Assembly: GCA_964509945.1 (NCBI GenBank)
Contig: CAZDZM010000001.1
Span: 1-62,280, forward strand
Reading direction: 5' to 3'
From: an uncultured Candidatus Bathyarchaeia archaeon
Lineage (GTDB): Archaea > Thermoproteota > Bathyarchaeia > Bathyarchaeales > Bathycorpusculaceae
DNA: 62,280 nt
Shown here: piece by piece, positions 1 through 62,280 of the stretch
How positions within the stretch are numbered: the stretch's first letter is position 1
How the letters are laid out: each line of letters opens with the position of its first letter
Translations under genes and position numbers: made by a program
Notes under the pieces: model-generated
Seen by the model: only the letters and a program-made list of their open reading frames with translations
Database searches by the model: none
Told to the model about the DNA's origin: nothing

Positions 1-52
1 CAGATCCTTCCCTCAGAATTAGAACAGGTACACCACCTGTTTGCGCAGACAA
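1..52 (-). CDS. thermosome (group II chaperonin) subunit, 5' tip only; gene runs off the left edge
   Basis: Reverse strand reads TTG-SAQTGGVPVLILREGS. This is 13/16 identical to [16 protein letters not shown] at the N-terminus of the complete thermosome at 43502-45157. Only 17 codons are visible. Confidence 0.45.
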   Translation of the reverse strand, partial: MSAQTGGVPVLILREGS

Positions 53-319
53 ACCCTTATTCCTCCGCAAATCATCATTATTAATTGATTCAGTTAAAGT
101 TTTCTTAATTTTAACTCTGAACCTAATCGTGCACTCATCTGCGTCTTCTTCAAAAAATCAGGATGGCTCTCGCCTAGCCATACCCGCATGGGTCATAGAA
201 TTCCATCAGTACTTCCTTAATTACTTCTTCCATAACATTGCAATGCCAAAGAATTGTAGCGCGCTCTACTGAAAAATTAAGGATATTGCAAGGTGAGTCT
301 AAGCCTTAAATATGTTCAC

Positions 320-493
320 GGCCCATTGAGGCGATCTCTTGGTCGCCACATGGCCTTTCACCGTTTTGGCCACGCGGCTCACCGCCTCGATGCAACGCTT
401 GCAATGGCCAGCCCATTGGGGCAACGTCTTCAGCGCGTATCGACTTTCAGCTGTTTTAATTGACACGCTCATTGCCTCAACGCACTGCAATAA
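320..493. repeat. GC-rich tandem repeat, two units of about 87 bp (320-406 and 407-493)
   Basis: Both units open with GCCCATTG(A/G)GGC. They share ordered blocks CTTTCA, GTTTT, CACGC, GCCTC and TGCAAT. The stretch is open on both strands. The minus frame gives CxEAxS..KT...PQWA twice. Several short hairpins are present, e.g. GGCGA-TCTCTTGG-TCGCC and CAATGG-CCAGC-CCATTG. Confidence 0.45.
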
Positions 494-1004
494 AAGTGGG
501 CTCCCCAACTCGCAACTAATATTTCCACAGGCTTCAATATAAAAGTCTTGTACAAAATTCTAAATCAATTTGGCAATAGAATTGGATCGCGCTAGGGCTC
601 CAGAGACCCTACTTAAAAACCGTTTCACGCGTCGCCCGCACAAGGTAAGAATAAAAACAGGACTAACTTAACGTACTCAAGCGTGCCATTTTTTCACGTG
701 GACTCAGAAGATTTTACACGCGCCAAAGAAATCTTTTTTTCCATTGCTCATTCACATTATGGCGTTTGCAGTCGCCGCCTAGCCCACATCATGTCAGCAT
801 CGGTTTGGAATTTCGAATCAGCAAAGCCCATGTGATTACGCTTACTTCTGTTAACCATTCTTGTTCCCATTCTCTTTTATTATGCTTTGAAAAGGCTCTA
901 TTATTCAATAGGCCAAGCCTAGAGTATAAAAGAAAACTCTTCACCTAAAGATGTGCCTCAGCTCTTATAAAGGCATGGGTCAAAAGCGCGCGTGATGAGG
1001 CTTG

Positions 1005-1229
1005 CTATCCCAGTAGGACTTCCAATATCAATTTGTGACGCAAAACTTCAGCAAGGTCTTCTCTCTCTATAGCATCTTCCAGAGCATCAAGTTCTCTTAT
1101 TACAGACTTTCTCATTTCCTCGTTAATTCTTTGATTGATCTCTCTCATTCGTCTCTGATATAATTCGTCCGCTTCTCCTCTAAGTCTCCAATAACGCTCC
1201 AGCAAAGATTCTTTTTTGGTTTGTTCCAT
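1005..1229 (-). CDS. hypothetical small charged helical (coiled-coil-like) protein
   Basis: 74-aa ORF rich in E/R/L with heptad-like spacing. No family recognised. Confidence 0.35.
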   Translation of the reverse strand: MEQTKKESLLERYWRLRGEADELYQRRMREINQRINEEMRKSVIRELDALEDAIEREDLAEVLRHKLILEVLLG

Positions 1230-1352
1230 TATTTACACCTTTCTCAATTATTTCGCTTGGTTTGCCCTGGTTCATAGTTTGTATCGACGCGTATTAATAA
1301 GCTAGTACATGTAAGAAAAGAAGATAAGAGTCTCTGCTCTCATGTAGGAAGA

Positions 1353-1362
1353 GGCGCGCGCC
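1353..1362. repeat. GC palindrome GGCGCGCGCC, member of the GCGCGC-core motif set
   Basis: Perfect 10-bp palindrome about 90 bp upstream of the ATG at 1449. Confidence 0.5.
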
Positions 1363-1448
1363 TAGTGTGTGATACTAGTGGCAGCGTACGCGTTTGCAAG
1401 AGTTTGTCGACGGTCTCTGGTGGTCGGGTTATGGGGTTGAGTCGGTTT

Positions 1449-1604
1449 ATGTCCAGAAAGGAGATTCTAATAGATGACGCTGGATGGGGAGACCTTATAC
1501 TAGGCGTGGTAATTGGCGCCCTAAAACCTCCAGACCGCCGGTACATGGAACGCAGGATTCCAGTCTCATCCTTCCAGCCGCCAAACTTCAAAACCCACGA
1601 CTAA
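1449..1604 (+). pseudogene. 5' stump of an unidentified gene (MSRKEILIDDAGWGDLILGVVIG...)
   Basis: ATG-initiated frame stops after 51 codons, exactly where the integrase-like frame begins to show similarity. The IDDAGWG segment loosely recalls the RNase HII IDEAGRG N-terminal motif, which is weak evidence. Confidence 0.3.
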
Positions 1605-1879
1605 AAGCCATCACTTTCCACACCTTCCGACATTGGAAAGCCACAATGGAATACCATAAAACACACGACATATTCCATGTCCAGCGACTCCTCGGACACA
1701 AAAACATCCAGAACACAGCAATCTACATAACCTTGGAAAACAGCATATTCCAAACCAAAGAAGACGATTTTCACGCCGCCGTTGCAAAAACCTTAGAAGA
1801 AGCATGCAAACTAGTCGAAGTAGGCTTTGAATTCGTCTGCAGCATGGACAATGCCAAAATCTTCAGAAAGCGAAAATAA
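1484..1879 (+). pseudogene. tyrosine recombinase/integrase, C-terminal catalytic remnant
   Basis: ITFHTFRHWKAT ... LLGHKNIQNTAIYITL carries the HxxR box, the LLGH box and the Tyr nucleophile. Recognisable similarity starts near 1580. The N-terminal ~200 aa of a normal integrase, including the first catalytic Arg, are absent. Confidence 0.7.
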
Positions 1880-1946
1880 AAGATAAAGATGAAAAATAAA
1901 AGGTAAAGTTTAAAATGCCCTCTGAATAGTAAATGTTCACATTGCA

Positions 1947-4094
1947 TTGAACGCGCTCACCAAACAGACGGAGAGTAAATTTGACTTGAAGACAAACATC
2001 GCTGTGGTTGCTCTCTTAATCCTACTAACTGTGGCATCTATTTTCACCTTGTTTCTGCCAATTGTGAACGCTGCTGAGGTCGAAATAACTTCTGTCTCTC
2101 CATCATCACAGCTGGGGAAAGTCGGAGAAGATGTCCGCGTTATCGGAACAATAAACACGACAGATGGTAGATATCAAATATGGTTTGGCAGCGAACTGAT
2201 TGTTGACAAAACCGCTAGCGGAAATAGTGTGGACTTAAACTTCACAGTTCCAGAGCTTCCGGGTGGAAACTACACAATAACCTTAATAGATGTTGATAGA
2301 AATCTTAACACCACAACTTGGTTCTACTTAGAAACCGCATATTATGTCGAGGCGGTGGTGCCTGCACTTCCCGAGCTACTGCAAGAAAGCGACAGTGTTG
2401 TTTTAAACGTCACCGTCACTGGGGGTGAACCAGACACAGTATATTACGCAGACCTTACAGTGAAGCTTCCAGAACCTCTCAACACAAACTACTCAGCTCT
2501 AATGGCGCTCCCAAATACAGCTAATACAGGCAAAGCATACGCAAGTATTACATTCCCACATGCGACCCTGTTTCAGCCTTCTGGCTCAAACACTAACTAT
2601 ACGGGTTTATATGCCGTGTATTTCAACAAGACTCAGAACTTCGCGGAAACTGAATTCTTCATAGGTTTCACAGAGAAAAGCGAATATCACAGAGAAGAAC
2701 TTGTGGAAGTAAGAGCCATAGGTTATCAGCCAACCGAAACGGCAAAAATTACGGTAACGTACGCGAAGACTGGTGCGACGTTATATTCTGAAGTAATAAA
2801 TGCTTCAGAGCAGGGAATAATGAGCACAACGTGGCTCGTTCCATGGAACGCTTCCATCGGCAACTACAACATAACAATAACTTCAGAAAGTACAGCAAAA
2901 CCCGTGCGAGATTCCCAACTCTTCAGCGTTCTAGGGTATCCAATAGAAGTTTACACTCGCAACTTGGCTGGAGACTTTATGCCTCAAACGCTGGTGGAAG
3001 CCAATGACGAAGCAACAAACTCAAGATTTGGCAACGTAAGCGACAACAATGGAACAGCCCGTCTGTGGCTTGAAAAAGGCAATCATACCCTTGAAGCCTT
3101 TTGGAAAGACGTGAAGGTCGGCGAAACGCGCGTGCTCATAGCTGGAAAGAGTATGTATAATCTTACATGTGAACTGTCTACGGTAAAAGTATTGGTCAAG
3201 GACAAAAGCGAGAAGCTGATCCCATTCGTCTACGTGAACATTACCTATCAGTATGTTACCACTAAGGACAGCAGGCTCGAGAATGGAAGCGCAACAGGCC
3301 AAACCGACATCTTGGGCGAATTTCACTTCAACTCTGCGCTTCCTCACATAAACTACACCATAAACGCTTCTCGTTATGGAATAGTTTTTAATGCTAACAA
3401 TAATACCGTACTAAATTTGCCGGCGGAACCTGTATCCCAAACAACGATACTTTGTCCTGTTAGAACGTTGACACTAAAAACGCTGGAATACCACCGTGCC
3501 CCACTCGCAAATGCACACATAGAAGTGATTGAACAAACAGATGGAACATTTTACAGCGATGCAACCAACGACGCTGGAACAACAACCATTAACGCCGCGT
3601 TCGGAAAATACAAAGTAAGAGTTTACATCGATAACATTATGTTAAACGAGACTATTATTGAATTATTCAATGACACGAACCGCGATATTTATTGCAGCCT
3701 TTATAATTTGACGGTTTCACTGAGTCTAGCAGATTATTTTGGACAGCCAATTCCAAACGCAAATGTGACTTTGCGTCGAGAGAATATGCCGCTACAGTCA
3801 ATAATGACACAACGTAGCGGTGTGGCCACCTTTAACAACGTCATCGGTGGAACCATGCAGATAGAAGTGTACCTTCCAAGCCAACCCGGGTCATATGTAG
3901 CAATGAGTCCCTTGATCAATGAACCAGTGGAAATTGAAATTAAAGTTGACAAGTACGTGGTGCTAGGCAGCGCCCTCGTTGAAACGGGCTATTTAGCAAC
4001 TTTTATGATAGTTTTGGCAACGGTGATTTTGCTTCTTTGCCTAGAAATTTACAGAAAGAGGGGCCAATTAAGGCTAAAGAAAAGCGGAAGTTAG
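1947..4094 (+). CDS. cell-surface (S-layer-like) glycoprotein with N-terminal signal/TM and C-terminal TM anchor
   Basis: TTG start. Hydrophobic N-terminus IAVVALLILLTVASIFTLFLPIVNA. C-terminal TM LATFMIVLATVILLLCLEIY followed by RKRG. About 30 N-x-S/T sequons. Repeated beta-rich segments resemble the carboxypeptidase-regulatory-like fold. Confidence 0.65.
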   Translation: MNALTKQTESKFDLKTNIAVVALLILLTVASIFTLFLPIVNAAEVEITSVSPSSQLGKVGEDVRVIGTINTTDGRYQIWFGSELIVDKTASGNSVDLNFTVPELPGGNYTITLIDVDRNLNTTTWFYLETAYYVEAVVPALPELLQESDSVVLNVTVTGGEPDTVYYADLTVKLPEPLNTNYSALMALPNTANTGKAYASITFPHATLFQPSGSNTNYTGLYAVYFNKTQNFAETEFFIGFTEKSEYHREELVEVRAIGYQPTETAKITVTYAKTGATLYSEVINASEQGIMSTTWLVPWNASIGNYNITITSESTAKPVRDSQLFSVLGYPIEVYTRNLAGDFMPQTLVEANDEATNSRFGNVSDNNGTARLWLEKGNHTLEAFWKDVKVGETRVLIAGKSMYNLTCELSTVKVLVKDKSEKLIPFVYVNITYQYVTTKDSRLENGSATGQTDILGEFHFNSALPHINYTINASRYGIVFNANNNTVLNLPAEPVSQTTILCPVRTLTLKTLEYHRAPLANAHIEVIEQTDGTFYSDATNDAGTTTINAAFGKYKVRVYIDNIMLNETIIELFNDTNRDIYCSLYNLTVSLSLADYFGQPIPNANVTLRRENMPLQSIMTQRSGVATFNNVIGGTMQIEVYLPSQPGSYVAMSPLINEPVEIEIKVDKYVVLGSALVETGYLATFMIVLATVILLLCLEIYRKRGQLRLKKSGS

Positions 4095-4215
4095 AACTCT
4101 AATAAGGAGCTTGAGGTAAAAAAGTTTATATTGAGTCTTATGAATATTTTTGTTTGGAGAAATTAGTGACGCAACAGTGAAATTTTGTAAAGAAAATTCA
4201 TGGGTTGTGTAGCCA

Positions 4216-4503
4216 TTGTCGCAAGTTAAATCGTGTTCTCCAAAATGCCAATCCTTTAAATGTGCTAAGAATGCTGCGTTCTACCGCCGCGATGGTATAT
4301 GGTGCAGATGGACCGAAGAAATTTGCAACGTTGCAAACTGCAGTTATGCTATATGCCTAAAAAGGCGTTTGCTTCCAAGAGGGGTCTGTGGAGAAACTGT
4401 GAAAAGAAAAACTGTTGAGAGGCAACCTGAAGAATTTATCAGCCCAACCATAAAGCTTCGCGGAAAGGCTCTGCGTAAAATCGGAGAAAAAGAAATCTTC
4501 TAA
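4216..4503 (+). CDS. hypothetical Cys-rich (probable zinc-binding) small protein
   Basis: 95-aa ORF with 10 Cys in the first 58 residues (CSPKC..C...C...C..C..C) and a basic tail. No family recognised. Confidence 0.45.
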   Translation: MSQVKSCSPKCQSFKCAKNAAFYRRDGIWCRWTEEICNVANCSYAICLKRRLLPRGVCGETVKRKTVERQPEEFISPTIKLRGKALRKIGEKEIF

Positions 4504-4570
4504 TGGTTTGACTGAGGCACGGAAAAGGCCAGTTCTGCTGTTGAACTGCTGCTCTTCCTAACTTCCTTTT

Positions 4571-4738
4571 TTATTTTGCTTGAACACGCTTAACAACAGG
4601 TGGCTTTACTTTTTTCAAAATCCTATATCCACAGATTATGCACTTTGTTTCTCCACCGCGGAGTTCCAATTCCTCTGAAGGAACTTTTGCTCCACATTTC
4701 GTGCATTCATAAGCAATTCCGCCTGCTATTTTCTCCAC
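4571..4738 (-). CDS. rpoP: DNA-directed RNA polymerase subunit P (Rpo12)
   Basis: 55-aa GTG-initiated frame, below the ORF-track cut-off: MEKIAGGIAYECTKCGAKVPSEELELRGGETKCIICGYRILKKVKPPVVKRVQAK. It has the zinc ribbon CxxC...CxxCG-R-IL-K typical of RpoP. GAGG lies about 9 nt upstream and a TAG stop lies 5 codons upstream. Confidence 0.75.
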   Translation of the reverse strand: MEKIAGGIAYECTKCGAKVPSEELELRGGETKCIICGYRILKKVKPPVVKRVQAK

Positions 4739-4824
4739 AGCTTTTTCCTCTTTCTACAAAGGAGAGATTATTTTGCTTTTAAATGTTTCCGGTGCTTTAT
4801 ATTTAGCGAAAGGATGAACTGAGC

Positions 4825-5688
4825 TTGAAGGAGTGCCTGAAAAGAACTCTTTCAGAATCTCTTACTCATGGAGACTTGGCCAACATTTACAGTTCTTATG
4901 ACATTGTAGGCAGCATAGCGATCATACGCTTGACAGAGGTCTCCAAAAAGTATAGCCAGACCATTGCGAAAGCAGTTATGAGTGTTCATAAAAACGTGAA
5001 GACAGTGCTTGCTCAGGCGAGTCCAGTTAAGGGAGATTTTAGGCTTCGAAAATTAGAGTATGTCACAGGCGAAAATAGAACAAAAACTCTTCATAAAGAG
5101 TCAATGTGTCTATTCGCCGTTGACTTGGAGAAATGCTATTTTTCTCCTAGACTTTTCTATGAAAGAATGCGGATCGCGAAGCTAACGAAGAAGGACGAAG
5201 TTGTTGTCAACATGTTTGCGGGAGCTGGCTGCTTTTCCATAGTTATTGCCAAGCGCTCAGGTGCAGCAAAAGTATACTCAATTGACATCAACCCAGCAGC
5301 GTTTCAGCTTATGCAAGAAAATGTTCGATTGAACCGTGTTTATGGAAGAATGATTCCAATTTTTGGCAATGCAAAGGAAGTTATTGAAAAAGAACTGTGC
5401 CATGCAGCTGACAGAGTTCTTATGCCCTTACCCGAAAAAGCCTTTGAATATCTACCCACCGCCTTATTAGCCTTAAAAGAAACTGGAGGTTGGCTACATT
5501 ATTACGATTTTGTGCATGCAAAGAAAACAGCAAATCCCTTGGAGAGGATTAGGCTGAAAGTGGCTGAGAAACTCACTAGTTTGGACGTAGGATTTGAGAT
5601 TCCCTTCCACCGCGTTGTTAGAACAATTGGGCCAAACTGGTATCAAGTTGTCTTAGATATCCGTGTTAAGCGATTTGAAAAATTTTAA
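4825..5688 (+). CDS. class I SAM-dependent methyltransferase, Trm5/Taw22 (Met-10+) family tRNA methyltransferase
   Basis: VVNMFAGAGCFSIVIAK (SAM motif I), YSIDINPAA, and overall Met-10+ like architecture. Confidence 0.75.
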   Translation: MKECLKRTLSESLTHGDLANIYSSYDIVGSIAIIRLTEVSKKYSQTIAKAVMSVHKNVKTVLAQASPVKGDFRLRKLEYVTGENRTKTLHKESMCLFAVDLEKCYFSPRLFYERMRIAKLTKKDEVVVNMFAGAGCFSIVIAKRSGAAKVYSIDINPAAFQLMQENVRLNRVYGRMIPIFGNAKEVIEKELCHAADRVLMPLPEKAFEYLPTALLALKETGGWLHYYDFVHAKKTANPLERIRLKVAEKLTSLDVGFEIPFHRVVRTIGPNWYQVVLDIRVKRFEKF

Positions 5689-5727
5689 TAAATATGTCTT
5701 GTTATTTGTGTAAATAAGTGAGGCAAA

Positions 5728-6012
5728 ATGAAAGCGAAATTAATGGATATACTTGCCTGTCCAATAGATAAGCATTACCCACTTGAATTATTTGTCTTTG
5801 AAGAAAAAGACGAAATAGTTGAAGGCTTAATCCTTTGCCCGAAATGCTTTAGATGGTACCCAATTCGTGATGAAATTCCCGAGATGTTACCAGACGAACT
5901 GCGAAAAGAAAATGAAGACTTACCGTTCCTGAAAAAATGGAAGGAGAAAGTTCCTGAAAAAATATTGACAGAAGGTAAACCATTCAGTTTGAAGATTAAA
6001 AAAGCGAAATGA
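5728..6012 (+). CDS. Trm112-like (DUF343) small zinc-ribbon protein
   Basis: MDILACPIDKHYPLEL ... GLILCPKCFRWYPIRDEIPEML matches the Trm112 family pattern. The first knuckle is degenerate, with a single Cys. Confidence 0.7.
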   Translation: MKAKLMDILACPIDKHYPLELFVFEEKDEIVEGLILCPKCFRWYPIRDEIPEMLPDELRKENEDLPFLKKWKEKVPEKILTEGKPFSLKIKKAK

Positions 6013-6030
6013 AAATTCACTTTATTCTTC

Positions 6031-6975
6031 TTACAGCTTGACCACTTTGCCCTTTGCTGAAGATTTTAGGGCTGCCTCAGCCATTTGAAGGGCCTTTAAG
6101 CCGTCAACCCCGGTTACTATGGGCTTTTCCTTTTCCAAAATGCATTTTGCAAAATGCTGAAGTTCAAGTTTTAAGGGTTCTTGCCACGCATATCTTGGTT
6201 GCACATTTCCCTTTGCATCTTCAATTGTTAATTCCTGCGTAACATAGTCAAGCTTCAATATTGCCTCGCTTCCGGTAACTATTAATGTTCGTGTTTTGTA
6301 AGGTGTCAGCCAGTTAGATTCTATAAACGCACTCTTTCCGCTTTCATAAGTAAGCATTATTTGAGCATAATCTTCAAATTTCTTGTGTTTCATGTTTCCT
6401 GTTTTTGCGTAGACGAACACCGGATCTTCTTTGAAAATGTATCTCATGACATCTAGGTCATGGATTGCAGTGTCTTTAACTACTCCAACGTCGCCTACTC
6501 TTTCTGGCCACTGTGATACTCTCTTTGCTGTGGCACATACAAGATCGCCTATCTTCTTGTTTTCAACTGCTTCTCGAATGTGTTTTAGTCCTGGAATAAA
6601 CCGCATCAAAAAACCCACCGTTAGATGTAATCCTTCTTTTTCTGCTATTTCTAAAAGGGCCTTTGCTTGTTTCACGTTTGCAGCCATGGGCTTTTCAACT
6701 AAAACGTGTTTTCCTACTTCCAGGGCTTTTAACGCCTCTCTTGCAAGGCTTGTCGACCATGTGCATACGCTTACTGCCTCGATTTCTTTGTTTTCCAGCA
6801 TTTTTGTACTATTTGTGTAGGGCTTTGCACCGAACTGATTGGCTATATTTTTTGCTCTTTCAGCATCCATATCACAGACGGCTTTTAGCTCTGTTTCAGC
6901 GAGCTCTTTGTAGACTCTTGCATGGTTTTTTCCCCAGAAGCCGGTTCCTATTACCGCTACACCCAGCTTTTTCAC
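6031..6975 (-). CDS. Gfo/Idh/MocA family NAD-dependent sugar oxidoreductase (UDP-sugar 3-dehydrogenase-like)
   Basis: KLGVAVIGTGFWGKNHARVY Rossmann N-terminus, EKP motif (VLVEKPMA), and nucleotide-sugar operon context. Confidence 0.8.
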   Translation of the reverse strand: MKKLGVAVIGTGFWGKNHARVYKELAETELKAVCDMDAERAKNIANQFGAKPYTNSTKMLENKEIEAVSVCTWSTSLAREALKALEVGKHVLVEKPMAANVKQAKALLEIAEKEGLHLTVGFLMRFIPGLKHIREAVENKKIGDLVCATAKRVSQWPERVGDVGVVKDTAIHDLDVMRYIFKEDPVFVYAKTGNMKHKKFEDYAQIMLTYESGKSAFIESNWLTPYKTRTLIVTGSEAILKLDYVTQELTIEDAKGNVQPRYAWQEPLKLELQHFAKCILEKEKPIVTGVDGLKALQMAEAALKSSAKGKVVKL

Positions 6976-8366
6976 TTTTTCCAGACTCCTCTTCCTAAAC
7001 CGCGATATATGAAACCTTCTTTTTCAACTTTGTCTGGTTCAATTATTCCTTCAAAATCAATAATGGCCGCTGGCATTTTCATTATTACTTTTAACTTCCT
7101 AAAGTTTGGCCGCTTAAACTGGTCGTGTCCAGTTAGTATTATTGCGCAGTCCGTGCCTTCTAGGGCTTGCAACATGCTTCTCTTGAATGGATAAGGAGTT
7201 TCTGTCAGTTCATTTTCTGAAATATATGGGTCGTGGAGAGTGATTTTTGCACCTTTAGCTCCCAAAATTTCAGCAAGTGTTTTTGCCGCGATTTTTTGGG
7301 GAGTTTTCATGTTTGCCGTTTTTGTAAGTCCGAGTAGAGCAATTCTTGCCCTTCTCAATGTTTTTCCGCAGTCTCTTAAAGCGCTTTGAGTCAGGTTTAC
7401 TGCATGTTTGAATATCTCCTCATTTGCTTCTCTGGCAATGGGAGTGATGCAGAGTTTTGCGTTAAGGTTTTCTGCATCTTCAAGGAGAAGATAAGTTTCT
7501 TTTTGATCATTTTCTTCTGCCAGTGTCGGCAGAGAAACCCCGCTAGGTGAACTGCTATTTAGTAACTTGAAGATTTCAAGGTAATCCCAGCTCGCTTTTT
7601 CGCAGAAGATGGCAAGTTCGTTAGTAAGGGCTAAGTTCACATCTCTTTGCACAGCCTCAAAAAGGACGGCTAATTCCGCCGTTTTTATATTTAGTGTTTT
7701 TTTGGTGCTTTTTTTTGTGATTGTTTCTAGAATCATTGATGCGGAGTTTAAGCTGTTTTTTTCCGAGGCTGCAACTTTTAGCTCTTGTTTGATCAGAGAT
7801 TCCATTGTTTGTTCTCTAGGAATTTGAATTGGACTATACGCCAAACCAAAGTCAATTCCAACTTTAAGCCCTGAAGTGTTTTCCAAAATTTTTCCAATTA
7901 CACCTTCTGTAAAGCCAAATCCAACAATGCCCACGGCAATAACCAATGAGCCACGGCGAAGGTCTGAACCTACTTGTTTACAAACATTCTCTATTTCTGA
8001 GTAATCAACTTTTTTCTTTTCGTCAATTTTAGCAGAGGTAGTTATGACAATAACGTCGCTCTGCGAAACTACGTTTTTTAGGTCAGTTGTGGCTCTTACG
8101 TGGCCTGTTTTTACTAGTGCCCTGAGTCTGGATTCCACTTCTTGATTCATGAGAGGCGCTTTTCCTTTGTTGAGCAAGTTCACCACTGTTGGGTTTGAAT
8201 CCATGCATGTGACTTTGAATCCGGCCTCAGCAAAAAGACAAGCACACAAAACGCCTACGTGTTCACATCCTAAAATACTAACCACGTATTTTTCACGCTT
8301 TTCCGTGGTATCAATCTCTTCTGGCTGTAAGTTCAAAACTGAGGGTGACATGTAAGCGCTCTCCAT
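6972..8366 (-). CDS. UDP-glucose/GDP-mannose dehydrogenase family protein, divergent (possibly non-catalytic)
   Basis: Family-like central and C-terminal regions (NELAIFCEK..., ALLGLTKTANM...). The N-terminal glycine motif reads ILGCEHVG, and the segment aligned by eye to the catalytic GGxC box contains no Cys. Confidence 0.65.
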   Translation of the reverse strand: MESAYMSPSVLNLQPEEIDTTEKREKYVVSILGCEHVGVLCACLFAEAGFKVTCMDSNPTVVNLLNKGKAPLMNQEVESRLRALVKTGHVRATTDLKNVVSQSDVIVITTSAKIDEKKKVDYSEIENVCKQVGSDLRRGSLVIAVGIVGFGFTEGVIGKILENTSGLKVGIDFGLAYSPIQIPREQTMESLIKQELKVAASEKNSLNSASMILETITKKSTKKTLNIKTAELAVLFEAVQRDVNLALTNELAIFCEKASWDYLEIFKLLNSSSPSGVSLPTLAEENDQKETYLLLEDAENLNAKLCITPIAREANEEIFKHAVNLTQSALRDCGKTLRRARIALLGLTKTANMKTPQKIAAKTLAEILGAKGAKITLHDPYISENELTETPYPFKRSMLQALEGTDCAIILTGHDQFKRPNFRKLKVIMKMPAAIIDFEGIIEPDKVEKEGFIYRGLGRGVWKK

Positions 8367-8376
8367 ACTTTGCCTT

Positions 8377-9771
8377 CTAGGTTCGTTGACTTTTCAAGGT
8401 CTCAATTATCTTCTTGACCTTTGAACTATACTCTGCCACGAGCTTTAATGCTTTTTCTTGGGTCTTTGCTTCTGCGTATAAGCGGTAGATTGGTTCGGTT
8501 CCACTTGGCCTTATTAGAATGGCGCTCTTATCTTTAAACCATATTTTTACTCCATCGATGGTGTTTATGTTCAGCCCTTTTAGTCGTTCAGCCAATTTTT
8601 CAAGTGCTTTTGCTTTTTGCTCCTCTGGGCATTCAATTTTGCTCTTTTCAATGAAATATCTTGGTAGTTCTCCAAGCAATTCTGAAAGCTTTTTTCCGCT
8701 CTTAGCCATAATATCCAGAATTAAGGCTGTTGCCATTACAGCATCTCGCACTGACTGGTGGGGGCCATAAAAAATTCCGCCGTTTTCTTCTCCCCCAAGC
8801 TTGGCTTCCAAGTTTTTCATCATGTGCGAAACGGTTACGCTTCCCACTTTAGTCCACACAATTTCTCCTCTATGTGCGTCTCCAATATCCTTTATAAGCG
8901 TAGAAGAACTCACTGGAGTAACTATTTTTTCATGCGGGTTCTCCATCAGAAAATATTTTTCAACTAAAGCAAAGGTTTTGTCTCCCCAGTAAATTTCTCC
9001 CTGTTCGTCAACGAAGATTGAGCGGTCAGCATCTCCATCATAGGCCACGCCTAAATCCGCTCCTAGCGCCTTTACGGTTGAAGCCAGGTCTGTCAGATTT
9101 TCCGGGCGAGGTTCAGGAGGTCTACCAGGGAAGCGTCCGTCAATGTTCGCGTTTAAAGTTATAACCTTACAGCCCAAATCACTGAGTAAGCGTGGTGCTG
9201 CTAGGCCGCCAACACTATTTGCCACATCAGCAACAACGTGGAAATGTCGCCCAACTATTTTAGAGATGTCTACGTGAGTTTTTACTGCCTCTATATATTC
9301 GTCAATTACTCCAAATAGGTCACGGGTTTTCCCTATTTTATTCCATTCTGCAAGGACTATTTTCTCTTCAAAAAATATGTTTTCAATTTCAATTTCCTGT
9401 TCACGGGAGAGCTCTATTCCATCATTCCAAACAACTTTTATCCCGTTATACTCTGGCGGATTATGGGATGCAGTTATTATCACCGCCCCATCTGCCTTGT
9501 GGTTTTTCGCTGCGTATTGCAATGCGGGTGTAGGCGCCATTCCCGCGTGAAGCACATTGCACCCTGTTGCTGTTAGACCTGCAATAACCGCTTTTGCAAG
9601 CATCGGACTGCTCGTTCGCGCATCATGGCCGACTATTAAATTTCTATTCTTAAAGAAGGTTCCAATGGCAGATCCAATCTTTATCGCCATTTCAGAGGTT
9701 AACTCTTTGTTGACGACTCCGCGGATTCCATTTGTTCCAAATAACCTTCTTGAGGTTAACATAATGCCCAA
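8377..9771 (-). CDS. glmM: phosphoglucosamine mutase / phosphomannomutase (alpha-D-phosphohexomutase)
   Basis: LFGTNGIRG, active-site ITASHNPPEYNGIK, DGDADR metal loop. The true start may be the internal Met at 9762. Confidence 0.9.
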   Translation of the reverse strand: MGIMLTSRRLFGTNGIRGVVNKELTSEMAIKIGSAIGTFFKNRNLIVGHDARTSSPMLAKAVIAGLTATGCNVLHAGMAPTPALQYAAKNHKADGAVIITASHNPPEYNGIKVVWNDGIELSREQEIEIENIFFEEKIVLAEWNKIGKTRDLFGVIDEYIEAVKTHVDISKIVGRHFHVVADVANSVGGLAAPRLLSDLGCKVITLNANIDGRFPGRPPEPRPENLTDLASTVKALGADLGVAYDGDADRSIFVDEQGEIYWGDKTFALVEKYFLMENPHEKIVTPVSSSTLIKDIGDAHRGEIVWTKVGSVTVSHMMKNLEAKLGGEENGGIFYGPHQSVRDAVMATALILDIMAKSGKKLSELLGELPRYFIEKSKIECPEEQKAKALEKLAERLKGLNINTIDGVKIWFKDKSAILIRPSGTEPIYRLYAEAKTQEKALKLVAEYSSKVKKIIETLKSQRT

Positions 9772-9779
9772 TTCACCTT

Positions 9780-10877
9780 TTAACAGATATTTCTCGGTGT
9801 TAATACGCTTTCAGAAACTTCTTTCGCTGGGCAAATTGAAACTCTCTTCGAGAGTCTGACGTTGTCTTTGACTCTGGCATAGTCGCCGATGATGCAGCCA
9901 TCGCCAATTCTTGCATACTTTCCAATGATTGCGCCTTCGCCGATTACGGCGCCGGTTATGAGTGATGAATCAGCTAGTGTAGCTGCTGTAAAAATAACAG
10001 AATTCTTTATCCGCACCCTTTTTCCAACGGAAACGCTTCGCCCCAAAACGACATAAGGTCCAATGACTGATTTTTCCCCCACACAAACTCCCTCGTCAAA
10101 GGCCACAGGGTTCTTCAAACTGATTTTTTCTCCAATTATGCTTTTCTGTGTGCCGTGTGATGAGTCCAACAAAATCTTGTTTATCTGTAAATATTCTTCT
10201 GGTTTGCCTATGTCCATCCATAGACCATCAAATATGTATCCATAGAGTGTGCCTTCTTTCGCGATTTTTGGGAAAACTTCACGTTCAATTGAAACAGCCC
10301 TTCCTTTGGGGATGTAACGGAAAATTTCTGGACTGAGAACATAAACTCCGGCGTTTATCATATTGGTCAGCGCAGCCTTTTTCGGTGGCTTTTCAATGAA
10401 GCTTTTTATGCGGTTATTCTCTGCCAGTTCGGCAACTCCGTATCTGCTTGGGTCTGCAACTTTGTGAAGAGCAATACTTACCAATGCTTTCTTTTCAGCG
10501 TGTTCTTTTAGAATTTCGGCATAACTCAAATCGGCAAATATATCCCCATTTAAGACCAAGAAAGGCTCCTCAGGGCCTATGAGTCTTTCAGCTTTTTTTA
10601 TTGGGCCGCCCGTTCCTAGAGGTTTTCCAAGAGGGTCTCGCGAATATTTTATTTTTAATCCATGCCTCGGGATATTTTGTTGTTTTATGCAAACCTCAGT
10701 GTGATAATTAACAGCCAATATAACTTCTGTAACATTGCTCTTGGTTAATCTTTCAAAAATCCACTGCAGCAGGGGCTTGTTAACTATTGGAAAAAGAGTC
10801 TTCGGTCTCGTACAGCTTATTGGTCTTAGCCTCGTGCCTAAGCCCCCAGCCAAAATCAAGGCTTTCAGAGTTTTCAC
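9780..10877 (-). CDS. sugar-1-phosphate nucleotidylyltransferase with C-terminal left-handed beta-helix (GlmU-like)
   Basis: KALILAGGLGTRLRPIS signature. The C-terminal hexapeptide repeats are rich in I/V-G. Confidence 0.85.
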   Translation of the reverse strand: MKTLKALILAGGLGTRLRPISCTRPKTLFPIVNKPLLQWIFERLTKSNVTEVILAVNYHTEVCIKQQNIPRHGLKIKYSRDPLGKPLGTGGPIKKAERLIGPEEPFLVLNGDIFADLSYAEILKEHAEKKALVSIALHKVADPSRYGVAELAENNRIKSFIEKPPKKAALTNMINAGVYVLSPEIFRYIPKGRAVSIEREVFPKIAKEGTLYGYIFDGLWMDIGKPEEYLQINKILLDSSHGTQKSIIGEKISLKNPVAFDEGVCVGEKSVIGPYVVLGRSVSVGKRVRIKNSVIFTAATLADSSLITGAVIGEGAIIGKYARIGDGCIIGDYARVKDNVRLSKRVSICPAKEVSESVLTPRNIC

Positions 10878-10921
10878 GGCTCCCTAACTGCAAGCCTATT
10901 ATTCAATTGACCTTTTCAATA

Positions 10922-10961
10922 TAAACGGTTTTATGAAAAGCTAAACGGTTTTATGAAAAGC
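10922..10961. promoter_or_regulatory. perfect 20-bp tandem direct repeat (TAAACGGTTTTATGAAAAGC x2) upstream of the sugar operon
   Basis: Units 10922-10941 and 10942-10961 are identical. A third degenerate copy, AACGGTTCTTTCAT, follows near 10977. The repeat lies 45-85 bp upstream of the start at 10877 on the minus strand. Confidence 0.45.
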
Positions 10962-11015
10962 GCGTGCAGTTCAGATGAACGGTTCTTTCATATTGATAAT
11001 TTAAAGTTACTTTTG

Positions 11016-12437
11016 CTAGGTGTACAGGTATTTTTGCAGTTCCCATAAAGTTACTTCGCTTTTGGTGTTTGGAATGTGTGGCTCGTATTCTTTCCATTCT
11101 TGAACTTTAAGCTCCATGTACTTCGCAGCGTTTTCCTTACCCAAAGCCCTTATGCAAATTTCGTCGTTTTGCCATTCTTCTATGGCTTCTTTCAGTGATG
11201 CTGGCAGTACTTGGATTCCAAGTTTTTTTCGCTCACCCTCAGTAAGATGGTAAACGTTCACGTCTACTGCGTCGCCCGGGTCGATGCTCTTTCTAATTCC
11301 ATCCAATCCAGCTTCGAGTACTGCTGTGTAAACAAGATATGGGTTGCATAGCGGATCTGGGCATCTAAATTCTATTCTGGCTTCTTTTTCCTTCTCTGGG
11401 AAATATTCTGGCAGTCTTATTAGGGCTGAACGGTTTCTTTTGCTCCAGGTAACGTATACTGGGGCTTCATAGCCTGGCACTAGCCTTTTGTAGCTGTTGA
11501 CTGTGGGTGCGACGATGGCGCAGAGGGCTCTTGCGTGGTCGAGGATTCCGCCGATGAAATTCCTGCATTTTTGGGAGATATGCGCGTATCCTTTTGGGTC
11601 GAAGAAGTGGTTTTTTCCTGTCTTTGCATTGAAGAGACCTAAGTGGATGTGCATACCGCTGCCTGCTTTGCCGAAAAATGGTTTAGGCATGAACGTTGCT
11701 ATCCAGCCATACTTCCTGTTTGCTACGGCTTTGGCTGCAAATTTGTAGCGCATTATATTGTCCGCCGTAGTTACTGGATCCGAGTATCTGAAGGTGATTT
11801 CATTCTGGGCTGAACCTACCTCATGATGTTGTCTTTCTACAATTATTCCCATCGTGAATAAAGCATTGGACAAGTCCATCCGGTAGGATTCTGTGGCATC
11901 GCGGTCTGGAGCTATGTCAAAATATCTATGCTTTTCTATGAGGTGATTCTCTACAGGGTAAACTTCGCCTTTTTCATTTTTTTGCACAAGATAGAATTCT
12001 AATTCTGCCGCGGCTGTTGGATCATACCCTTCTTCTAATGCCCTTTTAGTGGCTTTTTTGCAAATGTATCTTGAGTCGCCTTCAAATTCTCTGCTGTCTG
12101 GCTGAAGTATGTTGCAGATGAAACTTGCGACACTTTTGTCATAGAAATAATATGGGAAAACTGTGAATGTAGACGCGTCGGGTTTCATAAGCATGTCGCT
12201 CTCTTCTATGCCGACGCCACCGACTATTGAGGAGCAGTCGAAGCCTACCCCTTCTCTCAAAGCGTTTTTTGTTTCATCAGCCGGTATAGTTCTGCCTTTT
12301 AGGAATCCAAGCATATCTGTAAAATGAAGTAATACATAGTCAGCATTTTTAACAAGCTTTAGATACGTTTCAAGATTTTGATCATTGCTTTGTGTTTTAT
12401 AAATCATGCTATCTTCAGCCGTCAAATTTATACTCAA
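11016..12437 (-). CDS. glnA: glutamine synthetase, type I
   Basis: FDCSSI, KPFFGKAGSGMHIHLGL, NSYKRLVPGYEAP, full-length GS-I pattern. The start is uncertain (alternative Met at 12407). Confidence 0.9.
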   Translation of the reverse strand: MSINLTAEDSMIYKTQSNDQNLETYLKLVKNADYVLLHFTDMLGFLKGRTIPADETKNALREGVGFDCSSIVGGVGIEESDMLMKPDASTFTVFPYYFYDKSVASFICNILQPDSREFEGDSRYICKKATKRALEEGYDPTAAAELEFYLVQKNEKGEVYPVENHLIEKHRYFDIAPDRDATESYRMDLSNALFTMGIIVERQHHEVGSAQNEITFRYSDPVTTADNIMRYKFAAKAVANRKYGWIATFMPKPFFGKAGSGMHIHLGLFNAKTGKNHFFDPKGYAHISQKCRNFIGGILDHARALCAIVAPTVNSYKRLVPGYEAPVYVTWSKRNRSALIRLPEYFPEKEKEARIEFRCPDPLCNPYLVYTAVLEAGLDGIRKSIDPGDAVDVNVYHLTEGERKKLGIQVLPASLKEAIEEWQNDEICIRALGKENAAKYMELKVQEWKEYEPHIPNTKSEVTLWELQKYLYT

Positions 12438-12539
12438 ATTGAGTATTATTTTAATTATAAAAATCTTTTTGAAGAAAATAAGGACAATTGTTAAATAATA
12501 GATCTTCTAATTGGATAAATGCTAAGCGGTGGATGAAAC

Positions 12540-12986
12540 ATGATGCAGTTGGATGAGACAGACGTCAAAATACTGCAAGAGTTAATCGCCGACGCGCGGT
12601 TGTCATCGCGGCAAATAGCTAAACGATGTGAAATATCAATCGGAACTGCGCTTTCACGAATTAAGAAAATGGAAAGAGAAGGCATCATAAAAGGTTATTC
12701 AGCCATATTGGATCATGAAAAGCTTGGCTATGAATTAACCGTTGTCACCGAAATAACAGTTTCAAAAGGCAGACTGCTAGAAATGGAAAATGAAATTGCC
12801 CGGATTCCAAATGTGTGCAACGTTTATGACGTGACGGGCCTAACAGACGCTATAATAATTGCAAAATTTAAAAACCGCGAACAACTTGGCAAATTCACAA
12901 AACGTCTATTGGCATTACCGTATGTGGAAAGAACCAACTCCCACGTTGTGTTAACAACAATAAAAGAAGACCTCCGCCTAATCTGA
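12540..12986 (+). CDS. Lrp/AsnC family transcriptional regulator
   Basis: LDETDVKILQELIADARLSSRQIAKRCEISIGTALSRIKKME HTH region plus a RAM domain. It is divergent from glnA. Confidence 0.85.
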   Translation: MMQLDETDVKILQELIADARLSSRQIAKRCEISIGTALSRIKKMEREGIIKGYSAILDHEKLGYELTVVTEITVSKGRLLEMENEIARIPNVCNVYDVTGLTDAIIIAKFKNREQLGKFTKRLLALPYVERTNSHVVLTTIKEDLRLI

Positions 12987-13002
12987 ACACAGTTCCCTCT
13001 CC

Positions 13003-13010
13003 TTTTTTTT
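13003..13010 (+). terminator. oligo-T tract (T8), candidate archaeal terminator after the Lrp gene
   Basis: CCTTTTTTTTAAAAG lies 17 nt after the stop codon. Confidence 0.35.
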
Positions 13011-13045
13011 AAAAGCCCAAACTAAAGCAAGATTTAATTTCAACC

Positions 13046-13053
13046 TTAAATTA
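13046..13053 (+). promoter_or_regulatory. TATA-like box (TTAAATTA) for tRNA-Leu
   Basis: Centred about 30 nt upstream of tRNA position 1. Confidence 0.3.
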
Positions 13054-13079
13054 GAAAGTAAGATGGCCAGTTCCCAAAA

Positions 13080-13164
13080 GCGGGGGTTGCCAAGCATGGC
13101 CAAAGGCGTAGCCCTGAGGCGGCTATCCCATAGGGGTTCGTGGGTTCAAATCCCACCCCCCGCA
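13080..13164 (+). tRNA. tRNA-Leu (anticodon GAG), class II with long variable arm, no intron, CCA not encoded
   Basis: - Acceptor stem GCGGGGG/CCCCCGC with discriminator A.
- D arm GCC-AAGCATGGCCAAA-GGC.
- Anticodon stem TAGCC/GGCTA with loop CTGAGGC.
- Variable arm TCCCATAGGGGTTC.
- T arm GTGGG-TTCAAAT-CCCAC. Confidence 0.92.
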
Positions 13165-13385
13165 CTATGTCTGAACACCCCGCAATTGACGAAATTCTGA
13201 CACCGCGCGCGTTGATAGCGAACGAAAGAATAAACATAGGTAGCTTCGATTTCTTTCGCGGGGCAATTGGGAAAGAAAAGAGAGCAATCCATTTCTATAA
13301 AATCTCCTCTAACGCTTAGGGCCGAAACTAAATCGTACCTTAACACGGAACGTTGTGAGCGTTTTGCGTATGCATAGAAAGTGTT

Positions 13386-14048
13386 TCAGTGTATTTCGTA
13401 AAATTCTGTGCTGGTCCTGGACAAGAGTTCAAATCCATCTTTGGTGATCAAAACTTGTTCTTCGTTGAAGTAAGCACCATTTTTCGTCCAGAGGAAGGAC
13501 TCCGGTGAATATGTCATTCCTGGCCTAAACGGCATCTTGTTGTACAGCGCAATGTGTGGCGGTTCAGAAGTATCTAGACCTATCCCGTGGCCTATCTTAA
13601 GAGGAGACGCCCACCTCTGGCTCTTTTACGCCTGCCTTCTTTAACTCTTCAAAGCATAGTTTCGTTATTTCCGGCGGCGTTACTCCAGGTGCGTTGGCTT
13701 CGAGTGCGGCGTGTGTAGCACGCACAGTAATATCGTGGTCTACAATCTGCTGGCTAGTGGCTTTTCCAACAACCCACGTTCTGCCATAGTCAGCATGGTA
13801 TTGGCCATATATTGCCCCAATGTCAACTTTCACTATTTCTCCTCGTTTCAGAGGGCATCATTACGTGGTTCACTTGAGAAGGCCGAAGACTAAGGTTCTG
13901 ATCACTGACGAGAGTCCCTTAGCGATGCCCTTTACCACTCCGTATCCTTTGAGAATAAGCTCAGTCTCCCGCAGCGGCACCACTAATATTTTGACTTACT
14001 GTAAAGAGCTCTTAATTGCTGTTTCGACGCAATATTCAATTCTTCCAT
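13386..14048 (-). pseudogene. M24-family metallopeptidase (Xaa-Pro aminopeptidase/creatinase fold), decayed and N-terminally truncated
   Basis: - Fragments lie in different frames: PLKRGEIVKVDIGAIYGQYHADYGRTW, and KIGHGIGLDTSEPPHIALYN...LITKDGFELLS...EIH*.
- A frameshift sits near 13600-13615.
- Three in-frame stops (K*TT**) sit near 13850-13870.
- Only about 220 codons remain. Confidence 0.8.
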
Positions 14049-14059
14049 AGCGCGCGCTA
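14048..14059. repeat. perfect 12-bp palindrome TAGCGCGCGCTA (contains the 10-mer GCGCGCGCTA)
   Basis: Read directly. It abuts the 5' end of the M24 remnant and lies 130 bp upstream of the aminotransferase start. Confidence 0.9.
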
Positions 14060-14073
14060 CACAACCTCAGTTT

Positions 14074-14101
14074 TGCACAATGTGGGTGCACAATGGGTGC
14101 A
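14074..14101. promoter_or_regulatory. tandem direct repeat TGCACAATGTGGG / TGCACAATGGGTGCA upstream of the aminotransferase gene
   Basis: Two adjacent copies of TGCACAATG(T)GG lie 90-115 bp upstream of 14189. Confidence 0.35.
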
Positions 14102-14188
14102 GATTTAATATAACTTTATTCTGAATAAGCCTTTTGTCTGTTGAAAAGATTTAAATTTGAAAGGAAAACCTATAGACGGGGATAAAAC

Positions 14189-15529
14189 TTGGTGGCAAAA
14201 AAGATCCCGAAAATAGTTGTTACACCACCTGGACCGAAATCTGTGGAGCTGATGAAGCTACAGGAGAAGTACGTTCCTAAAGCAGTGTTCCACGTTACGC
14301 CGATATTTGTTGCTGAAAGTGAAGGAGCACGAATCAAGGATGTGGATGGAAATGAATACATAGACTTTGCTACTGGTATCTCTTGCCTTAATGCAGGACA
14401 TAGAAACCCTGAGATCATGAAGGCTATACGTGAACAGATGGAGAAGTATCTCCATCTATGCGTTCATGTGACATCCTATGAGCCCTACGTCAAGTTGGCT
14501 GAGAAGTTAGCGACGTTGGCTCCTGGAAGCTTTGACAAGAAGATTGTGCTCATTAACAGTGGAGCCGAAGCTGTTGAGAACGCTGTTAAAGTTGCTAGGA
14601 GATATACTGGAAAACCCACCATAGTGGCCTTTGAATATGCCTTTCATGGGAGAACGCGGCTCGCTATGAGCCTAACGGCTAGTGTACACCCGTACAAGTA
14701 TGGTTTCGGACCATTAGACCCAGCCGTCCATAGAACACCGTACGCCTACTGCTACCGTTGCTCCTTCGGACTTGAATATCCCACATGCAACATGAGATGC
14801 GTAGAGTACATAAGGGACACTTTTGCCGTTAACCTCTCACCCGGCGATGTTGCAGCGATGATAGTTGAGCCAATCCCAGGTGAGGGAGGCTTCATAGTTC
14901 CTCCGAAGGAGTTCCTACTCGGACTGAGGAAGATCTGCGACGAAAGTGGTATACTGCTAATAGCTGATGAAATCCAAAGCGGAATGGGCAGAACTGGCAA
15001 AATGTTTGCGATTGAGCACTTCAACGTAGTTCCAGAAATTATTACTATGGCTAAGTCGCTCGGCGGAGGGCTCCCAATAGCCGCAACCATAGGCAAAGGA
15101 GAAATAATGGATTCTGTTCAAGTAGGAGGATTAGGGGGAACTTTTGGGGGAAACCCGCTAGGCTGCGTTGCGGCTTTAAGGGCTGTGGATTTAGCCCAGC
15201 AACTGCTCAGAACCGCTGAAAAGCTTGGCAAAAGCCTAATGAGTAGGATTAGAGAAATGCAAGAAAAATATGAAATAATTGGAGACGTCAGAGGAATAGG
15301 GCTTATGGCGGCAGTAGAACTCGTAAGAGACAGAAAAACCAAGGAACCCGCCAAAGAAGAGAGGAAACAAATCCTTAACGAATGTCATAAGGACGGACTG
15401 ATAATAATGGGCGCAGGAGCACATGGGAATGTGATAAGATTTCTACCACCACTAAACATAAGCGGGGAGTGGCTCAACAAAGGCCTAGACATATTTGAAA
15501 ACGCAATAAAGATCGTTACGGCCAAATAA
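14189..15529 (+). CDS. class III PLP-dependent aminotransferase (4-aminobutyrate / acetylornithine aminotransferase-like)
   Basis: NSGAEAVENAVK, LIADEIQSGMGRTGKMFA, TMAKSLGGGLP (Schiff-base Lys context). Confidence 0.85.
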   Translation: MVAKKIPKIVVTPPGPKSVELMKLQEKYVPKAVFHVTPIFVAESEGARIKDVDGNEYIDFATGISCLNAGHRNPEIMKAIREQMEKYLHLCVHVTSYEPYVKLAEKLATLAPGSFDKKIVLINSGAEAVENAVKVARRYTGKPTIVAFEYAFHGRTRLAMSLTASVHPYKYGFGPLDPAVHRTPYAYCYRCSFGLEYPTCNMRCVEYIRDTFAVNLSPGDVAAMIVEPIPGEGGFIVPPKEFLLGLRKICDESGILLIADEIQSGMGRTGKMFAIEHFNVVPEIITMAKSLGGGLPIAATIGKGEIMDSVQVGGLGGTFGGNPLGCVAALRAVDLAQQLLRTAEKLGKSLMSRIREMQEKYEIIGDVRGIGLMAAVELVRDRKTKEPAKEERKQILNECHKDGLIIMGAGAHGNVIRFLPPLNISGEWLNKGLDIFENAIKIVTAK

Positions 15530-15596
15530 CATGCAAGCCATAAAATCTATCAATCTACAAAGAATGGCTAGTTCAAGGGATATGGACAATGAGGGA

Positions 15597-15606
15597 GCGC
15601 GCGCTA
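15597..15606. repeat. 10-mer GCGCGCGCTA (copy at left edge of the oxidoreductase remnant)
   Basis: Read directly. Confidence 0.9.
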
Positions 15607-15751
15607 ATGACAGCCATAGGTGAGACACCCGACTTCTTCCTTCTTCCAAAAGGAGTGGATATTACTGACGCAAACACTGTTGCTGTAGACCCGATCACCT
15701 TGGAAACAAGTCGGCTTGGCGTTTTCGCTGGTGGAGACGCGGCGCGCGCTA
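15598..15751 (+). pseudogene. C-terminal remnant of a GltD/HdrA-type FAD/NAD(P) oxidoreductase
   Basis: LMTAIGETPDFFLLPKGVDITDANTVAVDPITLETSRLGVFAGGDAA parallels VILAIGEVPGVEFLPKEIELNEDGTIWVNPITMETSLQGVFAGGDAV of the ORF at 27533-28969. About 50 codons remain, bracketed by two copies of GCGCGCGCTA. Confidence 0.7.
15742..15751. repeat. 10-mer GCGCGCGCTA (copy at right edge of the remnant, 25 bp upstream of the cysteine synthase start)
   Basis: Read directly. Confidence 0.9.
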
Positions 15752-15775
15752 GATGGCAATATAGGAGGTGTATGA

Positions 15776-16753
15776 TTGATACAAGTTGGAAATACGCCAT
15801 TGTTGGAAGTAGATGGAATATACGCGAAGCTGGAATGTACAAATCCCTTAGGCAGCGTTAAAGACCGCATGGCAAAATACATCATTGAAAGAAGCGAGGA
15901 ACTTGGATTGTTAAAGTCAGGGATGACGATAGTAGAGGCTTCCAGCGGAAACACAGGCATTGCATTCAGTTATTTCGGAAGAGAAAAAGGATATCCTGTT
16001 ATTATTGTAATGCCAAGGAACATGACGGAAGAGAGGAAAAGGATCATAAGGGAACTTGGCGCGAAACTAATCCTTTGTTCAGAAGGAGACTTCGCGGAGG
16101 CTGTAAAGATTCGAGATGAAATGACTGAAGACCCGCTATATTTCAATCCAGATCAGTTTTCTAATCCATTGAATGTGGAATGCCATTACAAAACTACAGC
16201 TGAGGAAATGTTGTGCCAGATTAGATCCTACTCGGGTAATATAGCGGCTTTTGTAAGCGGGGTAGGCACAGGGGGTACGTTGATCGGATGTGGAAGAAGG
16301 TTTAAGGAGGTTTTTCCAAACATCAGAATCGTTGCAGTAGAACCCTCGGAATCACCAGTGATGAGCGGTGGAAAACCTGGTCTGCATGGAATTCAAGGCA
16401 TTGGCGACGGCTTTATTCCTGCTATAGCTTCTAATGGAAAAGGTGGATTGAACGAGCTTATAGATGAAGTGGTATGTTGCTCCACAGCAGAGGCAAAAGA
16501 GGCAGCAAGATACCTTGCCGAAGAAAAAGATATTTGTGTAGGTATGTCATCAGGAGCCAATTTTAGAGTCGCTAAAAAGATGGCTGAGACTTACGGAACC
16601 ACTGTCACGGTGTTTCCAGACGGATTTTCGAAATATAAATCTCAAGGTCTTTCAAGGAAAGGTAAGGGTCCATGCCCGTTTCAGGATTGTAATTGTGTTG
16701 TTAAATCAGAATGTCTTCAAAAAGAGATTAGCACAAAATGCAAGTGTAATTAG
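15776..16753 (+). CDS. cysteine synthase / O-acetylserine sulfhydrylase family PLP enzyme with Cys-rich C-terminal tail
   Basis: GNTPLLEV...LECTNPLGSVKDRMA (PLP Lys), SSGNTGIA, GVGTGGTL. TTG start with a very short N-terminus. Extra tail GKGPCPFQDCNCVVKSECLQKEISTKCKCN. Confidence 0.8.
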   Translation: MIQVGNTPLLEVDGIYAKLECTNPLGSVKDRMAKYIIERSEELGLLKSGMTIVEASSGNTGIAFSYFGREKGYPVIIVMPRNMTEERKRIIRELGAKLILCSEGDFAEAVKIRDEMTEDPLYFNPDQFSNPLNVECHYKTTAEEMLCQIRSYSGNIAAFVSGVGTGGTLIGCGRRFKEVFPNIRIVAVEPSESPVMSGGKPGLHGIQGIGDGFIPAIASNGKGGLNELIDEVVCCSTAEAKEAARYLAEEKDICVGMSSGANFRVAKKMAETYGTTVTVFPDGFSKYKSQGLSRKGKGPCPFQDCNCVVKSECLQKEISTKCKCN

Positions 16754-17119
16754 AATTTCGATATCAAAGGCCTTGGGTGGGCTATTAGTTTATTGCTCTC
16801 AGAGTTGATCAGGAAAGATTCTTCCTGCCAGGAAAACACGATAAGGAAGACGCCTCTGCAACCTTGTAGTCTAGCAATAATATAGATTTTCCATTCTAGG
16901 TGTAACTTAGAGAGCCTAGCCACGCGCTGCAGTGGTTCAAACCCTTAGAGACGAACCCATAGTGTCTTTTACAATATGGCCTGTGTCAATTCTGGAGACG
17001 GGGGTACGTATCCCAATCCAAGCTTCCCGATAATATGACTCTATGATAAACTTATAGTAGGCAAGCGTGCGCGCTCAATATTTAAATAATTGAAATATCT
17101 ATTGAGTTTATAGATAGAA

Positions 17120-17401
17120 ATGGCGACTGGAACCGGACTCATTGGCAAATGTGGTCTCTTTTGCGGCGTCTGCAAACTTCACATTATAAGTAAATGTAAA
17201 GGTTGCTCTGACTTTTATGTCAAAAGTGAAACCAAATGCTTATACTATGAATGTGTTGAAAAAAAAGGTATAAATTCATGTGGCAATTGTCAGGAATTCC
17301 CATGCCTTGATCATTATGGCTCAAGAGCAATATATACAAAGCAAAAGTTGCTTGACTGGAAAAAACGGGAGATTAAAGGGCAAAAAGCTGTAGGTGCATA
17401 A
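17120..17401 (+). CDS. DUF3795-like Cys-rich protein
   Basis: CGLFCGVCKL...CKGC...C.YYEC...KGINSCGNCQEFPC matches the DUF3795 pattern from memory. Confidence 0.6.
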   Translation: MATGTGLIGKCGLFCGVCKLHIISKCKGCSDFYVKSETKCLYYECVEKKGINSCGNCQEFPCLDHYGSRAIYTKQKLLDWKKREIKGQKAVGA

Positions 17402-17581
17402 CGCAACAGAACGCTTGGGTTGCTAATCTCGAAAAGAGTAGATACAGTTTCTCATTGGAACTGGCGTACAAAATAGGCGAAATCTCAAGGACAATAAAAA
17501 AAGATGAATTGTTAATTTTTCAGGATTAGCAAGTGCCCTGTAGAAAAAAAGGTGTTGCGGGGATGTCTCCACTGTGAGAAA

Positions 17582-17602
17582 GTTCAAATCCCATCCTCAG
17601 CA
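17582..17602 (+). other. tRNA 3'-end-like fragment (T-loop + T-stem 3' strand + acceptor 3' strand + discriminator), followed by T5
   Basis: GTTCAAATCCCATCCTCAGCA then CTTTTTG. There is no matching 5' half upstream. It matches the 3' end of tRNA-Leu at 13143-13164 in 18/22 positions. Confidence 0.4.
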
Positions 17603-17615
17603 CTTTTTGTCAATA

Positions 17616-17625
17616 TCGCGCGCTA
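17616..17625. repeat. TCGCGCGCTA, 9/10 match to the GCGCGCGCTA motif
   Basis: Read directly, 14 nt after the tRNA-like fragment. Confidence 0.8.
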
Positions 17626-17845
17626 ACACTGTACAGGCTAGAAGACCCAGCAGCTCCTTCATCTTGGCATCTAAGGCGCCTTTCTCGTACGCGAGTGCCT
17701 AATGCGAAAAACCGCTCAATTTCAAGATTACCAACAGAAAGAATGCGCATCCATGCGTTCACGATGATGCGAAGCTCTTCAAGATCATCTAACAGAATTT
17801 CACACATGTCCTTAACTATCAGATAAATAGACACTTCTGAAATAT

Positions 17846-18637
17846 TCAACGTGCTAATGAGTCGCTATACTGCGAAATATCTGACTCTTGAAGAATTTCT
17901 CTCCTCTTAATTATCTCTCCAAAATCAACAAATTCTCCATTGACTATTTTCAATTTAAATTCAATTTTGTTTCCCTTAACTGTCACAACATTGTAAGAAT
18001 TGCAGAAGAATCCTCTCAATTTTTCGCATGAAACGCTCCCGGCATGAACCACAAGCATGTCTTCTATATTCCACTTCCACGGCCTATGGCGGTGTCCACA
18101 AAGAACCAAATTCACCTTTGACTTGGTTAGGCTCCTAAGCACGTCGCCGGCATCGATGACTGTTATCTGATCTGCTCCAGTGTCTGGGACAGGGATTATG
18201 TGATGATGAATCGTCACAATTTTTACCTTATCCTTGTGCTTTTCAAGAACGTTTTCAAGCCATAGGTTCTGTCTGTGGCCAACCTCGCCGTCGTCTCTGT
18301 CTGGCCTTGCGGAGCTTAGGACTACTATTACGGCATTTTCTATTTCTGTCACCTGCGAAAACGGGAAAAACTCTTTGAAAAGCAGATAGCCAGTTGAGCG
18401 GTAGTCGTGGTTTCCGCTTACATATATTATTTTTTCAGCTTTAAGTCTCTTCAATCCTTCAGAGGCAGTTTGAAACTCAGATATTAAGCCGTTTTCCGTC
18501 AAGTCGCCGGTAACAAGCACAACGTCAGGGCTCATTTCATTGATCTCTTTAACAGCCGTTCCAAATGTTTCCTTTCGAAACATCGGACCAAAGTGGACAT
18601 CTGAAATTTGAATTAGTAACATTGTATCCCTAGTCAA
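17846..18637 (-). CDS. metallophosphoesterase (calcineurin-like)
   Basis: ISDVHFG, VTGDLTENG, SGNHD, HHH, CGHRH motifs in canonical order. Confidence 0.85.
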   Translation of the reverse strand: MTRDTMLLIQISDVHFGPMFRKETFGTAVKEINEMSPDVVLVTGDLTENGLISEFQTASEGLKRLKAEKIIYVSGNHDYRSTGYLLFKEFFPFSQVTEIENAVIVVLSSARPDRDDGEVGHRQNLWLENVLEKHKDKVKIVTIHHHIIPVPDTGADQITVIDAGDVLRSLTKSKVNLVLCGHRHRPWKWNIEDMLVVHAGSVSCEKLRGFFCNSYNVVTVKGNKIEFKLKIVNGEFVDFGEIIKRREILQESDISQYSDSLAR

Positions 18638-18640
18638 GTT

Positions 18641-19309
18641 TTATTCTCTGCTTGCAAGTACCACGATGTAATCTGCGGTATCTGCGCACATGTCAGCTGC
18701 TTGTTCGATAAACTCAATTAAATCGTCAAATATTACCATGGCGCCGCAGTTAACTTGTCCACCGTATTTTACGAACAAAGCTTTGGTTTTGAGATACTCC
18801 TCATCAATTCCATGTTCGATTTTTTCAACTTTTTTAGCTCCTTCTATGGCTTCAACAGGATTTGCCGAAATCTTTTCAATGCTGCACCGCAGGGCCTGAG
18901 CGCATTCTACTAATTCAGAAGTCATAATCACCGTCTCTTCACACAGTTCCTTAGGTATCTGCGCTTCCATAAGCATTTCCACGCATCTTGCTGCATCTTT
19001 AGTATGGTCTGCAAGCGTATCTAAACGTTTCACAAGGTGAAGCAAGTCTTCACGGTAGTCGGCTACTAAAGCTGCACCTTTGGATAGTTCTTTGAAGACT
19101 TCTGTTCTTAGTTTGTCTACTTCCTCTTCTGTCTTGAAGAGGTTCTCGATGTTTTGTGTTGCCTCCTTCTTCTTTCCCTCTGAAAAGTTTTTCATTGCTT
19201 GTTGAAGCCAAGTCACAGTGTCGAAGGCCTTTGTTATTTGGCTATGGGCCAAGTCCAAACCTTTTGTTCTGCGCCGTTTCTCAAACCACTCATAACTTCG
19301 TTTTTCCAT
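18641..19309 (-). CDS. DUF47 / TIGR00153 family protein (PhoU-related)
   Basis: Length, all-helical composition and an N-terminal WFEKRR...L pattern are typical of DUF47. Confidence 0.6.
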   Translation of the reverse strand: MEKRSYEWFEKRRRTKGLDLAHSQITKAFDTVTWLQQAMKNFSEGKKKEATQNIENLFKTEEEVDKLRTEVFKELSKGAALVADYREDLLHLVKRLDTLADHTKDAARCVEMLMEAQIPKELCEETVIMTSELVECAQALRCSIEKISANPVEAIEGAKKVEKIEHGIDEEYLKTKALFVKYGGQVNCGAMVIFDDLIEFIEQAADMCADTADYIVVLASRE

Positions 19310-19433
19310 GCGCTATCTCCTCTTAGATTATTTAAACGTAGACATATAACATTTCTCTAAATGTTAATATATTTCATGTTTTAGTTCTTCAATATAGAAA
19401 GCCCTCATTGCCTAGTTCTCTAAATCAACGAAA

Positions 19434-19907
19434 TTAGAAATGTTCTTCTCTTCCTGTTACCCAGTGAGTTCTTTTCTCGCCCTTTTCAGTGACAGTTTCC
19501 TCTTTTTTGAATATAGGCGCCTCTTTCTTGTATCTTTCGACCGCTTCCTCTAAAACTGGAAAAACGTTTTCGCGGTGGGCACCTGCAACCAAAACGTACA
19601 CAAGGTCTTCTCCAACGTTAAATTTGCCGAGTAAATGGTGAATTTGAACATCAACTATGCCGGGCCTCTTCTTTAAATCGCCGCAAATCTTCTCTAGAAC
19701 TTCATTTGCTTTTTCTTCGTAGGCCTCCAACGTCAACTTTTCAACTCTTTCTCCGTTAAAAGTTTCTCCACGGGCTACACCTATGAACAAGACAATGGCA
19801 CCCGCTTTCTGAAAAGCATCTTTGCGTTTTGTACTATCTACCAGATCAAAAAGGGAGAATGATCCCTTCTCATGAACACCTGCTAGGCCCAACAAGCTAG
19901 TCACCAA
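19434..19907 (-). CDS. moaE: molybdopterin synthase catalytic subunit MoaE
   Basis: GAIVLFIGVARGE..., LTLEAYEE, IHHLLGKFNVGEDLVYVLVAGAHR, APIFKKE. Confidence 0.75.
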   Translation of the reverse strand: MVTSLLGLAGVHEKGSFSLFDLVDSTKRKDAFQKAGAIVLFIGVARGETFNGERVEKLTLEAYEEKANEVLEKICGDLKKRPGIVDVQIHHLLGKFNVGEDLVYVLVAGAHRENVFPVLEEAVERYKKEAPIFKKEETVTEKGEKRTHWVTGREEHF

Positions 19908-19952
19908 CGTCTTATAGTATTTTACTGCCTAGTGTAACCTAGGTGAGGGTGT

Positions 19953-20978
19953 TTAAATGTATTTTCTCATGTCTTCTAACGCTGCGGACGGAACGGGCAT
20001 GTCTTTCATTGTCAGTAAACCAGCTGGCGCTCTAATAACCTTTGGAATGGAGTTAACAACCATTGCTATTGTGCCTAAGTCGCCATGAACGCAAGGCTGA
20101 ATCTTCAGGTTAATCTCTGGAACTCCCTCTATCACTATGGCATCGTATTCTTCCTCGGCACCAATGTACGCCTTGAAATCTAAAACTATGACTTCCTTAT
20201 TGCCAAGAATGCCTTTTGCCTTCTGCCTCAAACCCGCCACTTGTCCAGCTTTAACTTTTATGTCTTTGCTCTCAACTTGCTTTTCAGCTATTACCGGCTC
20301 AACAGTCTCAGTGACTATCTTGTCAAGTTTCCATGCTAAGGCCGCTGCTATCATTGCAATACCTTGTTCAAGGCCTACGTGTCCAGCAATCTCTTTATTT
20401 TCAAGTTTCTTTTTTAGCTCTTCAACCGTCAGGCCCGCACCCATTTTCTTTTGGAACTGTATTCTTCTTTTGGCTGCATTCAGGACTTTTGCTGCCCGAA
20501 TTTTCTCCACTTTCTGGCAAGGAGCTGTAAGTGTTATTACAAGGGTGTCCATGAGAAAACCAGGGTTTATACCTGTACCCAAGACTGTCGCGTCATGTTT
20601 TTTGGCTAGAGCATCAAGTTCTTCTGCAAGCTTTGGTTCAGCTAAGTAGGGGTATGAGAGTTCCTCACATGTCGAAACTACGTTTACACGATGTTTCACG
20701 ATCGAAGCTATTTGCGAATATGTGTCTTTAAGGAAGGATGATGTCGCGTGAACGGCTACGTCCGCGTTTATCTTTGCAAGCACAACGTCAACGTCATTTG
20801 AGACTTTTACACCAAGCTTTCTATCTAAGCCCAAAACGTCACCTAGATCCTTGTCAACTTTGTCTGTGGCCACATCAACTGCGCCAACTATTTCCACGCC
20901 TTCTTTCTGAAGTAAGAACTTGGCAATTGAACTGCCAACTGCGCCTACACCATATGAAACTAATTGTACTTTCTTCAT
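19953..20978 (-). CDS. DapB-N-domain NAD(P)H-dependent amine dehydrogenase family protein (2,4-diaminopentanoate dehydrogenase-like)
   Basis: KVQLVSYGVGAVGSSIAKFLL Rossmann N-terminus, and family-like length and central GINPGFLMD segment. Confidence 0.6.
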   Translation of the reverse strand: MKKVQLVSYGVGAVGSSIAKFLLQKEGVEIVGAVDVATDKVDKDLGDVLGLDRKLGVKVSNDVDVVLAKINADVAVHATSSFLKDTYSQIASIVKHRVNVVSTCEELSYPYLAEPKLAEELDALAKKHDATVLGTGINPGFLMDTLVITLTAPCQKVEKIRAAKVLNAAKRRIQFQKKMGAGLTVEELKKKLENKEIAGHVGLEQGIAMIAAALAWKLDKIVTETVEPVIAEKQVESKDIKVKAGQVAGLRQKAKGILGNKEVIVLDFKAYIGAEEEYDAIVIEGVPEINLKIQPCVHGDLGTIAMVVNSIPKVIRAPAGLLTMKDMPVPSAALEDMRKYI

Positions 20979-21088
20979 TTTCTCACACTACACTTCACAG
21001 CAGTTTTCAATTCATTTTGACATTTATACTTCTAATTTGAAAAAATAACCTTAATGAACGAAAGAAAGCAGTATTGTGAGCTTCCGTT

Positions 21089-22744
21089 CTAAAGTATGTC
21101 TAAAGCGTGGGAGAGAACCTTTTCTCCTCTATACTCTGGAAGCAAAATGGGCGATTTCCGGCTGGTTTTTATGCCTGCTTCTTCGAGCAGTCTTTCATAT
21201 CTAATTACGTGCTCTAACGTTAATTTGCCCGTTTTAGCTTTTCTAGCATGTCTTGCTGCAGTAATTCCGGCTATTCTTCCAAAAACACTGTAGTCAAGTA
21301 TCGAGTTTCCCATCAACCTGTTCTTTCCGTGGGTTCCACCCGTTACTTCTCCAGCCGCGAACAACCCCATAACGGTTGTCTCCGCATTTTCGCTTATTAT
21401 TAAACCGCCATTTTGGAAGTGTAATGTTGGAAAAACTAAAACAGGGTCTTTAGTCATGTCAATGTCAAATCTCTTATATTGCCTCAGCATGGCTGGGAGC
21501 TCCTTTGCTATTGTTCCTTCGCCGTGAAGCATATCTATCAGCGGCGAATCCAGCCAAACTCCCTTCATCCCAGTAGGCGTTTCTATGTAATTTCCTCTCT
21601 CATAACATTCTCTGATTAGCGCTGCCGATTCCACGTCCCTCGGCTCTCGGGGATTAACAAACTGTTCGCCGTTCCTATTTATCGGCTGCGCTCCTAATCC
21701 CCGCACTTTCTCTGTAACCAGCAATCCTACTATCTGCTCCGGATAGGCCACGCCCGTAGGGTGATATTGTACCGCATCCATATCTCTCAACTTCGCACCC
21801 ACATGATAGGCCAGAACCACACCGTCAGCTGTAGCTCCATAGTGATTCGTAGTTGGAAATCCTTGTATGTGAAGTCTGCCAAATCCGCCAGTGGTCAGTA
21901 CTGTAGATTTCGCTCTTGCTATGTGGTATTCTTGTGTTTCCATGTTATATAAGACGGCTCCAGCAACCTGGCCGTATTCATCTGTGAGCAGTTCTATGGC
22001 GGAAGTAAACTCCAAAATCGGTATATTACGGTTTAAAATCTCGTCTTTGAGATTCCTTACTATTTCTAAGCCCGTGTAGTCCCTCGCAGAATGCATTCTT
22101 TTTCTACATGTTCCGCCACCATGTATCGTGATCATAGTGCCATCGGGTTCTCGATCATACATAACCCCCAATTCTTCATGCCATTTCATTATCATAGGGC
22201 CGTCGATCACAAGCCTTCTAGCAAGGTTTGCGTCGTTAGTGAAGTGCCCACCGCCCATGACGTCTAGGTAATGAAGTGTCGGGCTATCATTCGGTTTGTC
22301 TGCAGCTTGCACGCCTCCTTGCGACATTATAGAGTTGGAGTCGCCAAGCCTCAGCTTTTGCACGATAAGCATGTCTTCAGCCTCTGCTCCAGTGTAATTA
22401 GCCCACAAAGCCGCTGTCATTCCGGCGCCGCCACCGCCAATGATAAGGATATCAACGTCGAAATCAACCTTCGATAAGTTCACATCTTCTGGTCTTATCA
22501 GCGGGTGTGCTTCCAGCAAGTCTGCGACCTCATGCGGCATAAAATCGTCTTTATTAGGTCCAACCTTCAGAAGTCTCTTTGCTTCCTCTTTGTAATCCGG
22601 GTGAAAATTCTTCAATATTTCCTCTCTTTCTTTTAGGTTCATAAAGGGAAAGCTTTCTTTCAGTCTTTTGTCTCTAGTTTTCTCGACGACTTCTATATAT
22701 TCCCGCATGTACTCGGGATATCCTCGTATAATCTTGTTGCTCAT
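21089..22744 (-). CDS. fumarate reductase / succinate dehydrogenase / aspartate oxidase-type flavoprotein with ~95-aa N-terminal extension
   Basis: DILIIGGGGAGMTAA begins only at residue ~97. Also QGGVQAA, MDAVQYHPTG, RGLGAQPINRNGEQF, HFQNGGL, AAGEVTGGTHGKNRLMGNSILD. Confidence 0.8.
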   Translation of the reverse strand: MSNKIIRGYPEYMREYIEVVEKTRDKRLKESFPFMNLKEREEILKNFHPDYKEEAKRLLKVGPNKDDFMPHEVADLLEAHPLIRPEDVNLSKVDFDVDILIIGGGGAGMTAALWANYTGAEAEDMLIVQKLRLGDSNSIMSQGGVQAADKPNDSPTLHYLDVMGGGHFTNDANLARRLVIDGPMIMKWHEELGVMYDREPDGTMITIHGGGTCRKRMHSARDYTGLEIVRNLKDEILNRNIPILEFTSAIELLTDEYGQVAGAVLYNMETQEYHIARAKSTVLTTGGFGRLHIQGFPTTNHYGATADGVVLAYHVGAKLRDMDAVQYHPTGVAYPEQIVGLLVTEKVRGLGAQPINRNGEQFVNPREPRDVESAALIRECYERGNYIETPTGMKGVWLDSPLIDMLHGEGTIAKELPAMLRQYKRFDIDMTKDPVLVFPTLHFQNGGLIISENAETTVMGLFAAGEVTGGTHGKNRLMGNSILDYSVFGRIAGITAARHARKAKTGKLTLEHVIRYERLLEEAGIKTSRKSPILLPEYRGEKVLSHALDIL

Positions 22745-23439
22745 TCCGGCTCAATCTCCCTCTTTGCGTATGTTTCTTTAAGGCTGGCACTGTCTGCTTG
22801 CATAAGCTTCTGGATTTCCTCATCGAATTTTCCGGATTCCACTTCTTTTATTCGGTCTTCAACGTGTTTTGCTCTGGGCATGACGTATCTGCCAAAGATT
22901 CTTCGCGCAAGCAAAGCTATATTGTAGGGCACAATTTCTGTCGGGCATCTCATTGCGCATAATCCACATGCAATGCAATCGAACGAGAGGCGCGCGGCTT
23001 CCTCAAAGTCTCCCCTCAAGGCTGCTTGAACATAATCCATAACTTCCAAATCCTGAGGACAGGCTTTAGTGCAAGTGTTGCAGCAAACGCACTTTGCGAT
23101 TTCCGGGTAATATTCCAGAAACACGTTTACTGAGGGGCCTACTTCGTTTAAGTTGTAAAGGGGTTTTTCTGCTGGGGTGAAGGGGATCTGTGCTATGTAT
23201 ATTCCGTCTTCAACAGTTTTCTGGCAAGCTAAAGCCGCTCTTAGCTTGTAGTCGTTTCTTAAGCGATAGACTGTAGCACATGCTCCACAGAAGCCTCCTC
23301 GACAGCCACTTCCTCTCATAAAGCGATATCCAGCATATTCCATGGCCTTCGTTATTGTCAAACCAGCAGGCACCTTGTACTCTCGCCCCATTATGTAAAT
23401 TCGAACTTTTTCTTTGTTCTCCGGTTTGTTTTCAACCAT
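22741..23439 (-). CDS. FrdB/SdhB-like iron-sulfur subunit (2Fe-2S plus two 4Fe-4S-type motifs)
   Basis: CRGGFCGACA...C, CVCCNTCTKACP, CIACGLCAMRCP. There is a 4-nt overlap with the flavoprotein gene. Confidence 0.8.
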   Translation of the reverse strand: MVENKPENKEKVRIYIMGREYKVPAGLTITKAMEYAGYRFMRGSGCRGGFCGACATVYRLRNDYKLRAALACQKTVEDGIYIAQIPFTPAEKPLYNLNEVGPSVNVFLEYYPEIAKCVCCNTCTKACPQDLEVMDYVQAALRGDFEEAARLSFDCIACGLCAMRCPTEIVPYNIALLARRIFGRYVMPRAKHVEDRIKEVESGKFDEEIQKLMQADSASLKETYAKREIEPE

Positions 23440-23490
23440 TATTCACACCTGCTTGCGTAACAATGATGACCAATAGCGTTTTTCCCCATT

Positions 23491-24417
23491 CTAATAAAGG
23501 TTTTTAGCTTCAAGAATGGGTTTAGGATCAACATAGTGAAGATCAAACTCAACACCATAAAATTGTCTCTCCAACCCTAAGGCTATCGCCATGAGCTGAG
23601 TATAATACATTATCGGGATCTCATCTAGATCTCGGTAAAGTCCTCTTGCCTCTTTCTGCTTAGCGTCCAAATTGAAGGTACAGAGAGGACAGCATGTTGC
23701 TACGATTTCTGCGCCATTTCTTAAAGCGTAGATCAGGTTGTCATAGGTGAGCTTTGTAACAATATCTTTTCTGTTAATCGTGTGGTAACTGCCACAGCAT
23801 TGTGTTTTGTTTGGGTTGTTTATGACTTCGGCGCCTAGAACCTCGAGTAGGTCTTCAAAAACAGTGGGATTTTCAGCGTCGTCTATGCCTATTTCTCTTG
23901 GCCTCAAAACAAGACAACCGTAGTAGGGTGCTACTTTTAACCCTTTTAGAGGTTTCTTTACCTCTCTTGCTATTTTTCCATATCCAACAACGTCCCTCAA
24001 TAATTCCAGAAAGTCGAGAACAGCTATTCCACCTCTGTAGCCTTCTTTTGCTCCGCCCGCAAATTCCTTTTCCCTATCAAAGAAGGTGTTGATTTTTTTC
24101 AGTTTCTCTTCGTCTTTAACAAACATGTTTGCCTCTTTAAGCGTGTGATAGCACATGGAGCAGAATGTTGCGACACGGTTTTCGTTCTTCACTATTCCGT
24201 TTTCATTAATCTCTTGCACCTGTATGAGGTTTCTTATTGGGGCAAGATGCCGCATCAAATCGTCGTTGGCAAGAGAGGGGAAAACACCGCAGCAGTACCA
24301 TTTAGGCAGTTCAATCAGTTCCACTCCTAGCTTTTCAGCGACCGCAATGCCTGAAACCGAATAGTTTCGGGCAGTCGTCTGCACCGCGCAGCCCGGATAG
24401 TAGGGCATCTTAATCAT
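23491..24417 (-). CDS. hdrB: heterodisulfide reductase subunit B-like protein (two CCG domains)
   Basis: YYPGC...WYCCG...CSMC and YYGC...TQCCGS...CCPLC. The start is set at ATG 24417, preceded by AGGTG and 11 nt after the hdrC stop. The longer track ORF overlaps hdrC. Confidence 0.85.
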   Translation of the reverse strand: MIKMPYYPGCAVQTTARNYSVSGIAVAEKLGVELIELPKWYCCGVFPSLANDDLMRHLAPIRNLIQVQEINENGIVKNENRVATFCSMCYHTLKEANMFVKDEEKLKKINTFFDREKEFAGGAKEGYRGGIAVLDFLELLRDVVGYGKIAREVKKPLKGLKVAPYYGCLVLRPREIGIDDAENPTVFEDLLEVLGAEVINNPNKTQCCGSYHTINRKDIVTKLTYDNLIYALRNGAEIVATCCPLCTFNLDAKQKEARGLYRDLDEIPIMYYTQLMAIALGLERQFYGVEFDLHYVDPKPILEAKNLY

Positions 24418-24428
24418 TCTTTGCACCT

Positions 24429-24803
24429 TTAAGCTGTTGTTTTGCGGAAATTGCTTACTAACAGTATTGGCGGAATTTTTCTCAGCTCTTGTTTCGGGAT
24501 ATTGTTGACTACAATCTGATCCTGTTCTCTTCGCAGTTTTATCTGTCTTAGAGCCTCCATAATTTTCGTGATGTTGATCTTCCTTGGACATCTTGCGTGA
24601 CACGTGAAGCACGTACTGCAAATCCAAAAAGTGTTTGACTCAAAAATCTCTTCAACAGCTCCCGTTTGCACTAGTCTTATGACCTGCGTTGGCGATAGGT
24701 CCATTGCATACCTCACGGGGCAGGAACCGCTGCATAAACCGCATTGATAGCACGAAAGAACGTTTTCTCCGCTTATGTCTTGAACCTTGTCTGCCAAATT
24801 CAT
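24429..24803 (-). CDS. hdrC: heterodisulfide reductase subunit C-like 4Fe-4S protein
   Basis: CYQCGLCSGSCP and CSTCFTCHARCP motifs, 124 aa. Confidence 0.85.
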   Translation of the reverse strand: MNLADKVQDISGENVLSCYQCGLCSGSCPVRYAMDLSPTQVIRLVQTGAVEEIFESNTFWICSTCFTCHARCPRKINITKIMEALRQIKLRREQDQIVVNNIPKQELRKIPPILLVSNFRKTTA

Positions 24804-25018
24804 TAAAGCCCACTCTAGCGTCTAGCAAAACTGCGTGTATTGGCATTTTAAACTTATCGCTAAGAGAATCATGTTCTTATTGTTGGTTCTGAAACAAAAA
24901 TCAATCATATTTGGTCTGCATTTCTTTTATTGAATTTCAATAGAAAAGTTATAATAACGCGGATCAGAACAACTAACTCTACTACTTTGACTTGACCACA
25001 TCTATGGAGATGTGAACT

Positions 25019-27385
25019 GTGGAAGCTGTCCCTAGAATCGGTGTATACATTTGTCACTGTGGAGGTAATATAAGTGACACTGTCCTCGTGGAAAAGGTCA
25101 AAGACGCCATGTCGAAGTTGGAAAACGTAAAGATAGTTGAGACAGTAGATTACCTCTGCAGTACTCAGGGACAGAGTAAAATTAGAAGTGGAATTAAGGA
25201 TAAGGGTGTTAACCGTGTTGTTGTTGCTTCTTGTTCTCCGCAGTTGCATCTGGAAACTTTTAGGAGAGCTGTTTCTGAGGCTGGTTTGAACCCTTATCTG
25301 CTTGAAATGGTGAACATTCGTGAACAGTGCAGCTGGGTTCATGAAGACGTCGAACAAGCAACTGCTAAAGCCATAGATGTCATCCGTGGAGCAGTAGAAC
25401 GAGTAAAACAGCTAGAGGAACTGTATCCGGTCAAAACTGTCATAAAAAAAGATGTCTTGGTCATTGGCGGTGGCATAGCAGGAATCCAGACAGCTCTTGA
25501 GACAGCAAATAAAGGCTATAAGGTCTACTTGGCGGAGCGCAGCCCTTGCATAGGCGGGCATATGGCTCAACTCAGCGAAACCTTTCCAACTCTCGACTGC
25601 TCTTACTGCATTCTTGCGCCCAGAATGGTTAGTGCTGGCCAGCATCCGAACATAAAAATTGTGACCATGGCCGAACCTGTTTCTCTGAAAGGAGTCCCTG
25701 GGGACTACAGGGTTAAGCTAAGAGTCAGACCACGGTACGTAGATGTTGACAAATGCACTGGTTGTGGCGCGTGTGCTAAAGTCTGCCCTGTTGATGTTCC
25801 GGATGAGTTTAACATGGGCTTGACTCGGCGTAAGGCCATGTATATCCCCTTCCCTCAAGGCGTACCCCGAGCATTTGTATTGGACGTTGACAATTGCTTG
25901 GGTTTTGCACCCCTTGCATGTGGAAAATGCGTTAAAGTGTGTGCGCGGAAAGCCATAAACTACGATATGAAAACAGAGGAAGTTGAAGTCCAGGCCGGCG
26001 CCATAATTGTTGCAACCGGATATGAACAAATGAGCCCCAGAGATTTTGGCGAATACTCTTATGGGCAACACCCGGACATCTTAACCAACCTACAATTTGA
26101 ACGCGTAATGCACTTGGGATTCGGCAAGCCCTCTGATGGAAAACTCCCTAAGAAAGTTGCCTTTATTCTATGCGTTGGAAGTCGGGCTCTCCAAGAAAGA
26201 GCAAAAGAATACTGCTGCAAAATAGGTTGCATGGTTGCAATAAAGCAAGCCATAATGCTTAAGAAGGCTTTGCCAGACGTTGAGCCTTGGGTCTTCTATC
26301 AGGACATAAGAGCAGACGGCAAAGGATACGAGGAATTCTACGCGAGGGCAAGAGAGCAAGATGTGCATTTCGTAAGAGGCTTAGCGGCAAAAGTTCTGCC
26401 GACGAAAGACGGATTAATCGTCAAGGCTGAAGATACCATCGCTGGAAAGCCTGTTGAAGAAAAGTTTGACATAGTAGTCCTTAGCTTAGGCATAACTCCC
26501 AATCCTGACATGGCTGAACTCTCAAAGAATCTTGGGTTGTCTACAGGGCCTGACGGTTTCTTTATTGAGAGGCATTACAAGCTTGACCCTGTAGACAGCG
26601 CCAAGGAGGGAATCTTTGTTTGCGGATGCTCGTTAGGACCGAAAGATATCCGCGAATCCGTCGAACAAAGCATGGCTGCCGCTTCCAGGGCGACAACCTT
26701 CATTGGACAAGGTGAACGAGCAACTTTGCCTGAAGTACCCGTCGTTGATATGGAAAAATGTAATCTTTGCGGCAACTGCGTTGCAGTCTGTCCAGCTGAC
26801 GCAATAACGATAGTTGATTCCAGCATACAGGTGACTCCAGTTGCCTGCATAAACTGCGGGGCGTGCGTGCCGGTCTGTCCAAAGGGCGCCATAGACCAGA
26901 ACAATTTCAAAGAGAAACAGTTACTGGAGCAGATCCGCGGCGTAAGCATTGGCGAAACAAAGGAGCCGAAAATAATCGCTTTCGTTGAGAGAAAAACGGC
27001 ATATTCATCTTTAGACTTAGCTGGAACAAGAAGGTTAAGCTACATGGCTAACATCAGGCCCATTACTGTACCAAGCTGCATGCGCATCGGCATAAAGCAC
27101 CTGCTAGCTGCTTTTGCTTATGGTGCTGACGGAGTAGTCTTGGTTGAAGGAGAAGACAGTCCATTCGCAGGAGAAAAACTTCTTCAACACGTTGCCAAAC
27201 TCAAAAGAGATTTACAGCAATACAGCGTCTCTCCCATGAGACTACAGTCCATGACCACGACCATACCGCAATACGAAAAAACTGTAAAACTCTTTGACAC
27301 AGTTAATATCAGAATTTCACGTCTCGGCAAGATACCTTTAGAAGAACGTAACAAAATTCGGGAAAAGATAGAAGGTCTCATCTGA
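25019..27385 (+). CDS. hdrA: HdrA-like FAD/FeS protein fused to a Cys-depleted MvhD/FlpD-like C-terminal domain
   Basis: IGVYICHCGGNI, VLVIGGGIAGIQTA, ferredoxin inserts (CTGCGACAKVCP, CNLCGNCVAVCP, CINCGACVPVCP). The C-terminal IAFVERKTAYSSLD...VLVEGED aligns with the MvhD domain but lacks its Cys ligands. Confidence 0.85.
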   Translation: MEAVPRIGVYICHCGGNISDTVLVEKVKDAMSKLENVKIVETVDYLCSTQGQSKIRSGIKDKGVNRVVVASCSPQLHLETFRRAVSEAGLNPYLLEMVNIREQCSWVHEDVEQATAKAIDVIRGAVERVKQLEELYPVKTVIKKDVLVIGGGIAGIQTALETANKGYKVYLAERSPCIGGHMAQLSETFPTLDCSYCILAPRMVSAGQHPNIKIVTMAEPVSLKGVPGDYRVKLRVRPRYVDVDKCTGCGACAKVCPVDVPDEFNMGLTRRKAMYIPFPQGVPRAFVLDVDNCLGFAPLACGKCVKVCARKAINYDMKTEEVEVQAGAIIVATGYEQMSPRDFGEYSYGQHPDILTNLQFERVMHLGFGKPSDGKLPKKVAFILCVGSRALQERAKEYCCKIGCMVAIKQAIMLKKALPDVEPWVFYQDIRADGKGYEEFYARAREQDVHFVRGLAAKVLPTKDGLIVKAEDTIAGKPVEEKFDIVVLSLGITPNPDMAELSKNLGLSTGPDGFFIERHYKLDPVDSAKEGIFVCGCSLGPKDIRESVEQSMAAASRATTFIGQGERATLPEVPVVDMEKCNLCGNCVAVCPADAITIVDSSIQVTPVACINCGACVPVCPKGAIDQNNFKEKQLLEQIRGVSIGETKEPKIIAFVERKTAYSSLDLAGTRRLSYMANIRPITVPSCMRIGIKHLLAAFAYGADGVVLVEGEDSPFAGEKLLQHVAKLKRDLQQYSVSPMRLQSMTTTIPQYEKTVKLFDTVNIRISRLGKIPLEERNKIREKIEGLI

Positions 27386-27489
27386 TCTAGCGTGTATAGC
27401 AAAAAACTTTCGAAAGCTGTCCAAAGCCTCAAAGTTTATGCTTATGCGATAGCAAACTTCTCTTATTCGGACGTTTACATTTGTAAACC

Positions 27490-27497
27490 TTTATATT
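27490..27497 (+). promoter_or_regulatory. TATA-like box TTTATATT in the 147-nt gap before the HdrC/GltD fusion gene
   Basis: AT-rich element 36-43 nt upstream of the GTG at 27533. Confidence 0.3.
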
Positions 27498-27532
27498 CGG
27501 GGTAAACCCCAAGACTAGCGAGGGCCAAAAAC

Positions 27533-28969
27533 GTGAGGTCCACTGAGATCACGTTCTCTAGGAAAGAAGTTAAAAGCCTCTTGGATGTCGAAAGACTTGC
27601 ACACTGCTTCGAATGCGGAATTTGCACGGCCAGTTGCTCCATGGTTGAATTGATTAGGAAGGACTATAACCCAAGAGCGCTTCTAGAGGGAATTTTCTTG
27701 AGTCCAGAGGAGATTTTGACTTCATGCGAAATTTGGCTCTGTGCTTGGTGCTATAGCTGCCAGAGACATTGTCCTCAAGCCCTAAGAATACCTGAAATAC
27801 TTCTTTCAATGCGGGCGATTGCAGCGAAACACGAGTTCACGAAAGCTATTGACGATGCCCTCCAAAAAATTGTGGAAAACGTACCTTTACCACTTGTAAC
27901 GATATTTACTTGTTTCCATCCTGAACGCGCAGGTGTAGATAGAAATAACATCCTAAAAAAAATGGAACAGAAATATGTGGGGTTCTTGAAGAAGGCAAAG
28001 GAGAGTAGAAATGTAAAGGATTCTGGAAAAAAAGTTGCGGTGATAGGCTCTGGTCCCGCTGGGCTTGCTGTTGCCCGTGAAATAGTCCTTAAAGGGCACG
28101 AAGTTACAGTTTTTGAGGCTCTTGCAGAAGCTGGTGGCATGTTAAGAAAATGCATTCCGGAACAGCGCCTTCCAAAGGCAATAGTGGCAAAAGAGGTTCA
28201 ACTCTTGCAGAGTTTGGGGGTAGAAATAGAAACAGGTGTAACTGTTGGGAAGGGCCTAAGTTTTGAGGATTTATGGGAGAAAGGTTATCAAGCAATTTTT
28301 GTGGGCGTAGGCGCACAGAAGAGCCAAAGACTGAAAATTGAAGGCGAAGACTTGGAGGGCGTGGTCGATGCTCTTGACTTTTTGTGGCGTGTTAATATTG
28401 GCCATGAGATAGAAGTTGGGAAAAAAGTTGCGGTTATTGGCGGTGGAAATGTCGCCGTCGATGCTGCAAGAACTGCACTGCAATGTGGGGCATACGAAGT
28501 AACCATGTGGTATCGCAGGTCGCATGAGGAGATGCCCGCTAATCCGTGGGAAGTCAAAGCGGCAGAGACTGAAGGTGTTAAAATCGAATTCTTGGTTGCA
28601 CCCAGAAAGTTTCTGGGAGAAAATGGGAGGGTCTATGCAATTGAACTTGTCCGGATGCAATTGGGTGAGCCCGACGAGTCAGGAAAAAGAAAGCCCATAC
28701 CAATAGAGGGTTCGGAATTTATTCAAAAAACAGATATGGTGATTCTTGCCATTGGCGAAGTTCCAGGCGTCGAGTTCTTGCCAAAGGAAATCGAGTTAAA
28801 TGAAGATGGTACAATTTGGGTAAACCCAATAACTATGGAAACCAGCCTTCAAGGGGTTTTTGCGGGCGGGGACGCCGTGACAGGACCGGCAACGGTTATT
28901 GAGGCAATCTGTGCTGGAAAACGCGCTGCGACATCAATTGAAAACTACTTGAAACCTTTAGGAGGATAG
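27533..28969 (+). CDS. fusion of HdrC-like 4Fe-4S domain with GltD/SudA/NfnB-type NAD(P)H:FAD oxidoreductase
   Basis: N-terminus CFECGICTASC and CAWCYSCQRHCP. Then KKVAVIGSGPAGLAVA, AGGML, KKVAVIGGGNVAVDAA, GVFAGGDAVTGPATV. Confidence 0.85.
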   Translation: MRSTEITFSRKEVKSLLDVERLAHCFECGICTASCSMVELIRKDYNPRALLEGIFLSPEEILTSCEIWLCAWCYSCQRHCPQALRIPEILLSMRAIAAKHEFTKAIDDALQKIVENVPLPLVTIFTCFHPERAGVDRNNILKKMEQKYVGFLKKAKESRNVKDSGKKVAVIGSGPAGLAVAREIVLKGHEVTVFEALAEAGGMLRKCIPEQRLPKAIVAKEVQLLQSLGVEIETGVTVGKGLSFEDLWEKGYQAIFVGVGAQKSQRLKIEGEDLEGVVDALDFLWRVNIGHEIEVGKKVAVIGGGNVAVDAARTALQCGAYEVTMWYRRSHEEMPANPWEVKAAETEGVKIEFLVAPRKFLGENGRVYAIELVRMQLGEPDESGKRKPIPIEGSEFIQKTDMVILAIGEVPGVEFLPKEIELNEDGTIWVNPITMETSLQGVFAGGDAVTGPATVIEAICAGKRAATSIENYLKPLGG

Positions 28970-28970
28970 C

Positions 28971-31409
28971 ATGATGGTCGAGAATAAAGAGTTAGAATCC
29001 AAAGGCAGTGAAGAAATCCGCATTGGCGTTTATGTTTGCCACTGTGGCTTGAATATCGCTGGTTCTATTGACTGTGAAGAAGTTGCGAAATTCGCTGCTG
29101 CCTTGCCTCAGGTTGTTCTAGCCAAAGACAACCGCTACACATGTTCAGACCAAGGACAAGAAATCATAAAAAACGATATCAAGGAACGTAAACTTAACCG
29201 CGTAGTGGTTGCCTCATGTTCGCCTCGTCTTCACGAGTCCACGTTCCGAAAGGCATGTGAAGAGGCTGGATTGAACAAATATCTTTTTGAAATGGCTAAC
29301 ATACGTGAGCAGTGCAGTTGGGTTCATTTACATGATCAAAAGGCTGCCACGGAAAAGGCTAAAGACCTTGTCAAAATGGCAGTGGCCAAAGTTGCATTAC
29401 TTCAACCTGCTGAAGAAATTGAAGTGCCTGTAACCCGTAAAGCCTTAGTCATAGGTGGCGGAGTTGCTGGGGTTCAAGCCGCTCTAGACCTTGCCGACAC
29501 AGGCCATAAGGTGTATCTGGTTGAGAAAGAACCTAGCATTGGCGGGATGATGGCAAGAATAGACAAGACCTTCCCAACAATGGACTGCTCAATCTGTATT
29601 CTTGCACCTAAAATGTCCGACGCTGGGCATCATCACAACATTGAGTTGATGACCAACAGTGAAGTTACTGAAGTTAAAGGTTATATCGGCAACTTCTGTG
29701 TTAAGGTGCTGAAGAAACCGCGTTACGTTACTAAAGATTGTTCGGCTTGTGGCGAGTGTCCCAAAGTCTGTCCAATAATTGCCCCAAACGAGTTTGATGT
29801 TGGTTTAGTGTCAAGACATGCTATTTATACACCTTTTGCACAAGCAGTCCCATCAACATACATAATCGACATGAACATCTGCCTCAACAAAGACGGCGTA
29901 ATAGTTTGCGACAAATGCATCAAGACATGCGAAAGAGAAGCTGTAAACTTTGAAATGAAACCTGAAACGGTTGAACTTGACGTGGGTACAATAATCGTAG
30001 CAACAGGCGCAGACGTATTTGACCCGTCTACTTTGCCAAACTATGGATACGGCAAATACTCAAACGTTCTTACTTCACTTGAATTTGAAAGACTAATCAA
30101 TGCCGGTGGACCTTCTGGTGGGCGCCTCATTAGACCTAGCGACATGCAAATTCCAAAGCGTGTGGCGTTTGTTCAATGTGTTGGTTCCCGCTCTGACAAA
30201 AGCGGGAGACTGTACTGTAGCAATGTCTGTTGCATGAACACAATAAAAGATAGCCTGTTAATCAAGGAACATTGGCCGGAAACCGAAATTTACGTTTTCT
30301 ATGTTGACATACGTGCCTATGGAAAGGGCTTCGAGGACCTCTATAAACGCGCGCGAAAAGAAGGCGTCATCTTCATTCGCGGGCTTCCGTCTGAGATATT
30401 TGAGGATAGAAAAACTCGTAATTTGTGGCTTTTCGGAGAAAACACTCTGAAAAGAGAACTGTATAACGTAAATGCTGATATGGTAATTCTCTCAATAGGC
30501 TTGGAACCAAGGAAAGATAGCGAAATCATACAACGCCTGTTAACGCTTTCACGGACACAAGACGGGTTCTTCATGGAGGCGCATCCGAAACTTAGACCTG
30601 TGGACGCAGCTACCGGAGGAATATTTTTTGCTGGCTGCGCTGAGGGACCTAAAGACATTAAGGACAGTGTGACACAAGCAAGTGCAGCGGCAGCGCGTGC
30701 AGGTATTTTAATGGCAAAAGGAAACGTGACAGTTGAAGCTATCACTCCGATTTATTTTGCTGACAAGTGCAAGTTGTGTGGGCTCTGTGTTAAAGTTTGT
30801 CCATACAATGCTATAACGCTCAACAAAGAATTGAAACGAGTTGAAGTTATAGAGGCTGCGTGTGGCGGATGCGGAACATGTTCAGCTGAGTGTCCGTTTG
30901 GTGCGTTAACTCAAAGCCACTTTACAGACGAGCAAATCATAGCTCAGATAGACGCTGTTACAGAGCACGAACCGGAAAAGAAAATTGTTGCTTTCTGTTG
31001 CAACTGGTGCGCTTACGCTGGTGCAGACTTTGCAGGGATTAGTAGAATGCAGTATCCACCAAAAGTGCGCATAATCAGAACTATGTGCTCTGGGCGTGTG
31101 GCTCCCAAATTCGTTCAAAGAGCATTTGCAAGAGGGGCTGCAACTGTTATAGTGGCGGGTTGCCATCCGGGAGACTGCCATTATATCAATGCAAACTATC
31201 ATACGCAGAAGCGCATGGAGCAAATGTGGAAAAAAATGAAACAGAGTGGACTGGACGATGAGAGGTTGCAATTGTTGTGGGCTTCGGCAGCTGAAGGCGA
31301 AAGATTTGCTTCAAAAATCCGTGAAATGGAGGCACTAATGGAAAAAGTTACTTCAGAAGATATTGAAAAATCGAAGAAGGTTTTTGAGAAGGCTTTGGAG
31401 GCAAGTTAG
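28971..31409 (+). CDS. hdrA: HdrA-like FAD/FeS protein fused to an intact MvhD/FlpD domain
   Basis: IGVYVCHCGLNI, ALVIGGGVAGVQAA, CSACGECPKVCP, CKLCGLCVKVCP, CGGCGTCSAECP. C-terminal IVAFCCNWCAYAGAD...RTMCSGRV...VAGCHPGDCHY. Confidence 0.88.
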   Translation: MMVENKELESKGSEEIRIGVYVCHCGLNIAGSIDCEEVAKFAAALPQVVLAKDNRYTCSDQGQEIIKNDIKERKLNRVVVASCSPRLHESTFRKACEEAGLNKYLFEMANIREQCSWVHLHDQKAATEKAKDLVKMAVAKVALLQPAEEIEVPVTRKALVIGGGVAGVQAALDLADTGHKVYLVEKEPSIGGMMARIDKTFPTMDCSICILAPKMSDAGHHHNIELMTNSEVTEVKGYIGNFCVKVLKKPRYVTKDCSACGECPKVCPIIAPNEFDVGLVSRHAIYTPFAQAVPSTYIIDMNICLNKDGVIVCDKCIKTCEREAVNFEMKPETVELDVGTIIVATGADVFDPSTLPNYGYGKYSNVLTSLEFERLINAGGPSGGRLIRPSDMQIPKRVAFVQCVGSRSDKSGRLYCSNVCCMNTIKDSLLIKEHWPETEIYVFYVDIRAYGKGFEDLYKRARKEGVIFIRGLPSEIFEDRKTRNLWLFGENTLKRELYNVNADMVILSIGLEPRKDSEIIQRLLTLSRTQDGFFMEAHPKLRPVDAATGGIFFAGCAEGPKDIKDSVTQASAAAARAGILMAKGNVTVEAITPIYFADKCKLCGLCVKVCPYNAITLNKELKRVEVIEAACGGCGTCSAECPFGALTQSHFTDEQIIAQIDAVTEHEPEKKIVAFCCNWCAYAGADFAGISRMQYPPKVRIIRTMCSGRVAPKFVQRAFARGAATVIVAGCHPGDCHYINANYHTQKRMEQMWKKMKQSGLDDERLQLLWASAAEGERFASKIREMEALMEKVTSEDIEKSKKVFEKALEAS

Positions 31410-31411
31410 CC

Positions 31412-31696
31412 ATGCCTGAAAGAATTAAACATCCACCACTTGACAGCAAAAAGGTGAAACCGCCAAATGCAGAAATTCACATAATTAAAGACCAGTGCAA
31501 AGGCTGCGGTTTCTGCATTCAATTCTGTCCCAAGAAAGTTCTGGAAGAATCCCAAGAAATAAACGCGCGAGGAGTTCCCCCTCCAAAAGTTGTGAATGAA
31601 GGCGGATGTGTAATATGCAGTTTTTGCACTGCAGTTTGTCCAGATTTCGCAATTTTTGTTGTTGAAAAGTCGCTTGAGGAGGATGTTAAGGCATGA
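31412..31696 (+). CDS. korD: 2-oxoacid:ferredoxin oxidoreductase delta subunit (2x4Fe-4S ferredoxin)
   Basis: CKGCGFCIQFCP and CVICSFCTAVCP. It starts 2 nt after the hdrA stop. Confidence 0.8.
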   Translation: MPERIKHPPLDSKKVKPPNAEIHIIKDQCKGCGFCIQFCPKKVLEESQEINARGVPPPKVVNEGGCVICSFCTAVCPDFAIFVVEKSLEEDVKA

Positions 31697-32844
31697 GTGG
31701 AAGACGTGCGTTAATTAGTGGCGCCCACTTTATGAGCGGTGACATCGCGTGTGCAGAAGGCGCATTATGTGCTGGCTGCAGGTTTTTTGCCGGTTACCCA
31801 ATTACGCCAGCCACAGAAATCGCTGAGCACCTCTCTGAGAGAATGCCTGATTTCGGGGGGATTTACATTCAGATGGAAGATGAAATCGCATCCATAGCGG
31901 CTGTAATAGGCGCTTCCTATGCTGGTCTGAAGGCCATGACCGCCACTTCTGGACCAGGTTTCAGTCTGATGCAAGAGAATATAGGATTGGCCGTTATGAC
32001 GGAAACTCCATGCGTAATTGTAGACGTTATGCGTGGCGGACCAAGTACAGGGCAGCCGACATTGCCAGGGCAACAGGATGTGATGCAAGTCAAATGGGGC
32101 TCTCATGGAGACTATAGCATTATAGCCTTAGCGCCTTCTTCGGTGCAAGAAATGTTTGACTTAGCGATTGAAGCGTTCAACTTATCTGAAACTTACAGAG
32201 TTCCAGCTTTTGTTATGGCAGATGAGATAGTTGCACATATGTGGGAAAAAGTCGTTATACCCCATGCTTCCAAGATAAAGATAGTTAGCCGCGAAAAACC
32301 GCACATTGCGCCCGATAAATACAAACCATTTGCACCAGACGGTAGTTTAATTCCTCCGATGGCTTGTTTTGGAGAAGGGTACCGTTTTCACGCCACAGGC
32401 TTAACGCATGATGAGCGTGGATATCCAAAGACCCAGGACTCAGAAGTTCAATCTAGGCTTGTCAGGAGACTATGTGAAAAGATAAGCAAAAATGCAGATA
32501 GAATTATTAAAGTTGAGGGAATAATGCTTGGAGACGCGGACGTCGTGGTTGTTGCGTATGGAATAGTTGCGAGAGCTGCTTTGAGTGCGGTGAGAAAAGC
32601 AAGGGAATTTGGAATAAAGGCTGGGCTTTTACGGTTAGTTACGCTTTGGCCTTTCGCTGAGAAGCATGTTGCGGAGGTAGCGAAGCAAGCAAAGTCAATA
32701 GTTGTTCCAGAGATGAACTGCGGGCAGATTGTTAGAGAAGTTGAAAGAGCAGCTAAAGAAACGCCTGTGGCTTTTCTTTCGAAATTAGGGGAAGATCCTC
32801 ATACCCCGCAGGAAATTCTTGAGTTGATGAGGAGGAATACTTAA
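31693..32844 (+). CDS. korA: 2-oxoacid (2-oxoglutarate-type):ferredoxin oxidoreductase alpha subunit
   Basis: FFAGYPITPATEI, MEDEIASI, TATSGPGFSLMQE. ATGA overlap with korD. Confidence 0.85.
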   Translation: MSGRRALISGAHFMSGDIACAEGALCAGCRFFAGYPITPATEIAEHLSERMPDFGGIYIQMEDEIASIAAVIGASYAGLKAMTATSGPGFSLMQENIGLAVMTETPCVIVDVMRGGPSTGQPTLPGQQDVMQVKWGSHGDYSIIALAPSSVQEMFDLAIEAFNLSETYRVPAFVMADEIVAHMWEKVVIPHASKIKIVSREKPHIAPDKYKPFAPDGSLIPPMACFGEGYRFHATGLTHDERGYPKTQDSEVQSRLVRRLCEKISKNADRIIKVEGIMLGDADVVVVAYGIVARAALSAVRKAREFGIKAGLLRLVTLWPFAEKHVAEVAKQAKSIVVPEMNCGQIVREVERAAKETPVAFLSKLGEDPHTPQEILELMRRNT

Positions 32845-33683
32845 TGGATCGGGAGCTGGTGCACCCATTTTCAAAGTATCTGCGATCGGCAATGATGCCT
32901 CATATTTGGTGTTCAGGATGCGGCAATGGCATTGTACTTAATTGTTTCATTAATGCTTTAGATGACTTGCAGATAGATTTGGACAAGTTGGTAGTTGTTT
33001 CGGGTATTGGATGTATTGGGCGCATAGCTGGATATACAAACGCTGATTCCTTTCACACTACTCATGGACGTGCAATCGCCTTCTCAACTGGAGCGAAACT
33101 CGCGAATCCAGAATTGGAAGTTGTGGTCATAAGCGGCGACGGCGATCTTTTTGCAATAGGTGGAAACCATTTCATGCATGCAGCACGGAGAAACATCGGA
33201 ATCAAAGTAATTTGCGCAAACAACTTCAACTATGGAATGACTGGTGGGCAACAAGGTCCAACAACGCCGCTTGAATCATTGACAACCACGACTCCATATG
33301 GAAACATTGAACATCCGTTTAACTTGATTCATTTGGCAGCAGCGTGCGGAGCAACTTATGTTGCCAGATGGACAACTTTGCATGTACGAAGATTAACTCA
33401 ATCCATTAAGAGAGTGTTGCAAAAAGAGGGTTTCTGCTTCATCGAGGTAGTTTCACCTTGCCCAGAAATCTTCGGTCGACGTAACAAAATGCGAACCGGA
33501 CTGGAAATGATGGAATGGTTTAGGAGAGCCTCGGTGGTGGAGAATTTCTCCGATCCCTCCAAAGCAGAAATCTCCTCGGAAAAAATAGTTGTGGGCGAAT
33601 TTGTAAACAAGGAGAAAGTTAGCTACGAAAGGTTACTTCATGAAAAAATAGCTCAAATTAACGAGAAGAGAGTGGAGTGGTGA
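32844..33683 (+). CDS. korB: 2-oxoacid:ferredoxin oxidoreductase beta (TPP-binding) subunit
   Basis: WCSGCGNG, SGIGC, ISGDGDLFAIGGNH, NNFNYGMTGGQ. TAATG overlap with korA. Confidence 0.85.
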   Translation: MDRELVHPFSKYLRSAMMPHIWCSGCGNGIVLNCFINALDDLQIDLDKLVVVSGIGCIGRIAGYTNADSFHTTHGRAIAFSTGAKLANPELEVVVISGDGDLFAIGGNHFMHAARRNIGIKVICANNFNYGMTGGQQGPTTPLESLTTTTPYGNIEHPFNLIHLAAACGATYVARWTTLHVRRLTQSIKRVLQKEGFCFIEVVSPCPEIFGRRNKMRTGLEMMEWFRRASVVENFSDPSKAEISSEKIVVGEFVNKEKVSYERLLHEKIAQINEKRVEW

Positions 33684-33688
33684 TTGAC

Positions 33689-34234
33689 ATGCGAACAGAG
33701 ATTAGGTTTGCTGGTTTTGGCGGACAAGGGGTAATCAAGTCAGGAATTATAACCGCTGCTGCAGCATGTGTACACAGCGCCAAAAATGCGGTTCAAACAC
33801 AGTCTTATGGGCCAGAATCACGGGGTGGGGCGTGCAAGTCTGAGGTTGTCATCTCTGATGAAAAGATAGATTTTCCAAAGGTTGTCGAGCCTGACATATT
33901 AGTGTTGATGTCACAGCACGCCTATAATGAATATGCAGAAAGCGTGAAACCCGGCGGAACAGTGATTCTGGATCCTGACATGATTCCCCATGAGAAGAAC
34001 TTGAAAGATGCTAAAATTTTCCGAGTACCTGCCACAAAAATTGCTGAAGAGCTTGGAAGAAAAATAGTTGCAAACATTGTCATGCTGGGCGCTTTCACAG
34101 CAATTACGCGTTTATTGGATCAAGATGCTATCAAAGAATCAGTCAAAGCAAATATACCTAAAGGCACTAAAGAGTTAAATTTAGAAGCGTTTAAGAAAGG
34201 CTATGATTTTGGGAAAACCCTTTTGAAAAGCTAA
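33689..34234 (+). CDS. korG: 2-oxoacid:ferredoxin oxidoreductase gamma subunit
   Basis: IRFAGFGGQGV, QSYGPESRGG. ATG preceded by GGAG/GGTGA; the alternative GTG at 33677 overlaps korB. Confidence 0.8.
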   Translation: MRTEIRFAGFGGQGVIKSGIITAAAACVHSAKNAVQTQSYGPESRGGACKSEVVISDEKIDFPKVVEPDILVLMSQHAYNEYAESVKPGGTVILDPDMIPHEKNLKDAKIFRVPATKIAEELGRKIVANIVMLGAFTAITRLLDQDAIKESVKANIPKGTKELNLEAFKKGYDFGKTLLKS

Positions 34235-34851
34235 GTCTGCCCTATTTTGTGTGCTGGTGCTGTCAGTTGGGCTACCATCTTTGATTTTCTAATACCTACG
34301 TGCCGAAGTGGAGCTACTTTTTTGGCTTCGTTGTATATGTCAGAAGCTATTTTTCCGAGAACCATCTCTTGTGCAAACTGATCAAGTGTCAGCGTTGAAG
34401 CCTTTTCGTTGATAATTTTCTCCATTATGTCGCGAATGCCTTTTTCCTGCGATGTCCTAATTCTTGAGAGCGTAAGGGCGGACACAGCCACTCGCAGCTT
34501 ATATCCATCCCTTGTAGTTACGTTAAACAATCCATCGACTTTTGTTGTTCTCCTTCGCACTAGACTTCGTAAGTAATCCCGTGAATATTCATGCCCTTTA
34601 AAAATTGTGCGGGTGGTCTTGCCGTCAACCTGACTTATTTGGAAAAACATCTTCAAGTACTGATGGGAAAAATCGCTTGTAATGTCATAAAGAGTTGATT
34701 CAATAACTCTACCAACCAGTTTTTCTGGCTCTTCCGCTGGTACGTTTCCTAGCTCAACACTTCCAAAGTAGGGCGGAGACAACACCGTATACCACGTTTT
34801 GCTTCGCCATTTATCTCTTACACGTTTTGTTTTTGAAGACAATTTTATCAT
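34231..34851 (-). CDS. rps3ae: 30S ribosomal protein S3Ae (eS1)
   Basis: RVRDKWRSKTWYTVLSPPYFG and overall S3Ae pattern. Confidence 0.85.
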   Translation of the reverse strand: MIKLSSKTKRVRDKWRSKTWYTVLSPPYFGSVELGNVPAEEPEKLVGRVIESTLYDITSDFSHQYLKMFFQISQVDGKTTRTIFKGHEYSRDYLRSLVRRRTTKVDGLFNVTTRDGYKLRVAVSALTLSRIRTSQEKGIRDIMEKIINEKASTLTLDQFAQEMVLGKIASDIYNEAKKVAPLRHVGIRKSKMVAQLTAPAHKIGQT

Positions 34852-34892
34852 CCAAATGTGGCTTGAAAATTCTCATGAGAGTATTAAAAGTT

Positions 34893-36182
34893 TTACCGTT
34901 TCAGGTCTATTTTCTTTATGTTGCCCATGTATTTTCTTAAAACTTCCGGTATGACAACAGAGCCGTCTTCTTGCTGATAGTTCTCCAGTATTGCAACGAT
35001 TGCTCTACCAGTGGCTATGGCTGTAGAATTTAAGGTGTGCACGAACCCCTTCGGCGGTTCGCCTTCTTTTTCCCTGTATTTAATGTTTAATCTTCTGGCT
35101 TGATAGTCCGTGCAGTTGCTGCATGAAATCATTTCTCTATAAGCTTCTTGAGCGGGCATCCACGCTTCTATGTCGTATTTTTTGGCAGCCACAGTTCCAA
35201 TGTCGCCTGTGCACACGTTGACGACACGATACGGTAGTCTAAGTTTTTGAACGAGTTCTTCAGCGTTGCGTATAAGCTCTTCATTTATCTTCCACGAATC
35301 CTCAGGTTGGCAAAAAACAAATTGTTCAATCTTGTTAAATTGATGTGTTCGAAAGATTCCGCGAGTGTCTTTCCCGTGGGCCCCAGCTTCCTTTCTGAAG
35401 CATGCACTTACACCCGCAAGCTTCAAGGGTAAGTCTTCTGCCTTTAGTACTTCGTTCATAAACATCGCCGCGATGGGGTGTTCGGAAGTGGCAATTAAGT
35501 ATAGGTCTTCATTTTCAATTTTGTAAAGTACGTCTTCGAAGTCGCTCAGGGCTGTGACCCCTTCATACGCCTCTCGTCTCATTAAAAAAGGGGGTTCTAT
35601 GGGCAAATACCCCTTCTCAATCATTTCTTCCAGGGCAAAATTCATCAGAGCCATATCGAGCAGTACCCCATCACGTTTTAAGTAAAAGAATCTGGATCCT
35701 GCAATTTTTCCTGCTCTTTCAATGTCCATTATGTCAAGGCTCAAGCCTAAGTCTATGTGACCTTTAACGGGAAAGTTGAATTTTGGTATCTTGCCCCAAG
35801 TTCTTATTTCGACGTTATCGTTTTCATCCTTGCCTGTTGGCACACTCTCGTGCAAAAGATTTGGCAGTCGCATTAGATGATTTCGTGTTTTTTCTGCGTT
35901 TTGGTTTGTCTGCTTTTCCAGATTGGTGATTTCGCTGTCGATAGTTTTTGCTTTTGCAACTTCTTCGCTTGCATCTCTTCCCTTCTTCTTCAACGCTGCA
36001 ATTTCCATTGTTACCAGTCTTCTCTCGTGTCGAAGCTCGTTCAGTTTTGTTAAAAGTCGCCGCCATTTCTGATCAAGTGCGATTAGCTCATCCAGCATCC
36101 TGACATTTTCAGAATTTCCTCTTTTCATTAAATTGTTCCTTACAAACTCTGGATCTTCACGGATGAGTTTAATATCCAACAT
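34893..36182 (-). CDS. serS: serine--tRNA ligase
   Basis: MLDIKLIREDPEFVRNNL canonical N-terminus (start moved to Met24 of the track ORF), coiled-coil arm, and class II motifs FRKEAGAHGKDTRGIFRTHQFNK and GTVAAKKYDIEAW. Confidence 0.9.
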   Translation of the reverse strand: MLDIKLIREDPEFVRNNLMKRGNSENVRMLDELIALDQKWRRLLTKLNELRHERRLVTMEIAALKKKGRDASEEVAKAKTIDSEITNLEKQTNQNAEKTRNHLMRLPNLLHESVPTGKDENDNVEIRTWGKIPKFNFPVKGHIDLGLSLDIMDIERAGKIAGSRFFYLKRDGVLLDMALMNFALEEMIEKGYLPIEPPFLMRREAYEGVTALSDFEDVLYKIENEDLYLIATSEHPIAAMFMNEVLKAEDLPLKLAGVSACFRKEAGAHGKDTRGIFRTHQFNKIEQFVFCQPEDSWKINEELIRNAEELVQKLRLPYRVVNVCTGDIGTVAAKKYDIEAWMPAQEAYREMISCSNCTDYQARRLNIKYREKEGEPPKGFVHTLNSTAIATGRAIVAILENYQQEDGSVVIPEVLRKYMGNIKKIDLKR

Positions 36183-36393
36183 TCTCCTCACGTAGATTAT
36201 TGCCTTGTATTTTAGTTTTAGCTCTCTAACTAACACTAAATCAACTATCAACTTTGCAATAAAAAGCTGTTTCTGTCGACTGCAAAAACAGGTCTAGTTC
36301 GAGCAGTTTGTTCTTAGAACAATTTTGATAATGTCCTAAAATAAAAGAAAGAAGAGGCATTTTTCAATGTTATTCTTTGTAGTTATTTCCTTC

Positions 36394-36681
36394 CTACTCT
36401 TTTGAAAGCGTTATCTCTATTGTTGAAACCATCCTTGATCTGTTCTCGCCTTCTCGAGGTGGCATCTCTGCTGTTCCTATGGCTATGTTGCTTACTTTAA
36501 GGTCTTTCATGAAGCGGCTTCGAGTTATTTCTGCAACATCGACAGCTGTAGTTATTGCTTGGCCTCTAGCCTTTAATACTATTTCTTTAGCGTTGTGTGA
36601 GGAAAAGCTGGTGATGATCGCTAGAACATAGCTCATCGGTGGCTTGTTTCCAACAAAGATAACATCTGCACTTTCCGCCAT
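36394..36681 (-). CDS. albA: DNA/RNA-binding protein Alba
   Basis: VIFVGNKPPMSYVLAIIT...EIVLKARGQAITTAVDVAEITRSRF...STIEITL. Confidence 0.9.
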   Translation of the reverse strand: MAESADVIFVGNKPPMSYVLAIITSFSSHNAKEIVLKARGQAITTAVDVAEITRSRFMKDLKVSNIAIGTAEMPPREGENRSRMVSTIEITLSKE

Positions 36682-36850
36682 TTTCTATCCTCCTTTTTAA
36701 CTTATTGATTGTTTTGTGTAACGTTGCCGTGTCTGCCCTCTTGCCAACGACAAAACGTTACCGCTTGTTATTATCTTAACTTCTCCTTTATAAGTACAAT
36801 GACATTTTTAAAGTATCAGATGCTGTTTACGCCTCTTTTCAAAGCCTCTA

Positions 36851-36861
36851 TAGCGCGCGCG
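36851..36861. repeat. TAGCGCGCGCG, GCGCGC-core motif copy followed by tandem GCGGGAATCA/GCGGGATCAC
   Basis: Read directly. It lies about 105 bp upstream of 36966. Confidence 0.7.
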
Positions 36862-36965
36862 GGAATCAGCGGGATCACATTTTCAACAGAAGTTTTCCAT
36901 CAACTTTTAAGTGCGCAACACTGAAATAATAACATCTTTGACAGACTTTGCACGATTCAGTTTGA

Positions 36966-37607
36966 ATGAAAGTTGCTAACACAAAATGGAGGGTTAACCC
37001 AATGTTGGCAAAACTAAAGAAAAAAATTCAGGAAATGCTTATTTCAGAAGCGGAACGAGCCCACAAACTAAGATTAACACCTAATATGCTAAGCGCAGCA
37101 GGTATAGTTTTAGCTTTCCTTTCAGCTTTATTGTATGCTATATGCCAAAATCGCTCTCTCCACCTTCTGCTTGCCACAGTTCTCTTATTAGCATCGGGAT
37201 TTTGTGATGCCCTAGACGGGGTACTCGCTAGAATTTATCAACAGGAAACATCATTCGGCGCCTTTCTCGACTCACTATTGGACAGATATGCAGATGCTGT
37301 GATTTATGTTAGCATGATAATAGGCAGATTATGCGATGTTTTATTGGGATTAATAGCCTTAACTGGCTCTTTGCTCGTAAGCTACAGCCGTGCTAGGGCA
37401 GAAGCAGCTGGAATAAAAATGGAATCTATCGGTATAGCGGAAAGAGCAGAGCGCATGATTATTTTGGCGGCAGCAAGCATTATGACAATTTTTTGGTTTC
37501 AAGCCTTGGACGTCGGAATGATTCTGATTGCAATTCTCTCGAACTTAACGGTTCTGCAGAGAGGATTTTATGTTTACACAAAGCTAAAGCAAAAGAAAAA
37601 CAGCTGA
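36966..37607 (+). CDS. CDP-alcohol phosphatidyltransferase family protein (archaetidyl-lipid head-group synthase type)
   Basis: CDALDGVLAR...SFGAFLDSLLDRYAD signature (D-G-x2-A-R...G...D-x3-D) and multiple TM helices. The start may be the Met at 37002. Confidence 0.8.
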   Translation: MKVANTKWRVNPMLAKLKKKIQEMLISEAERAHKLRLTPNMLSAAGIVLAFLSALLYAICQNRSLHLLLATVLLLASGFCDALDGVLARIYQQETSFGAFLDSLLDRYADAVIYVSMIIGRLCDVLLGLIALTGSLLVSYSRARAEAAGIKMESIGIAERAERMIILAAASIMTIFWFQALDVGMILIAILSNLTVLQRGFYVYTKLKQKKNS

Positions 37608-37611
37608 GAAA

Positions 37612-37929
37612 CTAAAATCTTCTCCTAGGTCGGGTACGTCGCTCGTCTTCAGCTCTGACTTTTACAATGCCTCGGTGCACCGCACAAGAAATACAATAGT
37701 ATTTCGTGTCAACCCAAGAAGACAGATACGCGCCCTTCTGGCGCAGCTCCTTAGCCAACTGTGGATCAACAAGGGAAACCCTACGCGTGAACTTCTTGGC
37801 CTTGTCTCGCGGCACAATCTGTCCACACATAGCGCATTGAACAGGGCCGCTACTGCCTTTACCGCCTTTCGACCTTCCACGACTTTTTCGCTTAAATGGC
37901 AATAAACTGAACCTCTTTTCTCTTCTCAC
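37612..37929 (-). CDS. rps26e: 30S ribosomal protein S26e (eS26)
   Basis: KRKSRGRSKGGKGSSGPVQCAMCGQIVPRDKAKKF...YYCISCAVHRGIVKVR. The exact start is uncertain. Confidence 0.8.
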   Translation of the reverse strand: MRREKRFSLLPFKRKSRGRSKGGKGSSGPVQCAMCGQIVPRDKAKKFTRRVSLVDPQLAKELRQKGAYLSSWVDTKYYCISCAVHRGIVKVRAEDERRTRPRRRF

Positions 37930-37952
37930 TACCAGATAGTGATTTTTCTGAT

Positions 37953-38858
37953 TTATATATCTGTTCTTAACTTCAAGACGGATGCAATGTTCGCTTTCAC
38001 GTCAATTTTCGCAACAATCTTGCCAGAAGGCGATGTCATCAATGTCGTAACGCCAGGACCGTGGCCGGCTGTTACACAATTACTGTGTACGACAATTCCA
38101 ACAGAAATCGCGCCTTGACGATAAATACGTCCAAAGGAGTGGTCAGCATCAATTATGGCCACTAAATCACCAAGTCTTAGATTGTCAAGCCCATACTGTT
38201 CCCTAACTTTTTCGTCGAATAGCTGGATATCATAATCTCCTGAGTACGCCTGATTTGCTCCTAATCCTGAACCCATAATGGCTGCGGGAATTATATGGGC
38301 TACAGGAACCTCCAGCTTGTCACCGTTCACTTGCGGGCCTAAGGCCTCGAAAAATCCGGGATCTATGTTCATCAATTTTATATCTGGAAAATCTAGAAGC
38401 TTAAAACCTACCCCAAAAGCTTTTACAAGCACCTTATCACCAAGCATAAGCTTTTCTAACGTTTCTATCTGAAAATCCACCAAAACATGCTCTATCCCGC
38501 CATGCTTTCCAGTAACAACACCTTTCGCACCTTTTGCATCGCCGCTAGCAACCACTGCTTCATTTCCAACGCAAGAGAGGACGTTAAAAGCTGCGTTTGC
38601 ACCTTGTCCATAGCGTGGGTCATTCTCTTTATTTTCCACGCTAACACCAGGCTCCACATGGTCGGCTTCCCAACCGCACGCTGGATCTCCAACCCTCATG
38701 TTATACGTAATCCCTCCAGCACCGGGCAAAACCACTGGAAATCCTTCAGCCGAAACGTTATACACGGACCTTCCAATTACTGGGCTAGCTATTTCACCGC
38801 AAACCGAAATTTTAACCAGTTTATCAGCGTTTGTTCTTAGCATCAAATTGTTCCTCAC
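37953..38858 (-). CDS. conserved hypothetical protein, DUF4438-like
   Basis: Full-length 301-aa ORF. The pattern GGITYNMRVGDPACGWEADHVEPGVS and GDAKGAKGVVTGKHGG recalls DUF4438 from memory. Function unknown. Confidence 0.45.
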   Translation of the reverse strand: MRNNLMLRTNADKLVKISVCGEIASPVIGRSVYNVSAEGFPVVLPGAGGITYNMRVGDPACGWEADHVEPGVSVENKENDPRYGQGANAAFNVLSCVGNEAVVASGDAKGAKGVVTGKHGGIEHVLVDFQIETLEKLMLGDKVLVKAFGVGFKLLDFPDIKLMNIDPGFFEALGPQVNGDKLEVPVAHIIPAAIMGSGLGANQAYSGDYDIQLFDEKVREQYGLDNLRLGDLVAIIDADHSFGRIYRQGAISVGIVVHSNCVTAGHGPGVTTLMTSPSGKIVAKIDVKANIASVLKLRTDI

Positions 38859-39004
38859 GTTGGACTATGTGATTACAAAACTGATGTTAATAAAACTTCA
38901 TGTTTCCCTCGAATTTATCGTAATCGTGGAATATGACAAGTCTTAAATTTGCGATTTTTATCTTGACTTGATTGAAGCAATAATCATAAGCTATTCCTAG
39001 TGGG

Positions 39005-39598
39005 GTGAGGTCGACGTCTGAAATTGGATTGAGATCCAGAATGCTTGTTAAGGACATCATGAGTAGTCCAGTAGTGACAATCGAAGAAGATGCGCCGACA
39101 AATCACGTTGCCAAACTTATGGATGAAAATGATTTGGGCTCAATAATAGTCACCAACAAAGAAGGAAAACCTTTGGGCATAATAACAGAAAGAGACCTTG
39201 TTGTGAGGGTTCTGGCTAAGAACGTTAAACCTGATTCTGTAGAAGCAAAGAAAATCATGACCTCTCCATTGGTCACGATAGAGCCAGAAGCAACAATAAG
39301 TGAAGCAGCCAGAAGAATGAGCAGGCTAAATCTGAGAAGATTAGGAGTAGTATATAAAGGCGAACTGGTTGGCTTAATCTCCAGTAAAGACATTTTAGGG
39401 GTCACGCCTGAACTAATAGAAATCATACAAGAAAAAGCACGCATAGAAAGCGCAAATAAGGCTGAAGAAATAGAGGAAGAAGAAGCGCCTCTCACTGGAC
39501 ACTGCGACCGTTGCAGAGGGTGGTCAGAAAATCTAAAAGAGATCAATGGAGAATACTTATGCGAAGACTGCCGAGTTGAACTGGAAAGCGAGGAATAA
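39005..39598 (+). CDS. CBS-pair protein with C-terminal zinc ribbon
   Basis: Two CBS motifs (VKDIMSSPVVTI..., KKIMTSPLVTI...). Acidic linker. CDRCRGW...LCEDC. Probable start is the Met at 39041. Confidence 0.8.
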   Translation: MRSTSEIGLRSRMLVKDIMSSPVVTIEEDAPTNHVAKLMDENDLGSIIVTNKEGKPLGIITERDLVVRVLAKNVKPDSVEAKKIMTSPLVTIEPEATISEAARRMSRLNLRRLGVVYKGELVGLISSKDILGVTPELIEIIQEKARIESANKAEEIEEEEAPLTGHCDRCRGWSENLKEINGEYLCEDCRVELESEE

Positions 39599-39609
39599 GA
39601 GGCGGTCAA

Positions 39610-40395
39610 TTGCGTGTAAAAGAGATAATGGATGAAAAACACCCGTCTATTTATGAAGATGAACCTGCCACAAAAGCCCGTGCTTTAATACGTGACCTCA
39701 AACTTCGAATTCTTCCGGTAACAGATGAATACAAAAAACTTTTGGGAGTTGTCTCTCGAAGCGGCATAATGGCTATTTCCTCATCTGTTTCCCCAATTAC
39801 TGTTGAAGGCGTGATTGAGAATCCAAGGTATGTAGCGACAATTGAGACTGAGGTCACATCAGCTATTAAAGAAATGATTCGACAGGACGAATGGTACGTT
39901 CCTGTTACAAACTCGCTTGAAGACAAATCCTACCGAGGCGTTTTAGGCCTAGAAAACTTCATTGAGGCTGTAATTAAGACGAGTCCGGAAAAACTTGCTA
40001 AGCCCGTTTCAGAAGTAATGTCCACAAACGTGATAGCTTGCACGCCTGAAGATGAGATTGACAACATTTGGCGATTGATGCAAACTAGATCTTTTGCTGG
40101 GCTTCCAGTTGTAAAGAAGGATAAGTTGGTAGGAATAGTCACCCAGAAAGACCTTCTTGAAAGTGGAGTCCTGTTGCCGACATTTGAGTCTTCCAAGGGC
40201 CGTTTTAGAGCTTCAAGGAAAATCTCTTCGATAATGAAGACTGGAGTGATAACAGTGAAGTCTTCTACAAAACTAATCAGAGCCGCCAAGGCCATGGTTT
40301 TCAAAAACATAGGAAGGGTGCCTGTGACGGACGAAGAAGGTAGACTGGTCGGAATAATTGACCGAGAAGATATTGCCAGATTGCTTGTTAAATGA
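39610..40395 (+). CDS. CBS domain-containing protein (four CBS motifs)
   Basis: Repeated V.EIM/VMS...GLPVV/RVPVT...GI+...D+ CBS patterns. TTG start. Confidence 0.75.
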   Translation: MRVKEIMDEKHPSIYEDEPATKARALIRDLKLRILPVTDEYKKLLGVVSRSGIMAISSSVSPITVEGVIENPRYVATIETEVTSAIKEMIRQDEWYVPVTNSLEDKSYRGVLGLENFIEAVIKTSPEKLAKPVSEVMSTNVIACTPEDEIDNIWRLMQTRSFAGLPVVKKDKLVGIVTQKDLLESGVLLPTFESSKGRFRASRKISSIMKTGVITVKSSTKLIRAAKAMVFKNIGRVPVTDEEGRLVGIIDREDIARLLVK

Positions 40396-40496
40396 GGGAG
40401 CCATGATTGAGTCGAGAAACTTTTAGGCGGACACTGAAGGATAAGGGGCCACTCTCATTAAAGGCTCCACCTTCAAAGAAACGCGGAGGCGAAATT

Positions 40497-41315
40497 ATGC
40501 ATGTCGCAAAAAGCCAGGTTTCAACAGTGGCTTCGACCACGCCTATTTATGATGCAATTCAAATAATGGTTAAAAAAGGGTTCCGCCGAATACCGATTGC
40601 AAATCCGGGAACAAAAGCCTTGGAAGGCATCGTAACAGCCACGGACATAATTGATTATGTTGGCGGCGGAGAAAAGTTTAAAATAATTCAACAGAAGTAT
40701 GGTGGAAATTTTTTCAAGGCCATCAATCAACCAGTAAAATCCATTATGGCCAGAGAAGTTGTGTCAATTGAAACTAATGCAAAGATAAGTGAAGCAATAG
40801 ACTTAATGAAGAGAAAGAACATTGGTGGTTTGCCCGTGGTTGATTGCGGAAATAGAATAAGAGGAATAATAACCGAAAGGGACATTGCAAATTTTTTTGG
40901 TGACCGAGTGAGTGGAATAAGCGTTGCGCAACTTATGTCCGAAAAAGTAGTGACCGCGCTGCCGAAAACTACAATTTTTGAAGCAGAAAAGACAATGATA
41001 GCCGAGGGGTTTAGGCGACTCCCAATAGTTTCCGACAGTTCGCTGATAGGGATAGTGACTACAATGGACATTATACGGTTCTTTGGCTCGGGCCACGTTT
41101 TCAAACATTTGCAGTCTGGAACCATAATACAGGTTTTAAACACGCCTGCACATGAAATAGCGACAAAGGAAATTGTAACCGTTGAGCCAACGGCGGATGT
41201 TGGTCAGGCAGCGAAAATAATGCGGGACAAAGGCATAGGCGCCATACCCGTTGTCGAAGGCCAAAAACTCGTAGGCATAATAACTGAAAGAGACTTTTTT
41301 AAAATGATAGCATGA
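40497..41315 (+). CDS. CBS domain-containing protein (four CBS motifs)
   Basis: Repeated CBS patterns (RRIPIA, GGLPVVD, RRLPIV, GAIPVVE). The start is set at the ATG preceded by GGAGG; the track ORF starts at 40407. Confidence 0.75.
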   Translation: MHVAKSQVSTVASTTPIYDAIQIMVKKGFRRIPIANPGTKALEGIVTATDIIDYVGGGEKFKIIQQKYGGNFFKAINQPVKSIMAREVVSIETNAKISEAIDLMKRKNIGGLPVVDCGNRIRGIITERDIANFFGDRVSGISVAQLMSEKVVTALPKTTIFEAEKTMIAEGFRRLPIVSDSSLIGIVTTMDIIRFFGSGHVFKHLQSGTIIQVLNTPAHEIATKEIVTVEPTADVGQAAKIMRDKGIGAIPVVEGQKLVGIITERDFFKMIA

Positions 41316-41422
41316 AATGCTCTGAATTTTGCTTTTTGTCTCTTCTAGTTCAAAATTCTAGCATAAATAAACTTTAATTAACATTCCCCTCTACGTTATT
41401 CGGTAGCAAGAGAGCGCTCAAA

Positions 41423-42766
41423 TTGATTGTAGATTTGGTTCTGGAAAATGCGAAGGCTTACATATGCCAAGAAATCCTGGGTTGTAGCATAGCCATTGAT
41501 CAGGGCAGGATTTTCAAAATAGGTAAAGAAACAAACATGCCTAAGACGGATCAGAAAATTGATTTAAAAAACCTTCTTGTTTTGCCTGGTTTGATAGATG
41601 CCCATGTTCACCTTCGAGACGAGGGGAAATCTTACAAAGAAGATTTTTACAGTGGAACGGCCGCTGCGGCCGTAGGGGGAATAACAACAGTTTTAGACAT
41701 GCCTAACAACGCTCCAGTGACAATGAGCGCTGAGACTTTGAGAAACAGGATGAAAATTGCGGAAAAGAAAATCGTGGTTAACGTTGGATTCTTCTCTGAA
41801 TTCCCAAAGGAATTAGGCGAAACGAAGGAGATCGTTGCTAAAGGTGCTGTGGCTTTCAAGCTTTTCTTGGCAGACCAAGTTGGTGGACTGAACATCGATG
41901 ACGATCAAGCTTTGAAAACCGCCTTCAGAGGAACCAGCAAATTTAAAGTACCTGTAGCTGTTCACGCAGAAGATAGGATGTTATCGAAAAAGACTGAAGA
42001 ATTCAGGCGCACTTTCAGTAGCGATGTGGACGCTTTTCTTGAGGTGCACTCTGAAGCATCTGAAGTTAGAGCAATTGAACGCGTGCTTGCTATATCCAAA
42101 CAAACCAGTGCACATATACATTTTTGCCATGTGAGCACTTCGAATGGTCTGAAAGCAATAACTGATGCGAAAAAATCCAACATGACGATAACTTGTGAAG
42201 TAACACCCCACCATCTATTCTTATCGGTTGATGATTTCAAGCGGTGCGGAACTTTGGCGTTAACGATGCCGCCGATTCGCGCAAAACACCAAGTTGAAGC
42301 TCTCTGGAATGGCGTTTTTAACGGCGACATTGACATTTTGGTTTCAGATCACGCGCCCCACGCTTTGGAGGAGAAGTCATCGAGCAATGTTTGGGACGTT
42401 AAGGTTGGCATACCCGGCTTAGAAACAACGCTTCCTCTGTTATTGGCAATGGTGAAAAAAGCCAAGCTGTCAATAACTCATGTCGTTCGACTTTTGGCAG
42501 AGAAACCCGCAGACATTTTCAACTTGAAAGGTAGAGGCTATCTTAAAGAAGGTAACCATGCAGATTTGGTTGTTATAGATTTAAACAAGAAATTCAAGAT
42601 TGACGCTTCAAAGTTTTATTCAAAGGCGAAATATTCTCCCTTTGATGGATGGAACACGATAGGGAAAGCTGTGAAAACTTTCGTAAACGGACAATTAATC
42701 ATGGACGATGATGAAATCGTTGCGAAATCGGGAACCGGAAAAGTAATTGGAGAAAATAAACTTTGA
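41423..42766 (+). CDS. pyrC: dihydroorotase (cyclic amidohydrolase superfamily)
   Basis: LPGLIDAHVHLRDEG, AFKLFL (carboxylated Lys context), HAED, HFCHVST, SDHAPH. Confidence 0.8.
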   Translation: MIVDLVLENAKAYICQEILGCSIAIDQGRIFKIGKETNMPKTDQKIDLKNLLVLPGLIDAHVHLRDEGKSYKEDFYSGTAAAAVGGITTVLDMPNNAPVTMSAETLRNRMKIAEKKIVVNVGFFSEFPKELGETKEIVAKGAVAFKLFLADQVGGLNIDDDQALKTAFRGTSKFKVPVAVHAEDRMLSKKTEEFRRTFSSDVDAFLEVHSEASEVRAIERVLAISKQTSAHIHFCHVSTSNGLKAITDAKKSNMTITCEVTPHHLFLSVDDFKRCGTLALTMPPIRAKHQVEALWNGVFNGDIDILVSDHAPHALEEKSSSNVWDVKVGIPGLETTLPLLLAMVKKAKLSITHVVRLLAEKPADIFNLKGRGYLKEGNHADLVVIDLNKKFKIDASKFYSKAKYSPFDGWNTIGKAVKTFVNGQLIMDDDEIVAKSGTGKVIGENKL

Positions 42767-43239
42767 AATTCATTGCGGACGGAATGCTTGGGAAATTGAC
42801 ACGCTGGCTCCGAATGTTGGGGCAAAACGTTACCTACTCAAGCAAGTTGGACGACGCACAACTATGTAGCATAGCCCAAAAGGAGCGGCGTGTTCTGGTT
42901 ACAAGAGATTTGGAACTTTATCAACAGGCAACAGCCAAAGGAATAGTCGCTTTTTATTTGGAGGGAAAAACAGAGGCAGAAAGGCTGGCAGAACTTGCAA
43001 GACGTTTTGATATTTCGTTGGAAGTAGACTTAAAAATCTCTAGGTGCCCAAAATGCAACGCAAGAATACAATGGACACAAAAAGAAAATGTGGCCAGCAA
43101 AGTTAAGAAAAACACTTTTGTCCATTACAATGATTTTTGGGAGTGTCCAAAATGTGAGCAGATTTACTGGCAAGGTGCCCACTGGGAAAGAATTCGGAAA
43201 ACTCTTGAAGAGGCAAAAGAAAAACTGAAGAAAGGTTAA
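42763..43239 (+). CDS. Mut7-C RNase domain (DUF82) protein with zinc ribbon
   Basis: KFIADGMLGKLTRWLRMLGQNV, VLVTRD, CPKCN...CPKCEQIYWQGAHW. The TTG start overlaps the pyrC stop by 4 nt. Confidence 0.8.
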   Translation: MKFIADGMLGKLTRWLRMLGQNVTYSSKLDDAQLCSIAQKERRVLVTRDLELYQQATAKGIVAFYLEGKTEAERLAELARRFDISLEVDLKISRCPKCNARIQWTQKENVASKVKKNTFVHYNDFWECPKCEQIYWQGAHWERIRKTLEEAKEKLKKG

Positions 43240-43246
43240 AAGTTTC

Positions 43247-43465
43247 TTAACTTTCCTTCAAAAGCCATTTCAAAGGAATGTCTTGGTAGGTTCCATTTGG
43301 CAACGTTCGCCTAATGGTCATGGGCAAAATGCCTGCTTCAAGTTCTCCTAATGCTATATCAATTGGACTTGAATAGCTCTCAGAAACTTCGATGAGTATT
43401 GGGGCACCCATAGAAATTTGGAGCGCTCTAGCTCCCACTACTCTTGCTTTTTCGAAACGAGTGAT
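43247..43465 (-). CDS. rpoK: DNA-directed RNA polymerase subunit K (Rpo6); start codon unresolved
   Basis: ITRFEKARVVGARALQISMGAPILIEV...GILPMTIRRTLPNGTY is the Rpo6/RpoK signature. The first canonical start (GTG 43438) falls inside the motif. The upper coordinate given is a hypothetical ATC start. Confidence 0.8.
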   Translation of the reverse strand: MTRFEKARVVGARALQISMGAPILIEVSESYSSPIDIALGELEAGILPMTIRRTLPNGTYQDIPLKWLLKES

Positions 43466-43501
43466 TTTTGGAGGACCTACGGAAACTTTTTCAGACGTAT
43501 T

Positions 43502-45157
43502 CTAATACTCCCCAGCGCCTGGGTATCCTCCACCTGGAGGGACTCCTCCTGGAGGTGTCGGGGGAGCTTTCATTTTTCCAGAAGCTATTATATCGTCGAT
43601 TTTGAGGATCATTGAAGCTGCCTCGGTCGCTGATTTAATTATTTGCTTTTTAACAGTTAACGGTTCGAAGACACTCATTTTTGTCATGTCTTGGACTTTT
43701 CCCTCATTCACTTCTATTCCAGCCCATGTTTCGCCTTTCTCATGCCTTGCTCTTAGCTCTGACAATATGTCGATGGGATCTAAGCCAGCGTTCTCTGCCA
43801 GAGTCACTGAAACGCTTTCAAGAGCGTCTGAATAACTTTTCACTGCAAGCTGCTCTCTTCCAGGTAAGGTTTCTGCGTATTTCTTGAGTGCCCGTGAGAC
43901 ATCAAGTTCCGGAGCGCCGCCTCCAGCTAACACTTTTGGCTCTTCAATGACGTCCTTAACTACGCATAGGGCGTCATGAATTGAACGCTCAGCTTCAGAC
44001 ACTATGCGCTCTGTTCCTCCTCTAATTAAGATCGTAACCGCGCGAGGATGCTTGCAGCCTTCTATGAAAGTCATCTTGTCATCGCCTATTTTGCGCTCTT
44101 CAACAAGGGTGGCGTAACCTAGGTCCGTTGGGCTGATGTCATCCAGTTTGGTTACTACTTTTCCACCAGTTGCTTTCGCTAGTTTCTCCATGTCTGACTT
44201 TTTAACTCTTCGAACCGCAAGGATTCCTTTTCTTGCAAGGAAATGTTGCGCCATGTCATCAATGCCCTTTTGGCATATTACAATGTTTGCTCCTGCCGCG
44301 ATAAGTCTGTCAACCATGTCTTTAAGCATAGCTTCTTCTTCCTTGAGGAAGGCTTCCATCTGATCAGGGCTTTCGATGTTAATTTTAGCGTCAAATTCCG
44401 TTTTCTCAATTTCCAAGGAAGCGTCAATTAAAGCTATTTTTGCTTTTTCTATGCGTTTAGGCATTCCAGAATGCACGACTTCTTTATCTAAAACTATGCC
44501 ATTTATCAACTTCGTGTCTCTCAGTGATTCGCCAGTCTTCTTTTCAACTTTAACATCGTCCACGTCCGCCTTGTACTGGTCACCTTCTTTTTCCGAGACT
44601 TCAAACATTGCCTTTACCGCCAAATCTGCCAAATACTCTTTGTATTCAGCTACAAGTTTGCTTGCCATGGATGTCATCGCCGTTTTCTTCAGATATTCTT
44701 GGGATTTCAAGTCCACAGGTATCGCCATTTTCTCCAAGGTTTCCAGCGCTTTCTCTGAGGCTTTCTTGTATCCGTCGATTACTATGGTTGGATGAATATT
44801 CTTATCGATTAACTCTTCAGCTTTGCTTAGGAGCTCTCCAGATATTATAACGGCTGTTGTTGTTCCATCACCTGCCTCATTGTCCTGCGTTTTTGCAACC
44901 TCAACCAACATCTTAGCTACAGGATGCTGAATGTCCATTTCATCCAAAATAGTGCGGCCATCGCTTGTTATTGTTACATCGCCGAAGCTATCAACAAGCA
45001 TTTTATCCATGCCTTTAGGCCCTAATGAACTCTTCACGGTTTCAGCCACTATTTTTGCAGCAGCTATATTTGCACGCTGTGCTTCCCTGCCTCGAGATCG
45101 GCTGGAACCTTCCTTTAATACTAGAACTGGCACACCACCAGCTTGTGCTGATGCCAA
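43502..45157 (-). CDS. ths: thermosome subunit (group II chaperonin)
   Basis: [39 protein letters not shown]-terminal GG-rich tail. Confidence 0.95.
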
Positions 45158-45255
45158 ATCAAATACCCCCTTCTAGTGCCACAACAGAAAAACATAATTA
45201 ACATATAAGTTTTTCTAATAGTAGAATGATAAAGTTAGGTTGATGAGTCAAAATT

Positions 45256-46371
45256 TTATTTTTCAACTGGCTTAAGTGATGTTTTTAAGCCTGTTCCGGT
45301 TAAGATTATAATTGTCTTATCTTTGTTTTTCGCTTCCTTCTCATTTAGTTGCTTCTTGTACGTTGCATAAGCTACAGCTGAACTTGGTTCAACAAAAAAC
45401 CCTTTGCTTGCGAGATCCTTGAAAGCATGAAGTATTTCGCTCTCTTCAACAACACCTACATCGCCACCTGCTTCTTGTAATCGCTTTTGCATAAGCTCAA
45501 GCAACGGAGGATTTGTACTCACCAAAGCATCAGCAATAGATGTCACGCTGTTCGGCGGATTGTAAGCTATACCTTTAAATTTGTGATAGAGCGGTGAAAC
45601 TTGCTGTGTTTGACAAGCCACTATTTTTGGCATTGACCCAACAATTTTGGATTCGAACAAGTGTTTAGACCCCTCAATTACACCTAAGAGCAGAGTGCCT
45701 GCAGAAACAGGCAAATAAATGCGATGAGGAATTTGCCAATTAAACTGTTCAGCTATCTCATAGGCAAGGGTTCTTATGCCATCGCGAAACAGTGGATGCA
45801 GTATATGACCAACATAGAATTTTCCTTTTTCTTGCTTCTGAGCCTCCTCTGCAACCGTGCTTCGACTGCCTGAAACCTTGACGATCTCTGCACCATAAGA
45901 CTGAATCTGATTGAACTTGGGGCCAGAAACGGTCTTAGGAACGTATACTTTCGTTCTTAAACCAGCACGAGCAGAGTAAGCAGCAATGGATGCGCCGGCG
46001 TTGCCAGAAGAATCCTCAGAAATGTAACCTCTTTCTTTCTTTATCAACGCATGAAGGGCAGAAACGAGCACTGCCGACCCTCTGTCCTTGAAGGAACCTG
46101 TTGGATTCAGACTCTCAAGCTTAAAATATACGTTGCTAGAAAATTTTACCAGTGGCGTCCATCCTTCTCCGAGAGTCACTTTGTTGGTTTTCTCTACATA
46201 TGGAAAGAACCTCTCGTAACGCCAAATGGAGTAGTCATTCTTGCGAATCTCTGCAATCTTAAAATCAGGGTGAAGTTGTACTTCCAATGGTTCGTTGCAT
46301 GAAGAGCATCTGAAATCGAGCAGACTGTTTGAGAGCTCGTCGCAAGCTGAACATTTTACTTGGTAGGTCAA
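45256..46371 (-). CDS. thrC: threonine synthase-like PLP enzyme with N-terminal zinc ribbon
   Basis: CSAC...CSSCNEPLEV, LNPTGSFKDRG (PLP Lys), SSGNAGASIAAY. Confidence 0.75.
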   Translation of the reverse strand: MTYQVKCSACDELSNSLLDFRCSSCNEPLEVQLHPDFKIAEIRKNDYSIWRYERFFPYVEKTNKVTLGEGWTPLVKFSSNVYFKLESLNPTGSFKDRGSAVLVSALHALIKKERGYISEDSSGNAGASIAAYSARAGLRTKVYVPKTVSGPKFNQIQSYGAEIVKVSGSRSTVAEEAQKQEKGKFYVGHILHPLFRDGIRTLAYEIAEQFNWQIPHRIYLPVSAGTLLLGVIEGSKHLFESKIVGSMPKIVACQTQQVSPLYHKFKGIAYNPPNSVTSIADALVSTNPPLLELMQKRLQEAGGDVGVVEESEILHAFKDLASKGFFVEPSSAVAYATYKKQLNEKEAKNKDKTIIILTGTGLKTSLKPVEK

Positions 46372-46500
46372 CTGGCTGTCACCGGTTTATTCTCTCGTTT
46401 GCTTTCTCTATAATACTTATTGTCTAGTCAAACTATTCTTTATCTTTTCAGTTTGAACTAGACGAATTCTAAAAACCGTATAGATTCTGAAAAAGGGCAA

Positions 46501-47028
46501 TCAGAGTTGCAGGCCTTTTCTGAAGGCGTTGATGTTGGTTTCAACCGTCCTTGCGGAAACGTTTTCTTGTATCGTTTTTTCTATTGATTCAACCGAGACC
46601 AGTTTGGTTATTTTTGTGAAAACTCCTAGCATGACCATGTTTGCGTAAATCGCTTCTCCAAATGTTTTCTTGGCTGTTTCTGTTATCGGAATCTTGAAAA
46701 CTTTTGCCTTTGTATCGGGTATTGCGGTTACATTAGTACTATCGACTATCAAGATTCCAGTTTCTTTCAAATCCTTCAGCAATTTGTCCAGTGCTTCTTG
46801 GGTCATAACCATGAGGACATCGGGTTTTCTGACTGCCGGAAAACCTATTCTGCCGTCTGAGATTATGACTTCACTTTTGGCAAGGCTTCCCCTTGCTTCA
46901 GCTCCATATGCTTGTGTTTGCAGCGCATTTTTCCCATCCAGAACTGCGGCTTTTCCCAGTATTTGGGCTGCCAGGACTACACCCTGTCCGCCGCTTCCAC
47001 CTATTCTAATCTCTGTCTTGTTCTGCAT
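46501..47028 (-). CDS. 2-oxoacid:ferredoxin oxidoreductase gamma subunit
   Basis: IRIGGSGGQGVV, QAYGAEARGS. The start is set at the Met preceding QNKTEIRIGG. Confidence 0.8.
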   Translation of the reverse strand: MQNKTEIRIGGSGGQGVVLAAQILGKAAVLDGKNALQTQAYGAEARGSLAKSEVIISDGRIGFPAVRKPDVLMVMTQEALDKLLKDLKETGILIVDSTNVTAIPDTKAKVFKIPITETAKKTFGEAIYANMVMLGVFTKITKLVSVESIEKTIQENVSARTVETNINAFRKGLQL

Positions 47029-47845
47029 TTTCCTCTGCCTCCTTAATCTTCGAGTAGACCGCTTCAACTAGTGTCGCACGTTTTTTTGAAACAAACTCTC
47101 CGACTATTATTTTTCTTTCAAGCTCTTCATGGCTCATTGTTTCAGCTTGTTGGACAGTAACGGCGTTTTCTCTGAAGTATTTGAGCATTTCTCCGATGTC
47201 TTTGAAGCCGGCTCTCCTGCCGTAGGCTGTTGGGCAATGGGTCACAACTTCGATGAACCTGAATCCCTGAATTTGTAACGCTTTCTTGAATGACGCTTTC
47301 AATTCGCCTAAGTGTGCTGTAGTCCATCGTGCTGAATATGCAGCTCCAGCAGCGACTGCTAGCCGCGTAGCGTCTAGGGGATGCTCAAAGCTTCCGTACG
47401 GGGTGGTTGTTGTGTACGTGTTGAATGGTGTTGTTGGCGCTACTTGACCGCCTGTCATTCCGTAAACCATGTTGTTGCCCATCACGACGAGGATGTCAGC
47501 GTTCCTTCTTGCTGCATGGACGAAGTGGCTTAAACCTATCCCGACTATGTCGCCGTCTCCTCCGAAGACTACCACATTGAGTTCGGGATGTATGAGTTTT
47601 ATGCTGGTTGCAGGTGGGATGCTTCTTCCATGGAGGGTGTGAACCGAGTCAGCCATATAATAAGGTGAAGGTATCCATGAAGAGCAACCTATGCCGCTGG
47701 TGAAACAGAATTTGCTCAGGTCTTCGTGGCCCAACTCATGCACGGCTCTTAGAAAAGTGTCGCTTATTGAGAAGAGTCCACAACCTGCACAGAAGGGATA
47801 TTTCAAGTCTCGCATGTATTTTCGGGACGAGAATGCTTCAGCCAT
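47006..47845 (-). CDS. 2-oxoacid:ferredoxin oxidoreductase beta (TPP-binding) subunit
   Basis: FCAGCG, SGIGC, FGGDGDIVGIGLSH, NNMVYGMTGGQ. Confidence 0.85.
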   Translation of the reverse strand: MAEAFSSRKYMRDLKYPFCAGCGLFSISDTFLRAVHELGHEDLSKFCFTSGIGCSSWIPSPYYMADSVHTLHGRSIPPATSIKLIHPELNVVVFGGDGDIVGIGLSHFVHAARRNADILVVMGNNMVYGMTGGQVAPTTPFNTYTTTTPYGSFEHPLDATRLAVAAGAAYSARWTTAHLGELKASFKKALQIQGFRFIEVVTHCPTAYGRRAGFKDIGEMLKYFRENAVTVQQAETMSHEELERKIIVGEFVSKKRATLVEAVYSKIKEAEENAEQDRD

Positions 47846-47846
47846 T

Positions 47847-48986
47847 TTAACTGTCTCCTCCAGAGATTTTCGCGTAAACTTCTTCAGGAGTGATCAATTC
47901 TCCGGCTCCAATCTTATTCAAGGGTACTACCTCTAAACTGCAAGCGACTCTTTCCACTTCACGCTTGACTTGTCCCAAATTCATTTCAGCAACGATTATT
48001 CTCTTGGCAGAATCAGCAAGTCTCCTGACTGCTTTCTCTGGGAAAGGCCAGATTGTCTTCAAGCGGACAAATCCGACTTTTACTCCCTCAGCTTCAGCAC
48101 GTTCAACAGCTTCATAAACTGCCCTGGATGTACAGCCGAAAGACACTATGCCGACCTTGCAATCGTCAACCTTATAGTTTTCTACTTCAACGATATCATT
48201 TGCATGGCTGTTTATCTTTGCGTTAAGTTTCTCAATAATCCTTCTGTGAACATTTGCATCTTGCGTAAATCTGACTCCATACTCGTCGTGGGTTGAAGCT
48301 GTGACGGCAACGTTAAATCCTTCGCCTATTGAGGGCATTGGCGCAACTTCTTCTGAACCGAAGAAGGCTCTGTCCTCTGCCTTTGGCTTCTTGCGACTGA
48401 TTATTTCTATGCTTTCTAGCGGTGGGACTACTATTTGCTCTCTAACGTGAGCTATAGCTTCATCCGCCAGGAGAATCACTGGAGTGCGGTATTTCTCAGA
48501 AAGGTTGAAGGCTCTTATAGTTAGTTCAAACATTTCTTGAGAAGAATTAGGTGAGACCGCGATGGCTGCGTAATCACCATGTGTTCCCCACCGAGCCTGC
48601 ATGACATCTCCCTGTGCACCTCGAGTCGCCTGCCCAGTGCCGGGTCCAACCCTTTGAACATCAACAACCACGCACGGCGTTTCGGTCATGAATCCCCAGC
48701 CGATGGTTTCCTGCATTAAGCTGAATCCTGGCCCAGAGGTGGCTGTCATTGATTTCCATCCTGCCCAACTTGCACCCATGACTGCGCCTATGGAGGCTAA
48801 CTCATCCTCCATCTGCATGAATATGCCGCCTACCCGTGGCAGACGTTCGGAAAGGCGTTCGGGTATTTCACTAGAAGGTGTTATCGGGTATCCGGCGAAG
48901 AATCGGCATCCCGCAACTATGGCTGCTTCGACGCATGCTTCATTTCCTGACCAGAAGTGTGCCCTTGATCCTGCTTTTGTCTTCAT
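47847..48986 (-). CDS. 2-oxoacid:ferredoxin oxidoreductase alpha subunit
   Basis: FFAGYPITPSSEI, MEDELASI, TATSGPGFSLMQE. No delta-subunit gene lies upstream. Confidence 0.85.
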   Translation of the reverse strand: MKTKAGSRAHFWSGNEACVEAAIVAGCRFFAGYPITPSSEIPERLSERLPRVGGIFMQMEDELASIGAVMGASWAGWKSMTATSGPGFSLMQETIGWGFMTETPCVVVDVQRVGPGTGQATRGAQGDVMQARWGTHGDYAAIAVSPNSSQEMFELTIRAFNLSEKYRTPVILLADEAIAHVREQIVVPPLESIEIISRKKPKAEDRAFFGSEEVAPMPSIGEGFNVAVTASTHDEYGVRFTQDANVHRRIIEKLNAKINSHANDIVEVENYKVDDCKVGIVSFGCTSRAVYEAVERAEAEGVKVGFVRLKTIWPFPEKAVRRLADSAKRIIVAEMNLGQVKREVERVACSLEVVPLNKIGAGELITPEEVYAKISGGDS

Positions 48987-49187
48987 TTTACACCCATCAT
49001 AACTTTTGGGTGTGCATTAGGTTGATGAGGCTATTTAAGAATTTGCGTTTGCCAACGTAATTTTTATGATTCTCTTTTTCCAAGACGGCGTGTCTCTATT
49101 GATTGCTAAAACCACTGCTTACTTACAAGAAACATTGCGAAACACTAATAAAAATCGCCATTTATTAAGAATCGAGGAAATTATAGC

Positions 49188-50144
49188 ATGAAAAATAAAA
49201 TCCTTTTTGCGGATCGGCGGCCTATGTGCGAAGAATCCATGGAACTGTTGCATAGCGCAGGAGAAGTTATTTACGCGGTAGGGGATGCTGAAGCTGACTT
49301 AATAAGGGATATGAAGGACGCGGTCGTAGTCATTTCGGGTATACGGTACATCTCTAGAAATGCAATCTTTGCTGCTGAGAAATTGAAAGGGATAGTGGCC
49401 TATGGGGTAGGTTACGACCACATCGATGTCGCTGCTGCGACGGAGAAGAGAGTTTACGTGGTCAACACGCCTGGAGTCAACTCGATATCTGTCGCCGAAT
49501 TTGCTGTTGGCTTGATGCTTAGTGTTGCTCGTCGGATTCCTCAGCAAAACATGAGTGTAAAAGCTGGCAAGTGGCTACGTTGGGAGCTGATCGGAAACGA
49601 GCTTTGGGGGAAAACTCTAGGCATTGTAGGTCTTGGACAGGTTGGGACGCACATTGCCAATCTGGGAAAAGCCTTTGGGATGAAAGTGTTGTCGTTTACT
49701 CACTATCCATCAAAGGAAAGAGCCGAAAAATGGGGAGTAGCTTTCGTTGACTTGGACACGTTAATGAGAACCTCAGATTTTGTCGTGGTTTGCTGCGCTT
49801 TAACGGATGAAACATGCGGATTGATAGGCGAAAGAGAAATAGGGTTGCTAAAACCAACAGCATATCTTGTGAATGTGGCGCGCGGACCAGTTGTTGATGA
49901 GCATGCATTAATTAAGGCTCTCGGTGAAAAACGCATGGCTGGTGTAGGCCTTGACGTCTTCCAAAAAGAACCTCCTGAGCCGAATAATCCCTTACTAAAA
50001 TTCGATAACGCTATAGTCGCCGCACATGTAGCGGGCTTTTCTGTTGAGGCTATGAAACGTCTTCAAATGACTGTTGCTGAAGAGTCAGTTAGACTAATCA
50101 AGGGCGAGATACCCAGATGTCCGGTGAACAAGTTTGCTGGATGA
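49188..50144 (+). CDS. D-isomer-specific 2-hydroxyacid dehydrogenase (phosphoglycerate/glyoxylate reductase-like)
   Basis: GIVGLGQVGTHIA, NVARGPVVDE, LDVF..EP, and the His/Glu/Arg catalytic context. Confidence 0.85.
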   Translation: MKNKILFADRRPMCEESMELLHSAGEVIYAVGDAEADLIRDMKDAVVVISGIRYISRNAIFAAEKLKGIVAYGVGYDHIDVAAATEKRVYVVNTPGVNSISVAEFAVGLMLSVARRIPQQNMSVKAGKWLRWELIGNELWGKTLGIVGLGQVGTHIANLGKAFGMKVLSFTHYPSKERAEKWGVAFVDLDTLMRTSDFVVVCCALTDETCGLIGEREIGLLKPTAYLVNVARGPVVDEHALIKALGEKRMAGVGLDVFQKEPPEPNNPLLKFDNAIVAAHVAGFSVEAMKRLQMTVAEESVRLIKGEIPRCPVNKFAG

Positions 50145-50224
50145 AGAGACAACTTAACTGACAAAAGCAACCTTTAAAGCCATTTCAACATAAGAGAATT
50201 AGTGTTCAATTGGGAGGATGAGAA

Positions 50225-51400
50225 TTGAAACAATTAATAGCTAATAGAGTTCAAGCGGTTCAGCCGTTTCTAGGAAGAGTAATGTTCGAAAAAGCTAAAG
50301 CATTAGAGCGCAAAGGAGAAAAACTAATCCATTTTGAACTAGGTGAACCTGACTTTGACACCCCGCAACATATAAAAGATGCCGCCAAACGAGCACTTGA
50401 CGAAGGCCACACTCATTACGCTCCAAACGCAGGAATATTAGAGCTCAGGGAAGCCTTAGCTGAAAAACTCGAAAAAGAAAATAATCTCGAAGTAGACCCT
50501 GCAACACAAATCTGCGTAACTGTGGGATCACAAGAAGCAGCCTACTTGGCGGTGATGTGCACAATCGAAGCAGGAGACGAGGTTTTGATAACCGATCCAG
50601 GCTATTACACTTACAAGAACTGTATCCAGATGGCAGAAGGGAAACCGGTTCTAGTTCCGCTAAAAAAAGAAAATGAGTTTAGACTAGATCAAGAGGATTT
50701 AGAAAAGAGGCTCACGTCTAAAAGTAAAATGGTGATCATAAACTCTCCGTGTAACCCGACTGGATCAGTTATGACCAAGGACGACCTACAGGCAATTGAC
50801 GAATTAGCAGTCAAACATGACTTGCAGGTTATTTCAGACGAAATATACGAGAAAATAACCTATGACAAACAAAAACATTATAGCATCGCCGCATTATCAA
50901 GGGACCCTGATCGAGTAATAACCGTAAATGGCTTTTCAAAAGCTTACGCGATGACGGGATGGCGCGTCGGCTACGCCGTTGCCAGCAAAGCAATTACTTC
51001 TGCTATGGTCAAGATGCAACAAAGCGCCGTGTCTTCCGGCACGACGTTCGCACAAAAAGGCGCTGCAGCAGCCTTAAGGGGACCGCAAGAGCCGCTGCAA
51101 AAAATGTTAAGAGAGTTCGAAAAAAGAAGAGAAGTCATCATAGATGGCCTAAACAAAATCGAAGGTTTTTCTGTTGCTAAACCGAAAGGAGCCTTCTACG
51201 CGTTCGTTGATGCGAAGAAACTTCGGAAACCATCAATGGAACTCTCAGAACTCTTTCTAAATGAGGCAAAAGTGGTCACGACACCTGGCATAGCTTTCGG
51301 GGAAAACGGAGAAGGCTACATAAGAATGTCATACGCTGCCTCAATAGAAAACATCCAAGAAGGGTTAGAACACATCAAACTAGCTGTTGACAAGCTATAA
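50225..51400 (+). CDS. class I/II PLP-dependent aminotransferase (aspartate aminotransferase-like)
   Basis: HYAPNAG, NSPCNPTG, SDEIYE, NGFSKAYAMTGWRVGY (Schiff-base Lys). Confidence 0.85.
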   Translation: MKQLIANRVQAVQPFLGRVMFEKAKALERKGEKLIHFELGEPDFDTPQHIKDAAKRALDEGHTHYAPNAGILELREALAEKLEKENNLEVDPATQICVTVGSQEAAYLAVMCTIEAGDEVLITDPGYYTYKNCIQMAEGKPVLVPLKKENEFRLDQEDLEKRLTSKSKMVIINSPCNPTGSVMTKDDLQAIDELAVKHDLQVISDEIYEKITYDKQKHYSIAALSRDPDRVITVNGFSKAYAMTGWRVGYAVASKAITSAMVKMQQSAVSSGTTFAQKGAAAALRGPQEPLQKMLREFEKRREVIIDGLNKIEGFSVAKPKGAFYAFVDAKKLRKPSMELSELFLNEAKVVTTPGIAFGENGEGYIRMSYAASIENIQEGLEHIKLAVDKL

Positions 51401-51507
51401 ACCAAATGTTTATTTGACTTTTTTTTATATCTTTCAATTCGAATTATTTTCTTGGAAGAGTTTAATAGTGGCAGTTTTGAAAGCTAAAGACAGATGAGAG
51501 TGACTGG

Positions 51508-52056
51508 ATGAAAGAAATAAGATTTCATGGACGCGGAGGTCAAGGGGCGGTCGTAGGTTCAGAAATCTTGGCCGACGCAGCTATGAAAGAAGGGAATTAT
51601 GGACAGTCGTTTCCCACTTTTGGACCCGAGCGAAGAGGCGCGCCCATCGTAGCGTTCACGCGGATAGACAACAAGCCCATAAGGCTTAGATGCCAAATCT
51701 ACGAACCGGACTATGTGATAGTTCTAGATCCGACGATTTGCCAACTTCAAGATGTGACAAGCGGGCTGAAACTTGAAGGTGCCGTAATAATAAACACCCA
51801 GTACACGCCGGAGCGAGCTAAGGCAGAAAAGCTAGTTGCAAAAGGCAAGGTTTATACTGTGGATGCTACAAGCATTGCCGTGAAAATTTTGGGGCGCCCG
51901 ATACTGAACACAACAGTCCTCGGCGCCTTTGCGGCTGCAACTGCTGAAGTAAAACTAGAATCTCTGTTTGAGGCTGTGAGAGATCGATTTTCAAAGACTC
52001 TGGCAGAGAAGAACATTTATGCTATTGAAGAGGCGTACAAATCGGTAAAAGGTTAG
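51508..52056 (+). CDS. porG: pyruvate/2-ketoisovalerate:ferredoxin oxidoreductase gamma subunit
   Basis: IRFHGRGGQGAV, FGPERRGAP. First gene of a G-D-A-B order cluster. Confidence 0.85.
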   Translation: MKEIRFHGRGGQGAVVGSEILADAAMKEGNYGQSFPTFGPERRGAPIVAFTRIDNKPIRLRCQIYEPDYVIVLDPTICQLQDVTSGLKLEGAVIINTQYTPERAKAEKLVAKGKVYTVDATSIAVKILGRPILNTTVLGAFAAATAEVKLESLFEAVRDRFSKTLAEKNIYAIEEAYKSVKG

Positions 52057-52060
52057 GTGA

Positions 52061-52369
52061 ATGATCATGTCTAAACCTTATTGGACAAAGGAAAACTTTC
52101 CGACGAATCCCGTAATACGAAATCCAGGCGGGTCGCTGGCTTTCAAATCAGGCGCATGGCGAATGCAGAAGCCCATTATTGATCATAGTAAGTGCACAAA
52201 ATGTGGGCTTTGCGCAATTTTCTGTCCAGACATAGCAATTAAACAATTGCAGGACGGCCAGTTCGAAATCAACCTTGATTACTGCAAGGGTTGTGGCATA
52301 TGTGCGAACGAATGTCCACAGAAAGCCATTCAGATAGTTATGGAGGTTCAGGACACATGCACAAGCTGA
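52061..52369 (+). CDS. porD: Por/Vor delta subunit (2x4Fe-4S)
   Basis: CTKCGLCAIFCP and CKGCGICANECP. Confidence 0.85.
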   Translation: MIMSKPYWTKENFPTNPVIRNPGGSLAFKSGAWRMQKPIIDHSKCTKCGLCAIFCPDIAIKQLQDGQFEINLDYCKGCGICANECPQKAIQIVMEVQDTCTS

Positions 52370-53562
52370 AGTTGATGTCTGGAAACAAAGCGGTGGCTGA
52401 GGGGGTTAAGCTCTCAGAAGTGAACGTAGTAAGCGCCTACCCCATTACGCCACAGACTTCAATTGTAGAGTATCTTTCAGAATCTATTGCAAACAGTGAA
52501 TTGAATGCCGAATTTGTCCAGGCGGAAAGTGAATTCGGAGCAATGAGCGCGTGTATAGGCGCATCTTCAGTTGGAGCTCGAGTCTTCACTGCAACTTGTT
52601 CTCAAGGACTTGCGCTGATGCATGAACTGAATTATGTTGCCGCTGGCCTAAGGCTTCCAATAGTCATGGCAGTTACAAACCGTCAACTGTCCCAGCCTTT
52701 GGGCATGTGGTGTGATCACAGCGATGCAATGGGTGAACGAGATTCCGGCTGGCTTCAAATCTACGTGGAAAGCTGTCAAGAAGCCCTTGACACAGTGATT
52801 CAGGCATTCAAAATAGCAGAAAGCAAAGAAGTCCTATTGCCCGTCATGGTGTGTTTAGACGGCTTCATTCTCTCGCATACTTCAGAGGCTGTGGAAGTTC
52901 CTGATCGAGAAACCGTTCGAGAATTTTTGCCACCTTATAAACCTGATGCCGATTACAACACTCTTATGGATATAAACAAGCCCGCAGCAGCCGGAGGCGG
53001 GTGCCCTCCAGCTTACACGATGGAGTTTGACTATAAAAAATTTGAGGCTCAAGAGAAAGCTAAAGAAGTCATAAGGAAAGTTGATGAAGAGTTCGCTGAG
53101 AAGTTCGGTAGACAATATGGTTTAGTAGAAGCATATCGATGCGATGATGCTGAAATTATTCTTGCAGCCATGGGCACGATGGTAAGCACAGCTAGAGAAG
53201 TAGCTGACAGAGTGAGAAGAGAAAGAGGATGGCGTGTCGGTATTATGAAGATTAGGTCTTATAGGCCATTTCCGAGAGAGGACGTTTTAAATGTTGCATC
53301 TGAGTCAAAGGTTCTAGCGGTTATGAGCAGAGCGATCTCCTACGGAATTGGCGCGCCGGTCTATTCTGATGTTGCGGCAGCTTTGTGCAACACGCCTCAA
53401 AAGCCTACTTTGCTCAATTTCATCACTGGTATGGGAGGAAGAGATGTAACGCCGAAGGATATAATGACAGTGTTTGAAAAAGCAAAGAAAACGGCTGACA
53501 CGGGAAAAGTGGAAACTGAAATTGACTGGATAGGGTTGAATAAAACTTTGGTTGGAGGTTGA
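52357..53562 (+). CDS. porA: Por/Vor alpha subunit
   Basis: MHKLKLMSGNKAVAEG...SAYPITPQT. The start is moved to the ATG preceded by GGAGGT; the track N-terminal extension overlaps porD. Confidence 0.85.
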   Translation: MHKLKLMSGNKAVAEGVKLSEVNVVSAYPITPQTSIVEYLSESIANSELNAEFVQAESEFGAMSACIGASSVGARVFTATCSQGLALMHELNYVAAGLRLPIVMAVTNRQLSQPLGMWCDHSDAMGERDSGWLQIYVESCQEALDTVIQAFKIAESKEVLLPVMVCLDGFILSHTSEAVEVPDRETVREFLPPYKPDADYNTLMDINKPAAAGGGCPPAYTMEFDYKKFEAQEKAKEVIRKVDEEFAEKFGRQYGLVEAYRCDDAEIILAAMGTMVSTAREVADRVRRERGWRVGIMKIRSYRPFPREDVLNVASESKVLAVMSRAISYGIGAPVYSDVAAALCNTPQKPTLLNFITGMGGRDVTPKDIMTVFEKAKKTADTGKVETEIDWIGLNKTLVGG

Positions 53563-53566
53563 GTCT

Positions 53567-54469
53567 ATGGTCTCTGTTTGTGAGGAACCAGTTTTAGTTT
53601 CTGGCCATAGAGCATGTCCAGGCTGCGGTGCGATCGTTGCTCTAAGGCATGCCTTGAACGCGTTGGGTAGGAACATAATAGTTCATGTTGCTACCAGCTG
53701 CATGGAAGTATCAATAATGGGCGGGGGAGTTTTTCCGCGGGGAGAATATCCACTCACCGTTCCATCATTGCACACGGCTTTCGAAACAGGTGGCGCCGTT
53801 GTGTCAGGCATGGATGCAGGTTTAAAGGCCCTTGGAAAAAGAGAGGGAATAACGCTTGTTGCCATTGCTGGTGACGGAGGAACAGCGGATATTGGTCTTC
53901 AAACCCTTTCTGGTGCCGTCGAACGTGGACATGATTTCATTTATATATGCTACGATAACGAAGCCTACATGAACACTGGAAACCAGAGAAGCGGAACCAC
54001 CACGCTTTTTGCTGCTACCACAACTACCCCTGTTGGAAGCATTAAACGAGGTGAAACACACCTTCCTTTGAGATTGAAGAAAGACATGCCTGCAATCATG
54101 GCGGCTCATGGCATACCATATGTTGCTACGGCATCAATCGCCTATCCTGCTGATCTTGTCAAGAAGATCAAAAAAGCCGCCGAAATAAAGGGGCCAAGGT
54201 ACATTCACATACACTGTCCATGCGCCCAAGGTTGGGGTTTTCCTGAAGATAAAACCATAGAAATGGCAAGACTTGCAGTGCAGACGGGCTCTTGGGTATT
54301 GTATGAGATAGAGAATGGAAAACTGAGCGTAACCATTAAAGTTGCCAAGAGAAAGCCTGTGAAAGAATATTTGACTTTGCAAAGGCGTTTCAGGCACTTG
54401 ACTGATGAAGAAATCGCGAAAATCCAAGAACTTGTTGATAGAAAGTGGCAGGAGCTGGGTCTAGCATAG
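53567..54469 (+). CDS. porB: Por/Vor beta (TPP-binding) subunit
   Basis: SGHRACPGCG, IAGDGGTADIGLQ, DNEAYMNTGNQ. The ATG lies 4 nt after the porA stop. Confidence 0.85.
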   Translation: MVSVCEEPVLVSGHRACPGCGAIVALRHALNALGRNIIVHVATSCMEVSIMGGGVFPRGEYPLTVPSLHTAFETGGAVVSGMDAGLKALGKREGITLVAIAGDGGTADIGLQTLSGAVERGHDFIYICYDNEAYMNTGNQRSGTTTLFAATTTTPVGSIKRGETHLPLRLKKDMPAIMAAHGIPYVATASIAYPADLVKKIKKAAEIKGPRYIHIHCPCAQGWGFPEDKTIEMARLAVQTGSWVLYEIENGKLSVTIKVAKRKPVKEYLTLQRRFRHLTDEEIAKIQELVDRKWQELGLA

Positions 54470-54492
54470 CCTCGAAGCACTGCTACTTTTAA

Positions 54493-55782
54493 CTATCTCA
54501 GTTTCTTTGAGAAAAAATCAGTTAGGCCCGCCTTTTTTACTCGCTCTTTTATCTCTTCAATGTTTGTCGAATATAGTCCCAGCTTCTTCATTCTTTCGAA
54601 ATAGAGGCCGCCGGAGAACGTGTAACGATTTTTCTGGCCCTCTTCCGTTTGGGTTTCTCTGTTCACGAAGGAGATGAAGTCTCCTATTGCCGTTTGCGTT
54701 GATATTTCAATGCACTTCATTCCAAGAGCGGTTCTCACAGCGTTGTGCCCTGCCAAAAGTCCGGTGACTATAGCCTCGGTGTGTCCTACATGTGGTCCAG
54801 CCTTTTCTCCTCCGCAGAATAAGTTTTCGATGCCTTGAACCTTTAACGTATTGTCCTTTGGAGCCATGGCCATGAATCTTATAGAGTTGCCGATTCCTCC
54901 TGCAATCGGATCCTCGTATCTTGTGTGTTCAAAGCCAGGCACCGTTCTAAGCTCTTCTAGGGGGAAGAAGGAAGCCATTAGCTTGGCTGGGCCGGTGTCC
55001 AGCAAAACTATGTTCTCTGCAAACTCGTGCAGTGCGTACTGCACGCATGCTTTCTTCTTTAGTTTCTCCTGTTTGACAAGCTTTTGTGGCAAAGGTACGA
55101 CCGAGGTACCTTTCTCATCAAGTTCTTTTCGAACTTTGTCGGAAAGCGATTCTTTCATGAGCTTGCACGATCCGCTCATGGCCCCAAGGGTTCCATCTGC
55201 TTTTTTGCCGGCCCACTCTTTAACACCTGCTTTCTCCGTTATGCTGACTCTCGGCTTGAACGTGTGACATCTGAGGATACACATGGCGCATCCATTGCCA
55301 TATTTAATGCAGTTGGCTGGAACTGCCGCCGTTCCAGTGCAGTCCACAAAGTAGTCGCCTTCAACTGCCGTTTTGTTCTCCAAAATTATGGACTCTATTC
55401 TCTTATCTTTCATCTTAACGTTGACGACTCTTGCCCTGAGCATAACTTTGACTCCGAGGTCTGCCAAAAGCTTCTCCACTTCTGGTTCGATATTAAACAC
55501 GTCATACAGACTTGCATGTTTGTGTCCTGGAAAATCAACGTGCTTGTGTCTAGCCATCGAATCCATAAGATTGAAAAGTTCGCCGCCTCCCATGGCGATA
55601 GCTTCTTCAGCAGCCGTGAATCTGCCGTTGTTTCTGAAGATTCCACCAACCAAACCTGTGCCAAGAAGCATGTCAGTTCTTTCTATTAGCACACCCTCAG
55701 CGCCGGCTTTAGCCGCGGCCAATGCTGCTCCACAGCCTGACCAGCCTCCTCCAACAACAATTATTTTTGGCATAGATTTCAC
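54493..55782 (-). CDS. FAD-dependent oxidoreductase, small GidA/TrmFO-like form
   Basis: KIIVVGGGWSGCGAALAAAKAG dinucleotide fold, and C-terminal GGEKAGPHVGHTEAIVTG. Confidence 0.6.
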   Translation of the reverse strand: MKSMPKIIVVGGGWSGCGAALAAAKAGAEGVLIERTDMLLGTGLVGGIFRNNGRFTAAEEAIAMGGGELFNLMDSMARHKHVDFPGHKHASLYDVFNIEPEVEKLLADLGVKVMLRARVVNVKMKDKRIESIILENKTAVEGDYFVDCTGTAAVPANCIKYGNGCAMCILRCHTFKPRVSITEKAGVKEWAGKKADGTLGAMSGSCKLMKESLSDKVRKELDEKGTSVVPLPQKLVKQEKLKKKACVQYALHEFAENIVLLDTGPAKLMASFFPLEELRTVPGFEHTRYEDPIAGGIGNSIRFMAMAPKDNTLKVQGIENLFCGGEKAGPHVGHTEAIVTGLLAGHNAVRTALGMKCIEISTQTAIGDFISFVNRETQTEEGQKNRYTFSGGLYFERMKKLGLYSTNIEEIKERVKKAGLTDFFSKKLR

Positions 55783-55857
55783 ACAAGTTGTAAATCAATA
55801 CATTGAGAGAGATAAAACTTACGAGTAATGCTCCAGTTTTGGCATGTTGACATCAAG

Positions 55858-56739
55858 CTAGAGTGCTACAAGTGTTGCCCCAAGCACTATTGCGACGGCC
55901 CCAAAAAGAACCTTTCTGTTGATCAGTTCACTCTTTTGCATCAAAAAATATGATATCAACAATGTAATAAGGGGACTTGTGTTCACAATGGGCGTCACAA
56001 AAACCACTTGTTCTAAGCGCAGAGCGGTATATTGGGCAAGCAAAGCCAATGTTGATATCGTTCCTGCGCTCAGCAAATATTTCGCCTCTGCTCTTTTGAT
56101 CTTCAGTTTATCTCTAGAGAAGTAAACAGCAATACTCGCTTGAATGAAAATTGCGACTAGGTATGAGAAGAAACTGGCCATTATGGAAGATCCTAAACCA
56201 CGTGAACCTTCCTTCGCGAATAGCTGAGAAGATCCCCATATAAAACCTCCAATCAAACCAACAGCAACTCCTCTCCGAAACTTCTGTTTAAGAACTAAAT
56301 TCTTTCCATGAGCCTGCGGATTGCTGAAGGATACTAGAACTTCGCCGAAGAATATTGCGAGGGTACCCACGCCTAATGTCCAGCTCATGTTTTCTTTTAG
56401 CAATGCAACGCTTAACATAGCTGCAAAAATGATCTGCGTGCTAGTTAATTGACTTGCTCTAGCCGCCCCGATAAGTCTTATACTTGAATAAGCGAATGTC
56501 CTGCCTATGGCTAAGTGAAAGATGCCAGCCAACGCGAGATTGATCATCGTGTACAAGTCAAAATTATATGTTGTAAGTAAATCGCCACTAACTATGGCTA
56601 AGAACAACAAGATCGGAGGCGCTGCAAGAAGAGTATAAAGAACGCTTACATGTGAATCAACGTCTTGGGCTTTTCTAATGAAAACTTTACTTATGCCGTA
56701 GCAACAGGCTGCAGCGAGGGCGAAAGTAAATGGCATCAT
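55858..56739 (-). CDS. EamA/DMT-family transporter
   Basis: About 10 hydrophobic helices arranged as two EamA-like halves. Confidence 0.7.
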   Translation of the reverse strand: MMPFTFALAAACCYGISKVFIRKAQDVDSHVSVLYTLLAAPPILLFLAIVSGDLLTTYNFDLYTMINLALAGIFHLAIGRTFAYSSIRLIGAARASQLTSTQIIFAAMLSVALLKENMSWTLGVGTLAIFFGEVLVSFSNPQAHGKNLVLKQKFRRGVAVGLIGGFIWGSSQLFAKEGSRGLGSSIMASFFSYLVAIFIQASIAVYFSRDKLKIKRAEAKYLLSAGTISTLALLAQYTALRLEQVVFVTPIVNTSPLITLLISYFLMQKSELINRKVLFGAVAIVLGATLVAL

Positions 56740-56750
56740 TACTTTTACAT

Positions 56751-57227
56751 CTAACCTTTCCGCACAAGCTCACTCAGTTTCTCTATCGAAGTTCGCCGTT
56801 TTCTCAAATTGGCTTTTGTGGCGTTCATGTATGTAATGGCTCCTGTAGGGCAAAATTCTGCGCATGCAGGTTTTCCTCCGCAAAGGTCACATTTTATCGG
56901 CTTTCTCTTTGCCATGTCCATGGAAACGCCTCCAAATGGGCACGCCATAACACACATTTTACAGCCTATGCAAGCATCATAATCTATTAGTATAGCACCA
57001 GTTTCTGTTTCTCGTGACAGAGCCTTCACGGGACAAGCTTTTTCGCAAAGTGGAATGTCACATTGTAAGCAGACTGTCGGTAAGTCCAAACCTGCTTCTT
57101 CCCATTTTAAAATGCGAATTCTAGACTTGGATGGATTGAATTCCTTTTCATGATGAAAGCTGCAGGTTGCTTCGCAAGTTCGGCAACCAGCACATTTCTC
57201 GGCATCGATGACTAAAATCTTTTCCAT
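56751..57227 (-). CDS. 4Fe-4S dicluster (polyferredoxin, DmsB/CooF-like) protein
   Basis: CAGCRTCEATC, CLQCDIPLCEKACP, CIGCKMCVMACP, CDLC...CAEFCP. Confidence 0.8.
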   Translation of the reverse strand: MEKILVIDAEKCAGCRTCEATCSFHHEKEFNPSKSRIRILKWEEAGLDLPTVCLQCDIPLCEKACPVKALSRETETGAILIDYDACIGCKMCVMACPFGGVSMDMAKRKPIKCDLCGGKPACAEFCPTGAITYMNATKANLRKRRTSIEKLSELVRKG

Positions 57228-57410
57228 GCATGCAGCTTTTCCCTTTCCTCTAAAAAACCTTTCTATATTTTTTTCAAAAAAGATAATGCCATTTTCGCGG
57301 AGTTACCAATGAAACTTTTGTTTAAAATGAGTAATCTATACTAACTCCGAGATGTTTATAAACGGCATTCATGACAAATTCCTACTCTGAAGCTTAAGGT
57401 TGACGTTGTA

Positions 57411-57704
57411 TTGATCAAAGTGTCAGTTAGGTATCTCGCAAGCTTCGCCATTGTAGCAGGCAGAAGAGAAGAGACTTTACTTGTACCGGATGGAACCACT
57501 TTGAAAGAACTTTTGACCAAACTTGTTGAAAGACACGGTCCTTCCCTCGAAAAAGAGATTTTTAATTCTAGGGCAAAAGAGATTAAGCCGCACGTTTTAG
57601 TTCTTGTTAACGGGCGTTCGGTAAATCAGCTTGCGGACAAATTGAATACAAAAATCTCATACGGCGACTCCGTAATATTGACTCTCCCCACATCTGGCGG
57701 TTGA
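57411..57704 (+). CDS. MoaD/ThiS-family ubiquitin-like sulfur carrier
   Basis: 97 aa, beta-grasp-like pattern, C-terminal ...PTSGG diglycine. Confidence 0.75.
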   Translation: MIKVSVRYLASFAIVAGRREETLLVPDGTTLKELLTKLVERHGPSLEKEIFNSRAKEIKPHVLVLVNGRSVNQLADKLNTKISYGDSVILTLPTSGG

Positions 57705-57716
57705 AGGGATAGATTA

Positions 57717-59624
57717 ATGTATGGTTGGGCAGGAAAAATTCTTAAAGTGAACCTTTCAGAGAAAAAAATTGAAAAACAACCACTGTGTGAAGAGCTTAGG
57801 ATCAAGTTTATCGGTGGAAGGGGCATTAGCACGAAGATTTTGTACGATGAGAACAAGGCTGAAATCGATCCATTTGATCCTGGTAACCGTATCATTTTCG
57901 GCGTAGGTCCTCTTGCAGGTACGCTTGTTCCAGGATCAGGCAGATTTAATGTCACAACAAAGTCTCCTTTAGGCTTTCTAGGCGACTCTAGCTCTGGTGG
58001 ACATTGGGCTTCAGAGCTGAAGTATGCCGGGTTTGATCACATAGTAATCTGGGGCAAAGCTACGCGCCCAGTTTACTTGTGCATTCAAGATGGCGATGTT
58101 GAAATAGAAGATGCTGAGCACCTTTGGGGTATGGATACGTGGGAAACGCAGACAACGATAAGGGAAGAGGTTGATGATGAAGAAGTTCAAGTGGCTTGTA
58201 TAGGTCAAGCTGGCGAAAACCTTGTTCGCATGGCGAATGTCAGAACTGGGCTTAAACATGCTGCGGGACGAACAGGAACAGGAGCAGTGATGGGCTCTAA
58301 AAACTTGAAAGCAATCGCTGTCCGAGGTACCGGAGGAGTCAAGATAGCTGATCCTGAAGGGTTTATGGAATGCGTTAAAAAGGCTCGCGAGAGAGTTGAA
58401 GATTTAAAGTATACTTTAGGAGCTAAGTCCCCTTGTGGAGGAACTTATGGCGTCTTATGGTTTACTCATAGTGACGCGTCTATGCAAGCTACAAAACACC
58501 AGCAGTCTGGCTACTGGGAAGAAACAGAGAAGCTAGATCCAAAGATCTTCCATGAAAAGTACAAGGTTAAGATGCGCGGGTGTTTCGCCTGTCCAGTAAA
58601 TTGTACACCCTTCTACATCGTTAAAGATGGACCTTATAAAGGCCTGAGTGGTGAAGGACCTGAGTATGAACATTTTGCTTCGTTCGGTTCTAGTCCAGCA
58701 AATGCTGATCTTCTTAAAGCGCTTAAGGCTTCTCAATTATCAGACAGATTTGGTTTGGATTGTGACTCGGCGGGCCGCATCATAAGTTTTGCGATGGAGC
58801 TATATGAACGTGGCATAATCTCTGAGAAAGATGTTGGTTTTCCTTTAGAATGGGGAGACGGGGGTGCTGTGATAAGGCTTATTGAAATGATTTCGAAACG
58901 TGAAGGTTTCGGAAATATTTTGGCTGAGGGAGAAGTGAGAGCCGCTAAGAAGATAGGAAAGGCCGCAGAAAAGTATGTTTTGACTATGAAAAATTTAGAG
59001 CAACATGAACCTCTAAGATCTGTTGTTGGTCACGCACTAGCACAATCGGTATCGACAAGGGGTTCAGATCATCTAAGAAGTGCTTACCATGCCGAACGTG
59101 ATATGAACCCAAAGGAAGCCAAAGAGTTCGGCTTTAATCCAGACCCGCTTTCATATGAGGGGAAAGCCGCGGGAGTAATATTCTATGAACACAATGCAGC
59201 ACTAGCCGACATGTTGGGCTTCTGCAAGTTTTTCAGTCCTTGGCTGTCAGTCCATTTTCTCGATGCAGATCTAATGGCTAAATTGTTTTCAACGGCAACT
59301 GGCATCAATGTGGACAGTGGCACATTGCTTAAGGCAGCTGAAAGGGCTTACAACGTAGAACGTGCCTTCATAGTCAGAGAAGGCGCTAGAAGGAAAGATG
59401 ATTATCCTCCATGGCGGGAGTTTGAAGAGCCCTACAAATATGGTCCCCACAAGGGCTGCGTACTTAACAAAAAGAAATATGATGTCATGTTAGATGAGTA
59501 CTATACGTTGCATGGTTGGGACGTCAAGACTGGAGTTCCGATTAAGACGAAGCTCAAAGAGTTAGATCTCACAGATGTTGCCCATGATTTGGAGATACAC
59601 GGTTTCTACTCAGAAAAAAGTTAG
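57717..59624 (+). CDS. aor: aldehyde:ferredoxin oxidoreductase family tungstopterin enzyme
   Basis: MYGWAGKILKVNL N-terminus, GGRG, CFACPVNC cluster motif, length 635 aa. Confidence 0.9.
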   Translation: MYGWAGKILKVNLSEKKIEKQPLCEELRIKFIGGRGISTKILYDENKAEIDPFDPGNRIIFGVGPLAGTLVPGSGRFNVTTKSPLGFLGDSSSGGHWASELKYAGFDHIVIWGKATRPVYLCIQDGDVEIEDAEHLWGMDTWETQTTIREEVDDEEVQVACIGQAGENLVRMANVRTGLKHAAGRTGTGAVMGSKNLKAIAVRGTGGVKIADPEGFMECVKKARERVEDLKYTLGAKSPCGGTYGVLWFTHSDASMQATKHQQSGYWEETEKLDPKIFHEKYKVKMRGCFACPVNCTPFYIVKDGPYKGLSGEGPEYEHFASFGSSPANADLLKALKASQLSDRFGLDCDSAGRIISFAMELYERGIISEKDVGFPLEWGDGGAVIRLIEMISKREGFGNILAEGEVRAAKKIGKAAEKYVLTMKNLEQHEPLRSVVGHALAQSVSTRGSDHLRSAYHAERDMNPKEAKEFGFNPDPLSYEGKAAGVIFYEHNAALADMLGFCKFFSPWLSVHFLDADLMAKLFSTATGINVDSGTLLKAAERAYNVERAFIVREGARRKDDYPPWREFEEPYKYGPHKGCVLNKKKYDVMLDEYYTLHGWDVKTGVPIKTKLKELDLTDVAHDLEIHGFYSEKS

Positions 59625-59642
59625 CAGGAGGATTGATTAACC

Positions 59643-61037
59643 TTGGCAAATTTGTTGATTAGAAAAGCGAAATTCGTTATAACGATGGATGAAAATAGGC
59701 GAATCATCAAAGACGGCGCAGTATTCATAGGCAATGATAAGATAGTTGCTATCGGAAAAAATGAAGCTTTAGAAAAAGAGTATGCATCTGCTGACCTGGT
59801 CATTGATGCGAGCAACATGATAGTTAGCCCTGGGCTCATAAACTGCCACTGTCACACGACACAGCAATTGGCTAGAGGACTGGCCGATAACGTTTTCCTA
59901 CCAACATGGATTCATGATCGTCTATATCCATTTGAATCTAATATGAAACCTGAAGACGCCTACATATCTGCCTTGGCATGCTTTGTTGAAGCAATAAAAA
60001 ATGGAACAACCTGCATTGCGGACCCAGGCGGATATCATATGGAATGGGTTGTCAAAGCTGCAGAGAAAATAGGCATAAGAGCAGTCTTGGCAAGATCCCT
60101 TGTTGATTTGTCTTCAAGGGCTAGACCCATACCTGAAGCCATGAAGGAAACAACGGATGAGGCGATTAAGTCAGGTGAAGATTTCGTAAAGAAGTACAAT
60201 GGCATAGCAAATGGCCGAATTCGCGCATGGTTCTCTTTGCGCACTGAGCGTATGGTTTCAAACAATCTGTGTAGTGCTGTTAAAAAGTTAGCTGATAAAT
60301 ATGGGGTAGGAATAGAGTCGCACGTATCCTCGAACCTTGATTCTGTCAATAGACACAAGGAAGTGTTCATGGGCAAAACTCCGATAAAACGATACGAACA
60401 AACAGGGGTCTTGGGTCCAAACCTACTAATAGTTCATGCAAATTGGTTAACCAAAGAGGAAATTGCGCTGGTTAGAAAACACGATGTAAAAGTATGCCAC
60501 TGCCCTACGGCTGGCACCGCAGGCGGCTACGGCACATTTAAAGTAGGAAAATTTGTAGAAATGATGGAAAAGGGAATAACCGTTGCATTGGGACATGATA
60601 GTGCAGCAGAATCAAACTTCATGGACATGCTTCGCGTTGCACAAATGGCTACTGCCCACCGAGATTTTAGACTTGACGCAACTCTATTTCCGCCAGAAAC
60701 ACTGTTAGAACTGCTTACCATCAACGGAGCAAAAGCCTTGTTATCAGAAGAAAAAGTCGGAGCCCTCGCTGTTGGAAAGCAAGCTGATGTTGTTTTATTC
60801 GACATTAAACGGCCGGAAATGGTTCCTCTTAACAATCCCGTCTCAAATCTTGTTCATTCAGCTTCTGGCGATTGCGCAAACACGGTCATTATCGACGGCA
60901 GGATCATCATGCAAAATCGTAAACTCAAAACGGTAAACGAAAGCGAGGTTCTGAAGAAGGCTCAAAAGACAGCGGAAGAAATAATTGAAAGAAGTGGACT
61001 GAAAGTTTATTCTACGTCCACGTGGCAATATTGTTAG
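59643..61037 (+). CDS. amidohydrolase (MTA/SAH or nucleobase deaminase-like, chlorohydrolase family)
   Basis: PGLINCHCHTTQ metal motif, HVSS, IVHANWL, GHDS. Confidence 0.75.
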   Translation: MANLLIRKAKFVITMDENRRIIKDGAVFIGNDKIVAIGKNEALEKEYASADLVIDASNMIVSPGLINCHCHTTQQLARGLADNVFLPTWIHDRLYPFESNMKPEDAYISALACFVEAIKNGTTCIADPGGYHMEWVVKAAEKIGIRAVLARSLVDLSSRARPIPEAMKETTDEAIKSGEDFVKKYNGIANGRIRAWFSLRTERMVSNNLCSAVKKLADKYGVGIESHVSSNLDSVNRHKEVFMGKTPIKRYEQTGVLGPNLLIVHANWLTKEEIALVRKHDVKVCHCPTAGTAGGYGTFKVGKFVEMMEKGITVALGHDSAAESNFMDMLRVAQMATAHRDFRLDATLFPPETLLELLTINGAKALLSEEKVGALAVGKQADVVLFDIKRPEMVPLNNPVSNLVHSASGDCANTVIIDGRIIMQNRKLKTVNESEVLKKAQKTAEEIIERSGLKVYSTSTWQYC

Positions 61038-62280
61038 ACTTTAGTAGAGAAATCTAAAAACTCGTACAATCCCATTTTTTCTTTGATGGCTCGAAATAGA
61101 ACATAGCGATCATGTGCCGCAAATCTTTCTCCCAATGTTTGGGCTCCGATAATTCTCTCCTTTTCATCCGTGACTATTTTCGCTTTAACTCGATACTTTT
61201 CACCAAAACAATACGAGTTTCTCATGAGTGATGCGAGTTTTATGTCTATCACATTGGCTTTGATTCCTATATCATTTGCCGTAGCAGAGCTGTGGCCAAT
61301 ACTTGTCACGTCCACTCCGAAAAGTCTGTCCCCTTGAACCCTGAGAAAACCGTCACTTCTCTCGTCCCCTCCTACAGCATTTACACCTGCGATTCTTCCT
61401 GCTTCCGCAGCTACGCTCCCAATTGGGAAGTAAGTGTGCTTTTTTGTTATGGAATCAGTTGCCTCTATACAATCTCCAGCCGCGTATATTTCTGGGTTAG
61501 AAGTGCGCAAATGTTCATCCACTTTAATTCCATACTCTCCTAACTTTGTTTCGGTCTCTTTAGCCAGCTCAATGGATGGTCGGACTCCTGTCGCAAATAT
61601 TAACATGGATGCTGGAATTTTTTTATCGAAAATCTTTACGTATTCAACGCTTCTTGAACCGCCAATTTCTTCAATTTCAGCGCTTGTTAAGGCTTCGACA
61701 CCTGCTTCTTTAATCCTTCTTTGCAAATCCCTTGAGAGATCAGGTTCGATTAGCGTTCTAAGCGCACGAGAACGAATAACGATCTTAGTCTTCACACCGC
61801 GCTTAACTAGTGCTTCAGCTACTGAAAGGGCAATAGGTCCTGCACCAACAACAATTGCGCTCTTGTTCAACTTTACTTTCTGAGATATTTTTAGCGCGTC
61901 GTCGAATGTCCGAAACGTAAAGACATTATTTAGTTCCGTTCCCTTTATTTGTGGGACAATATCCTGGCCGCCAGTTGCTAAGATTAAAGCATGATAATCA
62001 AAGTGCCTTATTTTGCTCGTGTTCAATTCGCGGGCTTTTATCATTCTTTTCCGGTTGTCTATGCTATAGACTTCAAGACCCCGTAGTAAACGTATCTTCT
62101 TGTCTTCAAGAAATTGAGGAGAGCATATTGCAATTTCTTCAGGGCAAGACAATGTTTCGCGAATAACGTAGGGTAAATATGGCCTGCTATAAGGCGGATA
62201 AGTTTCTTTTGACAGAATTGTTATTTTAGCCTCTGCATTTTTTTCTCTAGCGCTAAGAGCAGCTGTAAGTCCCGCCACGC
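61034..62280 (-). CDS. pyridine nucleotide-disulfide oxidoreductase (NADH oxidase/CoA-disulfide reductase-like), 5' end beyond the window
   Basis: AIVVGAGPIALSVAEAL second Rossmann fold, IYAAGDC, and an N-terminal FAD motif truncated by the window edge. Confidence 0.75.
   Translation of the reverse strand, partial: VAGLTAALSAREKNAEAKITILSKETYPPYSRPYLPYVIRETLSCPEEIAICSPQFLEDKKIRLLRGLEVYSIDNRKRMIKARELNTSKIRHFDYHALILATGGQDIVPQIKGTELNNVFTFRTFDDALKISQKVKLNKSAIVVGAGPIALSVAEALVKRGVKTKIVIRSRALRTLIEPDLSRDLQRRIKEAGVEALTSAEIEEIGGSRSVEYVKIFDKKIPASMLIFATGVRPSIELAKETETKLGEYGIKVDEHLRTSNPEIYAAGDCIEATDSITKKHTYFPIGSVAAEAGRIAGVNAVGGDERSDGFLRVQGDRLFGVDVTSIGHSSATANDIGIKANVIDIKLASLMRNSYCFGEKYRVKAKIVTDEKERIIGAQTLGERFAAHDRYVLFRAIKEKMGLYEFLDFSTKV

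Follow-up and report, generated by a model that had tools for sequence, protein, structure and literature searches.

A locus in a sediment archaeon (Bathyarchaeia) combines genes of a split, Hdr-wired fumarate reductase-like enzyme with two HdrA genes and an NADPH module adjoining a putative 2-oxoglutarate oxidoreductase. It lies in a 62,280-nucleotide stretch of DNA, called the window here. Our best reading, held with somewhat less than even confidence, is that the locus comprises two electron-transfer modules with one Hdr-linked KOR-class 2-oxoacid:ferredoxin oxidoreductase common to both. Judged by its sequence, module 1 (hdrC, hdrB, an FeS gene and a flavoprotein gene, plus the divergent HdrA1) is a predicted split TfrAB-like (thiol:fumarate reductase) enzyme, and module 2 a predicted pairing of an HdrC-domain/NfnB-like protein with HdrA2-MvhD, placed between a predicted kor promoter/operator and korDABG. 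Together they may constitute a modular flavin-based electron-bifurcating fumarate reductase that uses NADPH as donor and delivers low-potential electrons to the KOR/ferredoxin pool, a proposal that is likewise tentative. No enzyme of such composition was found in the searchable literature. Many uncultured archaea share the core of this association, which suggests an as yet uncharacterised coupling of fumarate reduction to low-potential electrons.

Re-derived coordinates and junctions match the 11-gene redox cluster, the gene overlaps and the 215-bp divergent spacer given in a preliminary description of this DNA, whose parts list is borne out by Pfam and NCBIfam domain calls. The flavoprotein and FeS genes on the minus strand overlap by 4 nt, and the spacer (24804-25018) has a GC content of 34%, against 43.6% for the window. 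On the plus strand, a 147-bp gap separates hdrA1-mvhD from the fusion gene encoding the HdrC-domain/NfnB-like protein, hdrA2-mvhD is followed after 2 nt by korD, and korD/korA and korA/korB are joined by ATGA and TAATG overlaps, respectively. The reported absence of hydrogenase and formate dehydrogenase holds for the annotated parts of the window, where neither was found. As to interpretation, the link between KOR, HdrA-MvhD, HdrBC and the Frd-like protein has comparative support; a single 11-gene unit, a plus-strand operon and the KOR as electron input are not favoured by the evidence below.

The Frd/TfrA-like flavoprotein (21089-22744, minus strand; 551 aa) matches Pfam FAD_binding_2 over residues 98-482 (228 bits) and has no Pfam match to Succ_DH_flav_C; the C-terminal Sdh/Frd helical domain is absent. 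Its best NCBIfam model is TfrA (318 bits, cut-off 718), and all flavoprotein and TfrB-type models score far under their curated cut-offs. In the alignment with E. coli FrdA, the equivalents of the fumarate-site residues H232, T244/E245, R287, H355 and R390 are retained, and the position of H44, the covalent-FAD histidine, is occupied by Asn. In FrdA H44 mutants, fumarate reduction is favoured and succinate oxidation is abolished. Thus, the replacement of this histidine by Asn would tip the enzyme towards fumarate reduction rather than succinate oxidation. Family members from Bathyarchaeota and Asgard MAGs share 67-85% identity, and the family carries a conserved, family-specific N-terminal extension of 95 aa, found in 370 clusters (50% identity) and at protein N-termini only. 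We infer that the substrate is fumarate. The flavoprotein might instead be an L-aspartate oxidase-type or other FAD_binding_2 enzyme for which the Frd analogy is misleading: nadB models score near the Frd models (250 versus 262-318 bits, all under cut-off), the C-terminal domain is missing and the N-terminal extension is novel. This is highly improbable given the [2Fe-2S]/[4Fe-4S] partner, whose gene lies directly upstream of the flavoprotein gene in 45 of 45 metagenome loci, the frequent clustering with fumarase and malic enzyme (in locus L097, fumarase, malic enzyme, FeS protein and flavoprotein share one operon), and the absence of nadA and nadC nearby; the aspartate-oxidase-type identity against which the preliminary description had cautioned is therefore unlikely.

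The remaining minus-strand proteins match TfrB piece by piece. The FeS subunit (22741-23439; 232 aa) has an N-terminal [2Fe-2S]-type domain (Pfam Fer2_4/Fer2, residues 10-85) and two CxxCxxCxxxCP motifs (4Fe-4S dicluster; Fer4_9/Fer4_7, residues 115-169), and its residues 19-85 align to positions 19-85 of the NCBIfam TfrB model. The short HdrC-like subunit (24429-24803; 124 aa; two [4Fe-4S] motifs, Fer4_8/HdrC) scores 83 bits on the HdrC model TIGR03290 (cut-off 160) and aligns to TfrB positions 127-221. The hdrB-like ORF spans 23491-24627; its true start is likely M71 at 24417, 12 nt past the hdrC stop, giving a 308-aa subunit (23491-24417) with two CCG domains. Both CCG motifs, WYCCG and TQCCGS, are confirmed. 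The protein aligns over its full length with the solved HdrB 7bkb_B (132 bits), all 10 cysteines of the two motifs being kept, and also aligns, under cut-off, to TfrB positions 256-484 and to MFR SdhE. TfrB of TfrAB is one protein; its predicted counterpart in module 1 is split into three (FeS, HdrC and HdrB) and would be wired to an HdrA.

This correspondence, together with the retention in HdrB of every CCG-motif cysteine that ligates the substrate-site clusters of HdrB structures, would also suit a soluble-thiol shuttle of the methanogen type. In that case the minus-strand enzyme would be a true thiol:fumarate reductase oxidising a thiol pair at HdrB, the HdrA complexes would re-reduce the disulfide, and the link between fumarate and bifurcation would be indirect; the unknown disulfide that analyses of non-methanogenic archaea assume for HdrB (PMC9723716) counts in the same direction. 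We consider such a shuttle unlikely, since a single hdrBC pair would have to serve both roles, cofactor-synthesis genes were not seen nearby, and hdrC-hdrB is adjacent to the FeS-flavoprotein pair in 40 of the 45 metagenome loci and directly follows hdrA on the same strand in nine loci. The co-arrangement of hdrA, hdrC, hdrB, FeS and flavoprotein genes is thus more readily explained by one complex than by two enzymes with a diffusible cofactor in common.

HdrA1 (25019-27385, plus strand; 788 aa, GTG start at 25019) matches HdrA 5odc_A over its full length (628 bits), keeps all cysteines that are invariant across aligned HdrA homologues, and scores 855 on the NCBIfam HdrA2 model (NF040770; cut-off 1100). 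Its MvhD-like domain is degenerate: the Pfam FlpD (MvhD) match reaches merely 72 bits, and V/E/T/S/G/S stand where MvhD has its six cysteines, leaving the domain Cys-free, likewise in HdrA1 orthologues. In contrast, HdrA2 (28971-31409, plus strand; 812 aa) has an intact FlpD (MvhD) domain with six of six C-terminal MvhD cysteines, in addition to all cysteines invariant across aligned HdrA homologues. It scores 1262 on the HdrA2 model, above cut-off, and matches 5odc_A with 837 bits and MvhD 5odc_D with 147 bits. The Cys-free domain leaves HdrA1 without an evident electron entry, an observation that speaks against our best reading.

The fusion gene (27533-28969, plus strand) encodes a 478-aa HdrC-domain/NfnB(GltD)-like NAD(P)H flavoprotein with HdrC-like and Pyr_redox_2/GltD-type domains. 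In the comparison with solved structures, residues 19-109 match HdrC (5odc_C, E 2.5e-14) but none of the NfnB/GltD chains; by these alignments, the predicted N-terminal domain is specifically HdrC-like. Residues 75-474 are NfnB/NfnL-like, matching the NfnI large subunit (5jca_L, 290 bits) as well as chains related to it. The protein contains eight cysteines in two CxxCxxCxxxC motifs, as well as GGGNVA and YRRS motifs read off its sequence, and Bathyarchaeia contribute over 100 clusters of relatives that are 65-79% identical to it.

The plus strand continues with korD (31412-31696; delta, two [4Fe-4S], Pfam Fer4 families; OGOR_delta 62 bits, under cut-off), korA (31693-32844; alpha, POR_N and PFOR_II; NF006412 581, cut-off 411), korB (32844-33683; beta, TPP, TPP_enzyme_C) and korG (33677-34234; gamma, Pfam POR; NF006323 248, cut-off 235). 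The best model for KorB is the 2-oxoglutarate:ferredoxin oxidoreductase beta subunit (269 bits, cut-off 364). The korDABG product is a KOR-class 2-oxoacid oxidoreductase, putatively acting on 2-oxoglutarate. The window also encodes aminotransferases, an aldehyde:ferredoxin oxidoreductase and two further 2-oxoacid oxidoreductases, and it contains no sucCD. In this context the KOR could run oxidatively, as it would in an organism fermenting peptides or amino acids, which counts against our best reading.

Were the whole system to run in this catabolic direction, the KOR would oxidise amino acid-derived 2-oxoglutarate, the flavoprotein would oxidise succinate, and HdrA would confurcate the electrons onto NADP+ (H+ in Mvh-bearing loci), completing a route from 2-oxoglutarate to malate and pyruvate. 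The amino-acid-fermentation genes in the window and the malic enzyme and fumarase of related clusters agree with this, and a comparable oxidative route has been proposed for Culexarchaeia (PMC9723716). It is nevertheless improbable, because the covalent-FAD histidine is missing and the mean of succinate (+33 mV) and ferredoxin (-500 mV) would be about -235 mV, which is too positive for NADP+ or proton reduction except at extreme product ratios.

Conserved sequence blocks predict three transcription units, not a single plus-strand operon. For the hdrC-hdrB-FeS-flavoprotein operon, the predicted promoter is the TATA-like block CATTTTAAACTTATCG (24844-24859, minus strand) upstream of hdrC. No other block is as strongly conserved among 15 aligned divergent spacers, which differ in their remaining sequence. 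A second TATA-like block, AAAGTTATAATAACG (24945-24959, plus strand), lies about 60 nt ahead of the hdrA1 GTG and is conserved among closer relatives. The predicted regulated kor promoter (27474-27496, plus strand) consists of a palindrome, TTTAC-N4-GTAAA, and an archaeal TATA box, TTTATAT; this 23-nt element occurs once in the window and is invariant in 11 of 11 aligned loci. In variants A and C it stands ahead of the fusion gene, in variant B and in single-strand clusters immediately ahead of korD; the kor transcription unit would accordingly include both the fusion gene and hdrA2. Because the element lies in the 147-bp gap here and directly before korD in relatives, hdrA1 is probably not co-transcribed with the other plus-strand genes, contrary to what had been proposed. 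The separate predicted promoters make independent expression of the units possible, a further point against our best reading.

The arrangement is more than chance, subsets of it recurring in dozens of independent contigs. The order korDABG-hdrA-hdrC-hdrB-FeS-flavoprotein is found on a single strand in nine metagenome loci and in divergent form in four, and the same set with mvhGA inserted in four metagenome contigs and one Asgard genome locus (L098; korABG-hdrA/mvhD-mvhG-mvhA-hycI-hdrC-hdrB-FeS-flavoprotein, one strand). These loci give comparative support to the functional link of KOR, HdrA-MvhD, HdrBC and Frd-like/FeS proteins. An hdrA gene is present in 37 of 48 flavoprotein loci; of 25 loci whose upstream flank extends 8 kb or more, 11 have korAB, 6 have fumarase, 3 have mvhGA and none has a GltD-like gene. 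The grouping of an NAD(P)H (NfnB/GltD-type) module with HdrA, MvhD, HdrBC and flavoprotein/FeS is also found in a Bacillota MAG, whose locus encodes malic enzyme, HdrCBA, an HdrL-like HdrA/NfnB fusion, MvhD, FeS and the same flavoprotein family. A Marinimicrobia locus carries korDABG, an NfnB-like-MvhD protein, an HdrCB fusion and HdrA-MvhD beside citrate synthase and malate dehydrogenase.

The 11 genes do not form one conserved unit: apart from the window lineage, their complete order was observed in just a single sister contig, in which the fusion protein is 79% identical. The order fusion-hdrA2-korDABG is kept in at least five Bathyarchaeia loci. At the same chromosomal site, flanked by an Ord-like gene and S3Ae, other Bathyarchaeia carry fusion-hdrA2-korDABG alone or divergent frd/hdrBC and hdrA1-korDABG alone, so that relatives hold module 1, module 2 or both. 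Thus, with no GltD-like gene in the well-flanked flavoprotein loci, the fumarate reductase does not depend on the NADPH module as a partner. These facts, the three separate promoter blocks and bacterial korDABG-GltD-like pairs without Hdr (L042, L051) would suit two independent neighbouring systems. In one, HdrA2 and the NfnB-like protein would be the NADP(H)-linked partner of the KOR, serving for instance in 2-oxoacid:NADP+ electron transfer or in balancing ferredoxin against NADPH; the other would be an HdrA1-HdrBC-Frd-like enzyme unrelated to it. There would then be no joint complex, and the 11 genes would lie together at a variable site as a juxtaposition specific to this lineage. We give this a modest chance of being correct: each module is separately tied to the same kor orthologue group, the combined order is retained at 79% protein identity, and the Bacillota locus joins the corresponding parts independently.

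In the bifurcating two-module reading that we prefer, module 1 would reduce fumarate to succinate, and module 2, transcribed with korDABG from the operator-controlled promoter, would link NADP(H) to an HdrA flavin. Electron pairs from NADPH, the mid-potential donor here (H2 via MvhAG or another donor in other lineages), would be split at the HdrA FAD. The downhill electron would pass through HdrC, HdrB, FeS and FAD to fumarate and the uphill electron to ferredoxin or KorD; the low-potential electrons would drive the conversion of succinyl-CoA and CO2 to 2-oxoglutarate or enter the ferredoxin pool. With potentials of +33 mV for fumarate and -320 mV for NAD(P)H (PMC5861303) and about -500 mV for ferredoxin (PMC11176372), each fumarate reduced would yield two low-potential electrons, the need of one succinyl-CoA carboxylation. 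This thermodynamic and stoichiometric argument puts ferredoxin/KOR on the low-potential output side and disfavours the earlier suggestion of the KOR as a second electron input; we infer the KOR's role as consumer along with reaction direction, bifurcation and physical assembly. In methanogen HdrABC the high-potential acceptor is a heterodisulfide, whereas in module 1 it is proposed to be fumarate. The net chemistry would be that of Methanothermobacter Tfr plus Mvh-Hdr, here merged into Hdr-type complexes.

Six-frame ORF mapping and translation of the window reproduced all the coordinates, overlaps and motifs listed in the preliminary description of the cluster (21089-34234), and Pfam and NCBIfam upheld the domain assignments for all 11 genes. 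The minus strand encodes a flavoprotein with an FAD_binding_2 domain (Pfam/NCBIfam; 21089-22744), an FeS protein with a [2Fe-2S]-type domain and a dicluster (22741-23439), an HdrB-like protein with two CCG domains (ORF 23491-24627) and a short HdrC-like protein (24429-24803). The plus strand carries two genes for HdrA-FlpD(MvhD) fusions, hdrA1 (25019-27385) and hdrA2 (28971-31409), between which lies the gene for an HdrC-like/GltD-type fusion protein (27533-28969); korD, korA, korB and korG (31412-34234), with the subunit domains of a 2-oxoacid:ferredoxin oxidoreductase (KOR), follow. The hdrB ORF overlaps hdrC; its translation probably begins at M71 (24417). The divergent spacer (24804-25018) is indeed 215 bp long and AT-rich (34% GC versus 43.6% window-wide); the GC content of the cluster is unremarkable.

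Next to the cluster lie archaeal genes for ribosomal protein S3Ae, seryl-tRNA synthetase and Alba, sequence names assign homologues of both the flavoprotein and the fusion protein to Candidatus Bathyarchaeia or Bathycorpusculaceae MAGs, and the contig is also present in ENA assemblies ERZ781360 and ERZ781361. The rest of the window encodes glutamine synthetase, aminotransferases, a 2-hydroxyacid dehydrogenase, an aldehyde:ferredoxin oxidoreductase, and a second KOR-class and one POR-class oxidoreductase. The second KOR-class set (46501-48986, minus strand) has no delta gene, and a further 2-oxoacid/aldehyde:ferredoxin oxidoreductase region (51508-54469 and 57717-59624, plus strand) includes the POR-class set. 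Judged by gene content, the extra oxidoreductases, the aldehyde:ferredoxin oxidoreductase, the aminotransferases and the 2-hydroxyacid dehydrogenase make this an amino-acid fermentation neighbourhood. As stated in the preliminary description, no hydrogenase or formate dehydrogenase was found in the annotated parts of the window; the same parts yielded no succinyl-CoA synthetase. Rfam and ARAGORN detected one tRNA only, tRNA-Leu(GAG) at 13080-13165. Elsewhere in the window, a 715-aa protein (1947-4094, plus strand) has only faint MG4 and CarboxypepD_reg matches, and three successive genes (39005-41315, plus strand; 197, 261 and 302 aa) encode nothing other than CBS domains.

The minus-strand operon reads as a split Tfr-like enzyme, with all scores far below the curated cut-offs: the best NCBIfam model of the flavoprotein is TfrA (318 bits, cut-off 718; profile positions 6-416 of 546 only), and TfrB positions are matched in succession by three small proteins (FeS protein, 19-85; HdrC-like, 127-221; HdrB-like, 256-484), each at 27-33 bits against a cut-off of 385. 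The HdrB-like protein aligns end to end with solved HdrB (7bkb_B) and has all 10 Cys of the two CCG motifs (155 bits, equivalog cut-off 345), and the HdrC-like protein, only 124 aa long, has eight Cys for two [4Fe-4S] clusters (83 bits, cut-off 160). The flavoprotein lacks Succ_DH_flav_C, and in Pfam its FAD domain starts only at residue 98. Residues 1-97 (FHPDYK...KxGPNKGD...LEAHP) and the tail at 507-551 show the same degree of conservation as the catalytic core, with no match in Pfam. This N-extension and C-terminal tail may compensate for the absent C-terminal domain or provide a surface for docking. Flavoproteins with both features share 67-85% identity across Bathyarchaeota, Asgard and other MAGs, and the N-extension alone occurs in 370 clusters at 50% identity, essentially always at the protein N-terminus. 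AlphaFold2, run on the flavoprotein with 15 aligned sequences, gave a model with a mean pLDDT of 63.7.

In alignment with E. coli FrdA, the flavoprotein retains equivalents of the fumarate-site residues H232, T244/E245, R287, H355 and R390, and has Asn in place of the covalent-FAD histidine. Loss of that histidine is the subject of established work on FrdA H44 mutants, and the Asn, read in the light of that work, predicts a reductase that is poor at succinate oxidation. Operation in the oxidative direction, the reverse of bifurcation, would suit the amino-acid-fermenting context of the window, but it is disfavoured both by the missing histidine and by thermodynamics. Synteny with fumarase and malic enzyme genes in related clusters supports fumarate as the probable substrate, and also argues against an aspartate oxidase. 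L-aspartate oxidase NadB is further disfavoured by its score (TIGR00551, 250 bits against a cut-off of 453) and by the constant presence of the FeS partner. An analogy with Qmo-AprAB was rejected: no Apr model is among the best 25 of the flavoprotein's 40 NCBIfam matches.

Metagenome loci fetched with the N-extension (80 contigs, neighbours counted by tblastn) show which genes accompany this arm. The FeS gene lies directly upstream of the flavoprotein gene in all 45 loci with at least 2.6 kb of upstream sequence, and hdrB and hdrC are upstream in 40 of the 45; hdrA is nearby in 37 of 48 loci with room for it. Among the 25 loci with at least 8 kb upstream of the flavoprotein, hdrA is present in 22, korAB in 11, fumarase in 6, mvhGA in 3 and a GltD-like gene in none. 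The layout korDABG-hdrA-hdrC-hdrB-FeS-flavoprotein on a single strand recurs at nine loci and the divergent layout korGBAD-hdrA1<>hdrC-hdrB-FeS-flavoprotein at four, while the order kor-hdrA/mvhD-mvhG-mvhA-hdrC-hdrB-FeS-flavoprotein occurs in an Asgard genome (locus L098) and on four metagenome contigs of no assigned taxon. Other recurrent clusters hold class-I fumarase alpha and beta together with malic enzyme, and a complete Bathyarchaeota chromosome (locus L097) has malic enzyme-fumarase-FeS-flavoprotein as one operon.

On the plus strand, residues 19-109 of the 478-aa fusion protein match solved HdrC (E 2.5e-14) and are matched by none of the NfnB/GltD chains, while residues 75-474 match 5jca_L (290 bits), the Nfn subunit that binds NADPH and the bifurcating flavin, and related chains such as StnC; the motifs GGGNVA and YRRS can be read in the sequence. 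Thus, the name HdrC/GltD fusion was correct, and HdrC-domain/NfnB-like protein is more precise. This N-domain match also led us to reject the idea of an ordinary full-length NfnB. Plausibly, the fusion protein uses its HdrC-like domain to dock on HdrA at the position normally taken by HdrC. Downstream, all four Pfam architectures of the KOR class (alpha, beta, gamma and delta) are present, with korA reaching 581 bits on NF006412 (cut-off 411) and korG 248 bits on NF006323 (cut-off 235); 2-oxoglutarate-specific models rank best or second best at scores below their cut-offs (korA 396/579, korB 269/364, korD 62/125).

Both HdrA proteins match solved HdrA (5odc_A) over their full length (HdrA1 628 bits, HdrA2 837 bits) and keep every Cys column that is invariant across the aligned homologues. 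HdrA2 passes the NCBIfam HdrA2 model (1262 bits, cut-off 1100), whereas HdrA1 falls below it (855 bits). The C-terminal domain of HdrA2 has six Cys and matches MvhD (5odc_D) at 147 bits; the MvhD-like domain of HdrA1 has none of the six (V, E, T, S, G and S instead), a state kept in HdrA1 orthologues and in a second, downstream HdrA type. A Cys-free MvhD domain as a trait of every donor-less HdrA near the flavoprotein was rejected: HdrAs of the single-strand kor clusters keep five of the six Cys, as do those beside mvhGA. Thus, the loss is lineage-specific and not general to Frd-linked HdrAs. Heterodimers of HdrA paralogues have been proposed for ANME clusters (PMC9012536), and by analogy an HdrA1/HdrA2 heterodimer is possible in the window organism. 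In two related loci (L060, 13436-15922; L098, 2623-5016), HdrA-MvhD genes are interrupted or were missed by gene finders. The L060 gene is broken at about residue 199, within the DCSxC site; as selenocysteine occupies this site in some HdrAs, the position of the break suggests an in-frame UGA.

Comparison with relatives indicates that two modules meet at one chromosomal site. Five other Bathyarchaeia loci (L011, L091, L093, L094 and L095) carry fusion-hdrA2-korDABG alone there, between a 2,4-diaminopentanoate-dehydrogenase-like gene and S3Ae (variant A), with 86-87% identity to the window in HdrA2 and 72-91% in the kor proteins. At the same site in another Bathyarchaeon (L096, variant B), flavoprotein-FeS-hdrB-hdrC is divergent from an HdrA1 orthologue (82% identity to window HdrA1) directly followed by korDABG, and both the GltD-like gene and a second HdrA are absent. 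By gene content the window (variant C) is the union of the two. Its order is also found on contig L181, where the fusion protein is only 79% identical; thus, at least one sister lineage has kept the union. Across the three variants, the kor genes form one orthologue group (68-91% identity), distinct from the second KOR paralogue of the window (46501-48986; 44-53% identity to the cluster kor). The 2,4-diaminopentanoate dehydrogenase-like gene (19953-20978, minus strand; 349 bits, cut-off 400) always borders the variable Hdr/kor site, and in some relatives is joined by 5-oxoprolinase-type genes (LamB_YcsF, CT_A_B and CT_C_D).

Farther afield, a Marinimicrobia locus has korDABG, an NfnB-like protein with fused ferredoxin and MvhD domains, an HdrC-HdrB fusion and HdrA-MvhD, in that order, and adjoins citrate synthase and malate dehydrogenase. 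A Bacillota locus (L076) is ordered malic enzyme, hdrCBA, a second hdrCB, an HdrL-like HdrA/NfnB fusion, MvhD, two FeS proteins and the N-extended flavoprotein. Thus, the combination inferred in the preliminary description, of NAD(P)H module, HdrA, HdrBC and Frd-like arm, recurs independently, as in L076, but not as a fixed gene set. In a scan of genome contigs with the fusion-protein alignment, keyed on the generic GltD motif GVFAGGD, most hits were bacterial GltD genes with no relation to the fusion, and Bathyarchaeia contributed only four loci. The two modules may be functionally independent neighbours, or a thiol/disulfide pair may shuttle between them.

The 147-bp gap before the fusion gene holds CTTTACATTTGTAAACCTTTATAT (27473-27496), in which a perfect palindrome (TTTAC-N4-GTAAA) directly adjoins an archaeal TATA box that ends 37 nt before the GTG start. 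This 23-nt palindrome and TATA element is invariant in 11 aligned loci with otherwise dissimilar flanks. It precedes the fusion gene in variants A and C, and in variant B and the single-strand clusters it moves to directly before korD, between hdrA1 and korD. The exact TTTACRTTTGTAAAC palindrome beside a TTTATAT box occurs once per locus, always shortly before the gene that opens the kor operon (the window, L011, L012, L013, L091-L095, L103, L106, L107, L110, L111, L125, L126, L128, L133 and L181), and is likely a binding site for a regulator. Two more TATA-like blocks, one for each direction, are conserved in the divergent spacer. Together these elements predict three transcription units: hdrC-hdrB-FeS-flavoprotein, hdrA1 alone, and fusion-hdrA2-korDABG under an operator-controlled kor promoter. 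One carrier, L013 (CAYGAW010000012.1, 9031-9045), is labelled 'uncultured Anaerolineales bacterium'; given its archaeal-type element and a fusion protein 53% identical to that of the window, it may be mis-binned archaeal DNA.

Of the readings of the locus, the best supported is a modular system with flavin-based bifurcation. Fumarate (+33 mV) would be the high-potential acceptor, via the split Tfr-like arm, and ferredoxin or KorD (about -500 mV) the low-potential acceptor; the donor would be NADPH (-320 mV) in the window organism and H2 in Mvh-bearing loci (potentials from PMC5861303 and PMC11176372). Two rounds would reduce one fumarate and deliver two low-potential electrons, which we infer to be what KOR needs for carboxylating succinyl-CoA made from the same succinate. 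The net chemistry would equal that of Tfr and Mvh-Hdr combined in methanogens with reductive synthesis of 2-oxoglutarate, a branch described previously (PMC9012536). A bolder version, which we consider unlikely, places KOR, HdrA(-MvhD), HdrCB and the FeS/flavoprotein pair in one supercomplex. Bifurcation at HdrA, with exergonic fumarate reduction, would then feed KorD directly and turn succinyl-CoA and CO2 into 2-oxoglutarate without free ferredoxin, giving a self-powering reductive TCA branch driven by NADPH in the window Bathyarchaeon and by H2 (MvhAG) in Mvh-bearing loci (one Asgard, L098); HdrA1 and HdrA2 might then pair as an asymmetric heterodimer.

All the building blocks are known families, HdrA associations with NfnB/GltD domains are already published, and an earlier paper notes a Culexarchaeia cluster that unites HdrBC, SdhA and HdrA2B2C2 (PMC9723716). 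The full-text-searchable literature outside subscription journals yielded no description of the Kor-HdrA-HdrCB-FeS-flavoprotein association, the split Tfr-like operon, the N-extended flavoprotein family or the kor operator, nor the phrase 'bifurcating fumarate reductase', and public annotations of the cluster proteins say only 'FAD-binding protein' or 'FAD-dependent oxidoreductase'. Hdr genes without methanogen cofactors are found in many uncultured anaerobes of the Bathyarchaeia, Asgard archaea, Chloroflexota, Bacillota and Marinimicrobia, and the acceptor of their HdrBC is a long-standing question. The window locus and its relatives offer a concrete, testable candidate, fumarate via the split Tfr-like arm, and connect Hdr with central carbon metabolism at the level of 2-oxoglutarate. 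If the reading is true, it would add new acceptor and donor modules to flavin-based electron bifurcation, account for the supply of low-potential electrons in such organisms without hydrogenase or formate dehydrogenase, and provide a compact gene set with a conserved promoter/operator for expression and regulation work.

Several known systems share parts of this design. The fusion protein has the NfnB/NfnL-type FAD/NADPH subunit feature of NfnAB; an NfnA-like gene (FNR-like, [2Fe-2S]) is absent from the cluster, and among solved chains the N-domain matches HdrC, not the Fer4_20-bearing NfnB. In type E succinate:quinone reductase/MFR (SdhABE), a CCG-domain protein likewise partners an Sdh/Frd flavoprotein/FeS pair, and the HdrB-like protein matches MFR SdhE (E 1.5e-41; score 143, cut-off 500); unlike SdhABE, the window cluster has HdrA and HdrC and shows no membrane or quinone link. 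The Fdh/Mvh-Hdr-Fmd supercomplexes (PDB 7bkb family), whose chains are matched by the window HdrB and HdrA, are comparable in concept alone: a CO2-fixing enzyme that consumes ferredoxin is encoded or assembled together with HdrABC, which allows a direct handover of low-potential electrons. In the putative assembly of the window, KOR would take the place of formylmethanofuran dehydrogenase as consumer, and polyferredoxin is absent.

NfnB/GltD domains joined to HdrA are known from ANME-1 HdrA9-11, type III HdrA and Desulfobacterium HdrL (PMC9012536; PMC12054007). These tie the same NAD(P)H flavin module to HdrA, and L076 places an HdrL-like protein beside the N-extended flavoprotein; in the window, however, the NfnB-like module is a separate protein with an HdrC-like N-terminal FeS domain and is tied to KOR. 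HdrA2B2C2 of Methanosarcina acetivorans has the same HdrA-MvhD fusion as window HdrA2, whose partner here is the HdrC-domain/NfnB-like protein instead of HdrB2C2, whose gene is predicted to be co-transcribed with korDABG, and whose donor is probably NADPH, not F420H2. Methanothermobacter TfrAB with MvhADG-HdrABC has the same cofactor set as the minus-strand operon (fumarate flavoprotein, [2Fe-2S], HdrC/SdhB-type 2x[4Fe-4S] and two CCG domains) and the same proposed net chemistry, in which donor, fumarate and ferredoxin would yield succinate and reduced ferredoxin, with KOR as the user on the reductive way to 2-oxoglutarate. In the window, however, the TfrB segments are spread over three proteins and a ferredoxin-type dicluster is added, the flavoprotein has an N-extension and no C-terminal domain, and the genes are co-located with those for HdrA and KOR.
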